Source of the DNA: Escherichia phage VEc25
Direction: 5' to 3' (one strand)
Length of the DNA stretch: 64,000 nucleotides
Sequence record: MW175414.1
In this document: piece by piece, positions 1 through 64,000 of the stretch
How positions within the stretch are numbered: the first letter of the stretch is position 1
Layout of the letters: each line of letters opens with the position of its first letter
The notes under the pieces: generated by a model
Told to the model about the DNA's origin: nothing
Database searches by the model: none
Seen by the model: the letters and a program-made list of their open reading frames with translations, nothing else
Program-made: the position numbers and the translations under genes

Positions 1-89
1 TGGTGGGGCTACACCCCTTACACCATAAGCACCCCCCCCCTGTCTTTACTAGTGTAGCCTTAGCCTACCCCACCTTGTACACGTTACAC

Positions 90-102
90 GTTGCTTCGCA
101 AC
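90..102 (+). promoter_or_regulatory. Candidate hairpin promoter for virion RNA polymerase (5-bp stem, 3-nt loop)
   Basis: Inverted repeat gttgc-ttc-gcaac upstream of the first early ORF; the bottom-strand loop is GAA. N4-type vRNAP promoters are 5-7 bp stem / 3-nt loop hairpins. Confidence 0.35.
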
Positions 103-153
103 TTATGGACATGTTGTCCATATCTTATCAATCAACTATTGGAGACTAATACT

Positions 154-480
154 ATGACTACTCAGGCTAACGTTCGTATGACTGTAGGAACTCTGTTGGG
201 TACTGTTAACGAAGCAGCAACTACTGTAGCTGATACATTCGGTACTGCTACTAAAGCAGTAGGTATGCTTAATCGTTATGTAACTAAACAAGCAGATAAA
301 CAAATCATTCGTGACAAATTAGAAATGCATGAGTTTACCAATAAACTTATTGAAGAAACTGCAATGCAAGAAGCTATTCGTCAGAAACAAATTTTAGACT
401 TCTGCAAAGATGAACAAAACAAAGAATTGTTCTCTAATGCCTATGACCGTCTTAGCAAAATCTTAGCAGACTCTAAATAA
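154..480 (+). CDS. Hypothetical early protein
   Basis: ORF-track frame 91..480; first ATG at 154 is preceded by a ggaga RBS. Confidence 0.5.
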   Translation: MTTQANVRMTVGTLLGTVNEAATTVADTFGTATKAVGMLNRYVTKQADKQIIRDKLEMHEFTNKLIEETAMQEAIRQKQILDFCKDEQNKELFSNAYDRLSKILADSK

Positions 481-556
481 TAACAAACAAATGGAGGCTC
501 CTCGGAGTCTCCTTTTACATAGAACCGATAGTTCAATAACTATCTACTTTAAAGAT

Positions 557-573
557 AAGAAGCTCCGCTTCTT
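557..573 (+). promoter_or_regulatory. Hairpin promoter for virion RNA polymerase (7-bp stem, 3-nt loop)
   Basis: aagaagc-tcc-gcttctt followed by ttgg; the bottom-strand loop is GGA. The same ATAAG..GC-TCC-GC..CTT-TTGG pattern recurs at 4546. Confidence 0.55.
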
Positions 574-684
574 TTGGATGAAGTAATGCATCCAATCCTG
601 TATGAAATCTTAACCTTTTGTCTGGGATTACTTACCGACAAAGTAGTCTCAACTAATCAAAATCAACTATCTGGAGAGTACAAA

Positions 685-1071
685 ATGGCTATCACTACTT
701 TTGCTAAAACTTTTGGTCAGGCTTCTACTAAAACTGAATCCAACAATGGTTCTCGTCCGAAAGCTCAGTTCTGGATTAACGTTGGCTATGTAGCTAATGA
801 AGGCACTGAAGATGAACGTTTCATCTCTCTACCTACTGGTATTCCACTGGATACTCAGGAACATCTGCCAACCAATTCCTCTAACGAAGACTTCCGTGCA
901 ATGCGTTGTGCACAGAACGATTTGTTAGATCAACTGATGGAATTTGCTAAGACTCTGGAACCAGGTCAGGAAGGAGTTATCTCACTGCAAGTTCAACTTC
1001 GTCGAGTTAAAGAAGAAGCTCCTGCTATCTCAGCAAGTGAGAATAAATATGCTCGTAAACTGACTTTCTAA
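685..1071 (+). CDS. Hypothetical early protein
   Basis: ORF-track frame 574..1071 begins at a TTG inside the promoter hairpin; the ATG at 685 has a ggaga RBS (alternative ATG at 586). Confidence 0.5.
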
Positions 1072-1078
1072 TCTCTAT

Positions 1079-1105
1079 AGGACTACCTTCGGGTAGTCCT
1101 TTTTA
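1079..1105 (+). terminator. Rho-independent terminator
   Basis: aggactacc-ttcg-ggtagtcct stem-loop followed by TTTTT. Confidence 0.5.
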
Positions 1106-1171
1106 ATTTTAACTATCTAAATACTAAAGTAGAGATTTTGACCCTTTTCGACGAAGGGATACTAAAAAGTA

Positions 1172-1528
1172 ATGGATAGTTTGAGCAGATGTTTTAGAAG
1201 AAGGAGTATACAGATGCATCCTCTTATAAAACGATTCCTGATGGACTATCAGGAGTGGTTAGATAATGGAGCCAGTGAACCTCATTACCTGTTTGATAGG
1301 GGTAGTGGACTGTGTGTTCAACTAGGCAAGTATCTTAGAAGACAGCCAATCAGTGAAGAAACAGTAGATGCTCTGTGTAAGAGCTTTACTCATTTACTTC
1401 CTGATAATGATACCAATCTACCATTCAATGTAGATGTTCTCGACTACATGATGGAATGTTCTGATGGAAGATGTCATCTGAACCAAAGTCGAATTAATTG
1501 GATTAAGAGTCAGTTGGAGAGTAAGTAA
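1172..1528 (+). CDS. Hypothetical protein
   Basis: ORF in the early + strand operon. Confidence 0.4.
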   Translation: MDSLSRCFRRRSIQMHPLIKRFLMDYQEWLDNGASEPHYLFDRGSGLCVQLGKYLRRQPISEETVDALCKSFTHLLPDNDTNLPFNVDVLDYMMECSDGRCHLNQSRINWIKSQLESK

Positions 1529-1531
1529 ATT

Positions 1532-1969
1532 ATGTCATATGAAATTGTAAAACATTGGACTTCTAAGGCTGGGCTGAAGGCTTGGGTATTGCTGGTAAAT
1601 GGTGGTAGTCATCATTGCGGTTACGTAGAAATACCTGAAGCATTACTGGATAAAAACTTCTATGACTATATCTGTGATGGTGAAGAAACACTTCATATTG
1701 CAGTACATGGTGGAGTTACCTATCAAGGTGTTCCTCAGTGGGCTGATGGGATTAAAGTCATAGGTTATGACTGTGCTCATGCAGGGGATAAACTGAAATG
1801 TCCTAAACAATTCATTGGCTCTCTTAGGGAGAGACTCTATGAGGATTCTTATGGAGTATGGCGAGATGAAGAATACTGCATCAATGAATGTGAAAGCATG
1901 GCAGACCAGTTAATTAACCTGATACCAAAATTAGGGTTTAACGATGAAATTCAGAACAGTAATGGTTAA
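1532..1969 (+). CDS. Hypothetical protein
   Basis: ORF tightly packed after the preceding gene. Confidence 0.45.
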   Translation: MSYEIVKHWTSKAGLKAWVLLVNGGSHHCGYVEIPEALLDKNFYDYICDGEETLHIAVHGGVTYQGVPQWADGIKVIGYDCAHAGDKLKCPKQFIGSLRERLYEDSYGVWRDEEYCINECESMADQLINLIPKLGFNDEIQNSNG

Positions 1970-2309
1970 TGCTCTTGATACCAGGGGTAATGAAATCATT
2001 AGCTATAAAGTGCAAGGCTTTAAATGGTTCAAATGGAAAACATTAACTAGCTTTAAAGAATTTGAGAAAGATAAAGCTATTAAGTTAACCAAGAAATTGA
2101 ACCAACGTAAGAAGATTAAATTAGTTACTGTAATTAAATAAGGATAAGGCAATGCGTAAATCACTAATCATGGGAACCAAAGAAGACGTTGCTAAGATGA
2201 AAGCTAAACGTCAGATGAATAAAGCAGTAACGTTTGCAGAACGTTATAGTACGTCTGAACCAGTACGTCGTATTGTTACTTTCAACCATCCAGCTATTAA
2301 GGGTATGTA

Positions 2310-2519
2310 ATGCAAACTAAGGATAAGAAAGACTTAGAACGTCTTCTCCGTGTATATGGTGATTATGCATTGTTAGCAGAGATAACTAATATTATCGAAG
2401 AAGACTGTCGTAACGGTTATGCCAATAACCCACAAGCAATAATTCATCGTGATGCAGTAGTGCTTAGAGAAGCAGTCAGTAAGATGCAAGCATTACACCC
2501 ATTAAGGCAACGAGCATAA
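2310..2519 (+). CDS. Hypothetical protein
   Basis: ORF on the + strand. Confidence 0.4.
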   Translation: MQTKDKKDLERLLRVYGDYALLAEITNIIEEDCRNGYANNPQAIIHRDAVVLREAVSKMQALHPLRQRA

Positions 2520-2592
2520 ATAGGAGGGGGCTACTAAGCCCTCTTCTTATTTTTATCGTGGTTATTAAGCAACTATCTTAGAGGAAGGAATA

Positions 2593-2808
2593 ATGGAACA
2601 GTTAAACTACGGTTATAAGATTAAACGCAATCAAGTAAGAGGTTCTTGGTTATTTCTCATTTATGGCAAACCAATCTATGAATTACATCGTGGAGAGAAA
2701 TCCAAGACCTATTACGTAACTCATATTGCTACAGGAAAGACTCCTGCATGTGCAGGATTGCTTCGTGATGCAATTATGAAAGCATGTATGTTAGAAGGAC
2801 TTCTATGA
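2593..2808 (+). CDS. Hypothetical protein
   Basis: ORF with a ggaagg RBS. Confidence 0.4.
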   Translation: MEQLNYGYKIKRNQVRGSWLFLIYGKPIYELHRGEKSKTYYVTHIATGKTPACAGLLRDAIMKACMLEGLL

Positions 2809-3119
2809 ACCAAATCATTGCTATCCCGCAGCATAAAGCTCGTATTGCTGACAGGAATATTCGTATTCATTATCCAATGCCTTTGAGCAATCCATTTCAG
2901 AAAAATGAGAGAACCACGGATGAAGATATAGCAGCAGCTTATGAGGCATATCTTCGTAACCGTTTGGTAAGTGGTGACAAGCTCATTACGGCCGAAATGG
3001 AACGAATTGCTAAATTCGTTATGGATACTACTGACAAACCAGTTGGCCTCATCGGTAATGAACTGGAAGTGAATGTAATCCGTAAGATTATTATGGAGGC
3101 TCTTAATGGGAATCAGTGA
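2805..3119 (+). CDS. Hypothetical protein
   Basis: ORF-track frame 2784..3119; the ATG at 2805 overlaps the upstream stop. Preferred over the antisense ORF 2721..3155. Confidence 0.4.
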   Translation: MNQIIAIPQHKARIADRNIRIHYPMPLSNPFQKNERTTDEDIAAAYEAYLRNRLVSGDKLITAEMERIAKFVMDTTDKPVGLIGNELEVNVIRKIIMEALNGNQ

Positions 3120-3281
3120 ATCCCAGGCTATGGCTATTAAACAGTTAGCCTTCAACTGCCTTAGTGCTATGAAGGCATTTAATGAAGCAAAAACTTTCCC
3201 TGACCAGAATAAAGCTCGTATTCAACTTTATCAGTCTAAGAAAGATTTTGAAGAATATCTGGAAAGTATTACGGTGAAATA

Positions 3282-3602
3282 ATGAAAACAATATTAATTG
3301 TTCATGATGCTGATTTTAATGATGTTGATAAAATGATGCGTAATATTGATTATGTAGCTCAGACAACTCCAACATTTAAAGAAGAATTTACTCTATATTG
3401 TGATGCTAATTCACCATTAGTTCCCATTCTGAAAGAAGCCGGTTTACCCTTCTCTACAGATAATTTCCCTGAAGAACCTGATTATGTAATTTCATTTATT
3501 TATGACTTACATGATGGCTCAGAACCAAGTGAATTGGCTATGAGTCAATGGAAATCCAGAAGACCTGTATATGCATTTCAGGTAGTTAAATCAAGGGGTT
3601 AA
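3282..3602 (+). CDS. Hypothetical protein
   Basis: ORF on the + strand. Confidence 0.45.
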   Translation: MKTILIVHDADFNDVDKMMRNIDYVAQTTPTFKEEFTLYCDANSPLVPILKEAGLPFSTDNFPEEPDYVISFIYDLHDGSEPSELAMSQWKSRRPVYAFQVVKSRG

Positions 3603-3604
3603 CT

Positions 3605-3973
3605 ATGTTAGGTGATAACACTAATGCTCTGTTTGGGGTGTCAGCCAGACCCATTATCATTGTTAATAAACATCATGGTAAGAAAGGTGAATATATTGGG
3701 CGTGGTTCTCCTCTGGGTAATCCATTCGTTATTGGTAAAGATGGAACCAGAGAAGAAGTAATTGCCAAATATAAAGTATGGCTACAAGAACAGATTGATA
3801 AAGGTAATCCAGATGTACTGGATGAATTAAATCGTCTTGGTAATAAAGCCATTGATGAAAAAGGATTAGCTTTACAGTGCTTCTGTTATCCAAAACCTTG
3901 TCATGGCGAGGTTATTAAAGAGAAGTTAGTGAAAGCTATGTATAACTATTTTGTGGAAAATCCTAATGGATAA
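3605..3973 (+). CDS. Hypothetical protein with GRGSPLGNPF motif
   Basis: ORF; the GNPF-type motif is reminiscent of small phage-associated domains of unknown function. Confidence 0.45.
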   Translation: MLGDNTNALFGVSARPIIIVNKHHGKKGEYIGRGSPLGNPFVIGKDGTREEVIAKYKVWLQEQIDKGNPDVLDELNRLGNKAIDEKGLALQCFCYPKPCHGEVIKEKLVKAMYNYFVENPNG

Positions 3974-4151
3974 ACAATGCAAATGTGGTAAAGGCTATGT
4001 ATCCCAATGGGATGGTAAATGTGGTCATTGTAGAACCAAGAAAGAACAACGTGACCATGAATATGCACTTCAGGAAATGATTGTACCTGTTGAGAATTTA
4101 GGTATGGCTCCACTTGAGGCTTACAAATACATAAGGAGATTATGCAAATGA
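3966..4151 (+). CDS. Small Cys-rich (zinc-ribbon-like) protein
   Basis: CKCGKG...CGHC arrangement; ORF-track frame 3951..4151 with an internal ATG at 3966. Confidence 0.35.
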   Translation: MDKQCKCGKGYVSQWDGKCGHCRTKKEQRDHEYALQEMIVPVENLGMAPLEAYKYIRRLCK

Positions 4152-4528
4152 AAGAAGTATTCGTATTTGGTTCTAACCTTGCTGGTGTACATGGTGCAGG
4201 TGCTGCAAAGACAGCATATAAGAAACATGGAGCCAGATGGGGTAAAGGGCATGGTCATTATGGTGACAGCTATGCCATTCCCACTAAAGATACCAATATC
4301 AAAACGATGGCTATTGAAGACATTCGTACATTTGTAAATGCCTTCATTGTCTATGCTGCTAATCATCCAGAACTTAACTTTAAAGTTACTCGTGTAGGGT
4401 GTGGATTAGCTGGTATTGATGATTCTGTTATGGCCTCTATGTTTAAAAATGCCACTGGTAACTGTTCCTTTGACTTAGCATGGAAAAGTTACTTAGGGGA
4501 TGATTTCAACTACTGGGGAACGTTCTAA
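4142..4528 (+). CDS. Hypothetical protein with glycine-rich Rossmann-like motif
   Basis: N-terminal VFVFGSNLAGVHGAGAAKTA and C-terminal RVGCGLAGID motifs. Confidence 0.45.
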   Translation: MQMKEVFVFGSNLAGVHGAGAAKTAYKKHGARWGKGHGHYGDSYAIPTKDTNIKTMAIEDIRTFVNAFIVYAANHPELNFKVTRVGCGLAGIDDSVMASMFKNATGNCSFDLAWKSYLGDDFNYWGTF

Positions 4529-4545
4529 CTCATACATTAGGCAAT

Positions 4546-4562
4546 AAGCTGCTCCGCAGCTT
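4546..4562 (+). promoter_or_regulatory. Hairpin promoter for virion RNA polymerase (7-bp stem, 3-nt loop)
   Basis: aagctgc-tcc-gcagctt followed by ttgg, 40 nt upstream of the RNAP II genes; same pattern as the hairpin at 557. Confidence 0.55.
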
Positions 4563-4602
4563 TTGGTAATTAATATGTTTAACCAATTTTGGAGAATATG
4601 CG

Positions 4603-5412
4603 ATGTCTACTATCGAACATCAGATGCACCTCGAAAAGCTGTACAACAAGAACCAACTGTTACCAAGAATGCGTCAGGAGTTTGAAGAAAACTCCGGTAT
4701 TGATTTCAAAGCCTTCTTTGCACATATAGGCATTGATTACAAATTTGGCATTGATGCAATGGTTCAAATGGCTCTGCATAAGCGAGCTGACCTACCAACA
4801 TTAGTTGGTACATTGCGTCATCACTGCAAATCTGCACAGGAAGTAGCAGACAACCTTTTTAAGATGGCAAGTGAGGATTGCTTTAACTTTGACCCGACCA
4901 TCGACAAGTTCATTGTCATTTATACAATCAGCGATGACGTACAGCATGAACTGGATTCATTTCAATATCCACTACCTATGGTAGTACGTCCTAAGCTGTT
5001 AACTAAGAATTACGGTACTGGGTACTTCACATGTAATAAGAGTGTGATTCTTAAGAAGAACCATACTGACGATGACATCTGCTTAGACCATCTGAACCGT
5101 ATGAATAAGATTCCATTGTCTATCAATTGGGATGTAGCTCATATGGTTAAAAATGAATGGGCTAATTTGGATAAACCGAAAGAAGGTGAAACTCGTCAAG
5201 AGTTTGAAAAACGTGTACGTGCATTCCAGAAATACGACCGTACTGCACATGAAGTGATGGGTTTATTGACCCGGGAAGGCAATAAGTTCTATCTGACTCA
5301 TCGTCCGGATAAACGTGGTCGTACCTATTCTCAGGGATACCATGTGAACTACCAGGGAACCAGTTGGAACAAGGCTGTCCTTGAATTTGCTGAAAAAGAA
5401 GTAATTGATTAA
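4603..5412 (+). CDS. Phage RNA polymerase II, small subunit (N4 gp15-like)
   Basis: 269-aa ORF immediately upstream of the T7-like catalytic subunit; size and position match the N4 heterodimeric RNAP II. Confidence 0.65.
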   Translation: MSTIEHQMHLEKLYNKNQLLPRMRQEFEENSGIDFKAFFAHIGIDYKFGIDAMVQMALHKRADLPTLVGTLRHHCKSAQEVADNLFKMASEDCFNFDPTIDKFIVIYTISDDVQHELDSFQYPLPMVVRPKLLTKNYGTGYFTCNKSVILKKNHTDDDICLDHLNRMNKIPLSINWDVAHMVKNEWANLDKPKEGETRQEFEKRVRAFQKYDRTAHEVMGLLTREGNKFYLTHRPDKRGRTYSQGYHVNYQGTSWNKAVLEFAEKEVID

Positions 5413-5459
5413 GTAATCCATTAATGCAAGCCAATAGGCTAAGACGCGAGGAATATACA

Positions 5460-6674
5460 ATGCAAACTTTTACTGCCCGTGAATATCTGAAAATTGACAT
5501 TGCTAATAACTATGGTCTGGATAAAGAAGACTGGGATGACCGTATTGCATGGTTCGATAAGAATGAGAACAACCTACTGAACCTTGTAAGAGAAGCTGAA
5601 GAACCAGCCCTGTTCTACGCCGGTGTTAAAGCATGGATGGACGTTAAGGAAGGTAAGCCAATTGGTTATCCTGTTGCACTGGATGCTACATCATCTGGTC
5701 TACAGATTCTGGCTTGTCTGACTGGTGACCGTAGAGCTGCTGAACTATGTAACGTTGTTAACTATCGTGATGAAAGTGGCAAAGTTAAACGTCGTGATGC
5801 TTATACAGTTATCTACAACAAGATGCTGAACACTCTTGGTAAAGGTGCTCGTATCAAACGTAATGACTGTAAACAAGCAATCATGACTGCTCTGTATGGT
5901 TCAGAAGCTAAACCAAAGGAAGTATTTGGTGAAGGCATTATGCTCAACGTATTTGAAAGCACAATGAATGTGGAAGCACCTGCTGTATGGGAACTGAATA
6001 AATTCTGGTTACAGTGTGGTAATCCAGAGGCTTTCGTATATCACTGGGTAATGCCAGATGGCTTTAACGTATATATCAAAGTAATGGTAAATGAAGTGGA
6101 GACTGTCCACTTCTTAGATAAGCCATATGACTGTGTTCGTAAAGTACAAGGTACTGAAGAGAAGACTCGTATGCTATCTGCCAATACCACTCACTCTATT
6201 GATGGCCTAGTAGTACGTGAGCTGGTTCGTCGTTGTGATTATGACAAGAACCAGATTGAATACATCAAGGCTCTTTGCAATGGTGAAGCTGAATATAAGG
6301 CTTCTGAAAAGAACTATGGCAAAGCAATGGAACTGTGGGGCTATTATGAGAAGACAGGATTCCTGACTGCTCGTATCTTTGATTATCTGGATTCTGAAAC
6401 TATTAAATTAGTAAATACTCAGGACATTCTAGACCTGATTGAATCCATGCCTAAGAAGCCATTCCATGTACTCACTGTACATGACTGCTTCCGTTGCCTG
6501 CCTAACTATGGCAATGACATTCGTCGTCAGTACAACAACTTGTTAGCTACTATTGCTAAAGGCGACTTACTCTCTTTCATTATGAGCCAGGTTCTAGGCC
6601 AAGAAGTTACTATTGGCAAACTAGACCCGACTCTATGGGAAGATATATTAGAAACCGAATACGCTCTATCTTAA
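5460..6674 (+). CDS. Phage RNA polymerase II, catalytic subunit (T7-like, N4 gp16-like)
   Basis: 404 aa from the ATG at 5460; motif A-like VALDATSSGLQILA, motif B-like K..MTALYGS and motif C-like LTVHDCF. Confidence 0.75.
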   Translation: MQTFTAREYLKIDIANNYGLDKEDWDDRIAWFDKNENNLLNLVREAEEPALFYAGVKAWMDVKEGKPIGYPVALDATSSGLQILACLTGDRRAAELCNVVNYRDESGKVKRRDAYTVIYNKMLNTLGKGARIKRNDCKQAIMTALYGSEAKPKEVFGEGIMLNVFESTMNVEAPAVWELNKFWLQCGNPEAFVYHWVMPDGFNVYIKVMVNEVETVHFLDKPYDCVRKVQGTEEKTRMLSANTTHSIDGLVVRELVRRCDYDKNQIEYIKALCNGEAEYKASEKNYGKAMELWGYYEKTGFLTARIFDYLDSETIKLVNTQDILDLIESMPKKPFHVLTVHDCFRCLPNYGNDIRRQYNNLLATIAKGDLLSFIMSQVLGQEVTIGKLDPTLWEDILETEYALS

Positions 6675-6681
6675 TAACTAA

Positions 6682-6715
6682 GGCTATCCCTACGGGGGTA
6701 GCCTTTATTTTTTTA
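6682..6715 (+). terminator. Rho-independent terminator
   Basis: GC-rich stem-loop ggctatccc-tacg-ggggtagcc followed by a T-run. Confidence 0.6.
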
Positions 6716-6725
6716 GTAAATCATA

Positions 6726-7598
6726 ATGGATAGGCATTTAACCTATGAGGAAATTAAAATGCCTGTTCTTAAAGTGATGTTTCATAAAGACACCAACGTA
6801 GCTACTGTACTGGATGCCAGTGGTAGCCTTAGTGATGGTTCCGTTGAGGTGGGTACTTTCCATCACCCTGATGAAACGTATCCCGATAGTGTAACTATCT
6901 ATCATGGTGTCCGTGACCTGCTGTATAAACGCAGTGCTAAAGACCCATCTCAAACTGCTTCTTACCCAAATAACATTATCAATATGCAAGTTATCAGTAT
7001 TGATATGAAGGCAACTCCTCGCTTGATTCTGGGTACTGCATTGCCTCGTGTAATCTCTACTATTGAAGGTAAAGATGTAACCTGGCATGTAGATGTTGCT
7101 GGTGGTAAAGCACCATTGACTTACAAGTGGCAGTTTAAAGCTAATACTGTAGGTGCTGCTTTCGCTGATATTGATTCCGGAGAGAATCCTACAGCTAAAA
7201 CTGCAACTCTTATTAACCATGCAGTAACTGCTGAATCTGCTGGTACTTATAAAGTCATCATTACTGATGCTAACGGTACTACTATCGAGAGTTCTTCTCT
7301 GCTGGTTGTAGGAGTTCAGGAACCACCTGAAGTAGCTTCTATTGTTGCTTACCCAAGTCCACTGGCTCTATCAGTGGCTGATGATATTACTGAAGGTAAA
7401 ACAGTTAAGTTTTCTTCCCTGCCTGCTGGCTCTTTGATTGGTACTCTGTCCATTAAGACCCAGCCTGACAGTGGTAAAGCTACTGCTGAGATTAGTGGTA
7501 ATGTACTGACAGTTAAACCTGTAGCCGCAGGTGACACTACTGTAGTAGTCACCAACGGAACCAAGGAAGTAACTGTTACGGTTAATGTTACAGAGTAA
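6726..7598 (+). CDS. Ig-like domain protein, probable capsid decoration protein (N4 gp17-like)
   Basis: Repeated beta-rich T/V/S segments typical of bacterial Ig-like folds; position directly after RNAP II as in N4. Confidence 0.5.
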   Translation: MDRHLTYEEIKMPVLKVMFHKDTNVATVLDASGSLSDGSVEVGTFHHPDETYPDSVTIYHGVRDLLYKRSAKDPSQTASYPNNIINMQVISIDMKATPRLILGTALPRVISTIEGKDVTWHVDVAGGKAPLTYKWQFKANTVGAAFADIDSGENPTAKTATLINHAVTAESAGTYKVIITDANGTTIESSSLLVVGVQEPPEVASIVAYPSPLALSVADDITEGKTVKFSSLPAGSLIGTLSIKTQPDSGKATAEISGNVLTVKPVAAGDTTVVVTNGTKEVTVTVNVTE

Positions 7599-7620
7599 TG
7601 TGATTGTTTTTATGAATGTA

Positions 7621-7645
7621 GCCCTCCTTGTGAGGGCTTTTTAGT
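7621..7645 (+). terminator. Rho-independent terminator
   Basis: gccctcc-ttgt-gagggc followed by TTTTT. Confidence 0.6.
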
Positions 7646-7667
7646 ATTTATAGGAGAGTAAATAATT

Positions 7668-7982
7668 ATGGCTAATAAGAACTGTCTTCGTGTATGGCAT
7701 ATCCCTCAAGTACCCGGCAAAGCCTTCTATGTTGAAGTAGATTCAGTAGAAGAAGGTGTACGTATCATTGATATACTAGCCAACTATGACCTATTCCAGT
7801 ATGAGAACAATATCAAAGGTGATTACTGCAATGTCTCTGGTTTACAGATGTATGATGAACATATCACTGATGATGAAATGGAAGAGATGGGTCTGACTGA
7901 CCGTTGGGTAGACTGGTACTATGAAGATGACCAGAGCTTTTTTGATAACCCGAAAGAGTATTTGAATAATCTCAAGAAGTAA
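7668..7982 (+). CDS. Hypothetical acidic protein
   Basis: ORF with RBS; D/E-rich. Confidence 0.45.
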   Translation: MANKNCLRVWHIPQVPGKAFYVEVDSVEEGVRIIDILANYDLFQYENNIKGDYCNVSGLQMYDEHITDDEMEEMGLTDRWVDWYYEDDQSFFDNPKEYLNNLKK

Positions 7983-8022
7983 TTTCTTGGGGTTAATGAC
8001 CCTTATTAATTCCTTATCCTTT

Positions 8023-8046
8023 GCCCTCCTATGGAGGGCTTTTTTA
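8023..8046 (+). terminator. Rho-independent terminator
   Basis: gccctcc-tatg-gagggc followed by TTTTTT. Confidence 0.55.
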
Positions 8047-8056
8047 CGGAGTACAA

Positions 8057-8263
8057 ATGTTTAAGTTCTTAGACCTTATCTGGGCAGTCATTTTGCTGGT
8101 TGCTACAGGCTTTGTATATGGCTTCTTGCTCCCATCAATGATGTCTGCTTTAGACAGCATCATTGTTGTTATGGGCTTGATAGTCTGTATTGTGTGGCCT
8201 CTTATCGTAGGCCGTATCGTTTATCTTACAGTTAAGAAAAGGATGAGAAGAAAACATGTATAA
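8057..8263 (+). CDS. Small two-helix membrane protein (NfeD-like partner candidate)
   Basis: 68-aa hydrophobic ORF with C-terminal basic tail; overlaps the start of the SPFH gene by 8 nt. Confidence 0.45.
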   Translation: MFKFLDLIWAVILLVATGFVYGFLLPSMMSALDSIIVVMGLIVCIVWPLIVGRIVYLTVKKRMRRKHV

Positions 8264-9092
8264 GTACATTGCAGTAGCAATTGCAGGGCTAATCATTGCT
8301 CTAAGTTTAACGAGCTGCTATGACCGAGTTGAACCAGGTAATGTAGGTATTATCGTTAACCGTCTTGGTGAAGATAAAGGTGTGGAAAATGAGGTTAAAG
8401 GTGTAGGCCGTTACTGGCTCACTTGGAATGAAGAACTTTATACATTCCCGACCTTTAAGCAGATGAAGACCTATGACGGTCTGTTCTACTTCCAACTGTC
8501 TGATGGTACTCAGATAGGCCACCAGATGGCTATCAGCTATAAAGTGAACCCTACTAAGGTAACTAATATCTTCCAGACGTATCGTAAGGGAGTTAATGAA
8601 ATTACCGAGCAGGATTTACGACAACGTATTGCTGATGTACTTAACAGACAGGGTAACCTGATTAACACTGATACCTTTATTGATGGTGGTAAATCTAAGC
8701 TACTGGATAGTGTCACTGACACAATCCGTAAAGAGATGGAACCAGTGGGGATTGATATTATTGCTATCTCCTGGATTGGTGCTCCTGAATACCCTGATAA
8801 CGTTAAACGTGCCATTAATGCCAAAGTAGAAGCTACTCAGAAAACTCTGCAACGTGAGCAAGAGATTCAGCAACGTGTAGCAGAAGCTAATATGGAACGT
8901 GAACAAGCTAAGGGTGTAGCAGATGCTATTCTGATTAAGGCTAAAGCAGAGGCTGATGCTATTCGTTTACGTGGTGAAGCACTCACTGAGAACCCAAATG
9001 TAATGCAACTGGAAGCCATTAATAAGTGGAATGGTACATTACCTACCACAATGATTCCTGGGGCTACTACACCTTTCGTTAATGTGAAATAA
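8256..9092 (+). CDS. SPFH/band-7 (HflK/C-like) membrane protein
   Basis: N-terminal TM helix, then a C-terminal coiled-coil rich in A/E/K/R (EATQKTLQREQEIQQRVAEANMEREQAKGVADAILIKAKAEADAIR) typical of SPFH proteins. Confidence 0.55.
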   Translation: MYKYIAVAIAGLIIALSLTSCYDRVEPGNVGIIVNRLGEDKGVENEVKGVGRYWLTWNEELYTFPTFKQMKTYDGLFYFQLSDGTQIGHQMAISYKVNPTKVTNIFQTYRKGVNEITEQDLRQRIADVLNRQGNLINTDTFIDGGKSKLLDSVTDTIRKEMEPVGIDIIAISWIGAPEYPDNVKRAINAKVEATQKTLQREQEIQQRVAEANMEREQAKGVADAILIKAKAEADAIRLRGEALTENPNVMQLEAINKWNGTLPTTMIPGATTPFVNVK

Positions 9093-9098
9093 CTAAGC

Positions 9099-9128
9099 AA
9101 ACCCACCATTACGGTGGGTTTATTTTTT
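9099..9128 (+). terminator. Rho-independent terminator
   Basis: aaacccacc-attac-ggtgggttt followed by a T-run. Confidence 0.6.
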
Positions 9129-9154
9129 GAAGTTATCTAACACTGGGTATTCCT

Positions 9155-9379
9155 ATGAAAGTAAATGTTTTACGTCGTAAGAAAGTTCCTTTCTTTCAAA
9201 TCAATTGTGGTTCATGTTTTCAACACGATGATGACTACTATATGAAGTGTAGTTATCAATCTAAAGAACACTTCTACGGTGTGAATTTACAAACAGGGCA
9301 TCTGTTCACATTTGATAATAATGACTTTGTTTATCCTGTGACTTTAGAAGCATGTATTCCTGACCCACTTAATAAATAG
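9155..9379 (+). CDS. Hypothetical protein
   Basis: ORF on the + strand. Confidence 0.35.
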   Translation: MKVNVLRRKKVPFFQINCGSCFQHDDDYYMKCSYQSKEHFYGVNLQTGHLFTFDNNDFVYPVTLEACIPDPLNK

Positions 9380-9380
9380 T

Positions 9381-9737
9381 ATGGCTCAAGAAAAGAATCG
9401 TCGTCAGACACTTATCGAACGTATTCAGGCCAGAATCAAATTACAGGACTTAGGCTATACCGTTAATGGTCAGCCTAGTCTCTGTCACATCTGGACTGGT
9501 TCACATTCAGGTAATGGACGTGGTGGGCAATATGGCAGGATTTCCGTGAATGGAGTTACCTCTGCAACTCATATTATTGCCTATACCCATTATCATGGTT
9601 ATATCCCCAATAAGATGCAAGTAGACCATCTCTGTAATAACCGTCTGTGCTGTAACCCTGAACATCTTGAATTGGTTACTCACCAAGAGAACCAGAGAAG
9701 AAGGGCTAAGCGTTCTAAATCTAAAGGAAATAAATAA
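9381..9737 (+). CDS. HNH endonuclease
   Basis: HNH motif region HYHGYIPNKMQVDHLCNNRLCCNPEHLELVTHQEN. Confidence 0.65.
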   Translation: MAQEKNRRQTLIERIQARIKLQDLGYTVNGQPSLCHIWTGSHSGNGRGGQYGRISVNGVTSATHIIAYTHYHGYIPNKMQVDHLCNNRLCCNPEHLELVTHQENQRRRAKRSKSKGNK

Positions 9738-9908
9738 ATGATTAAAAAACTTATTTGTAAACTTATTGCAGCAATCTTAATTAGTATTATTGGTATTGCA
9801 TGGGTAATTTCTACGCCAGATAACGTTATGCAACAAATTTATTATGCTGTATATACATCAACCTCTTTTGTTTGGGTTTATGTAATGTACCGTATTTGTA
9901 GCGACTAA
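9738..9908 (+). CDS. Small hydrophobic membrane protein (56 aa)
   Basis: ATG overlaps the stop of the HNH gene; two hydrophobic segments. Below the 60-aa ORF-track threshold, read by hand. Confidence 0.3.
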   Translation: MIKKLICKLIAAILISIIGIAWVISTPDNVMQQIYYAVYTSTSFVWVYVMYRICSD

Positions 9909-9937
9909 TACTTAATATAGCTTAACTGGAGAGTAAA

Positions 9938-10996
9938 ATGGCTAGTATTGATTCTATTGCCGTATGTAATCCACGGCAGGTACGTAAATTTGTTGAACAC
10001 TGTATCCGTTCAGGATTGGTTCCATTTATCACTTCATCTCCTGGTATGGGTAAATCTGCAATTGTTCGTCAGATTGCAGAAGATTTTGGCCTGAAACTGA
10101 TTGACCATCGTCTGTCTACTTCAGCACCAGAAGACCTGTCAGGTCTGCCTCGTTTTAAAGAAAATGGTCGTGCTGAATTTGCTCCATTTGATGAGCTATT
10201 CCCATTGGAAGGGGATGTTGTACCTGAAGGATTTAATGGCTGGCTTCTCTTTCTCGATGAGTTTAACTCTGCTCGTAAAGAGATTCAGGCTGCTGCTTAT
10301 AAATTGGTACTCGACCGTATGACTGGTCAGAAGAAGCTACATCCTTATGTAGCTATCGTATGTGCTGGTAACAAAGCAACTGACCGTGCCATTACTAATA
10401 ACCTATCTACAGCTATGCAATCACGTCTTATTCATCTGGAAATGGAGACTGATTTTGATGTCTTCATGGAAGATGTAGCCATCCCTAATAAGTGGGATGA
10501 GCGTGTAATTGCATTCCTGAATGCTAACCCAAATAAACTGAATGATTTTGAACCAGACCATCAAGAGAAGACTTTCTGTTGTTCTCGTACATGGGAGTTC
10601 GTTAACAAGATTGTTTCCATTCTCCCACCAGGACCAATTAATAGTGAAATGACTCTACTGTTAGCAGGCACTATCACTTCTGGTGTAGCAACATCATTCG
10701 TCCAGTTTACTCAGGTCTATAGCAACATGGTGTCTTTGAATGAGATTTTGGATAATCCTAAGAAAGCTCGTATGCCTGAAGACAATAACCTGTTGTGGGC
10801 TGTAGTCACTTCACTGATTAACAATACTGACGAAGATAATCATTCGAAAATCTTTGATTACGTTGAACGTATGCCATTTACGTTCAAGGTTTTGTACTAC
10901 CGTTCCGTAGGTAGTCTGGTTCCAGCTTTGGTTAAATTACCGAACTGGCGTGTTGCTGCAATCACATTATCTAAATACGTTCATGGTTCCAATTAA
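9938..10996 (+). CDS. AAA+ ATPase, MoxR-like
   Basis: Walker A SSPGMGKSA; Walker B-like LLFLDEFN; downstream VWA partner. Confidence 0.65.
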   Translation: MASIDSIAVCNPRQVRKFVEHCIRSGLVPFITSSPGMGKSAIVRQIAEDFGLKLIDHRLSTSAPEDLSGLPRFKENGRAEFAPFDELFPLEGDVVPEGFNGWLLFLDEFNSARKEIQAAAYKLVLDRMTGQKKLHPYVAIVCAGNKATDRAITNNLSTAMQSRLIHLEMETDFDVFMEDVAIPNKWDERVIAFLNANPNKLNDFEPDHQEKTFCCSRTWEFVNKIVSILPPGPINSEMTLLLAGTITSGVATSFVQFTQVYSNMVSLNEILDNPKKARMPEDNNLLWAVVTSLINNTDEDNHSKIFDYVERMPFTFKVLYYRSVGSLVPALVKLPNWRVAAITLSKYVHGSN

Positions 10997-11163
10997 TAAG
11001 AAGGGAGTTACAGACCTCCTGTATGTTGCTGGCTTTAACGGTGAAGAAATTACCGTATATGCCTCAAGTCTGGCTGCTGCTAAACAAAAGGCAGTTGAAT
11101 ACTTTCGTCCAAAGAAACGTGTAGCCCATACTATTTGGGTTCATCTCGCAGAGGAAAACTGAT

Positions 11164-12306
11164 ATGTCCATGACAGATGCTCAATTAACCCGTGAATATG
11201 ACAGATGTCAGGCTAAAGCCTTTATGGGCAAAACTGCTGCATTCTTTGGTTCACTGTTATGTTCTCTGAAGTTCCGTTGGGTAAAAGATGGCTGTGATAC
11301 AGCACAAACCGATGGTGAGCATCTCGAATGGAATCCTGATTGGTTTGAAAGTCTATTACCTGAATCTCGTGTAACAGTACTTATGCATGAACTATGGCAT
11401 GTCGGCTTACTGCATTCTGTTCGTATGGGTTCTCGTGACCCAGAAGTATGGAATTATGCCTGTGATATTTATATCAACAATCAGCTTATTCAGGATGGCT
11501 ACAGCTTTATAGAAATCGAAAATTGCTGGAAAGACCTTAAGTATGCTGGTTGGGCTGAAGAACAAATCTATGATGACCTCATGAGCAAACAGATACGTCC
11601 TCCTAAAGCATCAGGTGCTTTTGGGACTGGCTCAGGTGGTGACATGAAACCTTCCACTTCGAAGGCTAGTCAGGTGAATATTGTCAATAATGTAGTAAGA
11701 GCCATGCACCAACAGAAACTATCTGGTGGCTCTTTGCCTGGGGTATTACCTGGAAAAATGGAAGAAGTTATTACTCAATTCCTGAAACCAGTAGTACCGT
11801 GGCAGGTTTTACTTGAACGCTTCTTCAATGACCTGCAAGAAACTTACTACTCATGGCAACGGCCTAATCGTAGATACCCTGATATGTACCTACCATCTCC
11901 TATGGATGATGACGGTAAACTGGAACATCTGGCTTATTTCCTCGATACATCTGGCTCCATTAAACCTAAAGATGCTTTACGCTTTAGCTCTGAAGTGGCC
12001 TATGTAAAAGAGAAATATCAGCCTCAGAAGATGACTCTAGTTCAGTTCACTACAGAGATTGTAGACGAACAAGTCATTGAAGATGGTGATAAGTTTACTG
12101 ATGTCACTATCAAAGGACGTGGTGGTACTAGTCTGGTTCCTGTACGTGAGTGGATTATTAAGCATAAGCCTACTGCTGCCATTATCTTTACTGACTTAGA
12201 AGTCAGACCGATGGAGCCATTGCCATTTGACATTCCTGTCATATGGGTAGTTATTCGTAACCCTGGTGCACAAGTTCCATTTGGGAAAATTATTAACATT
12301 ACATGA
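11164..12306 (+). CDS. VWA-domain protein with N-terminal HExxH metallopeptidase-like domain
   Basis: HELWH motif N-terminally; MIDAS-like FLDTSGS in the C-terminal half; adjacent to the MoxR-like ATPase. Confidence 0.6.
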   Translation: MSMTDAQLTREYDRCQAKAFMGKTAAFFGSLLCSLKFRWVKDGCDTAQTDGEHLEWNPDWFESLLPESRVTVLMHELWHVGLLHSVRMGSRDPEVWNYACDIYINNQLIQDGYSFIEIENCWKDLKYAGWAEEQIYDDLMSKQIRPPKASGAFGTGSGGDMKPSTSKASQVNIVNNVVRAMHQQKLSGGSLPGVLPGKMEEVITQFLKPVVPWQVLLERFFNDLQETYYSWQRPNRRYPDMYLPSPMDDDGKLEHLAYFLDTSGSIKPKDALRFSSEVAYVKEKYQPQKMTLVQFTTEIVDEQVIEDGDKFTDVTIKGRGGTSLVPVREWIIKHKPTAAIIFTDLEVRPMEPLPFDIPVIWVVIRNPGAQVPFGKIINIT

Positions 12307-12312
12307 GGTTTT

Positions 12313-12819
12313 ATGGTTGTTAATGGAAAACTATTGTTAGGTGCTATGCCCATTAAGGGCATGGTTAACAGTAAACTCAGTTCAGGTGAGACTACATTTG
12401 GACTGGGAGAAGCTGGTTATGACATCCGTATTAAACAGGATGTTACCTTCTACCGATTTCTTGGTTTGATTCCCTGCATCAAGATTAAAGATGAAGGAAA
12501 GACCAAGTGGAAGTTTGGCACTTTCACATTAGCTTCTGCAATGGAACGTTTCAATGTACCTGCTGGCCTAGTAGGTATTGTCCATGACAAATCCACATGG
12601 GCAAGGCGTACATTATCTGTATTCAATACCGTTATTGAACCAGGATGGTCAGGCTATCTGACTTTAGAACTGGTTTATCACGGTCGTAAAAAACTTCATA
12701 TCCCTGCTGGTTCAGGTATTGCTCAGGTCATCTTCCATGAGACAGTAGAGAATACTGCCTACAATGGGCGATACCAGAACCAGCCTAATCAACCTGTAGC
12801 TGCTAAGTCAGCTCGTTAA
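12313..12819 (+). CDS. dCTP deaminase / dUTPase-fold protein
   Basis: GLGEAGYDIRI motif and beta-rich 168-aa size typical of dCTP deaminases. Confidence 0.5.
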   Translation: MVVNGKLLLGAMPIKGMVNSKLSSGETTFGLGEAGYDIRIKQDVTFYRFLGLIPCIKIKDEGKTKWKFGTFTLASAMERFNVPAGLVGIVHDKSTWARRTLSVFNTVIEPGWSGYLTLELVYHGRKKLHIPAGSGIAQVIFHETVENTAYNGRYQNQPNQPVAAKSAR

Positions 12820-12832
12820 TTAAGGAAATATC

Positions 12833-13033
12833 ATGTCTATCTTTACTACTAAGGTTAATGGTCAGAAAGTTACTGTTGTTGCTCGTAACGTAGCTTACGT
12901 TACTGAAAACAGTGAAGGCCGTGGTGTAATTACTTTTACTAACGGTGATTCCATTGATACTCAGGTAGGTTATGACTCTATCCGTCGTAACGTAGCTAAA
13001 GCACTTGATGGTGCTAAAGACATCGCAGAGTAA
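12833..13033 (+). CDS. Hypothetical protein
   Basis: 66-aa ORF with RBS; preferred over the antisense ORF. Confidence 0.4.
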   Translation: MSIFTTKVNGQKVTVVARNVAYVTENSEGRGVITFTNGDSIDTQVGYDSIRRNVAKALDGAKDIAE

Positions 13034-13108
13034 GGTGTTTACAGTAATGGGGTTATATAGTAGCCCCATTTATGGAAATTCCTTTCTCCATTGCTTAGTC
13101 CCAACTAT

Positions 13109-13132
13109 GCCCACTTTATGTGGGCTTTTTTA
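13109..13132 (+). terminator. Rho-independent terminator
   Basis: gcccac-tttat-gtgggc followed by TTTTTT. Confidence 0.5.
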
Positions 13133-13146
13133 ATTAGAGACTATGT

Positions 13147-13389
13147 ATGAGCAAACTAGGTATACACGTTTACATAGATGAAGCCGAGAAGATATACCCC
13201 TATACCTTATTTAGTTCCAGTGATTTACTTCAGATGAAGGTAAACTCCATCATCGTAAACTACTGGTATAACGATAAGAATTGGGATTACTGGGCTGCAC
13301 GACAGAAGAGTAAGAACAAGAAAGATATATTCAAAAGCAAATCAACTCCACATATGTTTCCTTGGTATCACAGAAACCGGAGATATTGA
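13147..13389 (+). CDS. Hypothetical protein
   Basis: ORF on the + strand. Confidence 0.35.
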   Translation: MSKLGIHVYIDEAEKIYPYTLFSSSDLLQMKVNSIIVNYWYNDKNWDYWAARQKSKNKKDIFKSKSTPHMFPWYHRNRRY

Positions 13390-13850
13390 TGACAAGAATA
13401 CCATTTTTAAAGCCTAGAAAACGAACACCAAAGCTGTATCAAAAGACTTCAGAAGACGGTTTAGCCTTGAACCAGAAAGCTATTAAGGCCGTTAGTGCAC
13501 TGGTTCAAGGTAAACAGGATGCTGTTGCTTTACGTCTTGTTGTTGAGCAAATCTTAGTTGCTCTGACACTGGCTCAAGTAGCTAAACAAGAAGGTAAACA
13601 AGAAACCTGTAAAACAGCATTAGGTGCTTTGTACTGGTTGTATAAAGACCTTGCTGACAACTTTGAAATGTCTATGGATAAGTGGCAGGGCATTTCTTGT
13701 GTACTTGCTCTTAGAGAAGGGCAGGAATTACTGTCTACTCTACCAAAAGCAGAATTTAAACTAGCCTACACTGGAGCACATAAGATTGTTCTTGGTTCCA
13801 GTAAGGACATCTTTAACCACCTCAAGCTATTCAAGGCTTTCTATGATTAA
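13362..13850 (+). CDS. Hypothetical protein
   Basis: ORF; the start may be the internal ATG at 13389. Confidence 0.4.
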   Translation: MVSQKPEILMTRIPFLKPRKRTPKLYQKTSEDGLALNQKAIKAVSALVQGKQDAVALRLVVEQILVALTLAQVAKQEGKQETCKTALGALYWLYKDLADNFEMSMDKWQGISCVLALREGQELLSTLPKAEFKLAYTGAHKIVLGSSKDIFNHLKLFKAFYD

Positions 13851-14784
13851 TGCAAAAATCCTCGCTGATAGTATTACTCTTTCTGGTGACCGCCTGGTAA
13901 CAATGGAACTGGTTTATCCGCGTTTCATTCATTCAGAATTTATGACTCACCGAGCACTTAATCGTAATGCTTCCAGTAGTCGTGCTATTCCTACCCAACG
14001 CCTTATTGAGCAAGTTCGCAATGAACCAGTAATGCCAGTACATTGGGGTAAGAACCAGAAAGGAATGCAGGCAAGTGAAGAACTCACTCCTATGGAGATT
14101 AAGGATGCTGAGTTCATTTGGGAAAATGCTGCCTCTGCTGCTGCTGTATATGCTGAACAACTTCGTCGCGGACAAGTACATAAGCAGATTGTTAATCGTA
14201 TTCTGGAACCATTCACGCATATCCGTGTAGTAGTGACAGCTACTCAATGGAATAACTTCTTTGGTTTACGCATTCATCCCGATGCTCAACCAGAGATTTG
14301 TGAATTGGCTACTAAGATGAAGGAACAGTATGACCAATCAAAACCCCGTACCCTGTTGGCTGGGGAATGGCATTTGCCGTACATTACTAATAGTGATTAC
14401 CTCGATGCTTACGATTATTGCAAACATCAACGAATTACTCGTGATGAACCAAGTAGTGATGAGATTAATTGCCTGTTAGTAAAAATCTCTGCTGCTCGTT
14501 GTGCCCGTGCTTCCTATAACAACTTTAAAGGTACTCCTTCTACTATCGAAGAAGACCTGCGTTTGTTCTCTAAATTGGTTGAAAGTAAGCCTGTTCACGC
14601 AAGTCCTACTGAACATCAAGCAACTCCTCAGCATGTAATGAGTAAAGGCTTAAATGAGCCTACTGACCCATCTACATGGGAAAATGGCATTAGCCACATG
14701 GACAGAAATTTACGTTTATACTCAGGTAATCTATGTGGCTGGATTCAATTCCGTAAGCTGCTTGCAGATGAATGCATCCACTAA
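13843..14784 (+). CDS. ThyX-like flavin-dependent thymidylate synthase (divergent)
   Basis: THRALNRNASSSR segment aligns with the ThyX RHRx7SxR signature, but the first Arg is replaced by Thr; ATGATTAA overlap with the upstream gene. Confidence 0.45.
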   Translation: MINAKILADSITLSGDRLVTMELVYPRFIHSEFMTHRALNRNASSSRAIPTQRLIEQVRNEPVMPVHWGKNQKGMQASEELTPMEIKDAEFIWENAASAAAVYAEQLRRGQVHKQIVNRILEPFTHIRVVVTATQWNNFFGLRIHPDAQPEICELATKMKEQYDQSKPRTLLAGEWHLPYITNSDYLDAYDYCKHQRITRDEPSSDEINCLLVKISAARCARASYNNFKGTPSTIEEDLRLFSKLVESKPVHASPTEHQATPQHVMSKGLNEPTDPSTWENGISHMDRNLRLYSGNLCGWIQFRKLLADECIH

Positions 14785-14829
14785 GTAGGTCTTTTGTGGG
14801 TGTAGACCACTCATAATAAACTCCGCTAT

Positions 14830-14857
14830 TTGCCTCCTACATGGAGGCAATTTTTTT
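14830..14857 (+). terminator. Rho-independent terminator
   Basis: ttgcctcc-tacat-ggaggcaa followed by TTTTTTT. Confidence 0.6.
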
Positions 14858-14881
14858 GATTCCATGTACATAGGAGGCTAT

Positions 14882-15115
14882 ATGGCTAAACCACGTAAAT
14901 TCCGTATTAAGGATAAGCCTGTAATGGGTAGTGCTGCCGGTCAGTCACATGAGAAAGGAGACATTGTTTATGAATGCCTTCAGTATGATTACGGCGTTGC
15001 TCATGATGACACTCGTGCTACTGGTGTCCCACATACCTCAGTAACTCTTGAGGAAGATGGTAGCTACCCATTCTTCACTGTTCCTACTCATAACCTGGAA
15101 GAAATTCATGATTGA
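14882..15115 (+). CDS. Hypothetical protein
   Basis: ATG with aggaggc RBS. Confidence 0.4.
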   Translation: MAKPRKFRIKDKPVMGSAAGQSHEKGDIVYECLQYDYGVAHDDTRATGVPHTSVTLEEDGSYPFFTVPTHNLEEIHD

Positions 15116-15434
15116 CCCAAATATCATCCATGCCAAAACAGGCGAATCCCATAAGCTGTCTGAATATTCCAAAGTAGAAGATATTGCAGTTTGTCCTGCA
15201 AATATTGCTTCTCTTTGTATCTGTATTGCAGAGCTATCTAAAGAACGCCAACTATGGCTATCTCCTAATAAAACAATGGTTCAGGCAGGTCTGGCAGAAG
15301 TGCAACGTATGCTGGATGAATGGTCTGAAGACCAGATGTTCATTGATGGCAATGCAGAAGCAATAACCGATGACATGGCCTCTGATATGGCTGTGTTTGT
15401 ATTACAAGCAATGGCTGAAAAGCGTAGTAGTTAA
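15108..15434 (+). CDS. Hypothetical protein
   Basis: ATG overlapping the upstream stop (ATGATTGA). Confidence 0.4.
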   Translation: MIDPNIIHAKTGESHKLSEYSKVEDIAVCPANIASLCICIAELSKERQLWLSPNKTMVQAGLAEVQRMLDEWSEDQMFIDGNAEAITDDMASDMAVFVLQAMAEKRSS

Positions 15435-15459
15435 TTAATAATTTACTGGAGAAAATTCG

Positions 15460-17985
15460 ATGCAAGTAGCTGACTCTACTGAACTGACCACATCAGCAAC
15501 GTTGGGTGCTCAAGATGCTATGGCCTTCGGTATTTCTGAAGACCCAGCATTCTTCCAAATACTCAGTGCTAACCTCTATTCTAATCAGAAACTGGCAATG
15601 GTACGTGAGACATTGTGCAATAGCTGGGATGCTCATATTGAGGGGAATAAAACAGATATTCCTATCCATGTAACCATTGATAAAGATGGTTTCCTTATCT
15701 TCCGTGACTATGGTTCTGGTATTCCTAAAGATAAGATTCAAGAGGTCTATGGGGTATATGGTGCATCTACCAAGAAAGCTAATACTGCTTCCACCGGTGG
15801 CTTTGGCTTAGGATGTAAATCCCCTATGGCCTATACAGACAGTTTTACTGTCACATCTATGTGTGACGGAACCAAGACTGTCTATCACATTGCTAAATCT
15901 TCTGTTGAGACTAACGGTAAACCAGGGATTATTCCTATTGTTAGCGTACCTACTGAAGAATCCGGGCTTGAAGTTAAAATTCAGCTTCAGTCAGAAGATA
16001 TTTTAGAAATTGATTCATATATTCGAGCCATTGTATTACATGGCGAGATTAAATGTATTTACTACAATCAGTATACAGGACCAAATACAGTAGAATTACT
16101 GCCTGTACTGGGTATGTCTTTTGAACCAGGTAGCTATAACCTAGACCATAGCACATGGCATAAATATTACATGGGCAGTCATTCAATATTTATCCGTTAT
16201 GGTAATGTTATGTACCCTGCTTTGGATACCCCTGCTACACATGAAGCATTAAAACTGGTTAAACAGTTTATGCAGGTTATTAACTGTAGCCGTATCGTTG
16301 TTCAAGCTGCCCCATCATCACTAGCTGTAGCACCTAGCCGTGAAACACTGTCATCTCAAAAAATGACCGAAGACGGTATTGTAAATTTGGCTGTAGCTTT
16401 AGTAGATAAAATGGAAGCAGATATTAAAGCTCGTCTTCCAAATGCTATTGAATATATTGGGAAGGCTATTAAAGAATATAGTCCTCACCGTTTTGAAGTA
16501 AATAGTTATTTGCCTTACACCAATTTAGTGCCTGATGTTATTGTCAGTCGTTATATGTCCTCTACTTTATTCAGTAAGCAATATGCCCATCTGTGTAAGA
16601 AATGGGGAAATATGGAAATTGACCGTCAACTAGAACATCCTGCACTGGCTCATTTCTCTGGTTCTCAAAAAGCCCATCTCCGTAAGCATTTAAAGAGGGC
16701 TAAGGATTTACGTAATTACAGGGAATTAACTAAAGTATTTACTGATATGGCTATTAAGCCAATGTTCAAAACCTTTGCTAAATTGGGGATTACTAAAGGT
16801 ATTTCCCTATTTCATTATCAATATGGTGTTGAACTGTGGCGTAATAATATTGTTAATAGTGTTCGTAGAATACACTCATTAAACTTCATGACTTATAGTT
16901 CTAAGAAGTGCCGTGTATTTGTTACCCCACGTATTACCAATATTGAAGATAGTCTGGCTGGGTATCCAGAGTTTGATAATCTTTCTACTGAGACACTGGT
17001 GAAATATAACTCAATCATTGTCAAAGTTGGAACCAAGAAAGGTGAAGCAGAAGCTATGACTAATCTACTCACTAAAGCAGGATACGAAGTCATTAATATG
17101 GCTGAATATCATGAGTGGGATTGTATAGCTCGCAGACGTAAAGAGGAACAAGAGGCTAAATTAGCCATTTCCAAATTACAAGCTAAGAAGGCTACTAATA
17201 AGAAAAAGGTTAGTCCTAATCGTCTTATTAGTATGAATATCCTTGAAATACCAAAAGAGCATCGTAGCTATTCAAGTGAGGTATGTGGTTCTCACTACGC
17301 TTCTCGTTCTCATGACCGAATGGTTGATGTAGATACTCCCCAGTATTACATCATGCAGGAAGATATTAATAACTACACAGGAAGGCTTGGTGTTCTTTCT
17401 ATGTGGCAATTAACCCCTGCTACCATTAAAGCTGTAACTGTTGTTTGTCGTAATAAAATTGAACGTAATAAAGCTATTAAGCGAGGTGCTGTTCATTTGG
17501 ATGAATGGACTGCTCCGTATATTGCTTCAGTTCTTACATCCAAACAATTCATTAAGTATGTCACTAAAGAACGTCAGAAAACGTTAAGTGATATTGGTAT
17601 TTACTCCAAACACCTCAGATTACTGAGAGAACTGGATATTACATATGCCCCATTGAAAGGTCTGCGTTATGACCCAGAACTGGAGAATGCTTATCTCTTC
17701 TTACAAAGTAGTAGCTACCCTAAGCTACGTGCATTGTTAGGGAAGGGTCTGATTACTGAAGAAGAGTATCACTTCCTCAGTGATGTTGATGTGCATTGCA
17801 AGACTTTCAGTAAGTACTCGGAACTTCGTAGGATACCGAAGATGTTCCTTGATATTGATGCTGGGGGTTATATGTTGGCTGCATGTACTGTAGACACATT
17901 GCTTCGTGAAATCGAACAATTCCCTGAATCAATCCCTGCAATCAAACTGCTTGTAAAAGCTGCTCTTAAACGGAATACAGACTGA
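15460..17985 (+). CDS. rIIA-like protein (N-terminal GHKL ATPase fold)
   Basis: Bergerat-fold N-box ETLCNSWDAH and G1 box DYGSGIP; large size; followed by a second large ORF with ATGA overlap. Confidence 0.5.
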   Translation: MQVADSTELTTSATLGAQDAMAFGISEDPAFFQILSANLYSNQKLAMVRETLCNSWDAHIEGNKTDIPIHVTIDKDGFLIFRDYGSGIPKDKIQEVYGVYGASTKKANTASTGGFGLGCKSPMAYTDSFTVTSMCDGTKTVYHIAKSSVETNGKPGIIPIVSVPTEESGLEVKIQLQSEDILEIDSYIRAIVLHGEIKCIYYNQYTGPNTVELLPVLGMSFEPGSYNLDHSTWHKYYMGSHSIFIRYGNVMYPALDTPATHEALKLVKQFMQVINCSRIVVQAAPSSLAVAPSRETLSSQKMTEDGIVNLAVALVDKMEADIKARLPNAIEYIGKAIKEYSPHRFEVNSYLPYTNLVPDVIVSRYMSSTLFSKQYAHLCKKWGNMEIDRQLEHPALAHFSGSQKAHLRKHLKRAKDLRNYRELTKVFTDMAIKPMFKTFAKLGITKGISLFHYQYGVELWRNNIVNSVRRIHSLNFMTYSSKKCRVFVTPRITNIEDSLAGYPEFDNLSTETLVKYNSIIVKVGTKKGEAEAMTNLLTKAGYEVINMAEYHEWDCIARRRKEEQEAKLAISKLQAKKATNKKKVSPNRLISMNILEIPKEHRSYSSEVCGSHYASRSHDRMVDVDTPQYYIMQEDINNYTGRLGVLSMWQLTPATIKAVTVVCRNKIERNKAIKRGAVHLDEWTAPYIASVLTSKQFIKYVTKERQKTLSDIGIYSKHLRLLRELDITYAPLKGLRYDPELENAYLFLQSSSYPKLRALLGKGLITEEEYHFLSDVDVHCKTFSKYSELRRIPKMFLDIDAGGYMLAACTVDTLLREIEQFPESIPAIKLLVKAALKRNTD

Positions 17986-20075
17986 TGAAACGAAATTATC
18001 TCACCATTATTGCCCTGTCAGTAGACAGTCGTAACCTCACCCTATGGCAACCAGATGGTTCTACTATGGTCATCCCCCAAGGGGATGCCCGTGTACCACG
18101 TATTGTTGCTGAAGCAAAAGAAAAGAATCTTACCCCAGGTAAGATTATCGAAGTGGATGTCACTATCGAAGCTCAGATTCGTCAGGAGTTTCTGGACGCT
18201 GAACGTGATACAGGTGGCTTTGTTAAATTCTTCCGTATTACCAAGAAGAAGCTACAAGAGTTCTTCTTAGGAGAAGAGGAAGAACAAGTCCCTCATGTAT
18301 CACCTGTAGAGTTAGGTGCTAAACCTACTGCTTTCAATGCTTTTATTGCTAATGCTGTGGGCAAAACTCTTGCTGTACAACATGCATCGTTAAAAGTACC
18401 TGAACCAGAAATGACGGTTACTCATGAGCGTTTTTACGGTAACTATGCTGTATGGATTACAGATGTAGACCCACGGAATCATCGTATTGAGGTTATTCAT
18501 GTTATCCGTGAAATCTCAGGAAGAACCAGTGAATATGTCAATAACCTACTGGCTCAACCAACCCCATTCAAAGTATTTGATTGGCTCACAGAGACTCAGG
18601 CTAAAGAGTTTGTAAGACGTTTGAATAACACTCAGGGTGTTATCTCTGTCTATAACAAACTGGAAGACGGTATTCCTGCTAAGGTTGCTGTAAAGGCCAC
18701 AGAGCCAACCAATAAGGAAAAGCTAGAAGCTGCATCAACTAAGCTGAAAGCTATGGGTGCTGTCGCTACTGATGCTTATGAGTTTCATACTGACTTGAAT
18801 GAGAATGAAGAGACTATCGTAGCTGTAGTGAATGATAAGGTGGTTCCTGATGTTCAGAACCTACACCGTCACATCCGTCAATCTGCAAACCTGAAAGACT
18901 ATAAAGGCTTTACTAAGTTCCTTGAACGTCTGTCTACTGTAATTGATAAACGTCGTCACTCTGTTGAAGACCTGATGAAGTTTATGGAAAAAGGTGACCT
19001 GCCAATTGCAGATGATGGCTCCATTGTTATCTTCAAACGTCTGGAAAGCAAAGACAATCCTGAACATCTCAAAGACGTAATGGATGATGTATTTGTTGAT
19101 TGCCATTCTAAGAAGATTGAGCAATGCGTTGGTATGCGTGTAATGGTTAAAGAAAACCTTGTAGACCAGAACCGTCGTAAAGACTGTTCTCATGGTTTGC
19201 ACGTAGCTTCTCTGCAATACATTCGTAATTTCTCAGGCAACGTAACCATTATTGGTAAAGTTGCTCCAGAGGATGTATTTGCAGTACCAGAATACGATGT
19301 TACTAAGATGCGTGTATCTGCTTATCACATCATTACCAAGCTACCTGATGCTATTCGTGACCATGTTAATAATGGCAATCCAATCTCCACCATTGAGGGT
19401 GGTACGGAAATCCTGAACATGGTTCTCAGTGGTAATCACCCCGAACCTTCCCGTCAGGTACTGGTTGGTGGTCATTATGGAACCAATCTGACTTATTCAG
19501 AACTCACTCGTAATTATCTGGATGATGATGAAGACAGCGTTATTCCAGATGAACCAGTAATTAAGAAAACTGCCTTGAATATGGAAGAGAGCTTTACGGC
19601 AACTAATCCTAAAGCTGAACCAGTGAAGGCAACGGATGTTAAACCTATTAAGAAGACTAAGATGGAAATTCTTAAAGACCTTTGGAACCAGTTCCTGAAA
19701 GCAGAGACTTCTAATGAAGCTATTACACTGGCTGATGAAATCATTGCTGCTAAGGGCAAATGTAAGAAGTCATGGGCTTCTTTAGGCTTCAGTGGTGGCA
19801 TGGTTCAGAAACTGATTGATGCTCGTGCTAATAAACCTAAGCCAGAAAAAGCAGTCAAGCAGGATAAAACTGTTGCACCTAAGAAAACTACAGTCACTCG
19901 TAGTCGGAATGCTGATGTTATTCGTAGTTATCTGAATGACAAAGGTATGTCTGATTACTGTAAAGCTCATGCCATTCACGATGTGAAACGTGCTGCTAAG
20001 AAATCTTATGCTGCACTGGGTCTGACTCCTGAAGAATGCAGCCAAATTGATAAACTGAAGCATCACCTGAAGTAA
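17985..20075 (+). CDS. rIIB-like protein (tentative)
   Basis: Large ORF translationally coupled to the rIIA-like gene; assignment by synteny only. Confidence 0.3.
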   Translation: MKRNYLTIIALSVDSRNLTLWQPDGSTMVIPQGDARVPRIVAEAKEKNLTPGKIIEVDVTIEAQIRQEFLDAERDTGGFVKFFRITKKKLQEFFLGEEEEQVPHVSPVELGAKPTAFNAFIANAVGKTLAVQHASLKVPEPEMTVTHERFYGNYAVWITDVDPRNHRIEVIHVIREISGRTSEYVNNLLAQPTPFKVFDWLTETQAKEFVRRLNNTQGVISVYNKLEDGIPAKVAVKATEPTNKEKLEAASTKLKAMGAVATDAYEFHTDLNENEETIVAVVNDKVVPDVQNLHRHIRQSANLKDYKGFTKFLERLSTVIDKRRHSVEDLMKFMEKGDLPIADDGSIVIFKRLESKDNPEHLKDVMDDVFVDCHSKKIEQCVGMRVMVKENLVDQNRRKDCSHGLHVASLQYIRNFSGNVTIIGKVAPEDVFAVPEYDVTKMRVSAYHIITKLPDAIRDHVNNGNPISTIEGGTEILNMVLSGNHPEPSRQVLVGGHYGTNLTYSELTRNYLDDDEDSVIPDEPVIKKTALNMEESFTATNPKAEPVKATDVKPIKKTKMEILKDLWNQFLKAETSNEAITLADEIIAAKGKCKKSWASLGFSGGMVQKLIDARANKPKPEKAVKQDKTVAPKKTTVTRSRNADVIRSYLNDKGMSDYCKAHAIHDVKRAAKKSYAALGLTPEECSQIDKLKHHLK

Positions 20076-20142
20076 GTAGGTTAACTATTCAAGTAGCTCC
20101 GGTTGAAATATACTGGAGCTATCTTTGAAGAGGATACATACT

Positions 20143-20538
20143 ATGGCCAAAGTTTATCGTGCTAACCGTAAAGCCCATGATGACGATATTATTCGTATGA
20201 ATGCAGTCGGTTTATCATTGGGAACCATTGCTAAAACATTAGGTGTTCACCCCACTACAGTTACCTTACGATTACGCTCTCTTGGTATTGAACCAACCGA
20301 CACACGTCGAACATTTATGGAGAACGTACTAGCACCATTACCTACTCACGTAGCTGATTGGTTATCAGAACAAGTAGGACCAAAGTATGAGATTCGACAA
20401 TACGTTCGAGACTTATTACTGGAAGCCTACAATAATCGTCATAATCATAAGGAAACTGCTCATGAACGATTCCTCAAAAGATACGTTGGTACAAACTCAG
20501 AACTGGTTTCTGAAGGCAGTACCCAACCCAACGAGTAA
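20143..20538 (+). CDS. Hypothetical protein
   Basis: ATG at 20143 with gagga RBS; ORF-track frame 20125..20538. Confidence 0.4.
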   Translation: MAKVYRANRKAHDDDIIRMNAVGLSLGTIAKTLGVHPTTVTLRLRSLGIEPTDTRRTFMENVLAPLPTHVADWLSEQVGPKYEIRQYVRDLLLEAYNNRHNHKETAHERFLKRYVGTNSELVSEGSTQPNE

Positions 20539-20914
20539 AAACATTAGTACCCAGATTGGTTGTCATCTGGAAGAAGTAGCAGAAATGCTAGAAGCAATAT
20601 GCAGCGTCTACAAGGAAGACGATAAGAAAATAGCTTATCTGAGAGAAGCCATTGTTCATGTAGCAGACCTCATTAAACAAAATGGGGGTATTGCTGTGAA
20701 AGACCCAAATGATCTTTTAGATAGTATTGCTGACCAGATTGTTACAGCAACTGGCGTCGGTACTTTCTTGGGTATGAACGTACCTGGAGCACTCACTGAA
20801 GTGAACCGTTCTAATTATTCAAAATTTGAAGACGGTGAGCCTGTTTTCAATGAGAATAAGAAAATAATGAAAGGTAAGAATTACACTCCGCCTGATTTAA
20901 CCCCATTCATTTAA
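20462..20914 (+). CDS. MazG-like nucleotide pyrophosphohydrolase (tentative)
   Basis: HLEEVAEMLEA and EAIVHVADLIKQ resemble the MazG E..E..E/D helix motifs. Start uncertain; it overlaps the upstream ORF. Confidence 0.35.
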   Translation: MNDSSKDTLVQTQNWFLKAVPNPTSKNISTQIGCHLEEVAEMLEAICSVYKEDDKKIAYLREAIVHVADLIKQNGGIAVKDPNDLLDSIADQIVTATGVGTFLGMNVPGALTEVNRSNYSKFEDGEPVFNENKKIMKGKNYTPPDLTPFI

Positions 20915-20917
20915 AAG

Positions 20918-20942
20918 AGCCGCCCATATAGGGCGGTTTTTG
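20918..20942 (+). terminator. Rho-independent terminator
   Basis: gccgccc-atata-gggcggt followed by TTTTT. Confidence 0.55.
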
Positions 20943-20956
20943 TATCTGGAGAACTC

Positions 20957-22276
20957 ATGTATAAAAGTACTACTAAGCTGCCACTAAATCCTGGTCAAGA
21001 GGCAGCGGCAGAAGGCTTCTTCGACTTTCTGCTCGACCCCAATGCTTCTGAACTTCGTATTAGTGGACCTGGTGGTACAGGCAAGACATTTACAATGGCT
21101 CATATGATTGACGAGATTATGCCCCGTTATCATGAGACATGTAGTCTGATGGGAATCCCTGCTCTCTATAACGAAGTTATTATGACTGCTACTACTAATA
21201 AGGCAGCAGAAGTATTAGCCCGTGCAACAGGGCGTCCTACGTCTACCTATCATTCCTTTCAAGGTCTGACAGTACGGAATAACCTAAAGACTGGGGAAGC
21301 AGACCTGATTCCGTCTAAGTCCTTCAGTATCAAAAAGAATAAGGTCATTTTTATTGATGAAGCATCAATGATTGACCGTAAACTGAAGAAGTTTATTAAC
21401 GAAGGTACTCACCAAAGTAAGATTGTTTACTTAGGCGATAAATGCCAATTGTTACCTGTAAAGGAAACTTCTTCACCTGTCTACAATGACAGTAGCATTA
21501 AAGAGTTTATGCTGACCCAGCAGATGCGTACTGATGTCCCTGAACTCCATGCACTGCATGAACAGCTTCGTGGAACCATTGAAGGTAAGCACGGATTCCT
21601 GCCTATTAAAGCAGTTCCGGGTATTATCGACTGGATTGAAGATGGTGATGAAATGAGAAAAGAAGTCAAAGGTCATTTCATGACTAAGACTGACACTCGT
21701 ATTGTTGCCTATACCAACCAACAGGTTGTTAACTATAACACCTTCATTCGAGCCATGAATGGATTCCACGGAGAGTTCTGTATTGGTGAAGAGTTAGTAA
21801 GTAACTCTGCTATTCAGATTGGTGCTGGTGACCGCCTCAGTATTGAACAGGAATGCCAGATTGTTGACCAGGATTCTGCTACTCGTAAGATTCTGATTGA
21901 TTCCTCTGGCATCGAATTAGAAGTACGTGATTGCACCCTGGATACTGGTTATGGTGGTGTCTTTGAAGGTATCCCTATTCCGGTAGATATGGATTATTTC
22001 ATTCGTTTGCAAAAGTACTATGCACACCAAAAGAACTGGGAACGTCACTTCTATTTGAAAGAAACATTCCCTGAACTTCGAGCATTACATGCTTCTACTG
22101 TGCATAAGTCTCAAGGTTCTACCTACGACACCATCTTTATTGATGCTACTGATTTATCTACTTGCCGTCAGCCTGATGTAGTAGCACGTCTGCTTTATGT
22201 AGCAGTATCTCGTGCTCGTCATCGTGTTGTGTTCTATGGCTCTTTGGCAGAGAAATTTGGTGGTCTGGTTCGCTAA
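20957..22276 (+). CDS. SF1 DNA helicase (Dda/RecD-like)
   Basis: Walker A GPGGTGKTF; Walker B VIFIDEASM; motif VI-like STVHKSQGSTYD. Confidence 0.7.
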   Translation: MYKSTTKLPLNPGQEAAAEGFFDFLLDPNASELRISGPGGTGKTFTMAHMIDEIMPRYHETCSLMGIPALYNEVIMTATTNKAAEVLARATGRPTSTYHSFQGLTVRNNLKTGEADLIPSKSFSIKKNKVIFIDEASMIDRKLKKFINEGTHQSKIVYLGDKCQLLPVKETSSPVYNDSSIKEFMLTQQMRTDVPELHALHEQLRGTIEGKHGFLPIKAVPGIIDWIEDGDEMRKEVKGHFMTKTDTRIVAYTNQQVVNYNTFIRAMNGFHGEFCIGEELVSNSAIQIGAGDRLSIEQECQIVDQDSATRKILIDSSGIELEVRDCTLDTGYGGVFEGIPIPVDMDYFIRLQKYYAHQKNWERHFYLKETFPELRALHASTVHKSQGSTYDTIFIDATDLSTCRQPDVVARLLYVAVSRARHRVVFYGSLAEKFGGLVR

Positions 22277-22285
22277 GGAGAACTT

Positions 22286-22813
22286 ATGCAACTGGGTGAA
22301 AAACAAATCCGTGAAATGACTAATAGTAGTGAACTGGTTCAGGAATTATTCTTAGCCGAGTTACGTCGGCTAGATAAAGTACTGGATAGTATTATTACAC
22401 GTAATGGGGAAACATTCGCTGTATACAACTCAACAGGGTTCCTGTATTTAGGGGAGTTCTATTCGAGTTCCCGTTCATCACAACAACCCCCTTCTGGTCA
22501 TCGTCTGGCTCTAGCTAATCACCTACTGGATGATATGCGGGAGTATCTGGAACAAGCAGGTAAACTTCTGCTAGAAGTCCATATGGTAAATCAGATGGTC
22601 TTTCGTCTGGTTCAGGGCTGTAAAACTTATCAAGACGTTCGTGATGCATTGCCAGAATGCCTCATTGCTATGGATAAACAGGGTCATCTGAAATCCTTAC
22701 AGAGAACCAGAAAGGCAGCATTTACTCTGGATAATGATGCTATGGCTCTCCGTCAGTATGAGAAAATCTTACCGATTATCGAATACTATGCGGGAACCCA
22801 TCTTATCTTTTGA
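22286..22813 (+). CDS. Hypothetical protein
   Basis: ORF between the helicase and the DNA polymerase. Confidence 0.4.
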   Translation: MQLGEKQIREMTNSSELVQELFLAELRRLDKVLDSIITRNGETFAVYNSTGFLYLGEFYSSSRSSQQPPSGHRLALANHLLDDMREYLEQAGKLLLEVHMVNQMVFRLVQGCKTYQDVRDALPECLIAMDKQGHLKSLQRTRKAAFTLDNDAMALRQYEKILPIIEYYAGTHLIF

Positions 22814-22820
22814 GGTCTGT

Positions 22821-24785
22821 ATGCGTCACATTACATTCAACAATGAGGGTATCTACCCTATTGCTATCCTTACTACAACGTTACGTAAGGATGATATTGT
22901 CAAAGCATACATGGAACCCTGGGATGTAGATAAAGATTCAGTAATGATTCTTGAACTTCATACAGCCCCAGGGAAAAAGAAAACTCCTGCTAAAGAGATG
23001 CAGGAGTTTATTACCCAAGAATTAGTGCCAGCATTCGAAGCAGCACAAACTCAGTATATCATCTGTGGTGATTCTGAATATTACAAACAGCTAACCAAAC
23101 AAGGTAAAGCTGATGCCAATATTGGCTATGTAATGGATTGTGCTTATGGGAACCAGAAAGTTATTTACGTTCCCAATTACAGACAAATCTTTTATGACCC
23201 GGATAAGGTAAAGACTAAGATTGCTTTATCTATGCAGGCTCTGATTGATTATGTCTCTGGTTCTTATGTTGAGCCAGGAACTAAGATTATCCACTATGCT
23301 GATTATCCATTAACTCCAGAAGCTATATCTAAGTGGTTAGATAAGTTACTGGAGATGAATGTTCCGTTAGCAGTGGATATAGAAACTTTCAGTCTGAAGC
23401 ATTATGACTGTGGTATAGGCACTATTACATTCTGCTGGAACAAGCATGAAGGGATTGCATTCCCTGTGGATTATGAACCAATTGAGGGGGCTACTGAAGC
23501 TCCTTATGGTAGACAAGTTCACAACATGCTTGTTCGTTCTATGCTCAGGGACTTTTTTATTAAGTATCTGAACAGGCAGATGTATCACAATATTGCCTTT
23601 GACGTATATGCACTCATTTACCAGTTATTTATGACAGACCTTCTGGATACGGAAGGGTTGTTGCATGGCATGAGTATCATGCTAAGAAACTGGGATTGCA
23701 CTAAGTTAATTACCTATCTGGCCACTAATTCTTGTGCTGGTAATAAGCTAAGTCTTAAAGACCAGGCTCAGGAATATGCTGGTAACTATGCTCAAGAAGA
23801 AATCAATGACATTACCAGAATCCCATTAGCAGAGTTGTTGGAATACAACTTAGTGGATGGATTATGTACCTGGTATGTCTATGAAAAGCATTGGGATACT
23901 CTGGTTAATGACCAACAGTTAGATGTTTATACAAACATCTTTAAACCTGCATGTGAAGATATTATTCAAATGCAGTTAACTGGTATGCCTATCAATATGA
24001 AGACAGTATTGGAGGTAGAAGAGGCATTAACCCAAGACTATAACAATGCGTTAAAAACAATTGCTGACAGTAAAGTAATCAAAGATTTTACCCGTCTTCT
24101 TAATGAAGAATGGGTAGAAAAACAGAACCAGATTCTGAAGAAGAAACGAGTGACTTTAGCTGATGCTAAAGAGCAGTTTAATCCAAACTCAGGTATTCAA
24201 TTACAGAAGCTACTTTTTGAGTTTCTGGGGTTACCCGTACTGGGTCTGACTGCAAGTAAACTACCTGCTACTGGTAGTGGCATACTCAAGTCTTTGAAGA
24301 ACCATACTCAAGATACCAGTATTCTGGAAATTCTTGATGCTCTGATTGATTACAAAGCTGTAGATAAAATTCTGACAGCATTTATTCCAGCATTAAAAAA
24401 TGCCAGACAAGGACCAGATGGTTGGCATTATCTCTTTGGTAATCTGAACTTAGGTGGGACTGTATCAGGCCGTCTATCCAGTAGTGAACCAAACCTACAG
24501 AACCTACCTTCTGGTTCCAGATATGCCAAGATGATTAAAAAGTGTTTTGAGGCTCCCCCTGGGTGGATATTCTGTGGGCTAGACTTTGCTTCTCTCGAAG
24601 ACCGTATATCTGCTTTAACAACCAAAGACCCTAACAAGCTGAAGGTGTACATGGGTGTGACTGTTTATACAGTTACTATAGAAGGAGTTGACCATCATAT
24701 CCGAGATGATGATACAATCGTTTATGATGGTAAAACTTATACCGGTGAGGAGTTCTATGACGCTTTTACCCGTGGCCTTCTATGA
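22821..24785 (+). CDS. Family A DNA polymerase, N-terminal part (3'-5' exonuclease plus palm motif A)
   Basis: Exo I-like LAVDIETFS; motif A-like GLDFASLEDRI. The ORF stops about 60 codons after motif A; motifs B and C lie in a separate downstream ORF. Confidence 0.7.
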   Translation: MRHITFNNEGIYPIAILTTTLRKDDIVKAYMEPWDVDKDSVMILELHTAPGKKKTPAKEMQEFITQELVPAFEAAQTQYIICGDSEYYKQLTKQGKADANIGYVMDCAYGNQKVIYVPNYRQIFYDPDKVKTKIALSMQALIDYVSGSYVEPGTKIIHYADYPLTPEAISKWLDKLLEMNVPLAVDIETFSLKHYDCGIGTITFCWNKHEGIAFPVDYEPIEGATEAPYGRQVHNMLVRSMLRDFFIKYLNRQMYHNIAFDVYALIYQLFMTDLLDTEGLLHGMSIMLRNWDCTKLITYLATNSCAGNKLSLKDQAQEYAGNYAQEEINDITRIPLAELLEYNLVDGLCTWYVYEKHWDTLVNDQQLDVYTNIFKPACEDIIQMQLTGMPINMKTVLEVEEALTQDYNNALKTIADSKVIKDFTRLLNEEWVEKQNQILKKKRVTLADAKEQFNPNSGIQLQKLLFEFLGLPVLGLTASKLPATGSGILKSLKNHTQDTSILEILDALIDYKAVDKILTAFIPALKNARQGPDGWHYLFGNLNLGGTVSGRLSSSEPNLQNLPSGSRYAKMIKKCFEAPPGWIFCGLDFASLEDRISALTTKDPNKLKVYMGVTVYTVTIEGVDHHIRDDDTIVYDGKTYTGEEFYDAFTRGLL

Positions 24786-25302
24786 ACAACGGTATAAGAT
24801 TTCCGATGAAGGTTTCATCTTAAATCTTGCAAACAATCAACCCCTAAAACCGACTCTCAATCCTAACGGATACCTTAAGGTTGGGTTAGCTAATGGGGAT
24901 GGTACACATCACCAAGAGCTACTTCATATTCTGGTAGCTAAACACTTCATCCCTAATCCTTATGGCTATGAACAGGTGAACCATAAAGATGGTAATAAAC
25001 TGCATTGTCATAAGGATAATCTGGAATGGTGCTCTGCTACTCAGAATGTTGAACATGCACTTAAAACAAGGCTACGTCCTGGTTACATGTCTGCTGACGA
25101 TAAAGAAAAGTATCTCTTTGAGGTGCTGGCAGGTAAGCAAGTTAAAGACATTGCTTTTGAAATAGGTAGACGTCCTGAAACTTTGCATAAGATGCTCAGA
25201 ACTACTGCTGACCGACTTGGTGTTCGAAATGAGTGGGATGATGTTATGAGGAGAAATAGAAAAGATGTTGCTTTACGACAGCTTGCCAAAATCAACTCAT
25301 GA
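24757..25302 (+). CDS. HNH homing endonuclease (HNH_3-like) inserted in the DNA polymerase gene
   Basis: Own gaggag RBS and ATG; N-terminal YKISDEGFILNL and core NHKDGNKLHCHKDNLEWCSATQN; lies in a third frame between the two polymerase ORFs. Confidence 0.6.
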   Translation: MTLLPVAFYEQRYKISDEGFILNLANNQPLKPTLNPNGYLKVGLANGDGTHHQELLHILVAKHFIPNPYGYEQVNHKDGNKLHCHKDNLEWCSATQNVEHALKTRLRPGYMSADDKEKYLFEVLAGKQVKDIAFEIGRRPETLHKMLRTTADRLGVRNEWDDVMRRNRKDVALRQLAKINS

Positions 25303-26095
25303 CTTCACTGGCAAGAAAATTGACAACGTAGTCAAAGCCGGGAGTTCATCAGGTTACGACGGGCATAGTCTACGTGCATATGCTTACTTCGGTGAGATGA
25401 TGCCTGACATTGAAGATACGGTAGAGTCTGTTAATTCTATTCAGGAGAAGTACAAAGCATATCGTCAGGATTCTAAAGCACCTACCTTTGCTCTTACCTA
25501 TCAGGGCACGTATATCACTTTGATGAAGAACTGTGGTTTCCCTGAACAGAAAGCTCGAATGGTTGAGGAACGTTATCACACACTTTATAAGGTAAGTGAT
25601 GACTGGGTTCAGGCTAAACTAGACCAAGCTGCAAAAGATGGTTATGTAACCGTAGCATTTGGCCTGAGAGTCAGAACCCCCTTACTTCAACAAGTTATCC
25701 GTGGAACCAGTAAAACTCCTTATGAAGCTGAAGCTGAAGGACGTACTGCTGGTAATGCATTAGGCCAAAGTTGGTGTCTTCTGAATAACCGTGCTGGTTC
25801 AGAGTTCATGCGTAAGGTACGGAATAGTAAGCATCGTCTTGATATTCGTCCAAGTACCCATATCCATGATGCTCAGTATTTCCTTATCCGTGATGATATG
25901 GATGTTGTGATATATACCAATACTCATTTGGTGAAAGCAGTACAATGGCAAGACCATCCTGATATTGCTCATCCAGATGTTCATTTGGGTGGGGAACTCT
26001 CCTTATTCTACCCAACGTGGGCTAACGAGATTGAGATTCCAAACTACGCTACGCCCGAACAAGTCCATGAAGCAATCCAAAAGGCATTTAAATGA
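25265..26095 (+). CDS. Family A DNA polymerase, C-terminal part (fingers/palm, motifs B and C)
   Basis: DGHSLRAYAYFG (Pol I DIHRATA-like), motif B-like SKAPTFALTYQGTY, motif C-like STHIHDA. Confidence 0.65.
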   Translation: MLLYDSLPKSTHDFTGKKIDNVVKAGSSSGYDGHSLRAYAYFGEMMPDIEDTVESVNSIQEKYKAYRQDSKAPTFALTYQGTYITLMKNCGFPEQKARMVEERYHTLYKVSDDWVQAKLDQAAKDGYVTVAFGLRVRTPLLQQVIRGTSKTPYEAEAEGRTAGNALGQSWCLLNNRAGSEFMRKVRNSKHRLDIRPSTHIHDAQYFLIRDDMDVVIYTNTHLVKAVQWQDHPDIAHPDVHLGGELSLFYPTWANEIEIPNYATPEQVHEAIQKAFK

Positions 26096-26430
26096 CCAAA
26101 CAAATTGAAGAGAAAAAGCATCACTGGTTAGTAGCAGCTCAACTGACTTTTGTTATTCCTGATAACAAAGATGGTCAGGAAGGTGCTGTTATTGTTCAGA
26201 ACACTATGCTGCTTACTGAAGAGAAACAGGTAACTTTCCGTGACCTGGGACGTGCTCAGTCTGCTCTGTTTCAGAATCTGAATGACCGTTTTGGTCAAGT
26301 GGTAGATGTACGGGATATTGTATTCCTGAACGTCAGCTACTTGGGTCATATGAGCCAGCCTGACTTTCAGCAAAATCTGGTAACTAAAGATACTGCTGCG
26401 AAGAAAGCTAAACTGAAAGCTGTGGAGTAA
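26092..26430 (+). CDS. Hypothetical protein
   Basis: ORF with ATGA overlap to the polymerase C-terminal ORF. Confidence 0.4.
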   Translation: MTKQIEEKKHHWLVAAQLTFVIPDNKDGQEGAVIVQNTMLLTEEKQVTFRDLGRAQSALFQNLNDRFGQVVDVRDIVFLNVSYLGHMSQPDFQQNLVTKDTAAKKAKLKAVE

Positions 26431-26432
26431 TC

Positions 26433-27041
26433 ATGTCTGAAAAACTATCAGGTGGTTTTAATAACTACTATCTGGTTCAGGTAACCAACCCTCAACGTAT
26501 GGAACAGCCTCCATATCAGGCCGAGTGTGAGGATATTATCCAAGCACTAAATATGACCTTTGATGAAGGGTGTCTGTTCAAGGCATTGTGGCGTAATGCT
26601 GCTGCTCGTTTAGGTAATGGTAAACCAGGTAACAGTGCCGTTTATGATGCAGAGAAGATGATTCATTATGCTAACCGTATTTTTACTAAAGAATCCGGTG
26701 GGCAGAAAAAAGAAGCAGAAGAACCAATCTCTGAAGCTCTGAAGAAGGGTGAAGAGATTCATATGTCTCTGTCTGAATTATTCACCCTGTTAACTGGTGA
26801 AGCAGCAGAAGGTGAAGTAATGAGCCTTGCTGGTTGGCATACCCATGTACCCAACCGTTTGGGTGTTATGCCTGTTGCTGTTGCAATGAGCAAAGCAGAA
26901 CAAGTTGATGTAGTACGTGCCGATGGAACGACTATTACTCATGTATTTCCTCATGAGATTGACTGGTCTGATAAGATTGCCCCCTTTGCTCGAATCACTG
27001 CATGGCGTTTCAGTAACCCATCTAAGGTCGCTTCTAAATGA
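26433..27041 (+). CDS. Hypothetical protein
   Basis: ORF in the replication module. Confidence 0.4.
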   Translation: MSEKLSGGFNNYYLVQVTNPQRMEQPPYQAECEDIIQALNMTFDEGCLFKALWRNAAARLGNGKPGNSAVYDAEKMIHYANRIFTKESGGQKKEAEEPISEALKKGEEIHMSLSELFTLLTGEAAEGEVMSLAGWHTHVPNRLGVMPVAVAMSKAEQVDVVRADGTTITHVFPHEIDWSDKIAPFARITAWRFSNPSKVASK

Positions 27042-28012
27042 AAATCACGAACAATCATGACGTGTCCTTGCCATTAGCTGTCTGGCTTTTGCATGACGAG
27101 TATGATTACGTGAAGGATAAAAAGTATCTTTCTGTGACTACCCTGCTTAAGCCAATTAAGCACATTGTCATGAAGCATCGTGTAGACCTTTCTGTAGAAA
27201 GCATGGACATCATGGATTTGGTGTCCACTTCTATGGGTACAGGCTTACATGATTCTATTGAGAAGGCATGGCATAACGGACACCACAATGCATTACGCAA
27301 GTTAGGGTATCCTGAGCGTGTCGTTCAGAATGTTGTCATCAACCCTACCCCTGAGCAGATTGCATCAAATCCAAACTTAATTCCTGTATGGATAGAACAA
27401 CGAGCAACTAAAAAGATTGCTGGTTGGACTATTGGGGGTAAGTTCGACATCGTTACTGAAGGTCTTCTTCAAGATGTAAAATCCACCTCCACTTACACAT
27501 GGGTAAAGGGTGGACGTGATGAAGAACATAAACTTCAGGGGTCAATGTATCGTTGGTTGCATGACGACAAGATTACCGAAGATGTGATTCGTATTAACTA
27601 CATCTTCACTGACTGGATGAAAGCATTAGCTACATCTCAAGAAAACTATCCAAAGCATCGTGTGCTGCATAAAGACATTCCATTGATGTCTTATGAAGCG
27701 ACTGAAGAATGGATTAAAGCCAAGCTGGCTCTCATTGATAAGTACTGGGATGCTCCTGAAAGCGAGATTCCAGAATGTACTGATGAAGAGTTATGGCGTT
27801 CTGACCCAGTGTTTAAATACTTTGCTGACCCAGAGAAAGCAAAACAACCTGGTGCTCGTTCTACCAAAAACTTCCCTACTCTCTTTGAGGCTCGGAAGTT
27901 CATGGCAGAGAAGGGCAAAGGCACTATTCTTCATGTTCCTGGTGAACCTAAACGATGCAATTATTGCTCAATTTTTAACATCTGCGAACAAAGAAAGAGA
28001 TATTTCCCATGA
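27038..28012 (+). CDS. PD-(D/E)XK nuclease, RecB/Cas4-like with C-terminal Cys cluster
   Basis: GKFDIVTEGLLQDVKS (D...DxK) and C-terminal CNYCSIFNIC (CxxCx5C) as in Fe-S RecB-family exonucleases. Confidence 0.45.
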   Translation: MKITNNHDVSLPLAVWLLHDEYDYVKDKKYLSVTTLLKPIKHIVMKHRVDLSVESMDIMDLVSTSMGTGLHDSIEKAWHNGHHNALRKLGYPERVVQNVVINPTPEQIASNPNLIPVWIEQRATKKIAGWTIGGKFDIVTEGLLQDVKSTSTYTWVKGGRDEEHKLQGSMYRWLHDDKITEDVIRINYIFTDWMKALATSQENYPKHRVLHKDIPLMSYEATEEWIKAKLALIDKYWDAPESEIPECTDEELWRSDPVFKYFADPEKAKQPGARSTKNFPTLFEARKFMAEKGKGTILHVPGEPKRCNYCSIFNICEQRKRYFP

Positions 28013-38200: not shown

Positions 38201-41200
38201 GCAGGGTTAGTACTATCAGGGTCAGCCATGAAATGTTCTACCGTAAGGTGTTTCATTACATGGGTATAAAGTTCCTGAGCACGAGCCATAGCATGTGGGT
38301 CAATTACAGCTTCAGTTGCTAATGCAGCAGTAACCATCTGGAATACAGATTGTTCCTGAGCAGTCATATTGAAGCCACGAGACTGAACATCACGAACTAG
38401 TCGAGTAGCACTCATTAATGCATTAGCCACATTGCCACGACGTTCTACTTCTGTAACTGGGTCAGTACGAAGGTAATCAGTTACCAGTTTATCGAAGGTC
38501 TGATTTAACTGAGACAGACGTTCATTGTTACCATATGCTTTGCTATGGAACAGTGTGCCATCTTTAGCTACTGCCTGAGTTGTAGGTTGGCTACGCATCA
38601 GAATTGCAGAATTAAACAGCAGATTAGAGAACATATCTTCTCCCAATGCAGGAGCTTGTTTACGTCCCCAAATCAATTTCTTAATGGCCTGATAAACATC
38701 TTTCACCATTTGAACCAGTGAAGATGTTCTCTTCTGTTTAGCAGCCAGAGCACGGTTAGCTAACCCCCAAGCCATAAACTCATTAAGAGCAGCAGCTTTA
38801 GAAATAGCTGGGTCAACAAAGCCATTACTCAAATGACCTTCAATAGTTGCAATAGCATCAGCATATGCTTCTCTCATTTCTGGAGAATCTTTGGAAATAT
38901 CCAGAGAACGGAACTGTTCCATCAGACCTTCAAGGTTCTCAATAGCCTGCTTAGATGTAGGGCTTACTTCATTACCCTGATAGAAGGAATAAACTTCCTC
39001 GAAGGTAGAAGCATGAACCAGTTCATGAATGAGGGTTTCCATAGATGGGCTAACCAGATAAATGGTCTTATCGTCGAAGTTAGTCCAGCCATAAATATTA
39101 CCTGCCTGAGCTTCTTCCATTTCCTGAGAAGTCAATTCAGTAACATTCTTCTGACGAGCATATTCTGCAACCTGAGTAGGTGTACCGTAGATAATCTTAT
39201 AGTCTTTAGCTGCCAGTGATTTCTGAATCTCTGCAAGAGTAGCTGCCTGAGTAGATGGCAGATTACTAATCTTAGCCAGGTTACGAATAGCAGTAGCAGA
39301 CAGGATACGAACACCGGATGCCTTATGCTCACGGCCTACCATACCAAAGTCTGGATTCACTGGTTCTTTTTCAGAAACAGTTTCTTCTTTGACTTCAGCC
39401 TTAGCCTTAGCGACTTTTTGTTTACGGGCTTCTAACTCTTCACGGAAAAGTTTATTCAGTTCATCAGCCTGTTGTTCAGGAGTCATATTGCTGAGGTCAA
39501 TCTTACCGTTGTTCTGATAAGGAGCACCTACAGCAGCCATCTGGTCAATGGACAGATTTACCTTATCCAGTACCTTATGGCGAATATCTACACCCAGTGC
39601 AATATTACGTAAGTTACGTTCAATCAGAGATGCAGCATTAGCAATATCATCTACAGTAGCATTCTCACGTTGGTCATATTCCAGGGCAGATTTACCAATT
39701 GCTTCCAATGCTTCAGGGGACAACTTGCTGAAATCTACATTCTTCATGAACTTAGTATATGATTCGTAAACATTCTTAATAGGGTTACCCTGCCAAGAAG
39801 TGTAAACAGCTTCATTAGCCTTACGACTAGCATCAGTAATGTCATTCAAACCAATGTTCATACCATCAAAGATTTTGAGGGTATTCTTTGGTGCACCTTT
39901 CATAGTGGAAAGAGTTTGCATCATCATGCCATCACCAGTACCAATAGTCATAAATGGAATACCTGCTACACCAGCCTGTGCTGGGGCATAGATACTCATT
40001 GGTACACGCATACGGTCATCAAGGTTAGTAGCTAATACCTGATTTGCTACTTCTGCATTTTCTGAGCCAGCAATGTAGAAAGTCTGAGAACCAGTCTCAA
40101 TCATAGGAGCTAAGTTATTCAGAGAAGCCTGAATATCATTCAGTTCTTTCTGAGTAAGGAAATCGCCTTTCTTCCATGTCGGGTCTTTAGCCTTCTCTGT
40201 CAGTTTCTCCTGTACTCGTTGTTTGAACATATCTTCCAGCACTACAGATTGAATCTGAGTAGCTTTCTGTAATTGTTCAGTGGAGTACACCAGACTTTCA
40301 CCTACAGTCTGAGTAATACCATTACGTAGTGGTTCTACAAAGAAGTGCAGCATATTTTCCTGAAGTGCCTTCAGTTGCTCACCCTTAATGGTATAGGTCT
40401 TAGGATTGATTTTCCCTTTGGCTCCTGCACCTGTGGATTGTAGTTCCAGTACACCTTTACGTTTAACAGGAACAGTAGAAGTCAGTGTTTCCATATCTTT
40501 CAGGAAACGAGCAAGAAGTTCTTCAGCATGTGCTTCTGAAGCAGCTTGCTTACCAAACATTGCCATAGCAGCAGAGATGTTTGGGTCTTTAGCACGAGCT
40601 TTCAGTACATCAGACATACGCTCATAGATGGCATCAGTAACAGAACTAACCAGCTTACCTGCAATACCACGAGCACCAGAACCATAGATAGTAATAGTCA
40701 GTGGGTTCTTAGCAATACCACGTTTAAGTTCTAAAGCACCATTCTCACCAAGATTAATATCCGGTAAGAACAAATCCATCAGAGAAAGAAGACTGTCTAT
40801 CTGGGACTGAATAGGCATATTAGAAGCGTAGTTACTACGTAACTTACCCAACGATTCCATCAAAGCATTAGTGGATGCTTGATATAAATCATTATTGTCA
40901 GCAGTAGAACGATGCTCATTCATGGTCTTATTTGGAGAACCAATGAATAAACCACCTTTGGCAATGTTACGAATCCAGTCAGGGGTAAACAGGCCACCTG
41001 TCATTAGCATCATGGCATTGATTGGACCATTAGTAACACCATCTGCTTCTACATACAGTGGGGTTACAAATGCAGATTTATCCTCTGCTACTAAGTAACG
41101 GGAATACTCCATAAGAGCCATCAATGCTACGAATGACTTCCTATCTCCTAATGCTGTATTCAGAACATCAACTGCATTTTCTGGTAAGGAACCAGTGGTA

Positions 41201-44200
41201 TTAAACTCAACCATCATATCAATGGCTGGTTTCAGATTACCTTCCAGTAATTTAGTTAACTCATCTGACATAACCTCACGAGTCATAGTATGGACTTTAA
41301 TGTCCAATGCCTGAGCCAGACCTAACTGGAATGCAGAGAAGTCTTCATTGTTCTGGTTCGATAAATCCAAAGTAGCTTTAGTAGGTAGGATAGCCTCACG
41401 AACCAGTTTGGCTGATTGAGGATTGTATTTACCTAACATCTGCATACGACCAACACGGGTCATATTGTATGCATAGTGAATAGGCACAGTAGAGATGTCT
41501 TCACTCTGTGCTCTTACCTGCTCAATGACGGAGAACAGTTGGTTGTAAGAGTCCTCTACTGAACGGTTCTTACCTTCCAGAGATTTAGCATGATTATCAT
41601 TAAGTAACTCTTTATTCAGAGTACCAGCACCCATCAGTTCGAGAATACGGTCTTTACCTAACGTCTCATAGAATTGAACCATTGGAGTGTGTACATAGAA
41701 CTCTGTAGCCTGTTCTGCTTTCAATGCAGCCTTCTGTTCTGGAGTATTACGAACAGCAGGATTACGAAGCTGAGTATTAGCTACAGGAGGAATGTCATTA
41801 CCAAAGAACATCTTCTCTGTAGGATTTACTAAAACAGCTTCTTCAATAGCAGTAGGGAAGCTATTAATTGGGTCGAAGGAATCCAGTTCAGTAATGGTGT
41901 ACAGACCAATCGTCTTCTTATTATCTGGGTCAATTTCTGACATATCCACGATGTTCTCTACAACATCAGTAGACTCTACAAATGCAGCCAGAATTTCAGC
42001 AGCCATTGCTGTAGGGATACCTTTGGTATAACCCAATGGAGCATTTGGATTACGAGATAATCCCCAGTAAGACTCAATTTTCTGAGCCAGGGAACTAACT
42101 GCTTCAGTGAGTGTCATACCAGTATCAAATTGCTCTACTAAACCCTCTGGCAGCAGAGCTTGGTCAATACCAGTAATAGCAGCAACATCTTTTGCATCTT
42201 TGATAGCAGTATTGCTGGTAGCAGTAAGTCTCCACTGAAGACCTGCTAATACAGCAGTCTGTAGCAATTGCTCGTTGTACTTAAAGGTATCCCCATCCTG
42301 TTCAACGATGTTAAGTAACTTACCACCTACCCAACGGTTGGCTTCTGTACCCTGAGCAAAACGTTTACCAACATCCTTAGTGTTAAGGAACTTAGCCAGA
42401 CGGGAACGAAGAATACCAGCAATACCTTCCCCATGTTCCATGAGTTCTTTATATCGCTTAATAACTTCCCCATTAAAAGCAGGATTAGCAACTTCTTTCT
42501 CAGTAAAGAGTTCATAACGAGCACGAGAAGACAGAGCTTGAGCTACCTCTTTTAGAGGTGCTTCTGAACCAACAGTACGGGATTTCTGTTCTTCCGGTAA
42601 GGTAAAGGACAATTTGAAATAGTTCTTAATACCCTCTGCTTTAGAATCAGCAGTACCTACTAGTGAAGGGTAAACAGCATCAATACCTTCTCTTAATTCT
42701 TCTGTAACTGTACTTTCTTTTGCAGAAGTTTCAGTTTCTTTAACAGATTCAGTAGGTTGCTTGATGTTGTCCTCATTAGTAAGGTTAACATCCCGTTTTT
42801 CAGACTGGCTCACAGGTTCTTTTATAGCCTGTGGTCTAGACTCTTTAGTAGTAGGTTCTGTTTTAACAGGTTCACTAACAGGAGTCTTAGTCTGTACAGT
42901 AGATGTAACTGGTTCCTGTTTTGTAACAGGAGTTTCTTTAACCTGATTCACGGAGTCAGCTTTCTGTTGAGAAGAAGCAACGTCTCGATTGCCTTGACGG
43001 AATGCCTTGACCACCTCAGCAGCAGGGGCGTTAAGACGTGAATCCAATGGAGTAACTTCTATATGACTGACCTTCAGTTCCGGGTAAGCCGAAGCGAGGG
43101 CATTAGCAATATCCGCTACCGTTTTCGCTTCAAGAGCAACTTGCTGGGCAAATTTAACCGACTTAGTGTCATAGGGATTGACCCCCAATCCGGTACGGCT
43201 ACGAACCCATTCTCTGTCGGCAGTAAGAGCTTGGTAGTGGACAGACTTATTCTTATCCGCATTCCCCGTAACAAGATGCTCATTCAACGCTCCAACCTTA
43301 TTCTGCATGTGCTGGGCGAACTGCATAAAGTCGTTCAGGTAAGCGGAGGCCAACTCGAAATTACCAGAGTTATACGCAGACCGAATCCTATTCGCATGTT
43401 GCAACGCAGAGTATTGTCCTTCCTGAGTTCTGCTCTCATCCGTTTTAATCTGTTTACTCACAATGTCTTGAGGACGTAATCCAAGACGGGCAGCTTCTGC
43501 ATCATATTCCCGTGCCCCCTTCAGGATTGCAGCAGCATTCTGAAGGGCAGCAATTTGGCGATTATTCAGTTTAATACGACCATCAGCAGCATGTTTAAGA
43601 ACAACATTTACAGATTCTGGATTGAGCTTTTCAGGAGCTACTTCAGCAGCTAATGCTACGTTCTGCATTTCCTGTGGACTGGATTCTTCAGTCACATCCA
43701 AAGAACCATTCTGGGCAGATTCATTAATCATTCGATTAATGACATTCAATGCACCAATTACTTTTGGTGTGTTCTGAATATTAGCTGTCAGATTTGTGTA
43801 ACGATTGAGTAACTCAATAGCCGGAGAATCTTTAGGAATGCTATCCAGTGCAGCAGGGTCACGGTTAATGAATTGCTCAAACTCTGAAACAGCATCATAC
43901 ATATAAGATGCAGCTTCCATCAGTGCTTGAGGATTAGATTCATCTAATGTGTTAACTAGGTCTGCTAACTTTTGAATAACCTGTACTTGGTCAGTAGAAC
44001 CAGCTACAGCATTACGAATATGCTCTGGTGCTTCCTGATAATTTTCAGGATTAAAACGAGTAGCATTCATTAAGTCAGAAACATACTGGTGTGCTGCAAC
44101 TTTCTGTTCTGGAGTAGCATCAGTTGCTTCAACAGCATCACGAATAGTAACTTCTGCTTCTGGTGCTTGAGCCATAGCTTCTTGTGCTGCCTGTGCAACA

Positions 44201-45708
44201 TAGTCATCAGCAACAGGAGATGCTTCTTCATTCTGCTTCATAACCCGTTCACCACGAGCTACCAAAGTGTTCTTAATAGGGGAAACAACCTTACCTGCTA
44301 CACTACCAGCAGCTTTAACACCAGCCATTGTGGTACGCAATACAGGAGCAGTTGCAGCACCTGCTAAACGAGCAGCACCAGCCGGAGCCTGTACAACACC
44401 AGCAGAACCAAAGCCATAAAGAGCACCTAAACCAGCTTGTGTACCGACACCTTTAAGCAGGTCTTGGTTCTTATCAATGTTTTGTTGCTGTGCAATATTC
44501 TGAGCCAGTTGGCCTGTAGCACCCTGAACACCTTCTTCCACTGTTTCACGGGCAAGGTTCATACCTACAGCACCTAAAGAACCAGCACGGAAAGGAGCCA
44601 TCTCAAAACGAGATACCAGAGGACCAGTTGCAGCAGCAATAGGTAATTGAATAGCAGCAGCAGTAAGACCAGTTTCAGATGCAGTCTGACGACGAGCCTG
44701 TTCTGGAGACATACCATCTTTAATATGTTGTTGATAAACAGGAGACTTCTCTAAGTCTTTAAGACTCATCTTCATAATTTCATCAGCAGTTTGTTGGTAT
44801 GCACCACCAGCTTCCATTGCACCAACACCAACTATACCTGGTGCAGCTCTGCCTACAGTAGAAGCAATACGAGCCAGGGACTGAGTACCAGTACCTGCAT
44901 CAATAGCACCAGCCAATGCAGCACTACGAAGAGTATTTACTGGAACAACTGCTTTACCCAGTAAAGATGCACCCCTTAATACAGGACCAGCACCTAATAG
45001 AGAACCTACCCCTTCCGCTAACCCATCAGAAATAATAGAGTCAGTTTGAGCAGCGTTCTCAATTGAACCTACAAAATCACGTCCAAATTTAGATAAGGAA
45101 GCTACTATGTCATTAGTGCCTTCTTTCTTATCTGTTTGATACTGACGTTCACTCTCTACTTCACTCATTAAGTTACGAGCAGCAAAGAGCTTACGTTTAT
45201 CTTGTAATGCTTGGCTTTGGGTAGCATGGACAGCATCATTAAACTTACTCAATTGTTGAGCAACAACAGCACCTGCATCATCGTTGAGTAAGCCTGCTCC
45301 AAGAGCACCAATGCCCCCAAGGGTATTAACAAAACCAAGACCAACACCAGTAGCAATATCCCCCAGTTCTTCCCCAGGAGTTCTTGTAGTAACTGAATCA
45401 TTAAATACCTGGTTCCCTGCATCAGCACGAGCGTTGATAAGTTGTAAGCCTTGCTCAACCCCATACTTATTCATGATTTGCATTGGAGTCAGATTCATGA
45501 AATCTGATTGCACTGTCCCTGGTTCAAATGCATTAGCCCCAACATTACCAGTACGGGCAGCTTGCATTTGATAAGCAGCATCAGGAGAAACAAGAGGAGT
45601 AGTGACACCTTGTTCAGCTTTCTTCTGGGCGGTTGCAGTAGAGACGTCAACTTGCTTTGCATTGGTTACGCTGTCTGCGAACCCAGCCAGTCTATCAAAT
45701 ACTGACAT
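35206..45708 (-). CDS. Virion-encapsidated RNA polymerase (N4 gp50-like), 3500 aa
   Basis: Giant ORF with an ATG at 45708; the central region carries T7-like motif A (EADGVTNGPINAMML), motif B (KRGIAKNPLTITIYGSG) and a motif C-like IFDGMN segment. Confidence 0.85.
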   Translation of the reverse strand: MSVFDRLAGFADSVTNAKQVDVSTATAQKKAEQGVTTPLVSPDAAYQMQAARTGNVGANAFEPGTVQSDFMNLTPMQIMNKYGVEQGLQLINARADAGNQVFNDSVTTRTPGEELGDIATGVGLGFVNTLGGIGALGAGLLNDDAGAVVAQQLSKFNDAVHATQSQALQDKRKLFAARNLMSEVESERQYQTDKKEGTNDIVASLSKFGRDFVGSIENAAQTDSIISDGLAEGVGSLLGAGPVLRGASLLGKAVVPVNTLRSAALAGAIDAGTGTQSLARIASTVGRAAPGIVGVGAMEAGGAYQQTADEIMKMSLKDLEKSPVYQQHIKDGMSPEQARRQTASETGLTAAAIQLPIAAATGPLVSRFEMAPFRAGSLGAVGMNLARETVEEGVQGATGQLAQNIAQQQNIDKNQDLLKGVGTQAGLGALYGFGSAGVVQAPAGAARLAGAATAPVLRTTMAGVKAAGSVAGKVVSPIKNTLVARGERVMKQNEEASPVADDYVAQAAQEAMAQAPEAEVTIRDAVEATDATPEQKVAAHQYVSDLMNATRFNPENYQEAPEHIRNAVAGSTDQVQVIQKLADLVNTLDESNPQALMEAASYMYDAVSEFEQFINRDPAALDSIPKDSPAIELLNRYTNLTANIQNTPKVIGALNVINRMINESAQNGSLDVTEESSPQEMQNVALAAEVAPEKLNPESVNVVLKHAADGRIKLNNRQIAALQNAAAILKGAREYDAEAARLGLRPQDIVSKQIKTDESRTQEGQYSALQHANRIRSAYNSGNFELASAYLNDFMQFAQHMQNKVGALNEHLVTGNADKNKSVHYQALTADREWVRSRTGLGVNPYDTKSVKFAQQVALEAKTVADIANALASAYPELKVSHIEVTPLDSRLNAPAAEVVKAFRQGNRDVASSQQKADSVNQVKETPVTKQEPVTSTVQTKTPVSEPVKTEPTTKESRPQAIKEPVSQSEKRDVNLTNEDNIKQPTESVKETETSAKESTVTEELREGIDAVYPSLVGTADSKAEGIKNYFKLSFTLPEEQKSRTVGSEAPLKEVAQALSSRARYELFTEKEVANPAFNGEVIKRYKELMEHGEGIAGILRSRLAKFLNTKDVGKRFAQGTEANRWVGGKLLNIVEQDGDTFKYNEQLLQTAVLAGLQWRLTATSNTAIKDAKDVAAITGIDQALLPEGLVEQFDTGMTLTEAVSSLAQKIESYWGLSRNPNAPLGYTKGIPTAMAAEILAAFVESTDVVENIVDMSEIDPDNKKTIGLYTITELDSFDPINSFPTAIEEAVLVNPTEKMFFGNDIPPVANTQLRNPAVRNTPEQKAALKAEQATEFYVHTPMVQFYETLGKDRILELMGAGTLNKELLNDNHAKSLEGKNRSVEDSYNQLFSVIEQVRAQSEDISTVPIHYAYNMTRVGRMQMLGKYNPQSAKLVREAILPTKATLDLSNQNNEDFSAFQLGLAQALDIKVHTMTREVMSDELTKLLEGNLKPAIDMMVEFNTTGSLPENAVDVLNTALGDRKSFVALMALMEYSRYLVAEDKSAFVTPLYVEADGVTNGPINAMMLMTGGLFTPDWIRNIAKGGLFIGSPNKTMNEHRSTADNNDLYQASTNALMESLGKLRSNYASNMPIQSQIDSLLSLMDLFLPDINLGENGALELKRGIAKNPLTITIYGSGARGIAGKLVSSVTDAIYERMSDVLKARAKDPNISAAMAMFGKQAASEAHAEELLARFLKDMETLTSTVPVKRKGVLELQSTGAGAKGKINPKTYTIKGEQLKALQENMLHFFVEPLRNGITQTVGESLVYSTEQLQKATQIQSVVLEDMFKQRVQEKLTEKAKDPTWKKGDFLTQKELNDIQASLNNLAPMIETGSQTFYIAGSENAEVANQVLATNLDDRMRVPMSIYAPAQAGVAGIPFMTIGTGDGMMMQTLSTMKGAPKNTLKIFDGMNIGLNDITDASRKANEAVYTSWQGNPIKNVYESYTKFMKNVDFSKLSPEALEAIGKSALEYDQRENATVDDIANAASLIERNLRNIALGVDIRHKVLDKVNLSIDQMAAVGAPYQNNGKIDLSNMTPEQQADELNKLFREELEARKQKVAKAKAEVKEETVSEKEPVNPDFGMVGREHKASGVRILSATAIRNLAKISNLPSTQAATLAEIQKSLAAKDYKIIYGTPTQVAEYARQKNVTELTSQEMEEAQAGNIYGWTNFDDKTIYLVSPSMETLIHELVHASTFEEVYSFYQGNEVSPTSKQAIENLEGLMEQFRSLDISKDSPEMREAYADAIATIEGHLSNGFVDPAISKAAALNEFMAWGLANRALAAKQKRTSSLVQMVKDVYQAIKKLIWGRKQAPALGEDMFSNLLFNSAILMRSQPTTQAVAKDGTLFHSKAYGNNERLSQLNQTFDKLVTDYLRTDPVTEVERRGNVANALMSATRLVRDVQSRGFNMTAQEQSVFQMVTAALATEAVIDPHAMARAQELYTHVMKHLTVEHFMADPDSTNPADRYYAQQKYDTISGANLVEVDAKGRTSLLPTFLGLAMVNEELRSIIKEMPVPKADKKLGNDVDTLLTNTGTQVMESLNRRMAGDQKATNVQDSIDALSETIMTAALKRESFYDAVATPTGNFIDRANQYVTDSIERLSETVIEKADKVIANPSNVAAKGVAHLAKLTAAIASEKQGEIVAQGVMTAMNQGKVWQPFHDLVNDIVGRTKTNANVYDLIKLVKSQISQDRQQFREHLPTVIAGKFSRKLTDTEWSAMHTGLGKTDLAVLRETMSMAEIRDLLSSPKKVKDEISTLEKEIQNQAGRNWNLVQKKSKQLAQYMITGEVGNNLLRNAHAISRLLGERITNGPVADVAAIDKLITLYSLELMNKSDRGLLSELAQSEVEGMEFSIAYMVGQRTEEMRKAKSDNRTLLNHFKGYIPVENQQGVNLIIADDKEFAKLNSQSFTRIGTYQGSTGFRTGSKGYYFSPVAARAPYSQGILQNVRNTAGGVDIGTGFTLGTMVAGRITDKPTVERITKALAKGERGREPLMPIYNSKGQVVAYEQSVDPNMLKHLNQDNHFAKMVGVWRGRQVEEAKAQRFNDILIEQLHAMYEKDIKDSSASKSQYVNLLGKIDDPVLADAINLMNIETRRKAEELFGKDELWVRRDMLNDALGYRAASIGDVWTGNSRWSPSTLDTVKKMFLGAFGNKAYHVVMNAENTIQNLVKDAKTVIVVKSVVVPAVNFLANIYQMIGRGVPVKDIAVNIPRKTSEINQYIKSRLRQIDAEAELRAAEGNPNLVRKLKTEIQSITDSHRRMSIWPLIEAGEFSSIADAGISRDDLLVAEGKIHEYMEKLANKLPEKVRNAGRYALIAKDTALFQGIQKTVEYSDFIAKAIIYDDLVKRKKKSSSEALGQVTEEFVNYDRLPGRFRGYMESMGLMWFYNFKIRSIKVAMSMIRNNPVHSLIATVVPAPAMFGNVGLPIQDNMLTMLAEGRLDYSLGFGQGLRAPTLNPWFNLTH

Positions 45709-45765
45709 AGTAGGTTTCCTATACAAACTTATATCTATTAGAAATCACACTATACCTAGTGTAAG

Positions 45766-45795
45766 GACGAGAAAAAAGCCCCGAAGGGCTTTTGT
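45766..45795 (-). terminator. Rho-independent terminator (minus strand)
   Basis: Minus-strand hairpin aagccc-ttcg-gggctt followed by TTTTTTCT, between the upstream virion gene and the vRNAP gene. Confidence 0.5.
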
Positions 45796-45808
45796 ATTAT
45801 GGTAGAAA

Positions 45809-47743
45809 TTAACGAGGAAATATATCAGGGATACCCAATCGACGTCCGGCATCTCTGCCTAAACTTCTCCGGTTTGCCTCGCTCTCTTCCTGTTTAATAT
45901 TTTGTAGGCTCTTAATATCCAAATTCTGAGGGTCAGCAGCTACAGCATTACGAGCACCATCAAGAAGACGTTTAGCAGTGTTAACTCGCTCTTGATAGCG
46001 AGGTAGTACACTTCTAAGGTTTTCCTGACCGGTCTGAATACGACGCTGTACTTCACGTAAATCAGCAAGTGCAGTATCTAACGTATTCTGTGCTGCATAG
46101 ATGTTTGATTGAATTTGTGCAGTAAGCTGATTACGAGCATTCTGTTCAATAGCAGTACCAGTAGTTGCAAGTTTTGCATTTGCTTCTACGGCTGCTTTAT
46201 CCAGTTGGTAATCACCGCCCAAATCAATAACATCAGTATCAAAGGCATTTCGAATACCACTAAACCATCCCTCTGGTTTACCAGTGATACTACGTTGAAT
46301 GATTGCTCCTGCCATAGCGGGAGAAATAGCATTCTGTTTTGCTACCTCATTGATTTGTCGAACCAGTGCACCTTGGTTAATGCCTTTCAGTTCATTGCTA
46401 TCAATAATACGTTTAGCCACCTGACCAGTCGTAGAAGGGTCAACAGTAGCAGCTTGGTATTCAGGCAGCAGAGTATTACCAATATTCTGCATATTACGAG
46501 TACCAACAGTATTACCAGCAACAGAAGTGAATGCTTGTTCTTGTAATGGATTAATAGAATTACCTGTTTCTGCTTGAGCAATGTAATCCTTCATTTCATC
46601 CCATGACAGGTTCTTATAAGCACCAGGAGTATCATCTGGTAAAGCAGCCCATGTACTCTTCAGATTGCCATTCTTACGGGCATTAAAAATAGCTTCACCC
46701 AGTTTGTCTTGGTTCTCCGGAGACATAGGAATGTTCTGCCAATCTTCACCAAATACCTTTGGAGCAAAGTCTTTAAGGGTATCTTGGTTAATCTGGTATG
46801 CACCAACAGGAGAAGCACCTAGTGTCTTCTTCATAGTGTCTTGATGCTGAACCACCTCACCTAAGTTCATCTGAGTAATAGGTACATCAGTTGGTGTGAA
46901 CTTATAGGTAGTGTCATATGCAGAACCATTCCGAGTACCCTGAGTACCAGGAGGAGATAGAGATGCAGAACCAGTTCCCGGGGTATATGCACCTGGATAT
47001 GCTCTATCTAACTGAGATAGTGCACGACTTACTGCTCCTGGTGACATTTGGTCGAACGTACCCTCTGCAAGCATACGAGCATCGTCAGCACTGTATGCAC
47101 CACGACGAATATTATTCAGTAACTGCATAGCAGCCTGAGTATCCGCATCGTTACGCATATCAACACCTAAGTCGAATAAGCTACGACGTTGACCAATACC
47201 AGCAGTACCCTGCCCTTGAAGGTTGTTCATGTAGTCCATAACAACACCAGCAGGAAGGGTTTTTAATACATCCCCATACTGAGCCTGTGCTGCCTGAACC
47301 TTTCTTGGGTCACCAGATTGATAAGCCAGAGCCAATTCCTGCAATGCAGGAGCAGCAGCATCAGTAGCTGCATTTACCTTCATGATTCTGTCATTACTGT
47401 ATCGAGTGAAATCCAGATTTTGTTGTTTAGATGCTTGGTCTAACAGATTGCCAGCACGATTATCTAAGTTCTCCATAGTACGAGAAGAAATTAGAGAAGG
47501 GTCATAGCCAGCAAATAATGCTCCAGAAGCTAAGGCATTACGATACTCATTAGGGTCTTGGTAACGCATGGCTTCAGCCATAATTGCATCACCAGCTTGC
47601 TGTCTTGCAGAGTTTCGAAAATCACCTAATGCATTACTCAATCCGGCAGTGGCATTACCCAGCATATTGGAGAAAGTACGAATACTATCCCCAACACCAG
47701 AGAAAGAAGGAGCATCAACATTACGCCAGGTTATCTGACTCAT
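45809..47743 (-). CDS. Virion structural protein (hypothetical)
   Basis: 644 aa from the ATG at 47743 (ggaggc RBS, ATGA overlap with the upstream gene); located in the late operon next to vRNAP. Confidence 0.5.
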   Translation of the reverse strand: MSQITWRNVDAPSFSGVGDSIRTFSNMLGNATAGLSNALGDFRNSARQQAGDAIMAEAMRYQDPNEYRNALASGALFAGYDPSLISSRTMENLDNRAGNLLDQASKQQNLDFTRYSNDRIMKVNAATDAAAPALQELALAYQSGDPRKVQAAQAQYGDVLKTLPAGVVMDYMNNLQGQGTAGIGQRRSLFDLGVDMRNDADTQAAMQLLNNIRRGAYSADDARMLAEGTFDQMSPGAVSRALSQLDRAYPGAYTPGTGSASLSPPGTQGTRNGSAYDTTYKFTPTDVPITQMNLGEVVQHQDTMKKTLGASPVGAYQINQDTLKDFAPKVFGEDWQNIPMSPENQDKLGEAIFNARKNGNLKSTWAALPDDTPGAYKNLSWDEMKDYIAQAETGNSINPLQEQAFTSVAGNTVGTRNMQNIGNTLLPEYQAATVDPSTTGQVAKRIIDSNELKGINQGALVRQINEVAKQNAISPAMAGAIIQRSITGKPEGWFSGIRNAFDTDVIDLGGDYQLDKAAVEANAKLATTGTAIEQNARNQLTAQIQSNIYAAQNTLDTALADLREVQRRIQTGQENLRSVLPRYQERVNTAKRLLDGARNAVAADPQNLDIKSLQNIKQEESEANRRSLGRDAGRRLGIPDIFPR

Positions 47744-48276
47744 ACGTATAGCCTCCATCCACGGTGAGATTCACAAGTACCATCTCGCAAACGGTACATT
47801 TGCTTACGACTTAACCCGTGCTCACGGCAGAATTTGTTTAAATTAATAATTTCCACAACATCACCATTGGGGTTTATGTACCAATGAGACTTACTATTAG
47901 CCTTAGCTACGTTGTCAGACACTGGGATTAGTTTACAAACTTTTGGACTATACTCAGGGGCAAGTCCATTATCTTTATCCAACTGGTAGTTATTGTTTTC
48001 TGGGTCAATGCCTAAAAGGGAGCAAGTATCATAGTACCACTGAGCGAAGTCTTGGTAGTTACCCCATTCTTTACTAACAACAACCCCTTTCGCACCGTAT
48101 TGGGAATACCCAGGATTAGCCGGATTGTAGCACCGCATAAACATCCCCCACCATCTTATGTATGCAGAGCATGTTTTACTGCCATCTTTTGTTTTAGTAG
48201 AAAACTTACAACCAGAGTTAACCATATGAGCAGGTTTCCACTGAACGTTAATATTTGAGTTTGGGTATTGTTTCAT
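47740..48276 (-). CDS. Hypothetical protein with W-x2-M-x2-RC-x-NP / YGxxG motif (homing-endonuclease-associated domain candidate)
   Basis: 178 aa from the ATG at 48276 (aggaga RBS); IRWWGMFMRCYNPANPGYSQYGAKGVVV resembles a motif seen in phage proteins often annotated as HNH/homing endonuclease. Confidence 0.4.
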   Translation of the reverse strand: MKQYPNSNINVQWKPAHMVNSGCKFSTKTKDGSKTCSAYIRWWGMFMRCYNPANPGYSQYGAKGVVVSKEWGNYQDFAQWYYDTCSLLGIDPENNNYQLDKDNGLAPEYSPKVCKLIPVSDNVAKANSKSHWYINPNGDVVEIINLNKFCREHGLSRKQMYRLRDGTCESHRGWRLYV

Positions 48277-48346
48277 AGTTGTTCTCCTAATATTGGCACA
48301 CACTAACTAAACAATACCCAAATCTCAATGAGCCATGTGATACCTC

Positions 48347-48799
48347 TTAACGAGTTAAGCGATTAGCTGCAATGTAAGCATCAGCCGTAGATTGGTCACG
48401 ATTTTCTGCAACAGCACGACTACGAGCACGGTCTTCCAGAGCAGTGTTATAGGACTTAATCTGGTTATTCAGATTAGTGTTAGTAACATCTTTAGCAAAA
48501 GAGAACTGATTCTTAGCTAACTTGTTAGCCTGTAATGCACCATAGATATTACCCAGTGCATTAAGACCACCTAACCCCAACTGGAAGGTAGGAATGTTCA
48601 GACCCAGTTGGTCAGTAAGCCCTTGAGTCTGTCCACCGGTATTCCCTGTAGCACCACCAGTAATGTTCTGAAGCCAGTCATTACTAAGGATGCCGGATTG
48701 CATAGGGTTATAGTTCATGGTTGGGGTATTAAAGGAACCATATCCATAGCCAAAATTGCTTTGTGCAGATGGGGTTCCAAAAAGGAAATTAGTATCCAT
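48347..48799 (-). CDS. Hypothetical virion protein (Gly/Asn/Thr-rich)
   Basis: ORF with ATG; low-complexity G/N/T/Q-rich. Confidence 0.45.
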   Translation of the reverse strand: MDTNFLFGTPSAQSNFGYGYGSFNTPTMNYNPMQSGILSNDWLQNITGGATGNTGGQTQGLTDQLGLNIPTFQLGLGGLNALGNIYGALQANKLAKNQFSFAKDVTNTNLNNQIKSYNTALEDRARSRAVAENRDQSTADAYIAANRLTR

Positions 48800-48812
48800 A
48801 AGGATTCTCCTG

Positions 48813-51470
48813 TTACGTATCTAAATCAAGCTGCAACGTTATATCTGCAAAGTTGGTAATCATGTTGTTAGACATATCAGCTATATCATGACCAGTCATA
48901 AGAGTACGGCTAAGGAATGAATCCAGTGGTTCAAATTGTTGGCCTACATTAGTTAGGTTCATTGGGTCAATGTAACCCATGCCCTCAGTGCCAAACATTT
49001 CCTTGTACTTTTCCTGAATGGTTTTCATCTGGTCACGGTACTCTGCCATAAGTTTCTCTGTCTTTTTGACAGTTTCCATAGCAGAAGCATTAATGTAATC
49101 ACTTATGCCATTTCCTACAGATGAAGTGAGTTTAATGATGTTGTCTGCTTTCATCATTTCACCCAGCATCGTAGACATGGATGAACCAGTGGATAAAGCT
49201 GTGCCGACATTCATGGCTACCATAGAGGCAATAGTAGCAACAATGATTCCAATTTTATCCCCAAGCAGACTAACAGAGACTGTTTGAATAATGGACATCA
49301 GAATCATAGCTGCAATGGCATTAGCCACAGCCCCAACGATAATAGCAGCTAACCCTGCAAAACCTAATGCAGCACCAATAGAAGCAGCAGTACCCATTAC
49401 CCCAGCACCAGCAGCAGGGGTAAAGAACACAGACACCACTACTGCAACAACAACCACTACTACTTTAAAGATGCCAGACTGATACCATTTCTTCTTAACT
49501 TTCTTATATGAGTTAAGAACCAGATAACAACATGCAGTAGATAACTGAGTACCATTTACCAAAGACATACTACGATAAATGTTGTTATGAAGCGGGATGA
49601 TAAATCCGGACTCTTCATCATCATTTAGTGCATCTACACCAGAAATGCTTACAGACTTATTCTTGTAAACATTATTGTTATGGTTCAGGCCATAGACAGA
49701 AATCTTCCTCCATGAATTATCCCCATCCTGCCAATACATTGTTATCTTATCTAGCCTGTAGATAGTAAACCCAACTTTGTCATTACCCTTTTCAGAGTAC
49801 ATAACGGCTTTCTGCATAAGGACTACAGTACCTTCATAAGCAAACTTGAGCTGCCCTTTCTTGGCTCCAGAGAATGCTTTACCTGAACCAACTGATTCTT
49901 CAATGAAGTTCCAACTAATAGTCATGTTGTAACGGTATCCACCGTTAGAACGAATATTAATGGATTTAGAAGGTATTGTTGGATATACGGGTCTTTTAGG
50001 AGGCTTCCCTATGGGAATATCCCTATTACCACTGCGAGATTCCCACCATTCCTGATAAGCATCAAAGTCCCTGTTAGCCTGAGCAAAGCCTTCTACCAAA
50101 GCATCCATAGTTGGGTAGTTTGGGTCAGCAGGCATTGATTGATTCACTAACTGGAAGAATCTGTATATGTACTCTTTAGCTGTATTTTCAGGACTATTAA
50201 GAGAACAACCAAATACAGCATAGATATACTGAATATCACCAATATCTTTGTTCTTCTTCAGGTCATCCATAATGTCAGAAATCTTACCCCCTGTAGCCTT
50301 CTTAAAGGCTTTCTTACAAAGAGTATATGTAGAGCCAGAAATCCAGTTCTTATCACTACGGATAGGGATGAATGAATAGAATCTGTTATTGGTCGTCTTA
50401 TTAATAAACAGAGCATCAAGGATGGCATTACCACTGTTCTGTTTATAAATAAACAATTGAGGCATACCACCAGCAGACATAGTAGTAACTACATCTGTAT
50501 TCTGATAAGACCATGTATAACCTAAAGTATCTGTAGTTACTGTAGTAGTTCTGGTTTCAGTAACCCCACCACCTAAATCAATAACTTCAGTGTTTGTAGT
50601 GGAACCAGTAGATACAGTGCCAGTCTGTACCTGGGTCATTGTAGTCTTACGAATAATGATTAAGCCTACTTCACTTGGTTCACGAAATTCTTTCTCGTAA
50701 ACATCTGAGAAGTTAGTCCAACTAACCTGTTCTTCTTCAGTATTGGTACTTTCCTCATCAGGTCTGCCATCAGAGAATACACTCTTAATATGAGTAACTG
50801 TCTTCAGGGTAGCTGACTTAGGAGTATGGTTCTGAGATACCTGAGTCCATTCAGAAGTAGAAGGTAAGTCATCAGCAGATGATACAGGTACAACAGGGTG
50901 AACCACTGGGTCTGCAACACTAGTAGGCTGTATGTAGTAATAGTTCACATACAGATACATTGCATCCTGACTGAAATTCTCTGGGTAAAAGGATAACTCA
51001 CTACCATCAGTAGCAGTGAGTACAATCCTGTCATCATCCATGATATCTATTTCAAACTCTTCAGTAATACGGTCTGGATAATTCTCATAGAGGAATTTAT
51101 CAGCCCATTCCTCAAAATCACCAAATCCAATCCTACTGCTCTGAACCTGTACCTCATAACCTGCTTTTTGAGGAACTTGCCATTTAACTACTTCAGGGTC
51201 TATCTGAGACAGTATTGACAAGTTCCCGTAAGCAATACCAATTGAAGGGTCATAGTTAGTTGCAGCCCAACCAGGGAATCTACGTAAACGAATACCAGGT
51301 CCATTTAAATAAGAGTCAGTGATGGTATCACCCATACTAAAGTCAGATTTACTGACGATGTTACCAATCACCGTAGTCTTTAAATAATTTGGACGTTTAT
51401 GTATATCCCCTGCCAAATTGTAGACAGAGGATGCTACGTAGATTTTAGTCTTACTGCTAAACAGTCCCAT
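48813..51470 (-). CDS. Large virion protein with extended hydrophobic Gly/Ala-rich membrane-like region
   Basis: 885-aa ORF; residues around 640-750 form an approximately 100-aa hydrophobic stretch (VVVVVVAVVVSVFFTPAAGAGVMGTAASIGAALGFAGLAAIIVGAVANAIAAMILMSII...). Confidence 0.5.
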   Translation of the reverse strand: MGLFSSKTKIYVASSVYNLAGDIHKRPNYLKTTVIGNIVSKSDFSMGDTITDSYLNGPGIRLRRFPGWAATNYDPSIGIAYGNLSILSQIDPEVVKWQVPQKAGYEVQVQSSRIGFGDFEEWADKFLYENYPDRITEEFEIDIMDDDRIVLTATDGSELSFYPENFSQDAMYLYVNYYYIQPTSVADPVVHPVVPVSSADDLPSTSEWTQVSQNHTPKSATLKTVTHIKSVFSDGRPDEESTNTEEEQVSWTNFSDVYEKEFREPSEVGLIIIRKTTMTQVQTGTVSTGSTTNTEVIDLGGGVTETRTTTVTTDTLGYTWSYQNTDVVTTMSAGGMPQLFIYKQNSGNAILDALFINKTTNNRFYSFIPIRSDKNWISGSTYTLCKKAFKKATGGKISDIMDDLKKNKDIGDIQYIYAVFGCSLNSPENTAKEYIYRFFQLVNQSMPADPNYPTMDALVEGFAQANRDFDAYQEWWESRSGNRDIPIGKPPKRPVYPTIPSKSINIRSNGGYRYNMTISWNFIEESVGSGKAFSGAKKGQLKFAYEGTVVLMQKAVMYSEKGNDKVGFTIYRLDKITMYWQDGDNSWRKISVYGLNHNNNVYKNKSVSISGVDALNDDEESGFIIPLHNNIYRSMSLVNGTQLSTACCYLVLNSYKKVKKKWYQSGIFKVVVVVVAVVVSVFFTPAAGAGVMGTAASIGAALGFAGLAAIIVGAVANAIAAMILMSIIQTVSVSLLGDKIGIIVATIASMVAMNVGTALSTGSSMSTMLGEMMKADNIIKLTSSVGNGISDYINASAMETVKKTEKLMAEYRDQMKTIQEKYKEMFGTEGMGYIDPMNLTNVGQQFEPLDSFLSRTLMTGHDIADMSNNMITNFADITLQLDLDT

Positions 51471-51473
51471 GTA

Positions 51474-52382
<909 letters not shown>

Positions 52383-52395
52383 TCATTGGTTCATT

Positions 52396-52431
52396 AAAAG
52401 AAAACGGCTCACGGTTTTACCCAGTGAGCCG
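52396..52431 (-). terminator. Rho-independent terminator (minus strand)
   Basis: Minus-strand hairpin cggctcac-loop-gtgagccg followed by TTTTCTTTT. Confidence 0.45.
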
Positions 52432-52452
52432 TGCTGACTTACAGATTAACTC

Positions 52453-53079
52453 TTATTGAGAGTCTACGCTACCAGCAGCAATCTGAGCAGCAGCCAGAGT
52501 TTGCAATTCTTCCTTAGTCAGTGGAGGCAGAACTTCAATGGCAAACTCACGTACCCATGCAGACGTAATATTAGGCTGACCATTCTTACCTTTGGTAACT
52601 CGAATGTTCAGGAACTTACGTTCTTTGAGGAAGTTATAAATACAGTAAGGGATGTGATAGCCCTCATCAGTAGCTTCACCAAATGGAACGAATTTACGAA
52701 CAGTACCAATATATTCGTTAGCTACTGTAATAATCTCACCAGGCAGGTCTTTCTTCTTAGGGTCAAGGTTCTGAATACGTACTCGAACCAGCTTTAATTG
52801 TTCTAAGCGTTGCTGGTGACGTAAAGAAGTTGCCGTAGTTACTGTACCTGTAGACAGAGCCAGAGGATTAGGCTGAGGTTCTACTGGTTCCTGAGCTTTA
52901 TTTTCCTGTGCTGCTTCAATCTTCTTACGAAGAGTTTCAGCACTAATATTATTTGAGTATGAAATACCCATCATATTAGCTCGTTGTTTCAGCAGAGAAA
53001 GTTCATCAACCTTAACTTCATCAACGGTGTCATCGTTGCCCTGAGTTAAATCAGCGGTCGGTTTATCGTTAATGCTCAT
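52453..53079 (-). CDS. Hypothetical structural protein
   Basis: ORF with ATG immediately downstream of the capsid gene. Confidence 0.45.
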   Translation of the reverse strand: MSINDKPTADLTQGNDDTVDEVKVDELSLLKQRANMMGISYSNNISAETLRKKIEAAQENKAQEPVEPQPNPLALSTGTVTTATSLRHQQRLEQLKLVRVRIQNLDPKKKDLPGEIITVANEYIGTVRKFVPFGEATDEGYHIPYCIYNFLKERKFLNIRVTKGKNGQPNITSAWVREFAIEVLPPLTKEELQTLAAAQIAAGSVDSQ

Positions 53080-53141
53080 GTGTATATATCCTATTCATAA
53101 AGTAAGGGGAGGTTTCCCTCCCCCTGATGTTAGCCCAACTA

Positions 53142-54347
53142 TTACAGCGGAGCTACAGTTTTAATAAGAGCCAGACGTTCTGGACGTTTAACCAGAATAC
53201 CGTAGTACCATTTGATGCTGGAGAAGCCAGTTTCACCATATGGGTCATTACGGTCAGCAGTTTCTTTACCAGGCATTTTAGTCATAACGGTAAATTTAAG
53301 TGACTTACCGTCAGTCTGGAAGCCAATAGAGGTAAAGGAATCATCACCTACTACCAGCATTGGGTAAACGTCATAGTGCTCTTGACCAGATACCATAGAG
53401 GTACGGTAACCAGGGTTAGCTCCAGTAGCCTGTGCACCAGCACCTGCCCAGTGCAGCATCTCAGGAACCTGAATGATACGGAACTTGTCAATAGAACCGA
53501 CTTCACCATTCATGATAGTACCTGCATCAGCATAGTGCTGAGTTTCGATAAAGGCTTTATTACCGAACAGGTCTTTCATTGCTTTCAGTTCTGGAACCAG
53601 TTCAGAACCTACATACATAACACGAGTAGCACCGATGACTTTAGTATCAATCATACGGGAACCAGTGATGATGGTAGTCTGAGTAGGAGTACGGTTCTCC
53701 GTCAGAATCTGGTCAAGACGCATCAGGTTCTTATAAGAAACTACAGACGGGGTAGAACCTTCACCAGTGATGGTGGAATCAGAAGTAGCAGCACCAGCAT
53801 ACAGAACAGTACCAGCAGCAGCCAGCAGGTCTTTTTGCAGTACAGCCTCAGTAATCTGAGTAGCACCATTCATCAGTTCACGGGACAGGTGTTCCATCAG
53901 GCCATCATCAGAATCGAAGTCAATTGATTCCTGAGTGAACTCATAGAAGAAGCCAAACTTGTGAATAGAACCTTCACGAGCAATACGAGTAAAACCAACA
54001 CGGTTAACTCGACCACCGTTTTCAGTCAGTAGAGGCAGTTTGGAAGTAATGTTACCGATGTCTTTGCTGGAACCATACAGGTTACCATTAACGATAGTAG
54101 CACCACTTGCATCAATACCCTGGTCATTGATGTTACGGTCATCCAGCAGAGGAACATATTCATATACCTTGATGGTCTTACCGTAATGCTTCGGCATGTT
54201 AGTTACAGAGGCCAGTGGCATGAAGTACTGCTCTTTACGGGCAGTGATGATTGCTTTCTTCAGCCAGAAGAAGGTTTGCATCTGGTCAGAGTTAGCACCA
54301 TCAATACTAGATTTCTGACCGTCAATAGGAGCGTTATAGTTCAACAT
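53142..54347 (-). CDS. Major capsid protein (N4 gp56-like)
   Basis: 401-aa ORF between a scaffold-like gene and downstream structural genes; a GC hairpin follows the stop. Size and position match the N4 MCP. Confidence 0.6.
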
Positions 54348-54358
54348 GTCTCAATTCC

Positions 54359-55576
54359 TTATAGGCCGTTCAGCCGAGGTAGTTTCATAAAGTCCTCATC
54401 ACTCATTGCAAGAGGATTAACAAGGACTTCTGTCTTACGCGGTGTAACCCGTGATGGGGATGCCGCTGCTGCCTGTTGAGTATTAGTGATTTCAGACTTA
54501 GGAGTTGCAACACGAGTTGCTACTGGTTGAACCACTGGTTTAGGTTGTTCAACAGGTTTCTGCTTAATCAAATCATTAAAACCACCATTAGCAGCAAGGT
54601 AGTTACCGACTTGATTATAAGCATCCAGGAATGCTGTACCGATTGGGATTTGGCCTAAGATTTTGAGTCGTTCAATTTCAGAAACAATACGGTCGTAAAT
54701 ACCGTTAGCTTTCTGTTCAACGATGGTATTAACCAGACCACGATTTTCCAGCAATGCCTGTTTGCTGTGGTCATCCCACGTAGTCGAAATTAACTGAAGA
54801 GTAGCTTGTCCTTCTGGAGTGGATTTAGCATCTTCCAGTTCGGTTACAAATGCTGCTTCAGCATCTGACACACGGTGATTACCAGCTTGGTATTTAACTT
54901 CCTCTTCCGGATTAATATCCAGAACATCAATACCAGATTCTTTAACCAACTTCTTAATAGCATCAGGATTCCCTTTAACTAAATCGATAGCATAAGAGAG
55001 TTGCCCTTCATCTAATAATCCGTTGTTTTCTAACATCAGGAGATACTTACGATACGGCTGAATCTCCTGCATTTTACGGGTATAGTTAGCTCCCATTTGC
55101 ATCAAGCTAATGACCTCTTCAGGACTCTGAGGAGTAATCATTTTGCCGTTAGCTTTAAACGGAGCCATTATCCGTTCATAACCAGCCTTATAGTCGAAGT
55201 CAGTTTTCTGGTCTGATACCTGCTTGTCTTCTACTACTTTTGCTTGGCCTTGCTCAGTAGTAGAAGGTGCATTATCAGTAGCAGGCTTACTGTTGCTGTC
55301 AACCTTATTTGGGTCAACTGTAGCACTATCATTACCAGTTGTGAATGCATCTGAATTGCTTTCTGATTCAGAAGTATTTTCTACTTCAGTTGGTTCAGTA
55401 GTTACTTCTGGTTCATCAGTTTGTTCAACTTCAACAATTGGGTCTGGTTGTGCAGGAGTATTATTTTCTACCGGTTCCGGGTTGTTCTGAATGCTTGATG
55501 GACCAGGCATGTTCAGAATCTCTTCATCCGACATTTTAAAAATGTCGGAAGCTGTTTTTGCAGCTTCCGTAGTCAT
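54359..55576 (-). CDS. Scaffolding-like protein (acidic, low complexity)
   Basis: 405 aa, acidic N-terminus (TDEPEVTTEPTEVENTSESE); lies between portal and capsid genes. Confidence 0.4.
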   Translation of the reverse strand: MTTEAAKTASDIFKMSDEEILNMPGPSSIQNNPEPVENNTPAQPDPIVEVEQTDEPEVTTEPTEVENTSESESNSDAFTTGNDSATVDPNKVDSNSKPATDNAPSTTEQGQAKVVEDKQVSDQKTDFDYKAGYERIMAPFKANGKMITPQSPEEVISLMQMGANYTRKMQEIQPYRKYLLMLENNGLLDEGQLSYAIDLVKGNPDAIKKLVKESGIDVLDINPEEEVKYQAGNHRVSDAEAAFVTELEDAKSTPEGQATLQLISTTWDDHSKQALLENRGLVNTIVEQKANGIYDRIVSEIERLKILGQIPIGTAFLDAYNQVGNYLAANGGFNDLIKQKPVEQPKPVVQPVATRVATPKSEITNTQQAAAASPSRVTPRKTEVLVNPLAMSDEDFMKLPRLNGL

Positions 55577-55601
55577 GGGGGTATCTCCGAGTTAGGATTA
55601 A

Positions 55602-55949
55602 TTAAACTTCTTCAGGTTCACCACGAGCAACATCCAATGCATTCTCAATATCTGATTGGACACCTACCAGTGTTTCTGCTTTCTGAAGAGTAATTTCCAG
55701 ATAACGTTTTAAACAACCAGCAGCTTGAGCCATAGCAAGAGCATCAGCACGTTGACGGTCTTCAAGCAATGGGTCACAGGATTCTTGTACATAACGAGCA
55801 CAGTCTACAGTACAGAATTGCTCAAGAATTACTTTACGGAAAAGGGAATTACCCATCAGCTTACGAACATCTTCTGCATAAGCACGAGCAGCTTTAATAC
55901 CCTTCAGTTGGTGTTCCAGTCCTTCAATTTCTTTTTCTTTGCTGTACAT
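55602..55949 (-). CDS. Hypothetical protein
   Basis: 115-aa ORF between the portal and the scaffold-like gene. Confidence 0.4.
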   Translation of the reverse strand: MYSKEKEIEGLEHQLKGIKAARAYAEDVRKLMGNSLFRKVILEQFCTVDCARYVQESCDPLLEDRQRADALAMAQAAGCLKRYLEITLQKAETLVGVQSDIENALDVARGEPEEV

Positions 55950-55951
55950 AA

Positions 55952-58735
<2,784 letters not shown>

Positions 58736-58755
<20 letters not shown>

Positions 58756-59362
58756 TACACCTCTCCAGAGGGACATTACCAATACGATTAGCAATCCATC
58801 CTGTAGTGTACTCAGGCATATTAAGAGATAAATAGTAGTTTAACTGTTTACCATCTAGAGACTTCAAAATGAGCTTACAGGCTTCTACTTTGCCTCGTTT
58901 ATTCTGAAGGCTTTTATATGCACTTAGAGTTCCAGAACCGACTTTACCATCAACTTGTATTTTAGGGTAGTCTTTGCCATTTCTGGAGAAAGCATTAAGA
59001 GATTCTTGTAACCAACGAGATGGTCTTGCAGGTCCAGTATTAACACCAGCATCTACTAGTTTTTCTGTTACCGCTGGTGATACATCTGCAAACTTAACAA
59101 AGCCAGGCTTCAAGATGTAATCGTTGTAATAAATACTTGATGCCATTTCCTGAGTTAAGTTCTTCATTGAACCATCCCAGTTATACATCGACTCTAGTTC
59201 TTGCTTATGCTTTTGAGCAACCTGAATAGTTACACCATGATTAGTTTCACCTCCTGGGTCTTTGGGGTCATTAACGTATCCACCCTCAACAGCAAATACA
59301 GCAGCAATGATTGCTGCAATAACCCCTCCAACACCGCCAACCTTCTTCTTACTTATTGCCAC
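58736..59362 (-). CDS. Endolysin, GH108 N-acetylmuramidase with N-terminal SAR/TM segment (N4 gp61-like)
   Basis: EGGYVNDPKDPGGETNHGVT GH108 signature after the hydrophobic segment GGVGGVIAAIIAAVFAV; GTG start with aaggagg RBS; 208 aa. Confidence 0.75.
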
Positions 59363-59612
59363 ACCAATCCTCCTTTGGTTTCAAACGAACCAGTCGGCAA
59401 ATAATATTCAGCACAAAGAGTGCTATAGCAATGTTATTGCCATGTGGAATATCTTTGAGGATATGTTGGGGTAATGCAGAGAAAGAACTGGATAAGACAT
59501 CCACACAAGAGAAGAACAATATTGCTAATGTGCTAATCTGAATAGATGCCCATTTCCAACAACGTTTCCAATTAGGAACCATTTCCACATGTTTGGTTAA
59601 CTTGCGAACCAT
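59349..59612 (-). CDS. Holin-like protein (two TM segments)
   Basis: ATG at 59612 with gggaga RBS; two hydrophobic helices; ORF-track frame extends to 59678. Confidence 0.4.
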   Translation of the reverse strand: MVRKLTKHVEMVPNWKRCWKWASIQISTLAILFFSCVDVLSSSFSALPQHILKDIPHGNNIAIALFVLNIICRLVRLKPKEDWCGNK

Positions 59613-59929
59613 GCAAAAATCTCCCGTCTGGCAGCAGCCAGTATACCAATAATGATACCTGCTCCAGCCCATACCCATTTACCAAACAATCCAGCACCAA
59701 CAACTTTGTGTTTGATGGTAATGAACTCTTCAATAGTAGGGGCAGACTCAGCCAGAGACTTTTCTACATTCTCCAGTCGAGTGTCCATCTTATTAATAGA
59801 CAGTTGAAGGTTACGTACAGCATCATCTAAATCTTGCCGAGATTTAGCATCACGGGCATTATTTTCGAAGAGTGTCTTCATACGTTCCTCCATTCGAGCT
59901 AGGAGCACCTCTACGGATTCATGACTCAT
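59597..59929 (-). CDS. Membrane protein with C-terminal TM anchor (lysis-associated candidate)
   Basis: Coiled-coil N-terminal part and C-terminal TM LFGKWVWAGAGIIIGILAAA; adjacent to the holin and endolysin. Confidence 0.4.
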   Translation of the reverse strand: MSHESVEVLLARMEERMKTLFENNARDAKSRQDLDDAVRNLQLSINKMDTRLENVEKSLAESAPTIEEFITIKHKVVGAGLFGKWVWAGAGIIIGILAAARREIFAWFAS

Positions 59930-60032
59930 GCTAAATCCTTATCGAAAAAGCCGGGTATCCCCGGCTCTGTTAGTCCTAATGAACAGAGAGTGTGTTTATA
60001 CACCCGTCAAATAGTACCGATATTTACTAGTA

Positions 60033-61289
<1,257 letters not shown>

Positions 61290-61318
61290 TTAATACCCCC
61301 GTTGCTGGGGGTTCCTTG

Positions 61319-64000
<2,682 letters not shown>

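Follow-up and report, generated by a model that had tools for sequence, protein, structure and literature searches.

Three hairpins at the left end of Escherichia phage VEc25 are almost certainly the N4 early virion RNA polymerase promoters P1, P2, and P3

Results

The window analyzed here, a 64,000-nucleotide stretch of the Escherichia phage VEc25 record MW175414.1, carries three short DNA hairpins that are almost certainly the early virion RNA polymerase (vRNAP) promoters P1, P2, and P3 of coliphage N4. Their function in the VEc25 isolate is assigned by sequence identity with N4. The original prediction had placed hairpins at 90–102 (5-bp stem, loop TTC), 557–573, and 4546–4562 (7-bp stems, loop TCC), all of which can be read directly from the sequence, and the N4 vRNAP promoter architecture proposed for them is correct, the hairpins and their flanks being the same in N4 at P1–P3. 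P1–P3 are already known, and there is nothing new in the hairpin promoters themselves. Discovery value is small; these are among the best-characterized promoters of any phage. Their starts have been mapped, they have been mutagenized, and structures of the polymerase on P2 exist from both crystallography and cryo-EM. The case does show that a non-canonical, structure-based promoter was recognizable to a first-stage reader from raw sequence.

Hairpin geometry and identity with N4

P1 (90..107, −17 to +1) reads GTTGC-TTC-GCAAC, with a 5-bp stem (90–94/98–102), the loop TTC at 95–97, its centre at 96 (−11), and a predicted start at G107, from which transcription would run rightwards into gp1. P2 (557..576, −19 to +1) reads AAGAAGC-TCC-GCTTCTT, with a 7-bp stem (557–563/567–573), the loop TCC at 564–566 (centre 565), and a predicted start at G576, and would drive gp2. 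P3 (4546..4565, −19 to +1) reads AAGCTGC-TCC-GCAGCTT, with a 7-bp stem (4546–4552/4556–4562), the loop TCC at 4553–4555 (centre 4554), and a predicted start at G4565, and would drive the RNAPII subunit genes gp15/gp16. All three lie on the + strand in the first 4.6 kb, upstream of gp1, gp2, and RNAP1.

The 5–7-bp stem and 3-nt loop required of N4 vRNAP promoters are present with perfect pairing at all three sites, and the minimum-free-energy DNA folds there are the P1–P3 hairpins themselves. Published promoter determinants were taken from a review (PMC4496689), which requires a G(A/G)A template loop (−10G, −11 purine, −12A). The non-template loops TTC, TCC, and TCC give the template-strand loops GAA, GGA, and GGA at P1, P2, and P3, and the functional hairpin of P1 on the template (minus) strand is GTTGC-GAA-GCAAC. 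Template-strand folding energies are −3.7, −5.3, and −7.3 kcal/mol, respectively (z-scores −2.6 to −3.4). At every site, a GCTYCGC heptamer centred on −11 supplies the loop-closing C:G pair and template −8G, and the template-strand determinants −12A, −11 purine, −10G, −9C, −8G, and +1C are found throughout. The predicted +1 is in each case a G located 11 nt downstream of the loop centre (107, 576, and 4565), with TTAT or TTTT before it and another G after it; the required template +1C is thus in place at these predicted 5′ ends. The published N4 geometry has the loop centre at −11, template +1C, and initiation with GTP (PMC4496689).

A shared consensus of ATAAG-stem-TCC-stem-TTTTGG had also been proposed for the two 7-bp copies. 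Its downstream flank is indeed conserved, as T-T-W-T-G-G at −4 to +2, but AAG and the first TT belong to the 7-bp stem, and the upstream AT does not hold as a shared flank: N4 has G at P2 −20, and relatives vary.

Bases 1–5000 are colinear with N4 1–5000 at 98.1% identity (99.1% for PMBT57), and by this comparison the VEc25 window belongs to a member of the N4 species. From −19 to +1, P1, P2, and P3 do not differ from the mapped vRNAP promoters of the N4 reference genome and have equal coordinates; the two phages share the hairpins with their loops and closing pairs, the T-run that follows, the +1 G, and the downstream genes gp1, gp2, and gp15/16. The N4 promoters were described by Haynes and Rothman-Denes (1985), Glucksmann (1992), and Dai and Rothman-Denes (1998) (via PMC4496689). 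The only base change relative to N4 near the promoters is at P2 −20 (window 556), T here and G in N4, which falls outside the −17 to +1 promoter span; the T is common to 12 other N4-species isolates. The P2 region (535–600) is 100% identical in twelve N4-species phages. The published P2 template oligonucleotide ...CCAAAAGAAGCGGAGCTTC..., used for vRNAP cryo-EM, equals the minus strand of window 557–575 (PMC13492108).

Specificity of the combined motif

The window is rich in perfect 3-nt-loop hairpins with stems of 5 bp or longer (about 115 per strand), and the GCTYCGC heptamer alone is not enriched there (4 found versus 4.0 expected), which is what would be anticipated if the three sites were chance hairpins in an AT-rich phage genome. 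Only the combined motif is therefore specific: the window has 3 instances of a perfect stem (5 bp or more) with GC-TYC-GC and GG at +1/+2, whereas 200 dinucleotide shuffles yielded 0. P1–P3 all fit the pattern GCTYCGC-NN-CTTWTGG, which matches nowhere else in the 64 kb; its three matches are on the + strand. The 16-nt pattern GCTYCGCNNCTTWTGG likewise has exactly three zero-mismatch matches, all on the + strand, and the runners-up carry 2–3 mismatches. The fourth GCTYCGC heptamer (53147–53153, minus strand) is without a hairpin.

The original prediction had called for a genome-wide motif search for further copies; it returned these three matches and no further promoter copy in the 64-kb window or in N4 63900–70153. 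A relaxed scan for a fourth promoter, requiring −11 Y, −10 C, −8 C, +1 G, and a minimum of four of the five stem pairs, gave only weak sites at 1280, 18300, 48806, 56344, 45931 (minus strand), and 28462 (minus strand), which were rejected because all of them lack both the GC closing dinucleotides and the downstream T-run. A 7-bp hairpin inside the gp21 homologue, AAGAAAG-TTC-CTTTCTT (9180–9194), has a P2-like stem but was rejected for want of the −9/−8 GC and +1 G. A right-end copy of P1 was also sought in N4 63900–70153 and none was found there; therefore, the N4 record appears to hold a single copy of the terminal repeat. Positions 1–9000 contain fewer sigma-70-like sites than expected (12 found versus 26.7 ± 5.7).

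Conservation and covariation in related phages

Sites in relatives were picked by the motif GCTNCGC-N7-GG only, and stem pairing was no criterion. At 35 of the 38 distinct sites so selected, the three variable stem pairs are all Watson–Crick. In a formal count, 87% of pairs in relatives are paired versus 69% in shuffles, and the covariation score is 0.479 versus 0.139 in shuffles; neither value was reached by any of 500 shuffles. Double-sided changes number 9 at −17/−5, 16 at −16/−6, and 18 at −15/−7. The motif-selected related sites thus carry the compensatory changes of an element in which pairing is needed and base identity is free. GCTYCGC is invariant among them. Conservation does not extend to the two outermost pairs of the 7-bp stems, which form at 26 and 19 of the 38 sites; this lends modest support to a pairing constraint across the Enquatrovirinae that is confined to the five inner pairs. 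In agreement with this, published work has vRNAP melting the two outer base pairs of the stem (PMC4496689).

In other Enquatrovirinae (G7C-like Gamaleyavirus, Klebsiella phage KP8, and Shigella phage Moo19), the GC-TCC-GC core, a 5–7-bp stem, and GG at +1 are shared, and the promoters lie, as in the window, upstream of gp1, gp2, and RNAP1 homologues; the stem sequences differ from those of the window through compensatory changes. The homologous hairpins that precede gp1 in relatives differ in their stems (ACATGC/GCATGT, for example), sites homologous to P2 also carry compensatory stem changes, and AGCTGC-TCC-GCAGCT is found syntenic with P3 upstream of RNAP1 in PhAPEC7, Moo19, and St11Ph5. The GenBank record of KP8 labels the homologous hairpins "early promoter." The P1 loop is TTC in the window and N4 and TCC in relatives, and several relatives have a fourth promoter before an extra gene between gp1 and gp2 (St11Ph5, centre 897; KP8, 962–983). 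For loci found via the RNAP1 protein (L030–L064, identity no higher than 63%), the 150 nt upstream contain no comparable hairpin, and these loci are therefore uninformative on P3. Conservation of the motif, with covariation, at syntenic positions in other genera stands against chance hairpins in the same way as the shuffles; that explanation, to which virtually no probability attaches, is ruled out by the shuffle and comparative tests.

Intergenic inverted repeats upstream of genes might also be double-stranded palindromic operators for a dimeric phage or host regulator. The centre of each repeat (TCC or TTC) is, however, asymmetric, and its orientation is always gene-sense, as at all 35 well-formed sites in relatives, which are on the + strand. 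Stem bases that are free to change if pairing is kept are the signature of a folded single strand, not of a sequence-specific duplex, and the arms are just 5–7 bp. Operators are accordingly a highly improbable reading of these sites.

Early genes, terminator-like sites, and the start of gp2

gp1 (154..480, + strand), the first gene of the predicted P1 transcript, is supported by the N4 annotation, the ORF list, and its start context, with GGAGA (141–145) upstream of ATG 154. RNAP1 (gp15; 4603..5412, + strand), annotated in N4 as a subunit of RNAPII, the middle-gene polymerase, would be the first gene of the P3 transcript; its ATG at 4603 is also preceded by GGAGA. A consensus scan calls a terminator-like hairpin and T-run on the + strand after gp1 (493..516), with similar sites after gp2 (1079–1104) and gp7 (2522–2557). 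Such sites number 15 in 1–9000 versus 5.2 ± 2.3 expected, and those after gp1, gp2, and gp7 are probable ends of early transcription units.

These sites bear on whether P1–P3 are themselves intrinsic terminators, or RNA-level stem-loops that end or stabilize upstream transcripts. A short T-run (CTTTTGG) does follow the P2 and P3 stems, and the stop codons of gp14 and gp1 lie 18 nt before P3 and 77 nt before P2, respectively. The hairpins that the scan calls, however, are other, longer GC-rich ones with real T-runs (493–512 after gp1, 1079–1100 after gp2, and 2522–2547 after gp7), not P1–P3, and P1, at the genome end, has no upstream gene to terminate. A terminator would need neither the sequence-invariant loop and closing pairs nor GG at a fixed 11-nt distance, and the sequences equal mapped N4 start sites. 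A role in termination is thus very unlikely, and P1–P3 are read here as promoters.

The mechanical ORF list does, as originally noted, contain starts at TTG 91 and TTG 574 that run through the hairpins. Both lie upstream of the predicted +1 and therefore cannot start translation on P1 and P2 transcripts. The downstream ATGs at 154 and 685 had been put forward as the true starts; 154 agrees with the GenBank start of gp1, but 685 as the sole start of gp2 is unsupported, since 586–684 is conserved as protein and GenBank places the start at 586. The long form of gp2 (586..1071, + strand) has 161 aa. Its first codons (586–684) are conserved as protein in 15–17 distinct relatives, always in frame (93, 99, or 132 nt) and stop-free, with a codon-position pattern typical of coding sequence. 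These features give modest support to ATG 586 as the opening of a conserved N-terminal extension, which is hydrophobic and about 33 aa long, and so to the annotated start on evolutionary grounds, a point relevant to anyone expressing gp2.

ATG 586 lies just 10 nt downstream of the P2 +1, and a conserved ATG or GTG (window 586) would follow the start of the P2 transcript by 8–11 nt. The in-frame ATG 685 follows an invariant GGAGAG within a 16-nt Shine–Dalgarno stretch that is all but invariant (one synonymous C/T); it would yield a 128-aa core and may be, at most, a second, internal start. The predicted masses are 18.0 kDa for the long form and 14.3 kDa for the short form. Production of two gp2 isoforms, the long one from a near-leaderless mRNA together with the short core, is a tentative and rather doubtful proposal. 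If true, the long form could explain the reported membrane association of gp2 and middle transcription.

Cognate polymerase, proposed mechanism, and other systems

The predicted reader of P1–P3 is encoded in the same window. The vRNAP gp50 (3,500 aa; 35206..45708, minus strand) was taken from the ORF list, where its mechanical ORF opens 6 codons earlier, at TTG 45726. A central segment of 1,106 aa can be aligned from one end to the other with the mini-vRNAP chains 3q0a, 3c3l, and 2po4 from PDB and also with residues 998–2103 of the full-length chains. The promoter-contact residues K114, R119, W129, K267, K268, K849, K850, D901, and R904 are all present; the window thus holds a cognate vRNAP whose polymerase domain aligns in full with the crystallized mini-vRNAP and retains the contact residues.

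In N4, initiation is rifampicin-resistant in vivo and depends on DNA gyrase and Escherichia coli SSB, and single-stranded templates support initiation in vitro (PMC4496689). From identity with N4, we infer the transcription start sites of VEc25 and the same dependence on gyrase and SSB, and the mechanism for P1–P3 is drawn from the N4 literature. The left genome end would enter the cell first and be supercoiled by host DNA gyrase, and the short inverted repeats would extrude as cruciforms. E. coli SSB would melt the non-template hairpin and leave the unusually stable template-strand hairpin, with its 5′-G(G/A)A-3′ loop and C:G closing pair. The injected vRNAP would then read the hairpin shape and the specific bases −11 purine, −10G, −8G, and +1C, and hairpin binding would open its active site. 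Initiation with GTP would fall 11 nt past the loop centre, at G107, G576, and G4565, and the early transcripts would code for gp1, gp2, and gp15/gp16 (the RNAPII subunits), which would turn on middle transcription.

The Pseudomonas N4-like phage LUZ7 resembles this arrangement in having a stem of at least 4 bp, a conserved 3-nt loop, a G start, and an injected vRNAP (PMC9163698). It differs in that ONT-cappable-seq puts the distance from hairpin centre to start at 13–14 nt, against 11 here, and maps nine early start sites, against three (PMC9163698). vRNAP is a T7-like single-subunit polymerase, and its specificity loop and intercalating hairpin recognize the promoter over about −17 to +1 as in T7 RNA polymerase, whereas T7 promoters are double-stranded sequence elements and those of N4 are hairpins of single-stranded DNA, dependent on supercoiling and SSB (PMC4496689).

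N4 virion RNA polymerase promoters at the left end of VEc25

The left end of VEc25 carries three perfect hairpins with 3-nt loops on the + strand, which can be read directly from the sequence with the positions, stems, and loops originally predicted: P1 at 90–102 (GTTGC-TTC-GCAAC, 5-bp stem), P2 at 557–573 (AAGAAGC-TCC-GCTTCTT, 7-bp stem), and P3 at 4546–4562 (AAGCTGC-TCC-GCAGCTT, 7-bp stem). Common to all three is the 16-nt pattern GCTYCGC-NN-CTTWTGG. The flanking formula first proposed for the two 7-bp copies, ATAAG-stem-TCC-stem-TTTTGG, counts AAG and TT twice, both being part of the stem, and its upstream AT is not conserved: N4 has G at window position 556. The T found there in the window (position −20), the only base around P2 that differs from N4, falls beyond the promoter span of −17 to +1 and is shared with 12 other N4-species isolates.

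Window 1–5000 matches the N4 left end (EF056009, 1–5000) as a single colinear piece at 98.1% identity, and other N4-species isolates reach up to 99.1% (PMBT57). The N4 annotation transfers directly, placing gp1 at 154–480, gp2 at 586–1071, gp3–gp14 between gp2 and RNAP1, RNAP1 at 4603–5412, and RNAP2 from 5460. N4 has P1–P3 unchanged and at matching coordinates. N4 promoters have a 3-nt loop, and N4 virion RNA polymerase (vRNAP) recognizes template-strand −11A/G, −10G, −8G, and +1C, with a sheared pair between −10G and −12A, a contact to −9C, and four template A's as a ruler to the start (PMC4496689). With the loop centre as −11, the template strand of every site has A at −12, G at −10, C at −9, G at −8, and C at +1, with A at −11 in P1 and G in P2 and P3; the non-template +1 G falls at 107, 576, and 4565, respectively. 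A 2026 cryo-EM structure used a P2 oligonucleotide, ...CCAAAAGAAGCGGAGCTTC..., whose sequence is that of the window's minus strand at 557–575. Folded as single-stranded DNA, the template strands form exactly these hairpins (−3.7, −5.3, and −7.3 kcal/mol for P1, P2, and P3; z-scores −2.6 to −3.4). The reading as N4-type vRNAP promoters is supported, and P1–P3 are already known in full detail.

The polymerase itself is encoded on the minus strand by a mechanical ORF of 3,506 codons (35206–45726); the sign of the GC skew switches near 36 kb. Its central segment of 1,106 residues gives an end-to-end alignment with the mini-vRNAP crystal chains 3q0a, 3c3l, and 2po4 and also aligns with residues 998–2103 of full-length 3,500-residue chains, which places the true start at 45708, six codons inside the ORF. 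The published promoter contacts K114, R119, W129, K267, K268, K849, K850, D901, and R904 are all present.

Number of promoters and early transcription

The GCTYCGC heptamer alone occurs at chance level in the window (4 matches versus 4.0 expected), and perfect hairpins with 3-nt loops are frequent (115 per strand). Across the 64 kb, the 16-nt pattern matches without mismatch at exactly three places, all of which lie on the + strand and inside the first 4.6 kb; the closest of the remaining hits carry 2–3 mismatches. The combined motif (stem of at least 5 bp, GC-TYC-GC, and GG at +1/+2) was found three times in the window versus 0 in 200 dinucleotide-preserving shuffles. A relaxed scan of the window gave no fourth copy; its weak sites were rejected, as they lacked closing GC pairs and a downstream T-run. 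N4 63900–70153 likewise held no copy of the hairpin promoter. One 2026 paper mentions "four early promoters (P1–P4)" in its discussion and three in its introduction; no fourth site for a P4 was found in the window. A perfect 7-bp hairpin resembling the P2 stem (9180–9194, AAGAAAG-TTC-CTTTCTT), within the gp21 homologue, lacks GC closing pairs and the +1 G and is probably a chance occurrence or relic.

By analogy with the N4 literature, the left genome end would enter the cell first, gyrase-driven supercoiling would extrude the cruciform, and Escherichia coli SSB would melt the non-template hairpin while the template hairpin is kept; hairpin binding by vRNAP would then open its active site, with GTP initiation at +1. 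Across window 1–9000, sigma-70-like promoter matches are depleted (12 versus 26.7 ± 5.7 expected) and terminator-like hairpins enriched (15 versus 5.2 ± 2.3), the latter located on the + strand behind gp1, gp2, gp7, gp16, and later genes, both consistent with the N4 mechanism.

Covariation of the promoter stems in related phages

Left-end regions of PhAPEC7, Moo19, Mimir124, St11Ph5, and KP8 were compared, together with 23 loci with gp2 homologues and 13 with gp1 homologues. The same element precedes the homologues of gp1, gp2, and RNAP1, with other stem sequences, such as AAGACGC/GCGTCTT, AAGATGC/GCATCTT, GGCTGC/GCAGCC, and GACGC/GCGTC at P2 and ACATGC/GCATGT at P1; the KP8 record labels its four homologous hairpins "early promoter." Against circularity, sites were chosen by GCTNCGC-N7-GG only, with no stem demanded. 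All three variable stem pairs were Watson–Crick in 35 of 38 distinct sites, and all 35 were in gene sense. Paired cells made up 87% of the 38-site alignment versus 69% in shuffles, a level reached by 0 of 500 shuffles, and the covariation score was 0.479 versus 0.139 in shuffles and 0.07–0.12 in slid registers. Double-sided changes numbered 9 at −17/−5, 16 at −16/−6, and 18 at −15/−7. In the 7-bp form, the outer two base pairs were formed in just 26 and 19 of the 38 sites, which fits the structural finding that vRNAP melts the two outer base pairs of the stem (PMC4496689).

A fourth hairpin promoter of this type is present in Gamaleyavirus and Kaypoctavirus relatives, before an extra small gene inserted between gp1 and gp2 (889–905, centre 897, in St11Ph5 locus L005; 962–983 in KP8 locus L081; centre 970 in locus L009). 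N4 and the window have no equivalent. Candidate hairpins were also seen upstream of gp2 homologues in more distant N4-like contigs (centres 1418 in L021/L022, 1412 in L025, and 34 in L027). Their non-template loops, TAC or TGC, retain the T (−12) and the C (−10) and give a pyrimidine at −11 of the template strand, which hints that the central loop base may co-vary with polymerase specificity.

Translation starts of gp1 and gp2

The mechanical ORF list opens ORFs at TTG 91 and TTG 574, as had been noted, and both were rightly dismissed: they are excluded as starts on P1 and P2 transcripts because they lie upstream of the predicted +1 (107 and 576). The proposed gp1 start at 154 agrees with GenBank and is preceded by GGAGA at 141–145. 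The one correction to the original prediction concerns gp2, whose proposed start at 685 contradicts both GenBank (586) and the comparative data.

Codon 586 begins 10 nt past the P2 +1, and 15–17 distinct Enquatrovirinae sequences have ATG or GTG 8–11 nt past the promoter +1, with 93, 99, or 132 nt, every time a multiple of three, from that codon up to the core ATG. The extension contains no in-frame stops versus 1–3 in each of the other frames. Among its first 18 codons, variable columns number 12 at the first, 3 at the second, and 9 at the third codon position. Substitutions conservatively exchange one hydrophobic residue for another, and a serine changes codon family (AGT to TCC). Judged from these alignments, the extension has the pattern of translated sequence: window 586–684 encodes a hydrophobic N-terminal extension of ~33 residues conserved at the protein level across Enquatrovirinae. 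Farther gp2 homologues have no extension and start at the core ATG. The 16 nt preceding this ATG, ATCTGGAGAGTAYAAA (window 669–687 region), are invariant except for one synonymous C/T and far more conserved than the remaining extension, which argues for a function of the internal Shine–Dalgarno sequence before 685 as well. The data are best read as a genuine start at 586, with 685 possibly serving as a second. gp2 could possibly be made as two isoforms, with predicted products of 18.0 kDa (from 586) and 14.3 kDa (from 685); gp2 has been found in the membrane fraction in the literature.

Left genome end and terminal repeat

An 8-bp palindrome, TATGGACA-TGT-TGTCCATA (window 104–122), overlaps the P1 start, and the P1 transcript is predicted to open with a 5′-terminal stem-loop, GGACA-UGU-UGUCC. 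GGAC...GTCC is retained in PhAPEC7, St11Ph5, KP8, and Moo19, and the stem-loop may stabilize the 5′ end or influence promoter clearance. The extreme left end (window 1–89) is strongly conserved across four genera, with the blocks GGGGCTACA, CCCTTACAC, a run of 7–9 C (window 34–42), and CCCTACCCCACCT and with recurring TACAC motifs, and probably serves as a signal for the genome terminus or for packaging. This block lies at ~2510 in the Moo19 record, which is therefore permuted. The KP8 right end (L071, 72822–73679) repeats P1 and the first 86 gp1 codons; the direct terminal repeat thus includes P1, and the N4 record appears to hold just one copy of it.

Follow-up and report, generated by a model that had tools for sequence, protein, structure and literature searches.

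gp14 of N4-like phages, encoded directly upstream of the RNAPII genes, is predicted to be a compact macrodomain of the ALC1-like class

Phage-encoded proteins that act against DarT toxins have been described in two forms: AdfM (anti-DarT factor macro; gp104 of PhiKZ, with homologs in chimalliviruses), a macrodomain that acts against DarT2 and is active on DarT2-modified DNA (PMC13309987), and AdfN, a NADAR protein that acts against DarT1 (PMC11825919). The putative active site of AdfM consists of N23 and K78, equivalent to N22 and K80 of T. aquaticus DarG2 (PMC13309987). DarG2 itself (M. tuberculosis and T. aquaticus; PDB 5m3i, 5m3e, 7omu) is encoded beside darT and carries a C-terminal DarT-binding domain. 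Related enzymes are known outside these systems. [quoted passage not shown] DarG keeps the lysine of this dyad but not the aspartate, and SCO6735, of the BT1257/SCO6735 subclass (PDB 2fg1, 2afc, 5e3b), cleaves dT-ADPr (both PMC9411070).

We analyzed a stretch of 64,000 nucleotides from Escherichia phage VEc25 (MW175414.1), termed the window hereafter, and in it a short early gene corresponding to gp14 of phage N4. We consider the gp14 protein to be almost certainly a macrodomain and very probably a member of the ALC1-like class (TARG1, DarG, SCO6735, BT1257). Whether it is an orphan ADP-ribosyl hydrolase working in counter-defence, with DarT2-type thymidine-ADPr on single-stranded DNA as its likeliest substrate, appears to us evenly balanced. 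The macrodomain or ADP-ribosylglycohydrolase label is not new for this family, as it is already carried by AlfredRasser, AL25, KP8, and several Erwinia and Pectobacterium phages, and was used for a homolog in the KP8 paper of 2019. Our analysis adds the assignment to a Lys-type ALC1-like class with a residue mapping onto DarG2, AdfM, and TARG1, the pairing of the macrodomain gene with RNAPII as the best-conserved early-region feature among N4-like phages, a polyvalent fusion containing an ADP-ribosyltransferase (ART) in a crAss-like phage, and a testable anti-DarT2 hypothesis for gp14.

The gp14 gene and its family

Compared over positions 3000-7000, N4 and the BASEL phage AlfredRasser are 98.3% and 99.2% identical to the window, respectively, and ORF 4142-4528 is N4 gp14. 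A preliminary description of the window had placed a gene at these coordinates, and we confirmed it as a plus-strand ORF of 128 aa, except that the true start is probably the ATG at 4148, which gives the 126 aa of the N4 GenBank entry. Three observations favour this start: an AAGGAG sequence (4133-4138) precedes it by 9 nt, it and the stop codon of gp13 overlap as ATGA, and homologs start with MK-VFVFGSN. Residues are numbered here from 4142; in N4 numbering, N12, H17, and K49 are N10, H15, and K47. The features of the gene are as follows.

4142..4528, plus strand: gp14 coding sequence (longest ORF, 128 aa), predicted compact macrodomain of the ALC1-like (TARG1/DarG/BT1257) class
4166..4216, plus strand: loop-1 motif FGSNLAGVHGAGAAKTA, residues 9-25, with the predicted GAG phosphate/ribose-binding turn
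4175-4177 and 4190-4192, plus strand: loop-1 codons of the putative catalytic N12 and of the family-specific invariant H17, respectively
4277..4291, plus strand: end of the AIPTKD strand, residues 46-50, with the putative catalytic K49 (codon 4286-4288)
4391..4420, plus strand: loop-2 motif RVGCGLAGID, residues 84-93, putative second ADP-ribose/phosphate-binding loop

ORFs on the opposite strand over this region (e.g. 4121-4366, minus) are mechanical ORFs without supporting evidence. Literature matches to N4 gp14 proved to concern T7 gp14 or LUZ7 gp14 (Drc), unrelated proteins that share the name.

The protein matches the NCBIfam family NF049995, "A1S_2505 family phage non-structural protein", with an E-value of 3.9e-45 and a score of 152.6 bits (cut-off 45) over all 109 model positions, and PHROG 2072 ("unknown function") with an E-value of 5e-57. 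An exhaustive search (E<=1e-3) retrieved 4,226 relatives as representatives of 50%-identity clusters, and homologs occur in 441 phage genome records. From these matches and counts we conclude that gp14 is a real gene under selection. Both NF049995 and PHROG 2072 are naming families without an assigned function, and neither mentions a kinship with macrodomains. In the literature, the name A1S_2505 led to two Acinetobacter papers, one about sRNA signatures and one about zinc acquisition. In a Pfam scan (E<=1), gp14 left PF01661 (Macro) unmatched and produced a single meaningless hit, to 5-FTHF cyclo-ligase (E 0.05). Plain phmmer and hmmsearch comparisons with PDB sequences gave non-significant E-values of 0.6-1, albeit in the right direction (BT1257, TARG1), and the PADLOC defence models, DarG included, matched neither gp14 nor its neighbour gp12. 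Many records are still annotated as hypothetical, probably because the family is too divergent for Pfam Macro, plain HMM searches, and PADLOC.

The two glycine-rich motifs are the best-conserved parts of the family. In a 44-sequence alignment, F9, G10, S11, N12, G15, H17, G20, A21, A22, and A25 of the first motif and G86, C87, G88, and A90 of the second are invariant, and across 275 domains the same positions are 94-99% conserved, with H17 and G20 at 99% each. Between the two motifs, P47 and T48 are likewise conserved at 99% each in these domains.

Existing labels for the homologs vary. Some GenBank records name them Poa1p-like ADP-ribose-1''-phosphate phosphatases. Two others, Zuri gp22 ("DarT ssDNA thymidine ADP-ribosyltransferase") and RcIroh gp56 ("ADP-ribosyltransferase"), were considered as possible toxin fusions and rejected; since both ORFs are of the size of gp14 (127 and 122 aa, respectively), these labels are most likely wrong and derived from matches to DarT-DarG structures.

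Predicted fold and ADP-ribose cleft

An AlphaFold2 model of gp14, computed from 44 homologs, reached a pLDDT of 91.6 and a pTM of 0.87. It is a three-layer alpha/beta/alpha structure with a mixed sheet of about six strands, in which glycine-rich loops follow beta strands. In a Foldseek search, places 1-10 were taken by BT1257 (2fg1), the DarT-DarG fusion (7omu), TARG1, and DarG, with BT1257 as the top match (E 3.8e-4), and the significant structural neighbours were macrodomains in every case. Given these neighbours, gp14 is a macrodomain and not a Rossmann protein. The preliminary description had proposed a Rossmann-like fold and had named structure prediction with a fold search as one way to check it; the matches obtained were to macrodomains, and the Rossmann fold is effectively refuted. 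The motifs that it singled out, VFVFGSNLAGVHGAGAAKTA (residues 6-25) and RVGCGLAGID (residues 84-93), are present as described, and its view of them as ligand-binding loops holds insofar as profile alignments with TARG1 and AdfM identify them as macrodomain ADP-ribose loops, outside any Rossmann context. We find it barely credible that gp14 is a Rossmann-like dinucleotide- or nucleotide-binding protein of new function. A three-layer alpha/beta sandwich with glycine-rich loops after its strands and the lack of a matching Pfam family would agree with that idea; against it, the TARG1 and AdfM profile alignments span both motifs, NF049995 already covers the protein, and homologs have already been annotated as macrodomains.

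Judged from the alignments and the model, both glycine-rich motifs are predicted ADP-ribose-binding loops that line the macrodomain cleft. In the TARG1 and AdfM profiles, HGAGAA of loop 1 aligns with MGAGIA/MGAGLA, and GCGLAG of loop 2 aligns with GCGLDR/GCANGG. The loop-2 motif also aligns with PRIGCGLDRL of TARG1 and PRIGCGLAGG of BT1257, whose RIGCGLAGG is almost exactly the loop 2 of gp14. Conservation at G86, C87, G88, and A90 in this loop is 94% or higher in the 275 domains.

The catalytic positions were mapped by aligning the gp14 family with hhalign. Against human TARG1 (prob 78%, E 1.9e-5), AIPTKD falls on YLITKK, which places K49 on the catalytic K84, and RVGCGLAG falls on RIGCGLDR. 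Against AdfM (prob 48%, E 1.8e-4), the alignment extends over 98 columns, nearly the whole domain; FGSNLAGVHGAGAAK falls on ITVNVVGVMGAGLAK, with N12 on AdfM N23, and IPTKD falls on FPTKD, with K49 on AdfM K78 (equivalent to DarG K80). The aspartate of the TARG1 dyad (D125) is absent from gp14, where A90 (96% conserved across the 275 domains) occupies that position. A dyad of the TARG1 type is excluded by this replacement, and membership of the class is not, because DarG lacks the aspartate as well.

The missing aspartate bears on whether gp14 is a catalyst at all. It could instead be a non-catalytic sponge or reader that sequesters an ADP-ribose signal or docks on an ADP-ribosylated target, as some macrodomains are readers only, sensor versions were noted by Iyer et al., and sponges are frequent among phage counter-defence proteins directed against NAD-derived signals. 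We regard this as very improbable: the asparagine and lysine at the catalytic positions are conserved at 99% and 92%, respectively, in the 275 domains, DarG is an active enzyme despite the same missing aspartate (PMC9411070), and the folds of the known sponge families differ. That gp14 is an active ADP-ribosyl hydrolase is probable.

Among the named macrodomains, AdfM offers a close parallel. Both proteins are stand-alone and phage-encoded with no DarT gene adjacent, both are non-virion proteins, and both have an asparagine and a lysine at the DarG2 N22 and K80 positions, an identical PTKD, and a GAG loop; a counter-defence role has been shown for AdfM and is proposed here for gp14. AdfM, however, is a close relative of DarG that matches PDB 5m3i at 9.4e-25 and passes Pfam Macro at 4.9e-7, whereas gp14 passes neither, and its kinship to AdfM is seen only by profile-profile or structural comparison. 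Moreover, gp14 is about 35 residues shorter than AdfM. Between helix 1 and the PTK strand, DarG and AdfM contain some 30 residues that are absent from gp14, and the gp14 family has an invariant H17 where DarG, TARG1, and AdfM have a methionine. Because of the missing residues and the invariant histidine, the substrate or the chemistry of gp14 may differ from that of DarG and AdfM. AdfM is also imported into the phage nucleus, a structure that N4 does not have.

The other systems differ in other respects. Unlike DarG2, gp14 is a single domain in which the macrodomain fills all 126-128 aa, leaving no C-terminal DarT-binding domain, and the sequence identity between DarG and gp14 is only about 17%. 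TARG1 is similarly compact, and its motifs correspond closely to those of gp14 (MGAGIA/HGAGAA, LITK84/IPTK49, and RIGCGL, the last counted as identical); it is a eukaryotic enzyme with an aspartate where the viral protein has an alanine. SCO6735 has Gln85 instead of the catalytic lysine and a longer "mobile loop", whereas gp14 is shorter and keeps the lysine.

Genomic surroundings of gp14

The neighbours of gp14 that enter the argument are the following.

3605..3973, plus strand: gp12, DUF4326 protein (Pfam PF14216, 6.6e-23), possible functional partner of gp14
4546..4562, plus strand: hairpin AAGCTGC-TCC-GCAGCTT followed by TTGG, between gp14 and gp15, with a 7-bp stem (DNA fold) and a 3-nt loop
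4603-5412 and 5424 or 5460 to 6674, plus strand: RNAPII genes gp15 (RNAPII small subunit) and gp16, from annotation

As the preliminary description had noted, gp14 lies immediately upstream of a hairpin and of the RNAPII genes, the hairpin occupying 4546-4562 and gp15 starting at 4603. N4 virion RNA polymerase (vRNAP) promoters consist of a GC-rich heptamer centred at -11 with flanking inverted repeats (PMC4496689). The loop of the 4546-4562 hairpin reads GGA on the template strand, and the hairpin has ATAAG..GCTCCGC..CTTTTGG in common with another at 559-571, upstream of gp2; a third of like design is found at 90-102. Together, the three hairpins fit the three early promoters of the N4 virion RNAP, and the one at 4546-4562 is the probable P3-type early promoter of the RNAPII genes, which makes gp14 the last gene before that promoter. 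The heptamer GCTCCGC is not enriched across the window (3 matches versus 2.2 expected), and its significance comes only from its position and the similarity of its flanks. A strong terminator-like hairpin is present at 2522-2547, after gp7 and upstream of gp14. Going only by its position in the left-end early region, gp14 is likely to be expressed early.

The arrangement of gp14 and RNAPII recurs widely. Of 80 metagenomic viral loci with a gp14 relative, 54 contain the gene for the RNAPII small subunit within the flanks retrieved, and in 50 of these 54 the macrodomain gene is followed by gp15 on the same strand. The gap between the two genes has a median of 335 bp and is within 700 bp in 43 loci. 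The arrangement persists at RNAPII identities of 27-45% in the absence of other recognisable early genes. Counted by host genus, records with gp14 versus RNAPII amount to 100/100 for Pseudomonas, 17/17 for Achromobacter, 14/14 for Pectobacterium, 10/10 for Stenotrophomonas, 65/68 for Escherichia, and 51/107 for Vibrio. These counts indicate that gp14 is near-universal in N4-like phages but not strictly core, consistent with its absence from the published set of 14 core genes (PMC4193335).

Such conserved proximity could be taken to mean that gp14 protects the phage transcription machinery or its transcripts, by removing ADP-ribose from proteins or RNA. Its targets would then be components of transcription or translation modified by host ART toxins (e.g. 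those that ADP-ribosylate mRNA), or phosphate-linked ADPr on RNA ends. Support comes from the order of the two genes and from a 2,507-aa polyvalent protein of the crAss-like phage cr116_1, which combines a macro module with an ART-PolyVal ADP-ribosyltransferase domain (residues 248-376) in the manner of a writer and an eraser. [quoted passage not shown] In addition, an ART beside gp14 is not evident in the window, nor among the 25 commonest families listed for the surveyed loci. We consider protein or RNA substrates improbable.

Outside the N4-like phages, the 26 RNAPII-less loci were reduced to 21 non-redundant ones, in which the gp14 relative is accompanied by ribonucleotide reductase, gp32-type SSB, DnaB, RecA, 5'-3' exonuclease, helicases, RNA ligase, and methylases. 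These neighbours make up modules for replication and nucleotide metabolism rather than for the virion. Neither DarT nor a recurrent toxin or transferase was found among the 25 commonest families listed for the 141 ORFs of these 21 loci, and there is no darT beside gp14 in the window, where the neighbours are gp13 and RNAPII. Cellular relatives are few: only 138 turned up when 185,579 species genomes were scanned in a pattern-limited way. Most of these sit on phage-like MAG contigs, and chromosomal copies recur in Ancylobacter and Acinetobacter. In 40 cellular loci (142 ORFs), neither DarT nor a recurrent toxin or transferase neighbour appeared among the 25 commonest families listed.

Longer family members provide a further type of context. 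Among 62 of them, the fusion partners are SLOG/YAcAr domains in 5 cases (plus 2 DprA-like), NADAR in 2, WYL_2 in 2, and DUF4326 in 1. A fold search of BFVD located the macro module inside giant helicase-annotated proteins of crAss-like and other uncultured phages, as well as in the polyvalent protein of cr116_1. The relatives of gp14 belong to a network of ADP-ribose-processing domains.

The main rival to a DNA substrate is that gp14 processes soluble ADP-ribose derivatives together with DUF4326 and SLOG proteins. Candidate substrates would be ADPr-1''-phosphate, O-acetyl-ADPr, cyclic ADPR isomers, or His-ADPR, arising from host TIR, Sir2, or Thoeris-type immunity or from RNA repair, and their hydrolysis would destroy immune signals or toxic metabolites. 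The survey of the Aravind laboratory (Iyer et al. 2022, PMC9503650) sees soluble ADP-ribose derivatives as the main targets of phage macrodomains, and it predicts that DUF4326 proteins process terminal phosphates on such derivatives, so that gp12 would be the phosphatase. In the window gp12 has a diverged paralog, gp9, and in 19 of the 80 metagenomic viral loci the 6 kb preceding the macrodomain gene contain a gp12 relative, which links gp12 to gp14 only loosely. On balance we judge soluble substrates to be fairly unlikely.

Proposed function and its consequences

The reading that we favour is that the host employs a macromolecular conjugate of ADP-ribose against the phage, and that gp14 releases the ADP-ribose by hydrolysis. 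The glycine-rich motifs would form the ADP-ribose cleft, with N12 and K49 at the positions of N22 and K80 of DarG2, and the protein would be made from the left-end early region of the phage genome. DarT2-type toxins would place thymidine-linked ADP-ribose on single-stranded phage DNA, and gp14 would strip it off, acting as an "orphan antitoxin" by analogy with chimallivirus AdfM. As for the narrower proposition that DNA thymidine-ADPr is the main physiological substrate, we put it forward only tentatively. In the literature searched, no paper links N4 or N4-like phages with DarTG.

Several observations call for caution in transferring the function of DarG to gp14. The kinship is remote, with E-values of about 0.6-1 in PDB comparisons versus 1e-25 between AdfM and DarG, the insert is missing, H17 is invariant, and the distribution is near-core. 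Near-universal presence and a fixed position are also unusual for an accessory gene specific to defence.

A variant of the DarG-like reading starts from the way in which N4-like phages are transcribed. Their vRNAP depends on hairpin promoters that are extruded as single strands and stabilised by SSB, and RNAPII works with ssDNA-binding cofactors (PMC4496689 for vRNAP and the cofactors gp1 and gp2; PMC7145618 for the ssDNA-binding cofactor Drc). Owing to these hairpin promoters and ssDNA-binding cofactors, N4-like genomes would be unusually exposed to DarT-type ssDNA ADP-ribosyltransferases. A DarG-like eraser encoded directly before the RNAPII genes might then keep promoters and templates readable, and gp14 would be a near-core "template-cleaning" enzyme bound to the transcription strategy of N4-like phages rather than an occasional accessory. 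Such a role would explain why the pair of macrodomain and RNAPII genes persists while all other early genes turn over; we nevertheless rate it as clearly unlikely.

As an active DarG-like eraser, gp14 would represent a second family of phage macrodomains countering DNA ADP-ribosylation, after AdfM, described in 2026 as the first, and it would be far more widespread than AdfM in podoviruses. In that case the large unnamed family PHROG 2072/NF049995, with more than 4,000 clusters at 50% identity, would receive a function, and a macrodomain of about 125 aa would become available as a minimal scaffold for studying the Lys-only mechanism of DarG. Should a soluble signal prove to be the substrate, gp14 would instead act enzymatically against signalling and be encoded outside the known hotspot of N4-like phages; the anti-signalling hotspot of Migulavirinae, which we considered and set aside, is a different locus, between vRNAP and the primase-polymerase. 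Most of the sequenced N4-like phages carry the gene, among them therapeutic phages of Pseudomonas, Klebsiella, and Achromobacter, and an eraser function would matter for host-range predictions when N4-like therapeutic phages are directed at clinical strains with DarTG.

Composition of the early gene cluster around gp14

The gene for gp14, the compact macrodomain protein, lies in the early region with several small neighbors, three of which are considered here, by their coordinates in the window:

2784-3119: gp9, a diverged paralog of gp12, as judged from sequence
3605-3973: gp12, a DUF4326 protein
3966-4151: gp13, 61 aa, with a CxC...CxxC spacing

Both gp9 and gp12 match PHROG 464 over the same stretch of the profile, and a pairwise BLASTP comparison aligns them with an E value of 5e-8 and 25% identity. 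Within gp12 the alignment with gp9 covers only residues 12-84, in the N-terminal two thirds of the protein, and leaves out the Cys-rich C-terminal part. The shared PHROG 464 region and the BLASTP match together indicate that the early cluster combines two DUF4326-like genes with a macrodomain gene.

With its cysteine spacing (CKCGKGYVSQWDGKCGHC), gp13 looks like a small zinc ribbon. The gp13 stop codon and the probable start codon of gp14 overlap within an ATGA motif, an arrangement suggestive of translational coupling between the two genes; gp13 and gp14 occur together in 15 of 83 loci, all of them from the closest relatives. In Klebsiella phage KP8 and its relatives, the early cluster also includes an additional gene:

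KP8 (locus L007) 3799-4155: DUF2493/DprA-like (SLOG) gene, flanked by a gp9-like and a gp11-like gene

Whereas KP8 carries the SLOG gene at this position, N4 and the window have only the 58-aa gp10, indicating that the early cluster varies in the ADP-ribose-network domains it carries.

Hairpins and transcription of the early region

Two types of hairpin were identified:

90-102 (+): promoter-type hairpin upstream of gp1
559-571 (+): promoter-type hairpin upstream of gp2
4546-4562 (+): promoter-type hairpin upstream of gp15
2522-2547: strong terminator-like hairpin after gp7, 11-bp stem followed by a T-run
6680-6705: strong terminator-like hairpin after the RNAPII gene gp16, 11-bp stem followed by a T-run

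The three promoter-type hairpins share a common design, with a stem of 5-7 bp, a 3-nt loop (+ strand TTC or TCC; template strand GAA or GGA), and TTATGG or TTTTGG directly after the hairpin. In these sequence features they fit the three early promoters described for the N4 virion RNAP (PMC4496689). For the transcript arriving from upstream, the hairpin at 4546-4562 and the T-run behind it could double as an RNA terminator. With a terminator-like hairpin at 2522-2547, the transcription of gp8-gp14 has to be accounted for; it may result from read-through past that hairpin or may start within 2547-2593, at a promoter not yet recognised.

gp14 relatives in other phages and in bacterial chromosomes

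Relatives of gp14 were found in several different settings:

L085:3995-4378: Pseudomonas phage Zuri gp22, 127 aa, macrodomain-only ORF
L086:3001-3369: Rhodobacter phage RcIroh gp56, 122 aa, macrodomain-only ORF
L087:6046-13569: gp_24128 of crAss-like phage cr116_1, 2,507-aa polyvalent protein
L105, L111, L112, L118, L120, L123, L125, L127-L129, L147: Ancylobacter and Xanthobacteraceae chromosomal loci
L151, L152, L160, L161, L164: Acinetobacter loci

Public records give Zuri gp22 the label 'DarT ssDNA thymidine ADP-ribosyltransferase family protein'; RcIroh gp56 is entered there as 'ADP-ribosyltransferase'. Since both consist of the macrodomain only, these labels probably name the toxin rather than the eraser, and likely stem from matches to DarT-DarG fusion structures. 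In gp_24128, an ART-PolyVal ADP-ribosyltransferase domain (residues 248-376) and a gp14-type macrodomain (about residues 986-1106) place a transferase and a probable hydrolase within a single polypeptide. Related macrodomain modules are found in giant proteins of other uncultured phages, annotated as helicases.

The gp14 family recurs as chromosomal copies in several species of Acinetobacter and in many of Ancylobacter, the Ancylobacter copies being 45-48% identical to gp14. Two Acinetobacter loci were examined, L151 and L161; their ORF has a length of about 262-264 aa and includes an additional C-terminal region, as in A1S_2505, the namesake of the gp14 family. The Ancylobacter and Acinetobacter copies may be fixed prophage remnants or domesticated genes.

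Follow-up and report, generated by a model that had tools for sequence, protein, structure and literature searches.

Proteins of the SPFH family, among them HflK/C, prohibitin, stomatin and flotillin, build membrane cages that are structurally understood, while the effect of such a cage on the membrane patch it encloses is largely open. Phages carry what appears to be a compact, exported and lipid-anchored version of these proteins, accompanied by a partner of about 65 amino acids, and a 2026 paper notes that the reason phages carry SPFH genes remains unclear (PMC13239085). What, then, would such a gene pair do for a phage? We address this question for gp19 and gp20 of Escherichia phage VEc25 (MW175414.1) in a window of 64,000 nucleotides. 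Phage N4 is a coordinate-for-coordinate match of this window, with gp19-gp20 at the positions found in NC_008720.

N4 is genetically tractable, as Cas13a-assisted deletions have already been made (PMC12642591). Superinfection drives lysis inhibition in N4, and the N4 exclusion system has been called uncharacterized (PMC12642591); this system is sought because superinfection triggers the lysis inhibition. Thus gp19-gp20 represents a concrete and testable candidate, since N4 is tractable and its exclusion system is explicitly sought. The cassette would also serve as a minimal model of an SPFH cage engaging a membrane client. Within the literature on SPFH proteins in phages, N4, prophages and anti-phage defense we found annotation-level mentions only; two SPFH family surveys mention neither phages nor lipoproteins, and the CRISPRi-ART phage fitness paper is without N4 data. 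Annotation of the gp20 gene as an SPFH protein and lipoprotein already existed. New in this study are the family of hairpin partners, its near-constant pairing with the SPFH gene, the fast divergence of the partner, the shifting genomic positions of the pair and its frequency of about 13% in E. coli.

Organization of the gp19-gp20 locus

The genes and their flanking signals are located as follows.

8023-8045, + strand: upstream intrinsic-terminator-like hairpin, GCCCTCC-TAT-GGAGGGC followed by T6, annotated in phage Jura
8048-8051, + strand: Shine-Dalgarno sequence of gp19, GGAG, 5 nt 5' of the ATG, as read in the sequence
8057-8263, + strand: gp19, ATG start, 68 aa, predicted two-TM hairpin membrane protein, PHROG 1130 (E=2.7e-20)
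8256-9092, + strand: gp20, 278 aa, SPFH/band-7 protein and predicted lipoprotein, PHROG 200 (E=6.8e-95)
8256-8263, + strand: overlap of the gp19 stop and the gp20 start, 8 nt
9099-9129, + strand: downstream intrinsic-terminator-like hairpin, 9-bp stem and T-run, annotated in phage Jura

Both open reading frames are real genes. This conclusion is based on conservation rather than chance statistics, since 79 of 80 IMG/VR viral loci retain both of them. The initial annotation had described a translationally coupled pair consisting of a 68-aa two-helix protein and a 278-aa protein, in agreement with the open reading frames, their 8-nt overlap and the two hydrophobic helices seen in the hydropathy profile of gp19. 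From this overlap, gp19 and gp20 are probably translationally coupled. A purine-rich AGGATGAGAAG was found upstream of the gp20 start, and in most homologous loci the SPFH start overlaps the preceding open reading frame or is separated from it by a gap of at most 4 nt.

The proposal that terminators at 8023 and 9099 flank the pair was likewise borne out, as each site combines a hairpin with a T-run. The upstream hairpin (8023-8039; 7-bp stem, -13.6 kcal/mol, z=-3.0) closes the gp18 cassette and, together with its T6, leaves 11 nt to the start codon of gp19, and the downstream hairpin (9099-9121; -14.3 kcal/mol, z=-4.2) begins 7 nt past the gp20 stop codon. A scan of positions 6500-11000 returned 10 terminator-like sites, with 2.7 expected. 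Structured RNA in place of terminators was rejected since Rfam gave no above-threshold match in 6500-10000. The position of the cassette in lytic phages is consistent with early expression. Its timing class may be early or middle; the N4 RNAPII (middle) promoter is given in a review as "AT-rich, -7 to +2", a description too vague for mapping.

gp20 is an SPFH protein with a lipoprotein signal

Four features are recognized in gp20.

8256-8318, + strand: predicted signal peptide II and lipobox, aa 1-20 and L18-T19-S20-C21, with Tyr at +2 and Asp at +3
8325-8885, + strand: SPFH (Band_7) domain, aa 24-210, pLDDT 77-93 across most of the core
8796-8990, + strand: long A/E/K/R-rich helix, aa 181-245, counterpart of the wall helix of SPFH cages
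9024-9044, + strand: C-terminal motif K257-W-N-G-T-L-P263, low model confidence

Both profile and fold identify gp20 as an SPFH/band-7 protein. Residues 24-210 match Pfam Band_7/SPFH (PF01145) with E=1.7e-23 and 84 bits (cutoff 23.6). In the AF2 model (pLDDT 77), one helix (181-245) succeeds an alpha/beta core, and Foldseek matched this model with probability 1.0 to prohibitin, HflK/C, erlin, stomatin, QmcA and flotillin; for full-length cage subunits of prohibitin, HflK/C, erlin, stomatin and QmcA, E values ranged from 1e-14 to 1e-8. The best full-length fold matches were prohibitin, stomatin and erlin (8rrh, E=1.7e-14), which are eukaryotic, TM- or hairpin-anchored and only 16-18% identical to gp20. 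In a sequence search of the PDB, the only match to gp20 was the prohibitin-2 coiled coil, with which helix 181-245 aligns, as it does with the full-length cage subunits. The C-terminal A/E/K/R coiled coil that the initial annotation had considered typical of SPFH proteins is therefore upheld by the Band_7 score and the modeled helix, and structure prediction, which it had proposed as a check, recovered the SPFH fold. Nothing found marks gp20 as a virion protein; among the neighbors of the cassette, only gp17 is known to decorate the capsid (PMC11768535).

The K, W, G and P residues of the C-terminal motif are invariant throughout the phage lineages sampled. Low model confidence is expected in this segment because it would become ordered only within an oligomer. 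To our knowledge, all solved full-length SPFH proteins form a multimeric ring or dome, and gp20 may likewise form a ring or cage oligomer on the membrane.

The N-terminal TM helix assigned to gp20 by the initial annotation is instead a lipoprotein signal peptide. Hydropathy analysis detected one N-terminal hydrophobic segment, in which an M-Y-K n-region is followed by hydrophobic residues 4-17 and then by L18-T19-S20-C21, conforming to the lipobox pattern [LVI][ASTVI][GAS]C. The lipobox Cys is invariant in alignment A2, which covers N4 as well as crAss-like and Caulobacter phages. Because its N-terminal segment is a lipobox signal peptide, we read gp20 as an exported protein that is lipid-anchored rather than TM-anchored, with acylation and LspA cleavage predicted. 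The N-terminal membrane attachment of the SPFH class is thus present in variant form, as a signal peptide plus Cys21.

Several observations bear on the membrane to which gp20 would be anchored. Seydel et al. reportedly found in 1999 that aromatic +2 residues give inner-membrane retention. Among the 120 closest gp20 homologues, the +2 residue is Tyr in 53 and Asp in 39, and Asp at this position is the canonical Lol-avoidance residue (PMC9595528). A Cys-to-Tyr variant is widespread, with some copies on plasmids (for instance P0088, on 175 contigs); by its sequence this variant would escape lipidation and remain as an inner-membrane signal anchor. These two observations, along with a partner that is an integral membrane hairpin, point to the inner-membrane side. 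The N4 +2 residue is Tyr, not Asp, which leaves some probability for an outer-membrane gp20.

gp19 defines a family of hairpin partners

A conserved element of gp19 lies between its two helices.

8132-8176, + strand: conserved turn, P26-x3-S30-x2-D33-x6-G40

The C-terminal tail of gp19 is basic (KKRMRRKHV), and the protein is predicted to adopt an N-in/C-in topology in which the turn would face the periplasm. Alignment A3 shows no variation at P26, S30 or G40. Single-sequence searches with gp19 recovered only 2 relatives (word-indexed) or 5 (exhaustive), and since the family is too divergent for such searches its members were recovered by position and with a profile constructed in this study. 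A hairpin open reading frame with the loop motif was found in Stx2_95, cr128_1, BIS47, Ostro, Arefeen1 and Fifi318, and is unannotated in Stx2_95 and cr128_1. The motif has identical spacing in Arefeen1 and Fifi318, the turn of crAss cr128_1 has the S and G without the Pro, and Caulobacter and Sphingomonas loci retain the P-x3-S/N-x2-D part. By these sequence features we place gp19 in a conserved family of hairpin proteins, newly recognized here, with a P-x3-S-x2-D-x6-G loop, a basic tail, two TM helices and a length of 62-84 aa.

Pairing of the hairpin with the SPFH gene is nearly constant among viruses. In 79 of the 80 IMG/VR viral loci the hairpin open reading frame abuts or overlaps the SPFH start, and the 80th locus ends at a contig edge. 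In phages that differ widely from one another, a family member likewise lies next to the SPFH gene or close to it. Bacterial genomes had a two-TM open reading frame upstream of the SPFH gene in 32 of 79 loci and downstream in 3 of 79; at many Caulobacterales and Bacteroidales genome loci, our simple detector found no adjacent hairpin. A natural in-frame fusion also exists (P0074), and its topology fits the membrane model of gp19-gp20. The partner diverges far faster than the protein it accompanies, with 26% identity in the hairpin versus 91% in the SPFH core.

Profile searches with gp19 gave no above-threshold match in Pfam and noise-level TM matches in the PDB. The initial annotation had likened the pair to bacterial NfeD-SPFH operons, and this likeness holds for gene order only. 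As in QmcA-YbbJ (8z5g) and YuaF-FloT, the small membrane-protein gene is immediately upstream, co-oriented and probably coupled, and QmcA is itself a structural match to gp20. In contrast to those operons, the phage partner has no NfeD or OB-fold, and QmcA faces the cytoplasm whereas gp20 is predicted to be exported. None of 16 gp19-family partners matched NfeD (PF01957) in Pfam at E<=1, and YbbJ was not matched in a profile search of the PDB with the gp19 family. An OB-fold has no place in these proteins because 62-84 aa with two TM helices leave no space for it. We therefore rejected an NfeD identity for gp19.

gp19-gp20 as a probable mobile cassette

The independent cassette suggested by the initial annotation is supported by more than the terminators on both sides of the pair. 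In SSU5-like phage-plasmids, a gp19-gp20-type pair comes with a sigma70-like promoter and a terminator of its own. Elsewhere, genomic position and insertion context vary among phages and prophages, and in unrelated prophages DNA homology is confined to the mature SPFH part. We propose that gp19-gp20 is a mobile two-gene envelope cassette.

Hundreds of unrelated phages, prophages and phage-plasmids contain this cassette. Records with its SPFH protein number more than 700 for phages and more than 740 for plasmids. Among complete E. coli genomes about 13% have a copy, and the family spans phages of Proteobacteria, Bacteroidota and Staphylococcus. N4 and all loci examined have one SPFH gene per locus.

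Discussion

We propose that gp20 would leave the cytoplasm through Sec, receive its lipid at Cys21 and be processed by signal peptidase II, and that a multimeric ring or dome would be built from its SPFH domain, the wall helix and the conserved C-terminus. Translational coupling would allow gp19 to be made in step with gp20. As an inner-membrane two-helix hairpin with both ends cytoplasmic and the P-x3-S-x2-D turn shown to the periplasm, gp19 may be the integral-membrane partner on which the gp20 cage docks, or which the cage encloses. It would thus fill the place of NfeD in bacterial operons without NfeD kinship. The assembly would fence off a patch of inner membrane and so guard the envelope of the infected cell, during the early stage of infection or, in prophages and phage-plasmids, continuously. 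Most likely, this protection would take the form of superinfection exclusion acting where genomes cross the inner membrane, and the fast-evolving hairpin would be its variable component. We give this envelope cassette explanation as a whole a probability of roughly 0.4. The structural half is likely; the physiological half is considerably more doubtful.

Several observations argue for an exclusion role. Cassettes with their own signals in temperate elements are typical of exclusion and defense genes. The neighboring gp18 is in the P22 gp17 family, whose database label is superinfection exclusion, and hairpin divergence of the magnitude seen here would be expected of a specificity or arms-race component, although it may merely reflect weak constraint on TM helices. 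The functional class that we propose by analogy is that of the phage exclusion membrane proteins. Like T4 Imm/Sp, T5 Llp and P22 SieA, gp19-gp20 would specify small inner-membrane or lipoprotein accessory products outside the late structural and lysis blocks; unlike the cassette, those proteins have no SPFH scaffold, and there is no sequence or fold kinship between them. The pair resembles no known exclusion protein. PADLOC-DB gave no match for gp18, gp19 or gp20, and a catalogued anti-phage defense or exclusion system was therefore rejected. Additionally, the phages that host the family use unrelated receptors in Proteobacteria, Bacteroidota and Staphylococcus, which argues for a generic membrane role that need not be exclusion.

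A further-reaching form of this proposal, which we regard as improbable, identifies gp19-gp20 with the missing superinfection-exclusion system of N4 and makes the pair the founding example of an exclusion or defense cassette widespread among phages, prophages and phage-plasmids. A conserved periplasmic SPFH lipoprotein cage would be the chassis that walls off the inner-membrane site used by incoming phage genomes, and the hypervariable hairpin would determine what is excluded. If true, this would be the first demonstration of an SPFH cage acting in competition between phages, and the cassette would provide N4 with the superinfection sensor that lies upstream of its lysis inhibition.

An equally improbable explanation is mimicry of E. 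coli HflK/HflC, which modulate FtsH. The gp20 cage and the TM contacts of gp19 would enclose or titrate FtsH or another inner-membrane protease, such that phage or host membrane proteins would be stabilized during infection. Inhibition of host proteases by phages is well known, as for lambda CIII against FtsH, and the universality of FtsH accords with how broadly the family is distributed among hosts. HflK/C (7vhq, 7wi3, 9cz2) are among the top structural matches to gp20 and would share its compartment and architecture, namely a periplasm-facing SPFH domain projecting from the inner membrane, a wall helix and a C-terminal closure. However, HflK/HflC form a K/C pair anchored by N-terminal TM helices, whereas gp20 is a lone SPFH gene product with a predicted lipid anchor and no TM helix of its own, and it has no known link to FtsH. 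Of the HflK/HflC equivalogs (TIGR01932/01933), HflC matched gp20 and was its sole NCBIfam match. Because it scored 19.6 bits against a cutoff of 134.4, we rejected HflC/HflK orthology and kept a functional analogy.

Less probable still is a device for lysis timing or membrane integrity, in which an SPFH cage would corral a holin-like gp19 or stabilize the energized membrane and would contribute to the long latent period and lysis inhibition of N4. By sequence gp19 resembles a class II holin, being small with two TM helices, a predicted N-in/C-in topology and a charged C-terminus, and holin profiles matched it weakly (best Pfam 14.3 bits, below the 28.4-bit cutoff). Furthermore, in the Kayvirus group of Staphylococcus phage K, the SPFH gene mbpS and mbpV, a gene for a small membrane protein, adjoin lysK and holA, with a function only speculated upon (PMC7150955). 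MbpS is about 30% identical to gp20 by tblastn (25% in alignment A2), and the MbpV stop codon abuts the SPFH start. In contrast to gp19, MbpV contains a single TM helix and carries a long charged tail, it is not matched by the gp19 profile, and the pair is located in the lysis region, whereas the cassette otherwise lies away from lysis genes. N4 displays lysis inhibition with bursts of about 3000, and its pinholin is gp63, encoded in the gp60-63 cassette, which by itself reproduces lysis inhibition (PMC12642591). More than 60 independent N4 rapid-lysis mutants map to gp61, gp63, gp50, the terminal repeat and miscellaneous sites; gp19 and gp20 are not among the mapped loci (PMC12642591). We lowered this explanation because the mutant set contains no gp19 or gp20 alleles. 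Given the sub-threshold profile score, a location outside the lysis cassette and the lack of rapid-lysis alleles, we do not assign gp19 to the class II holins.

It is also very unlikely that the cage is a counter-defense shield protecting the inner membrane or a sensor from abortive-infection effectors that depolarize or perforate the membrane. A position consistent with early expression in lytic phages, a wide distribution independent of receptor type and the E. coli frequency agree with such a shield; the idea is purely inferential, leaves the self-contained cassettes of prophages and phage-plasmids unexplained and has no precedent in the literature on SPFH proteins and phages, N4, prophages and anti-phage defense. 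Finally, the least probable explanation is an outer-membrane lipoprotein that, like T5 Llp or Cor, would mask or inactivate the phage receptor and thereby prevent both superinfection and the loss of progeny to cell debris: gp20 is a predicted lipoprotein of the early/middle region with a +2 residue other than Asp in N4, and Llp sets a precedent as a phage lipoprotein made early, but close homologues have Asp at +2, the conserved partner is a predicted inner-membrane hairpin, the family is found in phages that use unrelated receptors and in Gram-positive hosts, and the SPFH fold is an oligomeric scaffold rather than a receptor plug.

In many database records the phage SPFH protein is labeled "serine protease", and some annotations miss the partner open reading frame; both are annotations in need of correction.

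Locus and expression signals

In a megablast search, positions 7600-9400 of the window were 98.7% identical to phage N4 (NC_008720) with the same coordinates, and matched phages PMBT57, AlfredRasser and the BEU phages at 99% identity or more. N4 gene numbering is used for the features below.

Features of the gp19-gp20 locus
Upstream: gp15 and gp16, RNAPII subunits
6680-6705: hairpin with T-run, after gp16
6726-7598: gp17, Ig-like capsid decoration protein, PHROG 2973 (PMC11768535)
7620-7638: hairpin with T-run, after gp17
7668-7982: gp18, Pfam GP17 family of P22 gp17 (E=1e-55); PHROG 1510 'superinfection exclusion'
8023-8039: terminator hairpin, -13.6 kcal/mol, z=-3.0; also a terminator in the Jura annotation
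8057-8263: gp19, "membrane protein" in the N4 annotation
8256-9092: gp20, "lipoprotein" in the N4 annotation, with the remark "similar to Yersinia pestis protein"
9099-9121: terminator hairpin, -14.3 kcal/mol, z=-4.2; also a terminator in the Jura annotation
9155-9379: gp21, 74 aa, Cys/His-rich, zf-UBP match below threshold
9381-9737: gp22, HNH endonuclease, just past the cassette
9738-9908: gp23, 56 aa, very hydrophobic, apparently two TM helices
Downstream: gp24, AAA ATPase

Both ORFs of the initial annotation could be read from the sequence; they overlap by 8 nt, and a GGAG lies 5 nt ahead of the gp19 ATG. The terminators said to flank them were likewise recovered, by a scan that found 10 sites where shuffles gave 2.7, by folding energies and z-scores, and in the Jura annotation. 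The stems at 7620 and 8023 are near-identical (GCCCTCC...GGAGGGC), and gp17, gp18 and gp19-20 form three successive units, each bracketed by strong hairpin and T-run terminators. Only 17-33 nt separate the hairpins at 6680, 7620, 8023 and 9099 from the next start codon, too short a gap to fit a promoter of its own behind any of them. Transcription of gp19-20 must therefore proceed by read-through of 8023 or from an AT-rich RNAPII promoter overlapping it; the promoter detail in a review of N4 is too sparse to tell these apart, and the timing class is left as early or middle.

The virion decoration gene gp17 lies in the rightward early/middle region, remote from the late structural genes; RefSeq starts it at 6759, whereas its ORF has an earlier ATG, the first, at 6726. 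gp18, for which a PADLOC search returned no match, adjoins gp19-20 both in N4 and in the homologous locus of Moo19. The gp21-gp22 stretch after the cassette is locally variable: gp21 is absent from Moo19, where gp22 directly follows the SPFH gene, and the annotation of phage Jura marks gp22 as a pseudogene.

gp20 is an SPFH protein with a lipobox

The identification of gp20 as an SPFH protein was confirmed by profile and predicted structure alike. It scored 84 bits against Pfam Band_7 (cutoff 23.6) and matched PHROG 200 "lipoprotein" with E=7e-95. Its structure, predicted with AF2 from 23 homologues (mean pLDDT 77), has a confident alpha/beta core, a single helix at 181-245 and a disordered C-terminus. 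In Foldseek searches of the PDB the AF2 model matched full-length SPFH cage subunits, with prohibitin as the top match (8rrh, E=1.7e-14), together with HflK/C (7vhq, 7wi3, 9cz2), erlin, stomatin, flotillin and QmcA of the QmcA-YbbJ complex (8z5g). By sequence alone, the sole PDB match was the prohibitin-2 coiled coil, and the sole NCBIfam match was HflC, below threshold (19.6 vs 134.4 bits). Thus gp20 is a true SPFH protein, given its Band_7 and fold matches, but the HflC score rules it out as an HflK/C orthologue.

The N-terminal segment initially annotated as a TM helix proved to be a lipoprotein signal peptide, which excludes a TM anchor for gp20: M-Y-K, a hydrophobic core and the canonical lipobox L18-T19-S20-C21. 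In an alignment of SPFH proteins the Cys is invariant across N4, enterobacterial prophages and phage-plasmids, Vequintavirinae (BIS47), Pseudomonas phages Ostro and Arefeen1, Erwinia phage Fifi318, Caulobacter phage phiCbK, a crAss-like phage and Staphylococcus Kayvirus. Of the 120 closest homologues, 53 carry Tyr directly behind this Cys (+2), 39 carry Asp and 1 carries Trp; in N4 gp20, +2 is Tyr and +3 is Asp. Aromatic +2 residues are reported to cause inner-membrane retention as well (Seydel et al. in 1999). In E. coli the Lol-avoidance signal for such retention is an Asp at +2, and hydrophilic +3 residues also weaken LolCDE binding (PMC9595528).

In 11 homologue clusters from plasmids and prophages (P0081, P0082, P0084, P0085, P0088, P0089, P0091, P0100, P0104, P0109 and P0120) the lipobox Cys is replaced by Tyr (..IIGYDR..). 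The variant is widespread, with P0088 on 175 contigs and P0091 on 50. These forms cannot be lipidated and, most simply, probably stay as inner-membrane signal anchors. From the +2/+3 residues, the Cys-to-Tyr variants and the integral-membrane partner, we infer that gp20 is most economically placed at the inner membrane on its periplasmic face, where HflK/C also lie.

A hairpin partner accompanies the SPFH protein

gp19 comprises two hydrophobic helices and a KKRMRRKHV tail, and matched PHROG 1130 "membrane protein" at E=2.7e-20. The initial annotation had likened the pair to NfeD-SPFH operons; the gene order stands, whereas the NfeD identity does not. None of 16 hairpin family members matched PF01957 (NfeD) even at E<=1, the family profile found neither YbbJ nor another chain in the PDB, and partners of 62-84 aa with two TM helices have no space for an OB-fold. 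gp19 is thereby ruled out as an NfeD protein.

Single-sequence searches with gp19 gave only 2 and 5 matches, and the family was recovered by position beside the SPFH gene and by a profile built from an alignment of the partners. In 79 of the 80 IMG/VR loci that a search with the SPFH protein retrieved, the SPFH start coincides with the end of a two-TM ORF of 62-78 aa or lies within it; the sole exception is cut by the contig end. P26, S30 and G40 are invariant in the alignment and P48 nearly so, the turn between the helices reading Y-G-x3-P-x3-S-x2-(D/S)-x6-G before a basic C-terminal tail. The profile located partners overlapping the SPFH start in Stx2a phage Stx2_95 (LC567838; 2256-2444 of locus L004, E=6e-27) and in crAss-like cr128_1 (NC_055885; 1254-1457 of locus L010), the latter at E=7e-4 in a small search space, with Ser and Gly present and Pro missing. 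The public annotation of both phages lacks this ORF. Partners were also found in BIS47 and Ostro, and one or two genes further upstream, with identical P/S/G spacing, in Arefeen1 and Fifi318. The Kayvirus partner MbpV differs in having one TM helix and no match to the profile.

Across 79 bacterial genome loci (Gamma- and Alphaproteobacteria, Bacteroidota and one cyanobacterium), a two-TM ORF lies upstream in 32, compared with 3 for the downstream side, which served as internal control; Sphingomonas and Caulobacter versions retain a P-x3-(S/N)-x2-D turn. In Shigella flexneri and E. coli chromosomes (L096 and L097) the hairpin gene lies ~770 nt upstream of the SPFH start codon, a spacing that points to an insertion separating them.

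The positive-inside rule predicts cytoplasmic ends for gp19 and a periplasmic position for the conserved turn. P0074 (NCBI protein, 347 aa), kin to the L050 type, joins hairpin, signal peptide, lipobox and SPFH domain in one reading frame, an arrangement whose topology requires a cytoplasmic C-terminus for the hairpin; it lends weak support to the prediction. LspA cleavage would regenerate both products, so the fusion could be a tolerated frameshift, or it may be a sequencing frameshift or error.

Pairwise comparison of homologous loci shows that the hairpin diverges far more quickly than the SPFH protein.

Protein identity between homologous loci
L050 and L078: SPFH 91%, hairpin 26%
Moo19 and L014: SPFH 96%, hairpin 43%
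L017 and L019: SPFH 95%, hairpin 59%

Between otherwise non-homologous prophages, blastn similarity of 87-89% is confined to the SPFH gene. From L050 to L078 and L098 it begins right past the lipobox and is limited to the mature SPFH coding part; from Moo19 (L003) to L014 it covers essentially the whole SPFH gene and excludes the hairpin gene. In both comparisons the partner gene and both flanks gave no alignment, and partial coverage of the same kind (73%) occurs in E. coli genomes (megablast). The contrast may reflect much stronger purifying selection on a many-interface oligomer protein, separate horizontal exchange of the SPFH core, or diversifying selection on the hairpin.

Distribution of the cassette

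The SPFH family was found by tblastn in 702 phage and 743 plasmid records, the plasmids being mostly non-mobilisable replicons of ~90-115 kb; among them are IncFIB phage-plasmids and plasmids of Y. pestis (99-137 kb). By megablast, 716 of 5,426 complete E. coli genomes carry a copy, at 418 chromosomal and 390 plasmid places. The cassette follows the RNAPII genes in N4 and Moo19, and an exonuclease and recombinase in phage-plasmids, where the hairpin gene has a sigma70-like promoter (TTGAAA-17-TATCAT) 30 nt ahead of it and the SPFH stop is followed after 21 nt by a GC-rich terminator. In Stx2_95 the cassette is flanked by cI and xis/int; another prophage type has it in a nin-like region, with a CII-like regulator on one side and Ant/RusA on the other, and a third has it between a methyltransferase and a DnaB helicase. 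With its own transcription signals and varied contexts, the cassette is an autonomous unit, as initially proposed.

Discussion

Together the computational results establish an SPFH fold, export and lipidation signals, and an obligate, coupled hairpin partner whose extracytoplasmic turn is conserved. To our knowledge, all full-length SPFH structures solved so far are rings, closed or nearly so, that isolate a patch of membrane. By analogy with these rings, gp20 would probably assemble into a lipid-tethered dome over the periplasmic face of the inner membrane, and gp19 hairpins would lie beneath it or at its rim.

Such a cassette may guard the envelope, most likely through superinfection exclusion at inner-membrane genome entry, a role to which we assign a probability of roughly 0.3. 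We propose it because the cassette brings its own transcription signals when carried by temperate elements, adjoins a gene of an exclusion-annotated family (gp18) and has a quickly diverging small subunit, and because N4 has an acknowledged gap here: its superinfection-exclusion system is uncharacterised and explicitly sought, and its lysis inhibition responds to superinfection (PMC12642591, 2025 preprint). Modulation of a protease in the manner of HflK/C, with which gp20 shares fold and predicted membrane side without being an orthologue, is a somewhat less likely role. A lysis-timing or membrane-integrity device is unlikely, its standing lowered by more than 60 N4 rapid-lysis mutants, which fall in gp61, gp63, gp50, the terminal repeat or scattered single sites and in no case in gp19 or gp20; the gp60-63 cassette by itself reproduces lysis inhibition (PMC12642591). 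A shield against membrane-acting abortive infection is slightly more doubtful still, and an outer-membrane receptor mask is the least probable. The function of the cassette is directly testable in N4.

Since gp20 is already annotated, it is not a discovery of a new kind of protein. What seems undescribed is the combination of an exported, lipid-anchored SPFH protein with a conserved mini-hairpin partner, as a mobile cassette in many phage lineages. Our literature search found no functional study of phage SPFH proteins, and two surveys of prokaryotic SPFH proteins mention neither phages nor lipoproteins. Band 7 ORFs in T4-like phages were remarked in 2006 (PMC1524935), the Kayvirus protein MbpS was speculated to aid Sec-dependent export of Tgl (PMC7150955), and according to a 2026 paper on an N4-like phage, why phages have SPFH genes "remains unclear", with adsorption or DNA entry as its guess (PMC13239085). 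Databases label gp20 "SPFH domain protein" or "lipoprotein", and many SPFH-protein records carry the wrong label "serine protease".

Follow-up and report, generated by a model that had tools for sequence, protein, structure and literature searches.

A MoxR-class AAA+ ATPase and its HExxH-VWA partner in N4-like phages, a candidate remodelling and proteolysis module

Introduction

CbbQ-CbbO, NorQ-NorD, RavA-ViaA, and Midasin are known systems in which a MoxR-class AAA+ fold goes together with a co-encoded VWA partner that carries a complete MIDAS metal site. The two phage proteins described here, gp24 and gp25, have the same combination, but gp25 additionally carries a fused HExxH domain that is missing from the partners in these systems. 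AAA+ proteases such as FtsH also unite an ATPase with a zinc peptidase of the HExxH type, and gp24 and gp25 might work like these enzymes without being members of the group. Unlike in FtsH, the ATPase (gp24, of the MoxR class) and the putative peptidase (gp25) are separate polypeptides, substrates would be selected by the VWA/MIDAS domain, neither protein has a membrane anchor, and no M41 sequence match was found. Minimal zincins of the SprT/Wss1/ArdC type, which likewise occur on phages and conjugative plasmids, share with gp25 a short HExxH(x4-5)H motif following a small beta-sheet. Unlike these zincins, gp25 has no ssDNA-binding domain, and the similarity between them does not have statistical support.

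In phages, the architecture of a MoxR ATPase and a metallopeptidase-vWA protein was described in 2021 for the group 2.2 jumbo phages (Iyer et al. 2021, PMC7824862), and a role in virion assembly was proposed by analogy. Homology of the corresponding G17, 121Q, and phAPEC6 genes to gp24 and gp25 is detectable (E = 1.8e-40 and 3.1e-40), but their proteins contain insertions and share only 25-28% identity with those of N4. In N4-like phages, gp24 and gp25 are among the 14-15 core genes of Schitoviridae (PMC4193335, PMC7650795), and the literature goes no further than listing them as core genes without an assigned function. The remark in an initial annotation of this DNA that the role of the pair in a phage is not established is therefore right for N4. 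Literature searches for DUF2201, PF13203, COG3864, or Schitoviridae with metalloprotease returned nothing relevant, and the coverage of one transposon-mutagenesis preprint does not extend to N4-like phages. The pair is of broad interest because it makes up two of the ~15 genes common to all N4-like phages and belongs to a family with more than 20,000 clusters on phages and plasmids.

Results and Discussion

The locus corresponds to N4 gp24-gp25

We analyzed a window comprising the whole 64,000-nucleotide stretch of Escherichia phage VEc25 (MW175414.1). It derives from an Enquatrovirus with 97.7% DNA identity to N4 and with identical coordinates and gene order. The two ORFs of interest, at 9938-10996 (+ strand, 352 aa) and 11164-12306 (+ strand, 380 aa), are present exactly where the initial annotation had placed them, and they coincide in EF056009 with N4 gp24 (AAA+ ATPase) and gp25 (vWFA protein), respectively. 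There is no substantive difference between this locus and that of N4. The feature is already known, and the finding as it reached us is a rediscovery of published annotation, although its identity with gp24 and gp25 had gone unrecognized. The two genes had also been called adjacent. They are indeed neighbors, but they lie 167 bp apart with a conserved 59-aa ORF between them, which had been overlooked. The RefSeq name for gp25 is "HNH endonuclease," and we found no evidence that supports this name.

What we add to the published picture is that the pair is also carried by rV5-like and jumbo phages and by conjugative and other large plasmids, and that its homologues are invaded by inteins and likely by a group I intron.

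gp24 has the motifs and the predicted fold of a MoxR-class ATPase

The gp24 protein (9938..10996, + strand) has an ATPase core of the alpha/beta type and, besides it, a lid and a helical C-terminal domain that is conserved. In its Walker A motif (GMGKS, aa 36-40, 10043..10057, + strand), G38, K39, and S40 are invariant in 41 homologous sequences, and G38 and K39 are also retained in six distant ones. The same 41 close and six distant homologues keep D107 and E108 of Walker B (LFLDEF, aa 104-109, 10247..10264, + strand) as well as N145 of sensor-1 (AGN) and R163 of the putative arginine finger (QSRL), which delimit a segment at 10364..10429 (+ strand). These elements, along with the alpha/beta core and the helical lid, are those of the AAA+ superfamily. 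Another conserved motif, PEDLSGLP (aa 64-71, 10127..10150, + strand; P64, D66, G69, L70, and P71 invariant), opens a beta-hairpin inserted after helix 2, where the predicted structure has strands at residues 70-73 and 79-82. This motif may resemble the "PSDxxG" signature of MoxR proteins.

The description of gp24 as MoxR-like holds by fold and by its pairing with a VWA partner, whereas by sequence profiles it is borderline. The score is 21.9 bits for the AAA_5 profile (cut-off 22), 20.0 for AAA (cut-off 21.2), and 11.1 for bpMoxR (cut-off 27), such that the curated cut-offs of AAA_5, AAA_3, and bpMoxR are not reached by the gp24 sequence. When 41 homologues were searched with E-values up to 10, AAA_5 matched 37 (best E = 6.3e-6), AAA_3 matched 14, and bpMoxR matched 8. 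The protein also matches the CobS-like PHROG 249 (E = 1.6e-7), and searches of the PDB by sequence and profile gave only a weak match to midasin. For the gp24 model, the best structural matches are dynein, midasin, CbbQ, and NorQ. These closest folds, the helix-2 insert, and a predicted beta-hairpin preceding sensor-1 point to the MoxR clade. Joint encoding with a protein that has a VWA domain is a further property that gp24 shares with the MoxR family.

gp25 joins a putative zincin domain to a VWA domain

The gp25 protein (11164..12306, + strand) has a zincin-like domain (DUF2201_N) in its N-terminal part and a VWA domain (DUF2201) in its C-terminal part, and the Arg-rich linker between them is poorly modelled. 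The Pfam matches are far above their cut-offs: DUF2201_N has an E-value of 1.1e-85 (288 bits, cut-off 23.2), and the VWA-like DUF2201 has an E-value of 2e-46 (157.6 bits, cut-off 26.4). The two domains follow each other in this order in gp25, and all 41 homologues match both. The family, of the COG3864 type ("predicted metal-dependent peptidase"), comprises 21,783 clusters (50% identity, E up to 0.001). A search of NCBIfam gave no meaningful matches, and searches of the PDB by sequence and profile did not reveal a solved relative of gp25.

The N-terminal domain carries the sequence HELWHVGLLH (HExxHxxxxH, aa 75-84, 11386..11415, + strand), a putative zinc site with a catalytic Glu residue. None of its residues H75, E76, H79, and H84 varies among 41 close and eight distant homologues, and an HExxH motif would be expected by chance only 0.008 times in a protein of this composition. 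In the predicted structure, a three-stranded sheet is followed by a helix (residues 66-81) whose C-terminal end carries the motif. A third zinc ligand, as in zincins, could be supplied by either H84 or D101. D101 is part of a second motif, NYACD (aa 97-101, 11452..11466, + strand), in which N97, A99, and D101 are invariant. This is an intein site, and the inteins of two homologues (P0244 and P0249) are inserted between A99 and C100. The linker contains the motif RPNRR (aa 233-237, 11860..11874, + strand), in which P234, R236, and R237 are invariant even in distant homologues, as is P244; residues 227-245 are modelled with pLDDT values below 50.

The VWA domain has a complete MIDAS of the form DxSxS...T...D on a Rossmann-like VWA fold. 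The DxSxS part is DTSGS (aa 261-265, 11944..11958, + strand), with D261, S263, and S265 invariant. The remainder is formed by GGTS (aa 320-323) and FTD (aa 342-344), located within 12121..12195 (+ strand), with G321, T322, and D344 invariant. The four residues of the HExxHxxxxH motif and D261, S263, S265, T322, and D344 all remain invariant in homologues with as little as 21-29% identity. Structural matches of the modelled C-terminal domain include the MIDAS domain of Midasin and the VWA domain of NorD, and VWA_CoxE is weakly matched by four family members. Thus, both domains named in the initial annotation are borne out, the VWA domain with its DTSGS by Pfam, conservation, and predicted fold, and the HExxH domain by Pfam and conservation, with intact HELWH residues. 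The PDB fold searches with the two-domain gp25 model matched the VWA domain only and not the N-terminal domain.

The pair is inherited together by phages and plasmids

In every retrieved locus that includes the upstream flank of a full-length gp25 homologue, a member of the gp24 family is encoded within ~4 kb of it; the record of one locus (L018) starts just upstream of the gp25 homologue, and therefore this flank is missing. The pair is present in Schitoviridae, rV5-like phages, jumbo Asteriusvirus, a Rhizobium phage, and plasmids. Between genera of Schitoviridae, the gp24 and gp25 proteins are 50-60% identical. On conjugative and large plasmids, the pair is found beside T4SS, toprim/ParB, or defence-like genes. 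The cellular context was taken from a plasmid collection, and a pattern scan of genome contigs, made with narrow derived patterns, returned only N4-like elements.

In N4, gp24 and gp25 are middle genes (PMC4193335). The locus is situated in the middle-gene block with nucleotide-metabolism and rIIA/rIIB genes, away from the late structural genes. The N4 rIIAB genes counter RexAB (PMC11879866), and rIIA/rIIB are located near the pair in Bas54 as well. A scan for sigma-70 promoters found fewer sites than in shuffled sequences and is uninformative; transcription of the middle genes of N4 depends on the phage RNAPII.

The ATPase orthologue of Vequintavirus Bas54 is needed against a defence system

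The genes bas54_0063 (MoxR ATPase) and bas54_0055 (putative metallopeptidase) of Bas54 agree with gp24 and gp25 in their domains and in the residues that are invariant. This phage belongs to a different family, its proteins are only ~21-25% identical to their N4 counterparts, and its two genes are 3.6 kb apart on opposite strands, unlike the N4 pair. The window ATPase and the Bas54 ATPase fall into the same orthologous group, PHROG 1297 (E = 1.1e-135 and 2.2e-110). The peptidase-VWA genes share PHROG 1314, which matches the window gene (E = 1.3e-135) and an rV5-like counterpart, MaxTheCat bas57_0054 (E = 4.9e-123).

In a 2025 transposon screen, both Bas54 genes were dispensable on E. coli K-12, with 60/64 and 81/86 TA sites hit. 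A bas54_0063 knock-out cannot overcome the defence system DS-28. On strain CFE311, which carries DS-28, insertions in bas54_0063 fell from 148.7 to 0 (log2FC -7.23, adjusted p 0), and those in bas54_0055 fell from 219.7 to 47.2 (log2FC -2.20, adjusted p 0.009), a modest effect. Validation by plaque assay covers the ATPase knock-out. This phenotype is a feature of Bas54 that would extend to the N4 genes through orthology alone. Of the two roles that the initial annotation had offered, host takeover or assembly, the dispensability of the Bas54 genes and the DS-28 phenotype favor takeover, and assembly becomes its main rival.

A possible ATP-driven module for host takeover or counter-defence

Our preferred explanation, to which we assign a probability of roughly 0.45, is that gp24 and gp25 constitute an ATP-driven remodelling and proteolysis module that serves host takeover or counter-defence rather than the building of virions. 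We infer that the two proteins interact physically, that the module is proteolytic, and that it acts in the following direction. The two proteins would operate as one functional unit, joined in some lineages by the 59-aa protein, in which gp24 presumably forms a hexameric ring and gp25 would be both its adaptor and its effector. With the metal site of its MIDAS intact, the VWA domain of gp25 would grasp the target at an acidic residue, as in Midasin, CbbO, and NorD, and the force produced by the gp24 ATPase would remodel or unfold the grasped protein. The fused zincin domain, which appears active judging from its residues, might then cleave the target, for an overall action resembling that of a split ATP-dependent protease. 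Neutralization or removal of a host protein is the most likely biological role, with counter-defence borrowed from a distant orthologue by analogy.

The evidence for such a module includes the intact residues of both proteins, which are invariant down to 21-29% identity; the structural matches of gp24 to dynein, midasin, CbbQ, and NorQ and of gp25 to the VWA domains of Midasin and NorD; and the co-inheritance of the two families. A counter-defence role is favored by the Bas54 genetics, given the shared PHROGs, and by the resistance of N4-like phages to restriction-modification systems, to which no known mechanism of genome protection corresponds (PMC11990801). Middle timing and the nearby rIIA/rIIB genes are likewise consistent with takeover or counter-defence. 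Other observations count against the proposal. Core status and 50-60% identity are unusual for counter-defence genes and suggest a conserved housekeeping target, and the defence and anti-defence models of PADLOC gave only chance-level matches (E of 0.026 or above). Moreover, every structural match of gp25 is to the VWA domain, and none supports the putative zincin fold of the N-terminal domain.

The main rival, which we regard as unlikely, is a chaperone-protease for virion assembly or maturation, in which the MoxR ATPase and its VWA co-chaperone would assist the folding or assembly of large proteins that are structural or ejected, with trimming by the peptidase. The 3,500-aa virion RNA polymerase could conceivably be one such client, and gp24 and gp25 are core genes alongside this vRNAP in Schitoviridae. 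Besides the proposal made for the group 2.2 jumbo phages, there is a precedent in the MoxR-VWA tail development of Acidianus two-tailed virus (PMC7824862). The orthologous phAPEC6 ATPase, gp265c, whose gene has structural neighbors, was detected in purified virions by mass spectrometry (6 peptides), which also weighs against a counter-defence role. However, the phAPEC6 virion preparations also held thymidylate synthase, which makes carry-over of non-structural proteins plausible, and the peptidase-VWA partner was not detected in them. Further arguments against assembly are that both orthologues are dispensable for Bas54 plaques on K-12, that the N4 pair is in the middle block and not among the late structural genes, and that plasmids, which make no virions, carry the pair.

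The takeover and counter-defence reading also has a broader version. In it, gp24 and gp25 may act as a general, ATP-driven "defence-stripping" protease that mobile elements have in common, from lytic phages (N4-like, rV5-like, and jumbo) to conjugative plasmids, and that captures host defence or DNA-bound proteins through the MIDAS and destroys them. We consider this version quite unlikely. If true, it could explain how N4-like phages resist restriction without DNA modification, and it would represent a protease-based counterpart of ArdC-type anti-restriction. More generally, if the module proves to be a MIDAS-targeted, ATP-dependent protease directed against host defence or takeover targets, it would represent counter-defence machinery of a new class and a practical host-range determinant for therapeutic N4-like and rV5-like phages.

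A replication-associated protease is, in our view, improbable. Here, a SprT/Wss1-like zincin and an AAA+ segregase, modelled on SPRTN with p97 and Wss1 with Cdc48, would strip or degrade proteins that are stuck on, or cross-linked to, the DNA of a replicating phage or plasmid. The neighboring genes are suggestive: the N4 pair has dCTP deaminase and ThyX genes beside it, the YH6 pair helicase and DNA polymerase genes, that of the Rhizobium phage a DNA polymerase I gene, and one on a plasmid toprim and ParB genes. However, gene neighborhood is weak evidence in densely packed phage genomes. Introns and inteins usually target replication-type genes, which agrees with the presence of such elements in homologues. 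On the other hand, profile searches of gp24, gp25, and family members found no DNA-binding domain, and Bas54 can do without the genes on K-12. Kinship of gp25 with SprT is not established. A single family member of the 41 matches the Pfam SprT-like domain (PF10263), weakly (E = 2.8e-4), and hhalign placed one family alignment (A4) and E. coli SprT in a TA...NP...HExxH...H register at a weak probability of 26%. Another alignment (A1) compared with a SprT alignment (A6) gave a nonsignificant 2.6%, and the SprT homologues listed for this comparison, all at least 75% identical, added little.

Insertion of a metal cofactor or activation of an enzyme without proteolysis, as by CobS/CobT, NorQ/NorD, CoxD/CoxE, and CbbQ/CbbO, is very improbable despite the matches to the CobS-like PHROG, VWA_CoxE, and the NorD VWA domain, since none of those systems has the fused HExxH domain that is invariant here, gp24 is no closer to their ATPases than to dynein or midasin, and no candidate client metalloenzyme is common to the examined N4-like, rV5-like, and jumbo phages and plasmids.

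Additional genes between the two partners

On plasmids, a gene of ~300 aa, which has no Pfam match and no similarity to the "anti-sigma factor" gene of rV5-like phages, lies between the ATPase and VWA genes.

In the window, the small ORF between gp24 and gp25 (59 aa, 10983..11162, + strand) matches PHROG 19202 (E = 4.8e-33), and EF056009 has no CDS at its position, such that it was left unannotated in the original N4 record. The ORF is unrelated to bas54_0140, the second anti-DS-28 gene of Bas54, and no homologue of bas54_0140 was found in the window. An obligatory third subunit was likewise rejected as an interpretation, because several lineages do not have the ORF: it is absent from loci L007, L009, and L010, in which the two genes abut. 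As a third gene of the module, the ORF is optional. It is also present in L008, and same-position ORFs are 59% identical to it in L002 and 32% identical in Achromobacter phage Axy10.

Genomic locus and prior annotation of gp24 and gp25

The window covers the left portion of an Enquatrovirus genome. Over a 2.45-kb stretch around gp24 and gp25, identity is 99.3% to Escherichia phage vB_EcoP_3HA13 and 97.7% to coliphage N4, in which the coordinates are the same. Both open reading frames (ORFs) proposed in the initial annotation were borne out exactly, and gp24 (9938-10996, + strand) and gp25 (11164-12306, + strand) have the coordinates of these genes in the N4 record. However, the two genes are not strictly adjacent as had been described. 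They are separated by a 167-bp gap with a 59-aa ORF (10983-11162; PHROG 19202, E 4.8e-33), which has no annotation in the original N4 GenBank record. This ORF is an optional companion of the pair: some divergent N4-like genomes retain it in the equivalent place (59% and 32% identity), and it is absent where gp24 and gp25 abut.

Upstream of the pair are gp22 (an HNH endonuclease gene) and gp23, and downstream are genes for dCTP deaminase, ThyX (gp30), and rIIA/rIIB. Strong terminator-like hairpins at 9099-9121 and 13109-13125 flank the gp21-gp27 block (9155-13033) that includes gp24 and gp25, and these may be the limits of one transcription unit. Among the neighbors, gp20 (8256-9092) encodes an SPFH/Band-7 protein (E 1.7e-23), and the rIIA-like protein (15460-17985) has a weak N-terminal match to GHKL ATPases (HATPase_c).

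This feature is already known. The genes have been listed as N4-like core genes ("AAA+ ATPase" and "vWFA domain") since 2009-2014 and in the Schitoviridae proposal, always without an assigned function (PMC4193335, PMC7650795), and they are middle-phase genes in N4 (PMC4193335). The MoxR plus metallopeptidase-vWA architecture was described in jumbo phages in 2021, where a role in virion assembly was proposed (PMC7824862). The initial finding therefore rediscovers a known annotation, and its caution that the role in phages is not established agrees with this literature.

Conserved features of the two proteins

The domain assignment of gp25 is unambiguous (DUF2201_N, E 1.1e-85; DUF2201, E 2e-46). 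Its invariant residues are H75, E76, H79, and H84 (HExxHxxxxH), N97, A99, D101, P234, R236, R237, D261, S263, S265, G321, T322, and D344, as judged from 41 close homologues and from eight sequences that extend as far as those of rV5-like, jumbo, and Rhizobium phages (24-29% identity). Because these residues never vary, strong constraint acts on the complete metal-ion-dependent adhesion site (MIDAS) and on the putative zinc site, including its catalytic Glu. Together, the domain matches and invariant residues uphold the initial description of an HExxH domain joined to a VWA domain with a MIDAS.

Only 0.008 occurrences of HExxH are expected by composition, and the modeled N-terminal domain places a small sheet before the HExxH helix, which is the order expected for a zincin. 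No fold match of this domain to solved peptidases was obtained because every structural match fell on the VWA half, and a PDB sequence search with gp25 found no relative. Some similarity to SprT-like minimal zincins hints at a link, but it is not significant. Many RefSeq homologues, including that of N4 (NC_008720), are annotated as "HNH endonuclease," the label of PHROG 1314. No HNH signature is present in gp25, and this label looks like a propagated annotation error.

The gp24 protein (352 aa) carries Walker A (GMGKS, aa 36-40), Walker B (LFLDEF, 104-109), sensor-1 N145, and R163, all of which are invariant in 41 homologues (52-80% identity) and six distant sequences (18-38%). Its AAA_5 score of 21.9 bits falls narrowly below the cut-off of 22, which places it at the edge of the MoxR/dynein group by sequence profile. 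Of the 41 homologues, 37 match AAA_5, 14 AAA_3, and 8 bpMoxR, none of them strongly. The structural model has beta-hairpins at 70-82 and 132-145 that we infer to be the helix-2 insert and pre-sensor-1 hairpin of the MoxR/dynein clade. Given these edge-level scores and hairpins, the earlier "MoxR-like" designation is fair as a structural class, whereas strict profile membership is narrowly missed.

Selfish elements were found in homologues of both proteins. Two gp25 homologues (P0244 and P0249) carry inteins of ~150 and 305 aa that share one insertion site, after A99 and before C100 of NxACD; each intein begins with Cys, ends with VVHN, and precedes a Cys. Their location exactly within this invariant motif argues that NxACD is functionally central. 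Furthermore, a 73-kb N4-like contig that was binned as Sphaerochaetaceae has its gp24 homologue divided into two ORFs ~760 bp apart (2871-4803). Within the insert are a gene for a NUMOD4/HNH_3 endonuclease and a match to Rfam group I introns that falls below threshold (29.6 bits, E 2.9e-5), and the AAA+ gene is probably interrupted by a mobile intron.

Distribution of the gene pair

Homologues of gp25 were identified by tblastn in 688 phage records, which comprise Schitoviridae of many hosts, rV5-like Vequintavirinae, Asteriusvirus and other jumbo phages, and one Rhizobium phage. A profile search returned 21,783 clusters at 50% identity. Wherever a fetched locus contained a full-length gp25 homologue with its upstream flank intact, a member of the gp24 family was present no more than ~4 kb away.

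Plasmids are a further setting: 77 carry the pair, of which 30 are conjugative. It is directly upstream of the T4SS operon in Burkholderia MOBH/MPF_T plasmids, adjoins toprim and ParB genes in a Rhodovastum plasmid, and resides amid Sir2, WYL, and DUF262 genes in a Sphaerotilus plasmid. The plasmid ATPases align to almost the entire gp24 profile (E 1e-38 to 1e-42).

Orthologue phenotypes and the proposed function

Gene essentiality of Vequintavirus Bas54 was mapped in a 2025 preprint (bioRxiv 10.1101/2025.11.20.689424). We verified that Bas54 is phage MaxBurger, that bas54_0063 encodes a MoxR ATPase of the same PHROG as gp24 (1297), and that bas54_0055 encodes a "putative metallopeptidase" and corresponds in position to MaxTheCat bas57_0054, which belongs to the same PHROG as gp25 (1314). 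On E. coli K-12, neither gene is essential (60/64 and 81/86 TA sites disrupted), and the bas54_0063 knock-out fails specifically against DS-28, a predicted two-gene defence system of strain CFE311 (bioRxiv 10.1101/2025.11.20.689424). Relative to K-12, strain CFE311 shows insertions reduced from 148.7 to 0 in bas54_0063 (log2FC -7.23) and, in bas54_0055, from 219.7 to 47.2 (log2FC -2.20, adjusted p 0.009) (bioRxiv 10.1101/2025.11.20.689424). Thus, the partner gene is affected in the same host, although less strongly. In supplementary file 9 of the preprint, the heading of sheet "Data S6" reads K-12 versus CFE303, but the console line and values on it belong to the CFE311 comparison and repeat Data S7.

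In Bas54 and N4 alike, the module is close to rIIA/rIIB, and N4 rIIAB counters the Rex system (PMC11879866). We infer that the Bas54 phenotype may extend to N4, a transfer across ~21-25% identity.

In the best-supported model, the putative gp24/gp25 module would act as a split ATP-dependent protease or remodeller. The MIDAS of the VWA domain would pick a target protein, the MoxR-class ring would exert force on it, and the zincin domain would cleave it. The overall interpretation first offered is supported. The role is most likely in host takeover, one of the two roles it suggested, or in counter-defence. Virion assembly is weakened because both orthologues are dispensable in Bas54, the pair occurs on plasmids, and the genes hold a middle-gene position in N4. 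Assembly is nevertheless a less likely alternative rather than a discarded one, because the orthologous ATPase of phAPEC6 was found in virions and the conservation of the pair is unusually high for a counter-defence function. Minor alternatives to takeover or counter-defence are a chelatase-like role and a SprT/Wss1-like one linked to replication.

Unusual records and annotations

Syntenic N4-like blocks are present inside a 296-kb contig of a Roseococcus metagenome-assembled genome and a 727-kb contig of Mesorhizobium yinganensis CN2-181 (432974-450110). The blocks include an RNAP2-type polymerase, gp24, gp25, dCTP deaminase, ThyX, and other homologues of N4 genes. They may represent schitovirus-like elements, either integrated or carried, or else chimeras of the assembly. 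The circular Acinetobacter baumannii "plasmid" pRBH2-3 (75,126 bp) encodes an N4-type RNA polymerase together with homologues of gp24 and gp25, arranged as in N4-like phages, so the plasmid entry is probably the genome of such a phage. Unverified, unannotated "Campylobacter phage" records (MG0656xx) are classified as Vequintavirus and have a MoxR gene 97-99% identical to those of E. coli rV5-like phages; their host label is doubtful. Finally, in two rV5-like loci (L005, 3924-4901; L024, 1883-2860), the peptidase-VWA gene is immediately preceded by a gene labeled "anti-sigma factor," but its best PHROG matches are HNH/endonuclease families, and Srd-like anti-sigma families match weakly.

Follow-up and report, generated by a model that had tools for sequence, protein, structure and literature searches.

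In Escherichia phage VEc25, the gene for a family A DNA polymerase is interrupted by an open reading frame (ORF) for an HNH homing endonuclease, which raises the question of how a polymerase is made from it. The window analysed here comprises 64,000 nucleotides of record MW175414.1, and all the features discussed lie on its plus strand. The initial annotation had left two answers standing: a group I intron carrying its endonuclease, as in the SPO1-type polymerase introns, or a gene that a free-standing homing endonuclease has divided, so that two polypeptides are made. The second is the one supported by our analysis, on account of an insert that is coding throughout and of split relatives that lack the HNH gene. 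From the comparisons presented below, we consider it highly probable that a free-standing HNH cassette yields a two-polypeptide family A polymerase with no RNA or protein splicing, and the locus is best read as one more instance of 'genes-in-pieces', a phenomenon already known, and neither as an intron nor as an intein.

The polymerase halves and the inserted cassette

The three ORFs were recovered as originally described, the HNH ORF with its own ribosome-binding site (RBS) and ATG. Part 1 of the polymerase (654 aa) starts at 22821 and ends with a TGA stop at 24783-24785; the longest ORF begins at 22734, and the start annotated for N4 corresponds to 22821. The HNH gene (24757..25302) encodes 181 aa and part 2 of the polymerase (25265-26095) 276 aa. 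Part 1, HNH and part 2 occupy reading frames 0, 1 and 2, with overlaps of 29 nt at the first boundary (part 1/HNH) and 38 nt at the second (HNH/part 2). The earlier view that a family A polymerase is encoded in the outer two ORFs, with motif A separated from motifs B and C, agrees both with the located motifs and with Pfam, whose DNA_pol_A family matches both parts (residues 433-610 in part 1); no second polymerase match was seen in the region. The native portion of the N-fragment (22821..24650, 610 aa, ending in DPNKLKVY) carries the exonuclease motifs Exo I (DIET, 23370-23393), Exo II (HNIAFD, 23583-23615) and Exo III (YNLVD, 23838-23864), the thumb, and the palm as far as motif A (DFASLEDR, 24576-24605). 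The native portion of the C-fragment (25352..26095) holds the fingers with motif B (RQDSKAPTFALTYQG, 25463-25507) and the remaining palm with motif C (HIHDAQ, 25859-25876). All these motifs are colinear with those of N4 gp39, to which the native N- and C-fragments align colinearly at 97.6% and 98.8% identity, respectively, and the enzyme is of the N4 gp39 type of family A.

The polymerase of N4 is a single uninterrupted ORF of 859 aa, and that of 3HA13 is likewise uninterrupted. Alignment to the N4 polymerase, which the initial annotation had proposed as a way of locating the insertion, places it between KVY and (TD)GYDGH. KVY aligns with Taq R630-V631-F632, and the insertion site is the palm/fingers boundary, just past motif A. 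The whole mobile cassette (24651..25351, 701 nt) stands in place of the 6 nt ACCGAT of N4, a net gain of 695 nt; across nine lineages its length is either 701 or 695 nt, and here every one of the 701 nt falls within one or more coding frames. It supplies the N-fragment with a C-terminal tail of 44 aa, MGVTVYTVTIEGVDHHIRDDDTIVYDGKTYTGEEFYDAFTRGLL (24651-24782, or 24651..24785 with the TGA), and the C-fragment with an N-terminal head of 29 aa, MLLYDSLPKSTHDFTGKKIDNVVKAGSSS (25265..25351), neither of which has a counterpart in N4.

The translation signals of each downstream gene are embedded in the gene before it. The Shine-Dalgarno sequence of the HNH gene, read off the sequence as GGTGAGGAG (24744..24752), lies within the tail coding sequence, and that of the C-fragment, GAGGAG (25248..25253), lies within the HNH coding sequence, 11 nt upstream of the ATG. 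The HNH frame is open from 24688, but relatives favour the ATG at 24757, upstream of which no coding signal in this frame was seen in codon-position statistics. A purine-rich block followed by ATG is retained for the HNH gene in homologous cassettes, and for part 2 an ATGA(A/G)G(A/G) block with its ATG (GTG in lineage L018) falls in the same alignment column in nine lineages; across these nine, the RBS and start codons of both HNH and part 2 are conserved, as is the stop of the tail. No terminator or promoter-like excess was found within the region.

The description of the middle ORF as an HNH_3-type endonuclease was upheld by Pfam matches above cut-off to HNH_3 (26.1; cut-off 24.8) and NUMOD4 (23.8; cut-off 23.4). 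The protein also matches PHROG 59 (1.5e-35) and, over residues 6-103, I-HmuI (PDB 1U3E; E=8e-10), with VNHKDGNK...NLEW aligned. Its layout consists of an N-terminal NUMOD4-type beta region, the HNH motif (VNHKDGNK...DNLEW, 24976-25047) and a C-terminal helical region; with a beta-beta-alpha HNH motif that includes the catalytic His and a metal-binding Asn, it is I-HmuI-like. The association with SPO1 suggested at first thus stands for the endonuclease, a sequence relative of I-HmuI, but not for an intron. The HNH gene evolves with a dN/dS of about 0.07-0.10 and the flanking polymerase exons with 0-0.12; purifying selection at the protein level acts on the tail, the head, the HNH gene and both polymerase halves.

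Spread of the cassette and conservation of its peptides

The split structure is present in 11 independently sequenced Enquatrovirus records (98.8-100% identity) and, in diverged versions, in many other genomes and metagenomes. Some Enquatrovirus genomes carry the cassette while others, more than 98% identical, do not, and it is also found in two Gamaleyavirus genomes, SP5M and PD205. Its identity to the cassette of Pollock is 86-96%, as against only 40-68% for the flanking polymerase, and a tail identical to the Pylas type sits on a Gamaleyavirus-like polymerase (P0006). Compared with the cassette-less 3HA13, four synonymous SNPs fall in the final 16 nt before the junction, against a background of 1.2%. 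Going by this distribution, the cassette is mobile and laterally transferred; presence/absence polymorphism, lateral transfer and the cluster of SNPs at the junction are indirect signs of homing. In an N4-like lineage recovered from two metagenome samples (L026, from a 56.7-kb N4-like contig, and L027), a tailed N-fragment is followed by 36 nt and a headed C-fragment with no HNH gene between them, and in a further relative (L022) the HNH gene is reduced to a remnant. The split, the tail and the head therefore outlast the loss of the HNH gene. Near-identical phage records disagree on how the locus is annotated, some with two polymerase CDS plus the HNH gene and others with a joined, 'intron-containing' CDS; the two-gene annotation is probably right and the joined CDS wrong.

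It had been claimed at the outset that the extra tail and head have no polymerase counterpart, which holds in that both are absent from N4; what that description did not convey is that they are conserved, cassette-borne peptides and the most informative part of the locus. In the polymerase frame, the tail has a dN/dS of 0.04-0.12, including its 105 nt outside the HNH overlap, and its substitutions are distributed 19/34/92 over codon positions 1/2/3; for the head the values are 0.06-0.27, or 0.45-0.64 against Pylas. When the 44-aa tail alone was used in a word-indexed protein search, only 3 short ORFs were matched, and the tail family came to light through exhaustive profile search, in which a hidden Markov model run against 1.84 billion proteins recovered it in 33 cluster representatives. 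It is C-terminal in all the full-length ones, and no unsplit polymerase with an internal tail was found among the 33. Given enough upstream sequence, the carriers are family A polymerase N-fragments ending in KDPNKLKVY, and the core of the motif HHIRDDxTIx[YF]DGKxYTGxEFY is kept in N-fragments that are only 37-53% identical in the body. The head occurs in at least 47 C-fragment clusters, with the consensus M.QF.TL.[KR]ST.EIP.GA..SIK.VG.TDGYDGH. Neither peptide had a meaningful match in PHROGs, and the Pfam matches on both polymerase parts end outside them. AF2 models, which are of single chains and give hints of secondary structure only, show the tail as four beta strands plus a helix at moderate confidence (pLDDT 61-77) and the head, on the C-fragment alone, as coil. 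The tail was also considered as a diverged duplicate of the polymerase immediately downstream (YDGK.. against YDGH..), and the head as one of the polymerase upstream, but the similarity was not significant by shuffling in three of four lineages (p 0.26-0.59); only L018 gave a significant result (score 43, p<0.0005), which is probably due to secondary recombination. The tail has no similarity to the N-terminal domain of HNH (p=0.9).

Because both peptides are conserved, and by analogy with the NrdA tails of Aeromonas phage Aeh1, a role in assembly suggests itself, and we regard as evenly poised the proposal that tail and head would together form a co-mobile, site-specific re-assembly adaptor, a non-covalent clamp on the palm-side and fingers-side fragments that would be required for activity. 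If this were true, the cassette would represent a third self-neutralising strategy of mobile endonuclease genes, beside introns and inteins; its spread would be lateral, through Schitoviridae polymerases, and a stable two-subunit family A replicase would be established where the endonuclease was lost. The alternative is that the split is real and its extensions are neutral left-overs of the insertion, a read-through at one end and a convenient start at the other, with no part in assembly. The tail overlaps the 5' end of the HNH gene and the head its 3' end, and since both overlaps are partial, some of the conservation of each is imposed by the other frame; in addition, the AF2 confidence is only moderate or low and the tails of Aeh1 are reportedly dispensable for heterodimer formation itself (PMC3045599). 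Nevertheless, such an origin appears unlikely, because the 105 nt of the tail that are clear of HNH have the low dN/dS of 0.04-0.12, the motif core persists in N-fragments of 37-53% identity, and tail and head both survive deletion of the HNH gene.

Splicing or two polypeptides

Were the insert a group I intron, about 695 nt would be spliced out and a single polymerase of 859-861 aa made. Since the net insertion is 695 nt, its exact removal does restore the N4 frame; moreover, the endonuclease is akin to the intron-encoded I-HmuI, true group I introns exist in phage family A polymerase genes, those of N4-like phages included, and a joined polymerase CDS is given in the GenBank records of AlfredRasser and Pylas. 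However, the covariance search for a group I core that had been suggested initially found none in five versions of the cassette (RF00028; E<=10 in the window and E<=1 in L003, L004, L006 and L008), and although some intron subtypes fall outside the Rfam group I model, the same scan detected Intron_gpI in the different insertion of PhAPEC7 (L007) at E=1.9e-6. There is no non-coding sequence within the 701 nt, and the segment that would form the 5' part of an intron has a protein-like dN/dS of 0.04-0.12 in the exon frame. RNAalifold returned no covarying structure: the 3' side gave -0.9 kcal/mol, and on the 5' side nothing emerged beyond an invariant hairpin. The downstream half has a conserved RBS and ATG, the relatives without HNH (L026/L027) are split by a 36-nt spacer that is too short for a ribozyme, and a comparable insertion in 10Gb yielded no spliced product. 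With no ribozyme core, no non-coding sequence, flanks that evolve like protein and relatives of this kind, an SPO1-type intron is very improbable here. Passage of ribosomes over the insert by bypassing or frameshifting was also rejected, as the 695-nt gap is translated throughout in other frames and a conserved start belongs to the downstream half itself.

Protein splicing fares worse still. In a 'fractured gene', a split intein flanks a free-standing endonuclease, and here the tail would serve as Int-N and the head as Int-C, ligating the two polymerase halves by protein trans-splicing; such genes reportedly have the same order, namely the N-part of the host protein with an extension, the endonuclease gene, and an extension with the C-part (PMC2677866). 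A relative (L023/L024) even has the C-part of a split intein elsewhere in the same polymerase, but there the junction (…DIYVHN|S) displays the canonical signature. A split intein would be expected to have Cys, Ser or Ala at its N-terminus, His-Asn at its C-terminus and Cys, Ser or Thr at the +1 position. In homologues of the present peptides, by contrast, the first residue of the tail is M, Q, T, V, I, S or L and never Cys or Ala, and the head ends in G-x-[ST]-x, without His-Asn. The smallest Hint fold has about 130 aa, roughly twice the 73 aa (44 + 29) of tail and head combined, and no Hint or intein match was obtained in Pfam. The initial argument against an intein, drawn from the three frames, was sound, being reinforced by the stops in these frames and by the lack of catalytic residues and of a Hint domain, and we find this reading scarcely credible. 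That the structure is an artefact of frameshift sequencing errors, named at the start as what would undo it, or a dead polymerase gene, is suggested by nothing but the unusual look of the region and is extremely improbable, given that 11 independently sequenced records from independent isolates agree, that many metagenomes repeat the structure, that the carriers are, by their record descriptions, viable, plaque-forming isolates, and that both halves are under purifying selection.

We return to the reading in which a free-standing homing endonuclease has split the gene. As in other genes-in-pieces, an endonuclease ORF with translation signals of its own separates two halves that close relatives have in one piece; purifying selection maintains the two of them, and the second is equipped with a separate RBS and start codon. 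The tail would lengthen and then terminate the upstream polymerase frame, and the RBS, start codon and 29-aa head of the cassette would restart the downstream one, the three overlapping ORFs presumably being co-transcribed. With a stop in the tail and a restart downstream, translation would therefore yield two polymerase chains, of 654 aa and 276 aa. The longer chain (exonuclease, thumb and motif A) and the shorter one (motifs B and C) may come together non-covalently in a single active site, with the tail, a predicted beta-meander plus helix, and the head possibly acting jointly as a module that assembles or stabilises the fragments. During mixed infection, the putative I-HmuI-like enzyme would nick or cut cassette-free polymerase alleles near the insertion point, and recombinational repair would copy the entire cassette into the cut allele, which amounts to homing.

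A homing-endonuclease cassette that brings conserved peptide extensions into an essential enzyme has consequences beyond this phage. The extensions are under strong selection and the split outlasts the endonuclease; therefore, both the re-assembly and the generality of element-borne tails are directly testable, and N4 (or 3HA13) can be set against the AlfredRasser-type phages, tractable coliphages between which the cassette is essentially the sole difference. The natural palm/fingers split point and the natural complementation peptides could also serve enzyme engineering.

Comparison with known split genes

In the literature, only one preprint was found on a split N4-type polymerase of this kind. 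Gene 39 of 10Gb, a G7C-like phage, has an insertion of about 800 bp that encodes a homing nuclease and is negative in Rfam; RT-PCR gave no spliced RNA, expression produced two polypeptides that were confirmed by MALDI-TOF, and a Shine-Dalgarno sequence and ATG were noted for the C-terminal fragment (bioRxiv 10.1101/542787). The likeness extends to the N4-family polymerase gene (g39) and the insertion of a homing nuclease, the cassettes and their sites having been compared by description only, while the conserved tail and head peptides, the wider family and the HNH-less derivatives are not in the preprint and were found here. The introns of SPO1 and SP82 share with our locus a family A polymerase host and an endonuclease, I-HmuI, that aligns over the N-terminal and HNH regions; nonetheless, in these and in the phiI/W31/PhAPEC7-type introns, the endonucleases lie inside splicing ribozymes, whereas the present cassette has none, and the PhAPEC7-type intron, which the Rfam group I model does recognise, is inserted elsewhere (SEP|NLQ). 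The fractured genes of Dassa et al. 2009 (PMC2677866) reportedly have the same three-part order, but the extensions here are too short and lack any intein signature, and any rejoining would be non-covalent.

Other parallels are found among replication enzymes split at or beside a free-standing endonuclease gene, such as the PolB gene 43 (43A/43B) of Aeromonas phages 25 and 44RR, whose fragments, in phage 25, purify together and have activity, and the T4 topoisomerase genes 39/60 with mobA (PMC2988022). These differ in being a family B polymerase and a topoisomerase, with endonucleases of the seg and mob families, and for gene 43 it is uncertain whether the endonuclease caused the split.

An experimental precedent is that of Aeh1, whose nrdA-a/mobE/nrdA-b arrangement was reportedly described as 'genes-in-pieces' by Friedrich and colleagues in PNAS in 2007. 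In both cases a free-standing homing endonuclease gene lies within an essential, replication-related gene and overlaps its downstream half, and the active-site residues are shared out over two polypeptides. In Aeh1, the element-derived tails of the NrdA split by mobE are needed for activity (Crona et al. 2011, NAR; PMC3045599). The host gene there encodes a class Ia ribonucleotide reductase and here a family A polymerase; mobE is called only a mobile or homing endonuclease, while the enzyme described here is I-HmuI-like; and Aeh1 has been studied biochemically, whereas the present split is described from sequence comparison. Aeh1 was, however, presented as a single case, and the same tailed cassette occurs here in many diverged polymerases and can outlive its endonuclease, which makes this locus a second case of the Aeh1-type answer to gene fragmentation, sampled far more widely than the first.

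Architecture of the split polymerase gene

Between 22500 and 26400, the window is 98.8-99.2% identical to the Enquatrovirus N4 isolates AlfredRasser, vB_Eco_SPSP, the BEU phages, PMBT57, Jura and AL25, and 98-99% identical to N4, OLB145 and 3HA13, in which the match falls into two blocks and the middle segment is missing. The polymerase of N4, gp39, is a single ORF (22821-25400, 859 aa). Here the upstream ORF, part 1 (22821-24785, 654 aa), begins at the start annotated in N4, an ATG at 22821 shared by both phages, while the downstream ORF, part 2 (25265-26095), is preceded by GAGGAG at 25248-25253. The longest possible part 1 ORF opens at 22734, 87 nt ahead of the ATG shared with N4, where it overlaps the last part of gp38 (22286-22813). 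The HNH gene between the two parts has a frame open from 24688, but its supported start is the ATG at 24757, which follows GGTGAGGAG, and it ends at 25302. All three ORFs lie in different frames, with overlaps of 29 and 38 nt.

The initial annotation had described a polymerase split in this way around an HNH ORF with its own ribosome-binding site in a third frame, and the ORFs, Pfam, motif location and the N4 alignment all agree with it. Pfam assigns DNA_pol_A to each polymerase part and both HNH_3 and NUMOD4 to the ORF between them; as had been claimed, part 1 contains Exo I-III and motif A, and part 2 contains motifs B and C. Aligning the N4-family polymerase, a check proposed at that stage, placed the insertion point between KVY and GYDGH, where the TD of N4 is replaced: the alignment is ungapped up to 24649/24650 and resumes from 25352. 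Whereas the N4 protein reads ...KVY-TD-GYDGH..., that of the window reads ...KVY, a 44-aa tail and a stop, and then a methionine, the remaining 28 aa of a head, and GYDGH.... Both extensions, stated earlier to have no counterpart in Pol I or T7 polymerase, have none in N4 either, and their sizes are now set at 44 and 29 aa. The cassette that comprises them and the HNH gene (24651-25351) is 701 nt long and stands in for 6 nt of N4, which makes the locus 695 nt longer.

Distribution and mobility of the cassette

Homologous cassettes occupy the identical site in Pollock (Humphriesvirinae; 90% nucleotide identity), SP5M and PD205 (Gamaleyavirus; 76-77%) and Pylas (71%), as well as in the IMG/VR contigs L010-L018 and the metagenome contig L008, and KVY and GYDGH lie 701 or 695 nt apart in 9/9 lineages. 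A tail profile run exhaustively against 1.84 billion representative proteins matched 33 proteins, none of them an unsplit polymerase with an internal tail. The tail is the C-terminus in all full-length matches, preceded by the ...LEDRISALTTKDPNKLKVY of a family A polymerase wherever enough upstream sequence exists; the called product of P0154, which extends ~50 aa further, is a read-through of the tail TGA stop that probably stems from a code-4 gene call. Full-length N-fragments (upstream pieces) have bodies only 37-53% identical to that of the window and tails 50-64% identical, with the conserved core HHIRDDxTIx[YF]DGKxYTGxEFY. The head is carried by at least 47 C-fragment (downstream piece) clusters (90% identity) of ~276-288 aa, with the consensus M.QF.TL.[KR]ST.EIP.GA..SIK.VG.TDGYDGH. 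Five of five further divergent N-fragments (P0130, P0135, P0137, P0141 and P0150) are followed in order by a ~180-aa gene and a C-fragment, downstream of helicase and gp38-like genes; genes overlap throughout in four of these loci, and on the contig of P0150 the C-fragment as called starts 80 nt past the HNH gene. Gamaleyavirus-like polymerases are mostly unsplit, ~118 of the best 120 matches to part 1 being 859-860 aa long.

Some genomes carry the cassette and others lack it although they are otherwise >98% identical, and in comparison with Pollock identity is 86-96% over 24621-25320 and 40-68% in the rest of the polymerase. A 652-aa N-fragment, P0006, combines a Gamaleyavirus-like body with a tail that matches the one in Klebsiella phage Pylas (L006, Humphriesvirinae) at 100% identity, which shows that the cassette has been exchanged between subfamilies. 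Against the cassette-free 3HA13, four synonymous differences fall within the 16 nt that precede the junction (24635-24650; background 1.2%), and against N4 there are 11 differences in the last 130 nt; this cluster is compatible with co-conversion or target-site drift, although it proves neither. The endonuclease has matches to PHROG 59 and to I-HmuI (PDB 1U3E, E=8e-10); in the latter alignment the His and Asn of the HNH motif line up. Its target and cleavage chemistry are inferred; cleavage would be expected near AAGGTGTATACCGATGGTTACGATGG, in cassette-free N4 polymerase DNA only.

Two features of the tails stand apart. At 24691-24730 (CCATCATA ... TATGATGG), the His codons of HHIRDD are CAT-CAT in 9/9 lineages, whereas CAT makes up 54% elsewhere in the same genes. 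Together with TATGATGG, from the YDG codons, they can form an invariant hairpin, for which covariation is absent; this is a hint that the nucleotides themselves (as RNA or DNA structure, or as an endonuclease or regulatory site) are constrained as well as the protein. In contig L018, whose tail lies at about 1395-1523, the end of the tail, IYDGKEMRADAYF, resembles the post-cassette polymerase sequence GYDGHSLRAQAYY (alignment score 43, p<0.0005), a likeness that the other three tails tested did not show and that is probably a secondary recombination between two YDG-coding stretches.

Origin of the split

Very probably, the polymerase was split by a free-standing homing endonuclease. Of the two explanations first offered this is the one supported, as the cassette is coding throughout, the split outlives the HNH gene and a ribozyme was not found in 22000-27000. 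The other, a group I intron within the polymerase gene, did not hold on any of five lines of evidence and is now highly improbable. The tail would be the 5' segment of such an intron, but it evolves as protein in the exon frame: in the 105 nt outside the HNH overlap, the polymerase frame has 19/34/92 substitutions at its first, second and third codon positions and a dN/dS of 0.04-0.12, compared with 0-0.12 for bona fide polymerase flanks and ~0.07-0.10 for HNH, a pattern that a spliced-out intron segment would not show. For the head, dN/dS is 0.06-0.27, or 0.45-0.64 against Pylas. An intron would also find no spare sequence, each cassette base being coding in at least one frame, and the tail stop and the ribosome-binding sites and ATGs of HNH and part 2 line up column for column in 9/9 lineages (the part 2 start codon is GTG in L018). 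The search for a group I core with Rfam covariance models, recommended in the initial annotation, turned up neither a group I intron nor another ribozyme across 22000-27000 (E<=10) and no group I match in the Pollock, SP5M, Pylas and L008 cassettes (E<=1), although it recognised Intron_gpI in PhAPEC7 (38 bits, E=1.9e-6). Conserved covarying structure is likewise absent from the nine cassettes folded by RNAalifold: the 3' side does not fold (-0.9 kcal/mol), and the 5' side yields only an invariant hairpin that lacks informative covariation.

The most telling line comes from relatives that have lost the HNH gene. In L026, taken from a 56.7-kb N4-like contig, and L027, from a second sample, the N-fragment ends in ...KVYMGHIVYELKIDGIIHNIRDDASIEYNGKTYTGEEFYEAYCSL and a stop, and a 276-aa C-fragment starting MTHFGTLEKSAIKIPSGAKISIKEIGKTDGYDGH follows after 36 nt, which leaves no room for a ribozyme; the HNH gene is cut down to a YEGRYPI remnant (L026 7978-8019). 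L022 is similar, with a C-terminal HNH remnant at 342-614. Judging from these contigs, the split, tail and head persist without the endonuclease. Such a deletion is the expected end-stage of the homing-endonuclease life cycle, and the host gene in these lineages is left permanently in two pieces.

As the initial annotation had argued, the split is not due to an intein, given the three frames with stop codons, the lack of a Hint domain in Pfam, a first tail residue of M/Q/T/V/I/S/L, heads that finish G-x-[ST]-x ahead of GYDGH with His-Asn absent, and extensions of only 73 aa together. In contrast, contigs L023 and L024 hold a genuine split-intein C-part (…VYDLEIEEDHCYIANDIYVHN followed by SDPNLTNLP) at the polymerase's other hot spot, between SEP and NLQ.

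A two-piece polymerase among known systems

In the same polymerase, PhAPEC7 carries a different HNH insertion (L007 2140-2880) between ...GRLSASEP and NLQ..., with an Rfam group I match at 2565-2818; relatives of this intron occur in 298 phage records, mostly T7-like. Because that site is separate, mobile elements have two distinct hot spots in the N4-family polymerase. The polymerase of P0134 (L023 1-1576, L024 1-983) is apparently in three pieces, the locus running from an HNH ORF through the split-intein C-part and a short middle polymerase segment that ends in the same tail to the I-HmuI-like HNH; one gene thus appears to contain both a fractured-gene split intein and the tail cassette.

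KVY aligns to R630-V631-F632 of Taq and GYDGH to G635-H639, a junction that we take, following the Klentaq domain definitions, to be the palm-to-fingers transition. The split leaves the motif A aspartate on the N-fragment and puts the O-helix (motif B) together with motif C on the C-fragment, and the fragments must therefore assemble into one active site. An AF2 model of part 1, built with 17 tail-bearing homologues, renders the exonuclease and thumb regions well and the orphan palm segment (545-610) with low confidence, while the tail forms four short beta strands (615-620, 623-628, 632-635 and 638-641) and a helix (642-650) at pLDDT 61-77; in part 2, the head (1-32) is coil. From the strong selection on tail and head, their retention after HNH loss and the precedent of Aeh1 NrdA, whose element-derived tails are essential for activity (PMC3045599), we infer that they may form an assembly or stabilising module for the fragments, in which the head would be predicted to extend the tail beta-meander by further strands or to pack against it, close to the equivalent of Taq 632/633.

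The locus is annotated as two polymerase CDS plus HNH in Pollock, SP5M, SPSP and Jura, and as a two-piece joined CDS in AlfredRasser (MZ501049, L002 822-4096) and Pylas (MH899585, L006 948-4228); these joined CDS are probably mis-annotations. What is new here is that the tail and head are parts of a mobile cassette, experience strong selection at the protein level, mark out a sizeable group of two-piece polymerases within family A and outlast the endonuclease. The finding is unsurprising in principle, but the system is clean, tractable and unusually well sampled, and suited to studying how mobile elements offset the harm of splitting an essential enzyme. The phenomenon belongs to the 'genes-in-pieces' class made by free-standing homing endonucleases, exemplified by Aeh1 nrdA/mobE, T4 genes 39/60 with mobA, and gene 43A/43B of phage 25 (PMC2988022). 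In the G7C-like phage 10Gb, an insertion in gene 39 bearing a homing nuclease is reported to be unspliced and to give two polypeptides (2019 preprint, bioRxiv 10.1101/542787); going by the preprint's description, that insertion may be comparable to the present cassette, which occurs in two Gamaleyavirus genomes.

Follow-up and report, generated by a model that had tools for sequence, protein, structure and literature searches.

Between the homologues of two virion protein genes of phage N4, the analysed stretch of Escherichia phage VEc25 (64,000 nucleotides of record MW175414.1, hereafter the window) carries a homing-endonuclease-like open reading frame (ORF) on the minus strand at 47740-48276, which encodes 178 aa from an ATG at 48276. 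The upstream neighbour is the homologue of gp52 (16.5 kDa virion protein; 48347-48799, minus strand); the downstream neighbour, host of the putative target site, is that of gp51 (66 kDa virion protein; 45809-47743, minus strand). The gp51 and gp52 homologues are now described as ejection proteins (PMC13434306). Coordinates, length and position of the ORF between two virion protein genes, as given in the original prediction, are confirmed, and so is the ATGA coupling to the downstream gene: the stop codon TGA overlaps the gp51 ATG as GTATGAGT. The peptide IRWWGMFMRCYNPANPGYSQYGAKGVVV that had been quoted is found in the translation. A mechanical ORF list starts the frame at a GTG at 48303, giving a 187-aa version; the ATG is preceded by AGGAG, 7 nt upstream. 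For gp51, 47743 (MSQITWRNV) is the most likely true start, in preference to 47758, where a longer ORF begins.

The reading frame is intact in six of six DNA copies compared, with pairwise dN/dS of 0.04-0.16, and the ORF is therefore a genuine protein-coding gene under purifying selection and not a chance ORF. The entry A0A7T1JPS9 of VEc25, an 'Uncharacterized protein', is 100% identical (178 aa). Literature searches returned no paper on the gene, on VEc25 or on a characterised family member, and no family member with demonstrated cleavage was found.

A polymorphic insertion at the gp52-gp51 junction

The window aligns collinearly to N4 nucleotides 1-62724 with approximately 98% identity and contains just two insertions, both homing-endonuclease-like gene cassettes. 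One of them is the 590-bp block at 47739-48328 (minus strand) that carries the gene; in blastn against N4, collinearity is interrupted at 47738/48329, the boundaries being ambiguous by 3 nt. Megablast shows a gap of equal size at the element in 14 close relatives of 98-99% identity (N4 and 13 others), so that the element is present or absent at one exact site in otherwise closely related phages. The GC content of the insert (0.403, window mean 0.413) is not distinctive. Conservation at this position across N4-like phages, which the original prediction had named as speaking against it, was not observed: among phage records with gp52, three of 163 carry the gene (two of PGN829.1, and ST4). The predicted mobile HNH or homing-endonuclease-like gene marking an insertion gains support from the absence of the block in N4 and 13 close relatives and from homologues at the same junction in other genera, together with the PHROGs match and the I-HmuI fold described below.

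Homologues of 59-99% aa identity are present on metagenomic contigs, and all close ones examined lie between gp52 and gp51, as do the phage-collection copies in PGN829.1 and ST4. The gp52-gp51 junction is accordingly the specific locus of the homing endonuclease gene (HEG) in all close homologues examined, including those in other genera. The 'HNH homing endonuclease' of PGN829.1 (YP_010659736), a phage of the genus Gamaleyavirus, shares 94% aa and 90% nt identity with the window HEG at the same locus, whereas the flanking gp51, gp52, and gp53 share 47-65% aa and 58-70% nt identity. As the identity of the HEG is far above that of its flanking genes, horizontal transfer across genera is indicated. 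The PGN829.1 and VEc25 entries are annotation labels only, with no analysis or experiment found in the literature. In six of six copies for which the upstream junction was compared (the window and five relatives, down to 59% aa identity), the vestigial start ATG(G/T)CTC(A/G)TTGA is present and the 5' element boundary, after ATG(G/T)CTC(A/G), is identical. An insertion site shared by diverged genomes, combined with similarity discordant with the flanks, is what the functional definition of a HEG asks for.

Vestigial and rebuilt starts of gp51

Alignment with the N4 junction reveals a vestige of the original gp51 start at 48325-48346 (minus strand), consisting of the ribosome-binding site (RBS) GAGGTATCAC and ATGGCTCA, then TTGA. 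It now forms a 3-codon mini-ORF (M-A-H-stop) and is present in all six occupied loci. At the opposite end, the element supplies a re-created gp51 start (47729-47756, minus strand), with GGAGG inside the final codons of the HEG (G-W-R) and then ATGAGTCAGATAACC, which differs from the empty-site ATGGCTCAAATTACA at five of 12 positions. The gp51 start downstream of the HEG is recoded in occupied alleles, and the 32-nt empty site (100% identical) is unchanged in 48 phage records across genera; a target kept in empty and altered in occupied alleles is expected of a HEG by definition. The empty-site sequence, with its insertion point, is ATGGCTCA^AATTACATGGCGTAATGTTGATGC, and these 32 nt are a candidate for the HEG recognition site. 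In the window, gp51 nt 4-15 are of the donor type, and the bases from nt 33 on are of the N4 type. The co-conversion tract is tiny, with crossovers within 8 nt and 17 nt of common sequence, and the last transfer event is therefore not reconstructable. The EC1-UPM-type gp51 start reads ATGAGCCAGATAACA.

A promoter-like motif lies at the 5' end of the element (48300-48328, minus strand; TTGAGA, 17 nt, TAGTGT). A sigma-70 consensus scan called no promoter in the window copy, where the motif match is weak; it is the conservation of the pattern TTGAnn-17-TAnnnT in the alignment of all six copies that suggests a promoter.

Domain anatomy and putative active site of the HEG protein

The HEG protein has three parts, namely a helical domain, a beta-beta-alpha (HNH-type) region, and an I-HmuI-type NUMOD-like helix-turn-helix. 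Secondary structure was read with DSSP from an AF2 model (pLDDT 91). The helical domain (codons 37-88; 48013-48168, minus strand; 'SAYxRWWGMFxRCYNP..YG.KGV.V..W') comprises helices at residues 37-50, 55-59, and 74-88, and its residues R48, Y60, and W71 are invariant among 98 homologues. This domain was found in 1,088 of 50,697 phage records; at E<=1e-10, there were matches in 1,781 representative clusters. The HNH-derived region (codons 97-127; 47896-47988, minus strand; YQLDKD...Y109.P..C114....N122) has strands at 97-100 and 115-118 and a helix at 119-127, i.e., the beta-beta-alpha-metal fold is present in the model. The C-terminal module (codons 131-176; 47749-47886, minus strand) is a predicted DNA-binding module. 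Here, the family profile matches residues 110-168 of I-HmuI (PDB 1u3e) with E=8e-4 (HMM), hhalign of the module against I-HmuI gives a probability of 86.6%, and the predicted hairpin plus helix-turn-helix is consistent with the I-HmuI NUMOD-like domain PF22083, for which relatives exceed the Pfam cut-off (e.g., 68.5 bits in Bacillus phage Grass) and the query alone has no Pfam match. A zinc-finger reading of the Cys/His-containing C-terminus noticed in the original prediction was rejected, as the module folds as a helix-turn-helix and its Cys are not in CxxC pairs.

The HNH label of the original prediction holds in part. In its favour, the protein falls into PHROGs families that carry the label HNH endonuclease (phrog_2081, E=2.4e-39), and the closest solved fold is that of the homing endonuclease I-HmuI. 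On the other side, neither Pfam nor NCBIfam has a nuclease model that matches, no curated HNH model or profile gave a significant match outside the PHROG families labelled 'HNH endonuclease', and the usual catalytic His is replaced. A PADLOC scan and a single-sequence PDB search with the protein likewise gave no match. By hhalign, a canonical NUMOD4+HNH_3 alignment constructed from the other HEG of the window gave nothing in the motif region, and direct comparison of the family profile with I-HmuI aligned the C-terminal DNA-binding module only. Direct profile evidence for HNH homology being absent, the link is a transitive one, via Staphylococcus phage proteins and PHROG positions. The protein matches, with 98% hhalign probability, a Staphylococcus phage protein with an HNH-like motif ('LDRIDNN..Y.P.NC.W.T..EN'), and on phrog_374 the I-HmuI HNH motif and the HEG beta-beta-alpha region fall at the same positions. 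The weakest step of this chain is that from canonical HNH_3 to the Staphylococcus phage protein (hhalign E=0.009, probability 4.5%).

Transitive alignment equates D100/N122 with D82/N103 of Staphylococcus phage protein L009 and D74/N96 of I-HmuI. The metal-binding Asn and the acidic residue ahead of the His position are nearly invariant in the family, with D100, K101, D102, and N122 conserved in at least 90% of the 98 homologues and Y109 and C114 invariant. At the end of strand beta-1, where the general-base His of catalysis would stand, the protein has Lys101 (K in at least 90% of the 98 homologues, R in the Staphylococcus phage relatives), and the structural Asn of the HNH site corresponds to Val113. 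Because no nuclease model matches, the HNH_3 comparison was negative and His is replaced by Lys, nuclease activity is inferred. The catalytic His is nearly invariant in the superfamily, and two other His-less groups are taken as having lost activity; PacI provides the precedent of an enzyme with the same fold that lacks the His and uses Tyr (PMC5714182). The invariant Tyr109 lies in the omega loop between beta-1 and beta-2, as does the Tyr of PacI, and by analogy may take over the role of the His.

Comparison with known systems

The T4 seg and mob genes (I-TevIII-like) are intergenic cassettes with their own expression signals between essential genes, which target the HEG-less neighbour allele. 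They are polymorphic among close relatives, and flanking sequence exchange accompanies them. These free-standing HEGs share with the window HEG the intergenic position, the putative expression signals and neighbour-gene target, the polymorphism, and the flank exchange. They differ in having canonical GIY-YIG or HNH sites and demonstrated cleavage, whereas the putative catalytic centre of the window HEG is non-canonical. I-HmuI of phage SPO1 is intron-encoded and the window HEG is free-standing; I-HmuI has the canonical D74-H75...N96 site with His where the window HEG has Lys101, and its N-terminal beta-sheet DNA-binding domain is missing in the window HEG, where the helical 'RWWGMFxRCYNP' domain precedes the motif instead. 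The C-terminal module (F.xPxG..v.I.NL..FCRE..L....M..v..G...SHKGW) also occurs, as three NUMOD-like repeats behind the GIY-YIG domain, in 'group I intron endonucleases' such as P0027 and P0072, but their catalytic domain, GIY-YIG (PF01541), is absent from the HEG protein. The restriction enzyme PacI is a homodimer, and cysteines that bind zinc stabilise its fold. No sequence homology to the HEG protein was detected for PacI (PDB 3m7k; His-Me finger group 20), which is without the NUMOD-like module and the helical N-domain that the HEG protein both possesses.

Discussion

We propose that the 590-bp block is a free-standing HEG cassette, a reading that we hold to be probable. The cassette lies 8 nt into the gp51 start, within the ejection-protein operon (gp52-gp51-vRNAP) of an N4-type phage. 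When two phages co-infect a cell, the 178-aa protein would bind the empty site of a HEG-less phage via its NUMOD-like helix-turn-helix and the helical domain, and its HNH-derived beta-beta-alpha-metal site would nick or cut nearby. The broken genome would then be repaired with the HEG-carrying one as template and so acquire the cassette. In its build, the cassette is harmless and self-protecting. It leaves the old gp51 RBS and start behind as the mini-ORF, brings along the promoter-like TTGA-17-TAnnnT motif and an RBS of its own, and rebuilds the gp51 start by the ATGA overlap with a Shine-Dalgarno sequence encoded in the last HEG codons. Recoding of the first five gp51 codons by the cassette should destroy the recognition site and thereby confer immunity. 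In the putative non-canonical active site, Asp100 and Asn122 are retained as metal ligands, with Lys101 in place of the general-base His.

An alternative hypothesis is that the protein is a catalytically dead, HNH-derived protein that binds DNA sequence-specifically, e.g., a regulator or a domesticated former HEG, and that its patchiness stems from ordinary homologous recombination between phages in the same cell instead of from homing driven by the gene itself. The replacement of the His by Lys101 and of the structural Asn by Val113 fits this view, as does the failure of nuclease models to match, and a review of His-Me finger enzymes regards His-less groups without a substitute as inactive (PMC5714182); strong purifying selection would likewise accord with a benefit of the gene to the phage. 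A dead protein does not, however, account well for the precise site-specific architecture repeated in diverged genomes, with the same 5' boundary in six copies, for the recoded target, or for the cross-genus similarity that is discordant with the flanks. Family members also occur in classic homing sites, such as that in Bacillus phage Grass between two DNA-polymerase fragments, the conserved metal ligands and omega-loop Tyr match the PacI solution, and N4 and most relatives manage without the gene. We therefore consider loss of catalysis unlikely.

A moron-type accessory gene that acts in anti-defence or superinfection and uses a homing-endonuclease-like DNA-binding scaffold would likewise be dispensable for N4-type phages and under purifying selection. 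Strict fidelity to one locus and recoding of the target are not expected of such a gene, PADLOC found no match, and the resemblance to AcrVA3 is limited to approximately 50 residues of the DNA-binding module, which together make this role improbable. The original prediction had offered a genuine small virion protein as its alternative, here an ejection protein of the gp52-gp51-gp50 module, in keeping with a gene inside the ejection-protein operon that is translationally coupled to gp51. This reading was rejected and has hardly any probability left: the gene is missing in N4, a phage with analysed virion and ejection proteins, and in 160 of 163 gp52-bearing records, and both fold and family are DNA-binding and nuclease-like.

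Read as a free-standing HEG, the gene is of an ordinary type, its one unusual detail being a motif without the usual catalytic His. It is tempting, if speculative and less likely than not, to propose that it belongs to a large, uncharacterised class of phage homing endonucleases in which His is replaced by Lys or Arg and the invariant omega-loop Tyr does the chemistry in a PacI-like, possibly covalent manner, helped by the N-terminal helical domain with its invariant Arg. A PacI-like mechanism is not known for any homing enzyme, and if the proposal is true, N4 and VEc25 would form a natural donor-recipient pair.

Phage N4 was previously reported to lack selfish elements (PMC3670811). As the two extra blocks of its near-identical, HEG-carrying relative are exactly two HEG cassettes, the two phages form a clean before/after pair for homing in the N4 system, within the ejection-protein operon. 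The cassette illustrates how insertion into the first codons of an essential gene can be harmless: the old start stays as a vestige, a new one is rebuilt, and the C-terminal codons of the inserted gene encode a Shine-Dalgarno sequence. Beyond this locus, many phage proteins called 'HNH endonuclease', 'AP2 domain protein', 'winged-helix protein', or even 'portal protein' belong to the same His-less family. Knowing whether this family cuts DNA would improve their annotation and might yield nucleases with new specificities.

Insertion of a mobile gene at the gp51 start

Over its whole length the window aligns collinearly with N4 nucleotides 1-62724 (~98% identity), apart from exactly two extra blocks, one inside the DNA polymerase gene (24650-25351) and one of 590 bp (47739-48328) that holds a 178-aa ORF on the minus strand (47740-48276). 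The 590 bp are missing from all 14 records of 98-99% identity (N4 counted twice; PMBT57, AlfredRasser and others included), and we regard this block as a near-certain insertion. The original prediction had described the ORF, including its peptide IRWWGMFMRCYNPANPGYSQYGAKGVVV, as lying between two virion protein genes with downstream ATGA coupling, and this holds: the flanks are homologues of N4 gp52 (48347-48799) and gp51 (45809-47743), and the ORF stop overlaps the gp51 start (GTATGAGT). It had also left the choice between a mobile gene and a genuine small virion protein; the precise block that N4 and its close relatives lack favors the former and argues strongly against the latter. Both neighbors are ejection proteins, recently reported to build the periplasmic tunnel and outer-membrane complex (PMC13434306).

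In N4, 10 nt separate the gp52 stop from the gp51 start, and the minus-strand junction reads TAA-GAGGTATCAC-ATGGCTCA|AATTACATGGCGT. The 5' junction of the window retains TAA-GAGGTATCAC-ATGGCTCA on this strand and then continues as TTGAGATTT... into the ORF, and N4 sequence resumes at the 3' junction at ...ATGAGTCAGATAACC|TGGCGTAATG; the element is therefore inserted 8 nt into gp51. The old gp51 ribosome-binding site and start are left behind as a three-codon mini-ORF (M-A-H-stop; 48325-48336, minus strand), a vestigial ATG with an immediate in-frame TGA. This vestige, ATG(G/T)CTC(A/G)TTGA, is retained in all six occupied loci compared (the window and L002-L006), in the variants M-A-H-stop, M-A-R-stop or M-S-H-stop. 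A new gp51 start overlapping the ORF stop is supplied by the element, with an upstream GGAGG within the last codons of the ORF (G-W-R). Comparison with N4 and other phages makes 47743 (MSQITWRNV) the most likely gp51 start in the window, rather than the longer ORF start at 47758. The ORF itself has AGGAG 7 nt 5' of its ATG and is separated from gp52 by 70 nt. Within this spacer, a promoter-like pattern, TTGAnn-17-TAnnnT, is common to all six copies, and the TGA of the mini-ORF is part of the TTGA in its -35 hexamer. It reads TTGACC-17-TAATAT in locus L005 and is weak in the window (TTGAGA/TAGTGT), where a consensus promoter scan made no call.

All six DNA copies of the ORF are intact, with pairwise dN/dS of 0.04-0.16: the product is a functioning protein and no decaying relic.

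The second block that N4 lacks (702 bp, 24650-25351) interrupts the DNA polymerase gene (N4 gp39), leaving ORFs 22734-24785 and 25265-26095. Its plus-strand ORF (24688-25302) codes for a canonical homing endonuclease that bears the motif VNHKDGNKLHCHKDNLEWCSATQNVEH and whose homologues carry Pfam NUMOD4 and HNH_3.

Horizontal transfer and putative target site

Homologues of the 178-aa protein with >60% identity were found by tblastn in only two phages of the collection, in both between gp52 and gp51: Gamaleyavirus PGN829.1 (94% aa, annotated as HNH homing endonuclease) and ST4 (67%, unannotated). Further homologues, from metagenomes and 59-79% identical, again occupy the gp52|gp51 position, adjoining vRNAP, and two Logan contigs combine an N4-type backbone with the homing endonuclease gene (HEG) at 98.8% identity to the window across 5.2 kb. 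The HEG is present in 3 of the 163 records carrying gp52. It shares 94% aa and 90% nt identity with the PGN829.1 copy, whereas the flanking gp51, gp52, and gp53 share only 47-65% aa and 58-70% nt, a disparity that shows transfer of the cassette between genera. Where N4 and PGN829.1 differ, gp51 of the window has the PGN829.1 (donor-type) base at nt 4, 5, 9, 12, and 15, but from nt 33 on almost all such sites are of the N4 type, so the crossover lies within a 17-nt stretch identical in all.

In ST4 (OM982646.1), the homologue is an intact 183-aa ORF (4001-4552) absent from the annotation of the record. The CDS of its 'structural protein' (gp51) begins at an ATG inside this ORF (locus position 4494), and the annotated gp51 start is therefore probably wrong.

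The empty site ATGGCTCAAATTACATGGCGTAATGTTGATGC, i.e., the junction without the cassette, shows 100% identity across 48 phage records (Enquatrovirus, Gamaleyavirus, and one Klebsiella phage) and is still 84-97% conserved among more distantly related N4-like phages, far exceeding the conservation of the DNA around it. In occupied alleles, 5 of 12 positions within gp51 codons 2-5 are changed relative to this site, with four of the five changes being synonymous. Conservation of a target in empty alleles together with its recoding in occupied alleles is classic for homing endonucleases, and we infer that the empty-site sequence is the recognition site of the protein.

Two cassette-free phages, EC1-UPM (ATGAGCCAGATAACA, ~963 of its locus) and IME11 (ATGCCGATTACA, ~959), begin gp51 much as the recoded occupied allele does and are without the canonical ATGGCTCAAATTACA. 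Such alleles may be resistant to cleavage, or they may be footprints left by precise loss of the cassette.

A widespread family with a probable non-canonical HNH-derived site

Profile searches upheld the predicted HNH or homing-endonuclease likeness in part. The protein falls in PHROGs families labeled HNH endonuclease (phrog_2081, E=2.4e-39, limited to profile positions 93-249 of 433), but Pfam and NCBIfam scans gave no match, and direct comparison of the family profile with a canonical NUMOD4+HNH_3 alignment, built from the other HEG of the window, was negative. With a cut-off of E<=1e-10, an exhaustive profile search recovered 1,781 representative clusters. The middle domain alone matched 1,088 of 50,697 phage records, predominantly Vibrio, Staphylococcus, and Bacillus phages, with annotations as HNH endonuclease, AP2 domain protein, winged-helix protein, or hypothetical.

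A confident AlphaFold model (98 homologues as input; pLDDT 91.2) comprises an extended N-terminus, a domain of three helices (residues 37-88) with the motif RWWGMFxRCYNP...YG.KGV.V..W, a beta-beta-alpha unit (E97-100, E115-118, H119-127), and a hairpin with helix-turn-helix (residues 131-176). This last part, the C-terminal module, matches I-HmuI residues 110-168 (E=8e-4; hhalign 86.6%) and is the counterpart of the I-HmuI NUMOD-like domain (Pfam PF22083), for which relatives score above threshold. Metagenomic GIY-YIG 'group I intron endonucleases' (P0027, P0072, P0104) carry this ~45-aa module (..PxG....I.NL..FCRENxL....M..V..G...SHKGW) as three tandem repeats behind GIY-YIG catalytic domains, which shows that a DNA-binding module has been shuffled between homing-endonuclease classes.

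Public labels of family members, including P0015 (Vibrio phage 489E54-1), Vibrio phage 1.276.O, and others, are inconsistent: 'putative portal protein', 'winged helix-turn-helix DNA-binding domain protein', 'AP2 domain protein', and 'restriction endonuclease'. Of these, 'putative portal protein' is in all likelihood erroneous. Middle-domain matches in Vibrio phage ICP2_2006_A (~40561-40794) and Tenacibaculum phage PTm1 (~199968-200186) overlap features annotated as DNA polymerase and thymidylate synthase. Genes for these enzymes are typical homing sites, and the matches are a hint that the family has made more insertions of an intron- or intein-like kind.

The link to HNH is transitive. The family profile matches a Staphylococcus phage protein with the motif YQLDRIDNNDDYKPNNCRWVTPKENANN at 98% probability, and this protein and I-HmuI match the same positions of the HNH PHROGs phrog_4578 and phrog_99. 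The HNH motif of I-HmuI (residues 63-103) matches phrog_374 positions 316-355, which the span of the 178-aa protein on that profile (249-387) encloses; HNH_3 aligns weakly with the Staphylococcus protein, motif on motif (hhalign, E=0.009). Of the I-HmuI sequence that underlies the numbering used here, residues 110-168 were verified by the C-terminal match. In the transitive alignment, I-HmuI D74, H75, N87, and N96 correspond to D100, K101, V113, and N122. This correspondence suggests a non-canonical HNH-derived site that retains the metal ligands and has lost the general-base His (K101). D100, K101, D102, and N122 are conserved in at least 90% of the 98 homologues, and Y109 and C114 are invariant.

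PacI is also without the catalytic His, whose role is taken over by an omega-loop Tyr, and in some His-Me finger enzymes an N-terminal helix contributes an additional Arg (PMC5714182). As Y109 likewise occupies the omega loop and the first helix contains an invariant R48, we propose, by analogy with PacI, a Tyr-assisted site. The main rival explanation is that the protein has lost nuclease activity, because two other His-less groups are regarded as inactive in the same review of His-Me finger enzymes. We consider it probable that the protein actively homes or did so until recently, and highly probable that the gene belongs to a homing-endonuclease family, as indicated by the HNH-labeled PHROGs, the I-HmuI-type C-terminal module, and insertion at one site.

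The database entry 100% identical to the protein reads 'Uncharacterized protein' (Escherichia phage VEc25), and our literature search found no paper analyzing this HEG or its family. N4-like phages are known to harbor homing endonuclease genes, with N4 itself noted to have none (PMC3670811), and the PGN829.1 copy is already labeled as one. The HEG described here is therefore a well-documented addition to a known type, unusual in that its very widespread family has a catalytic motif without His.
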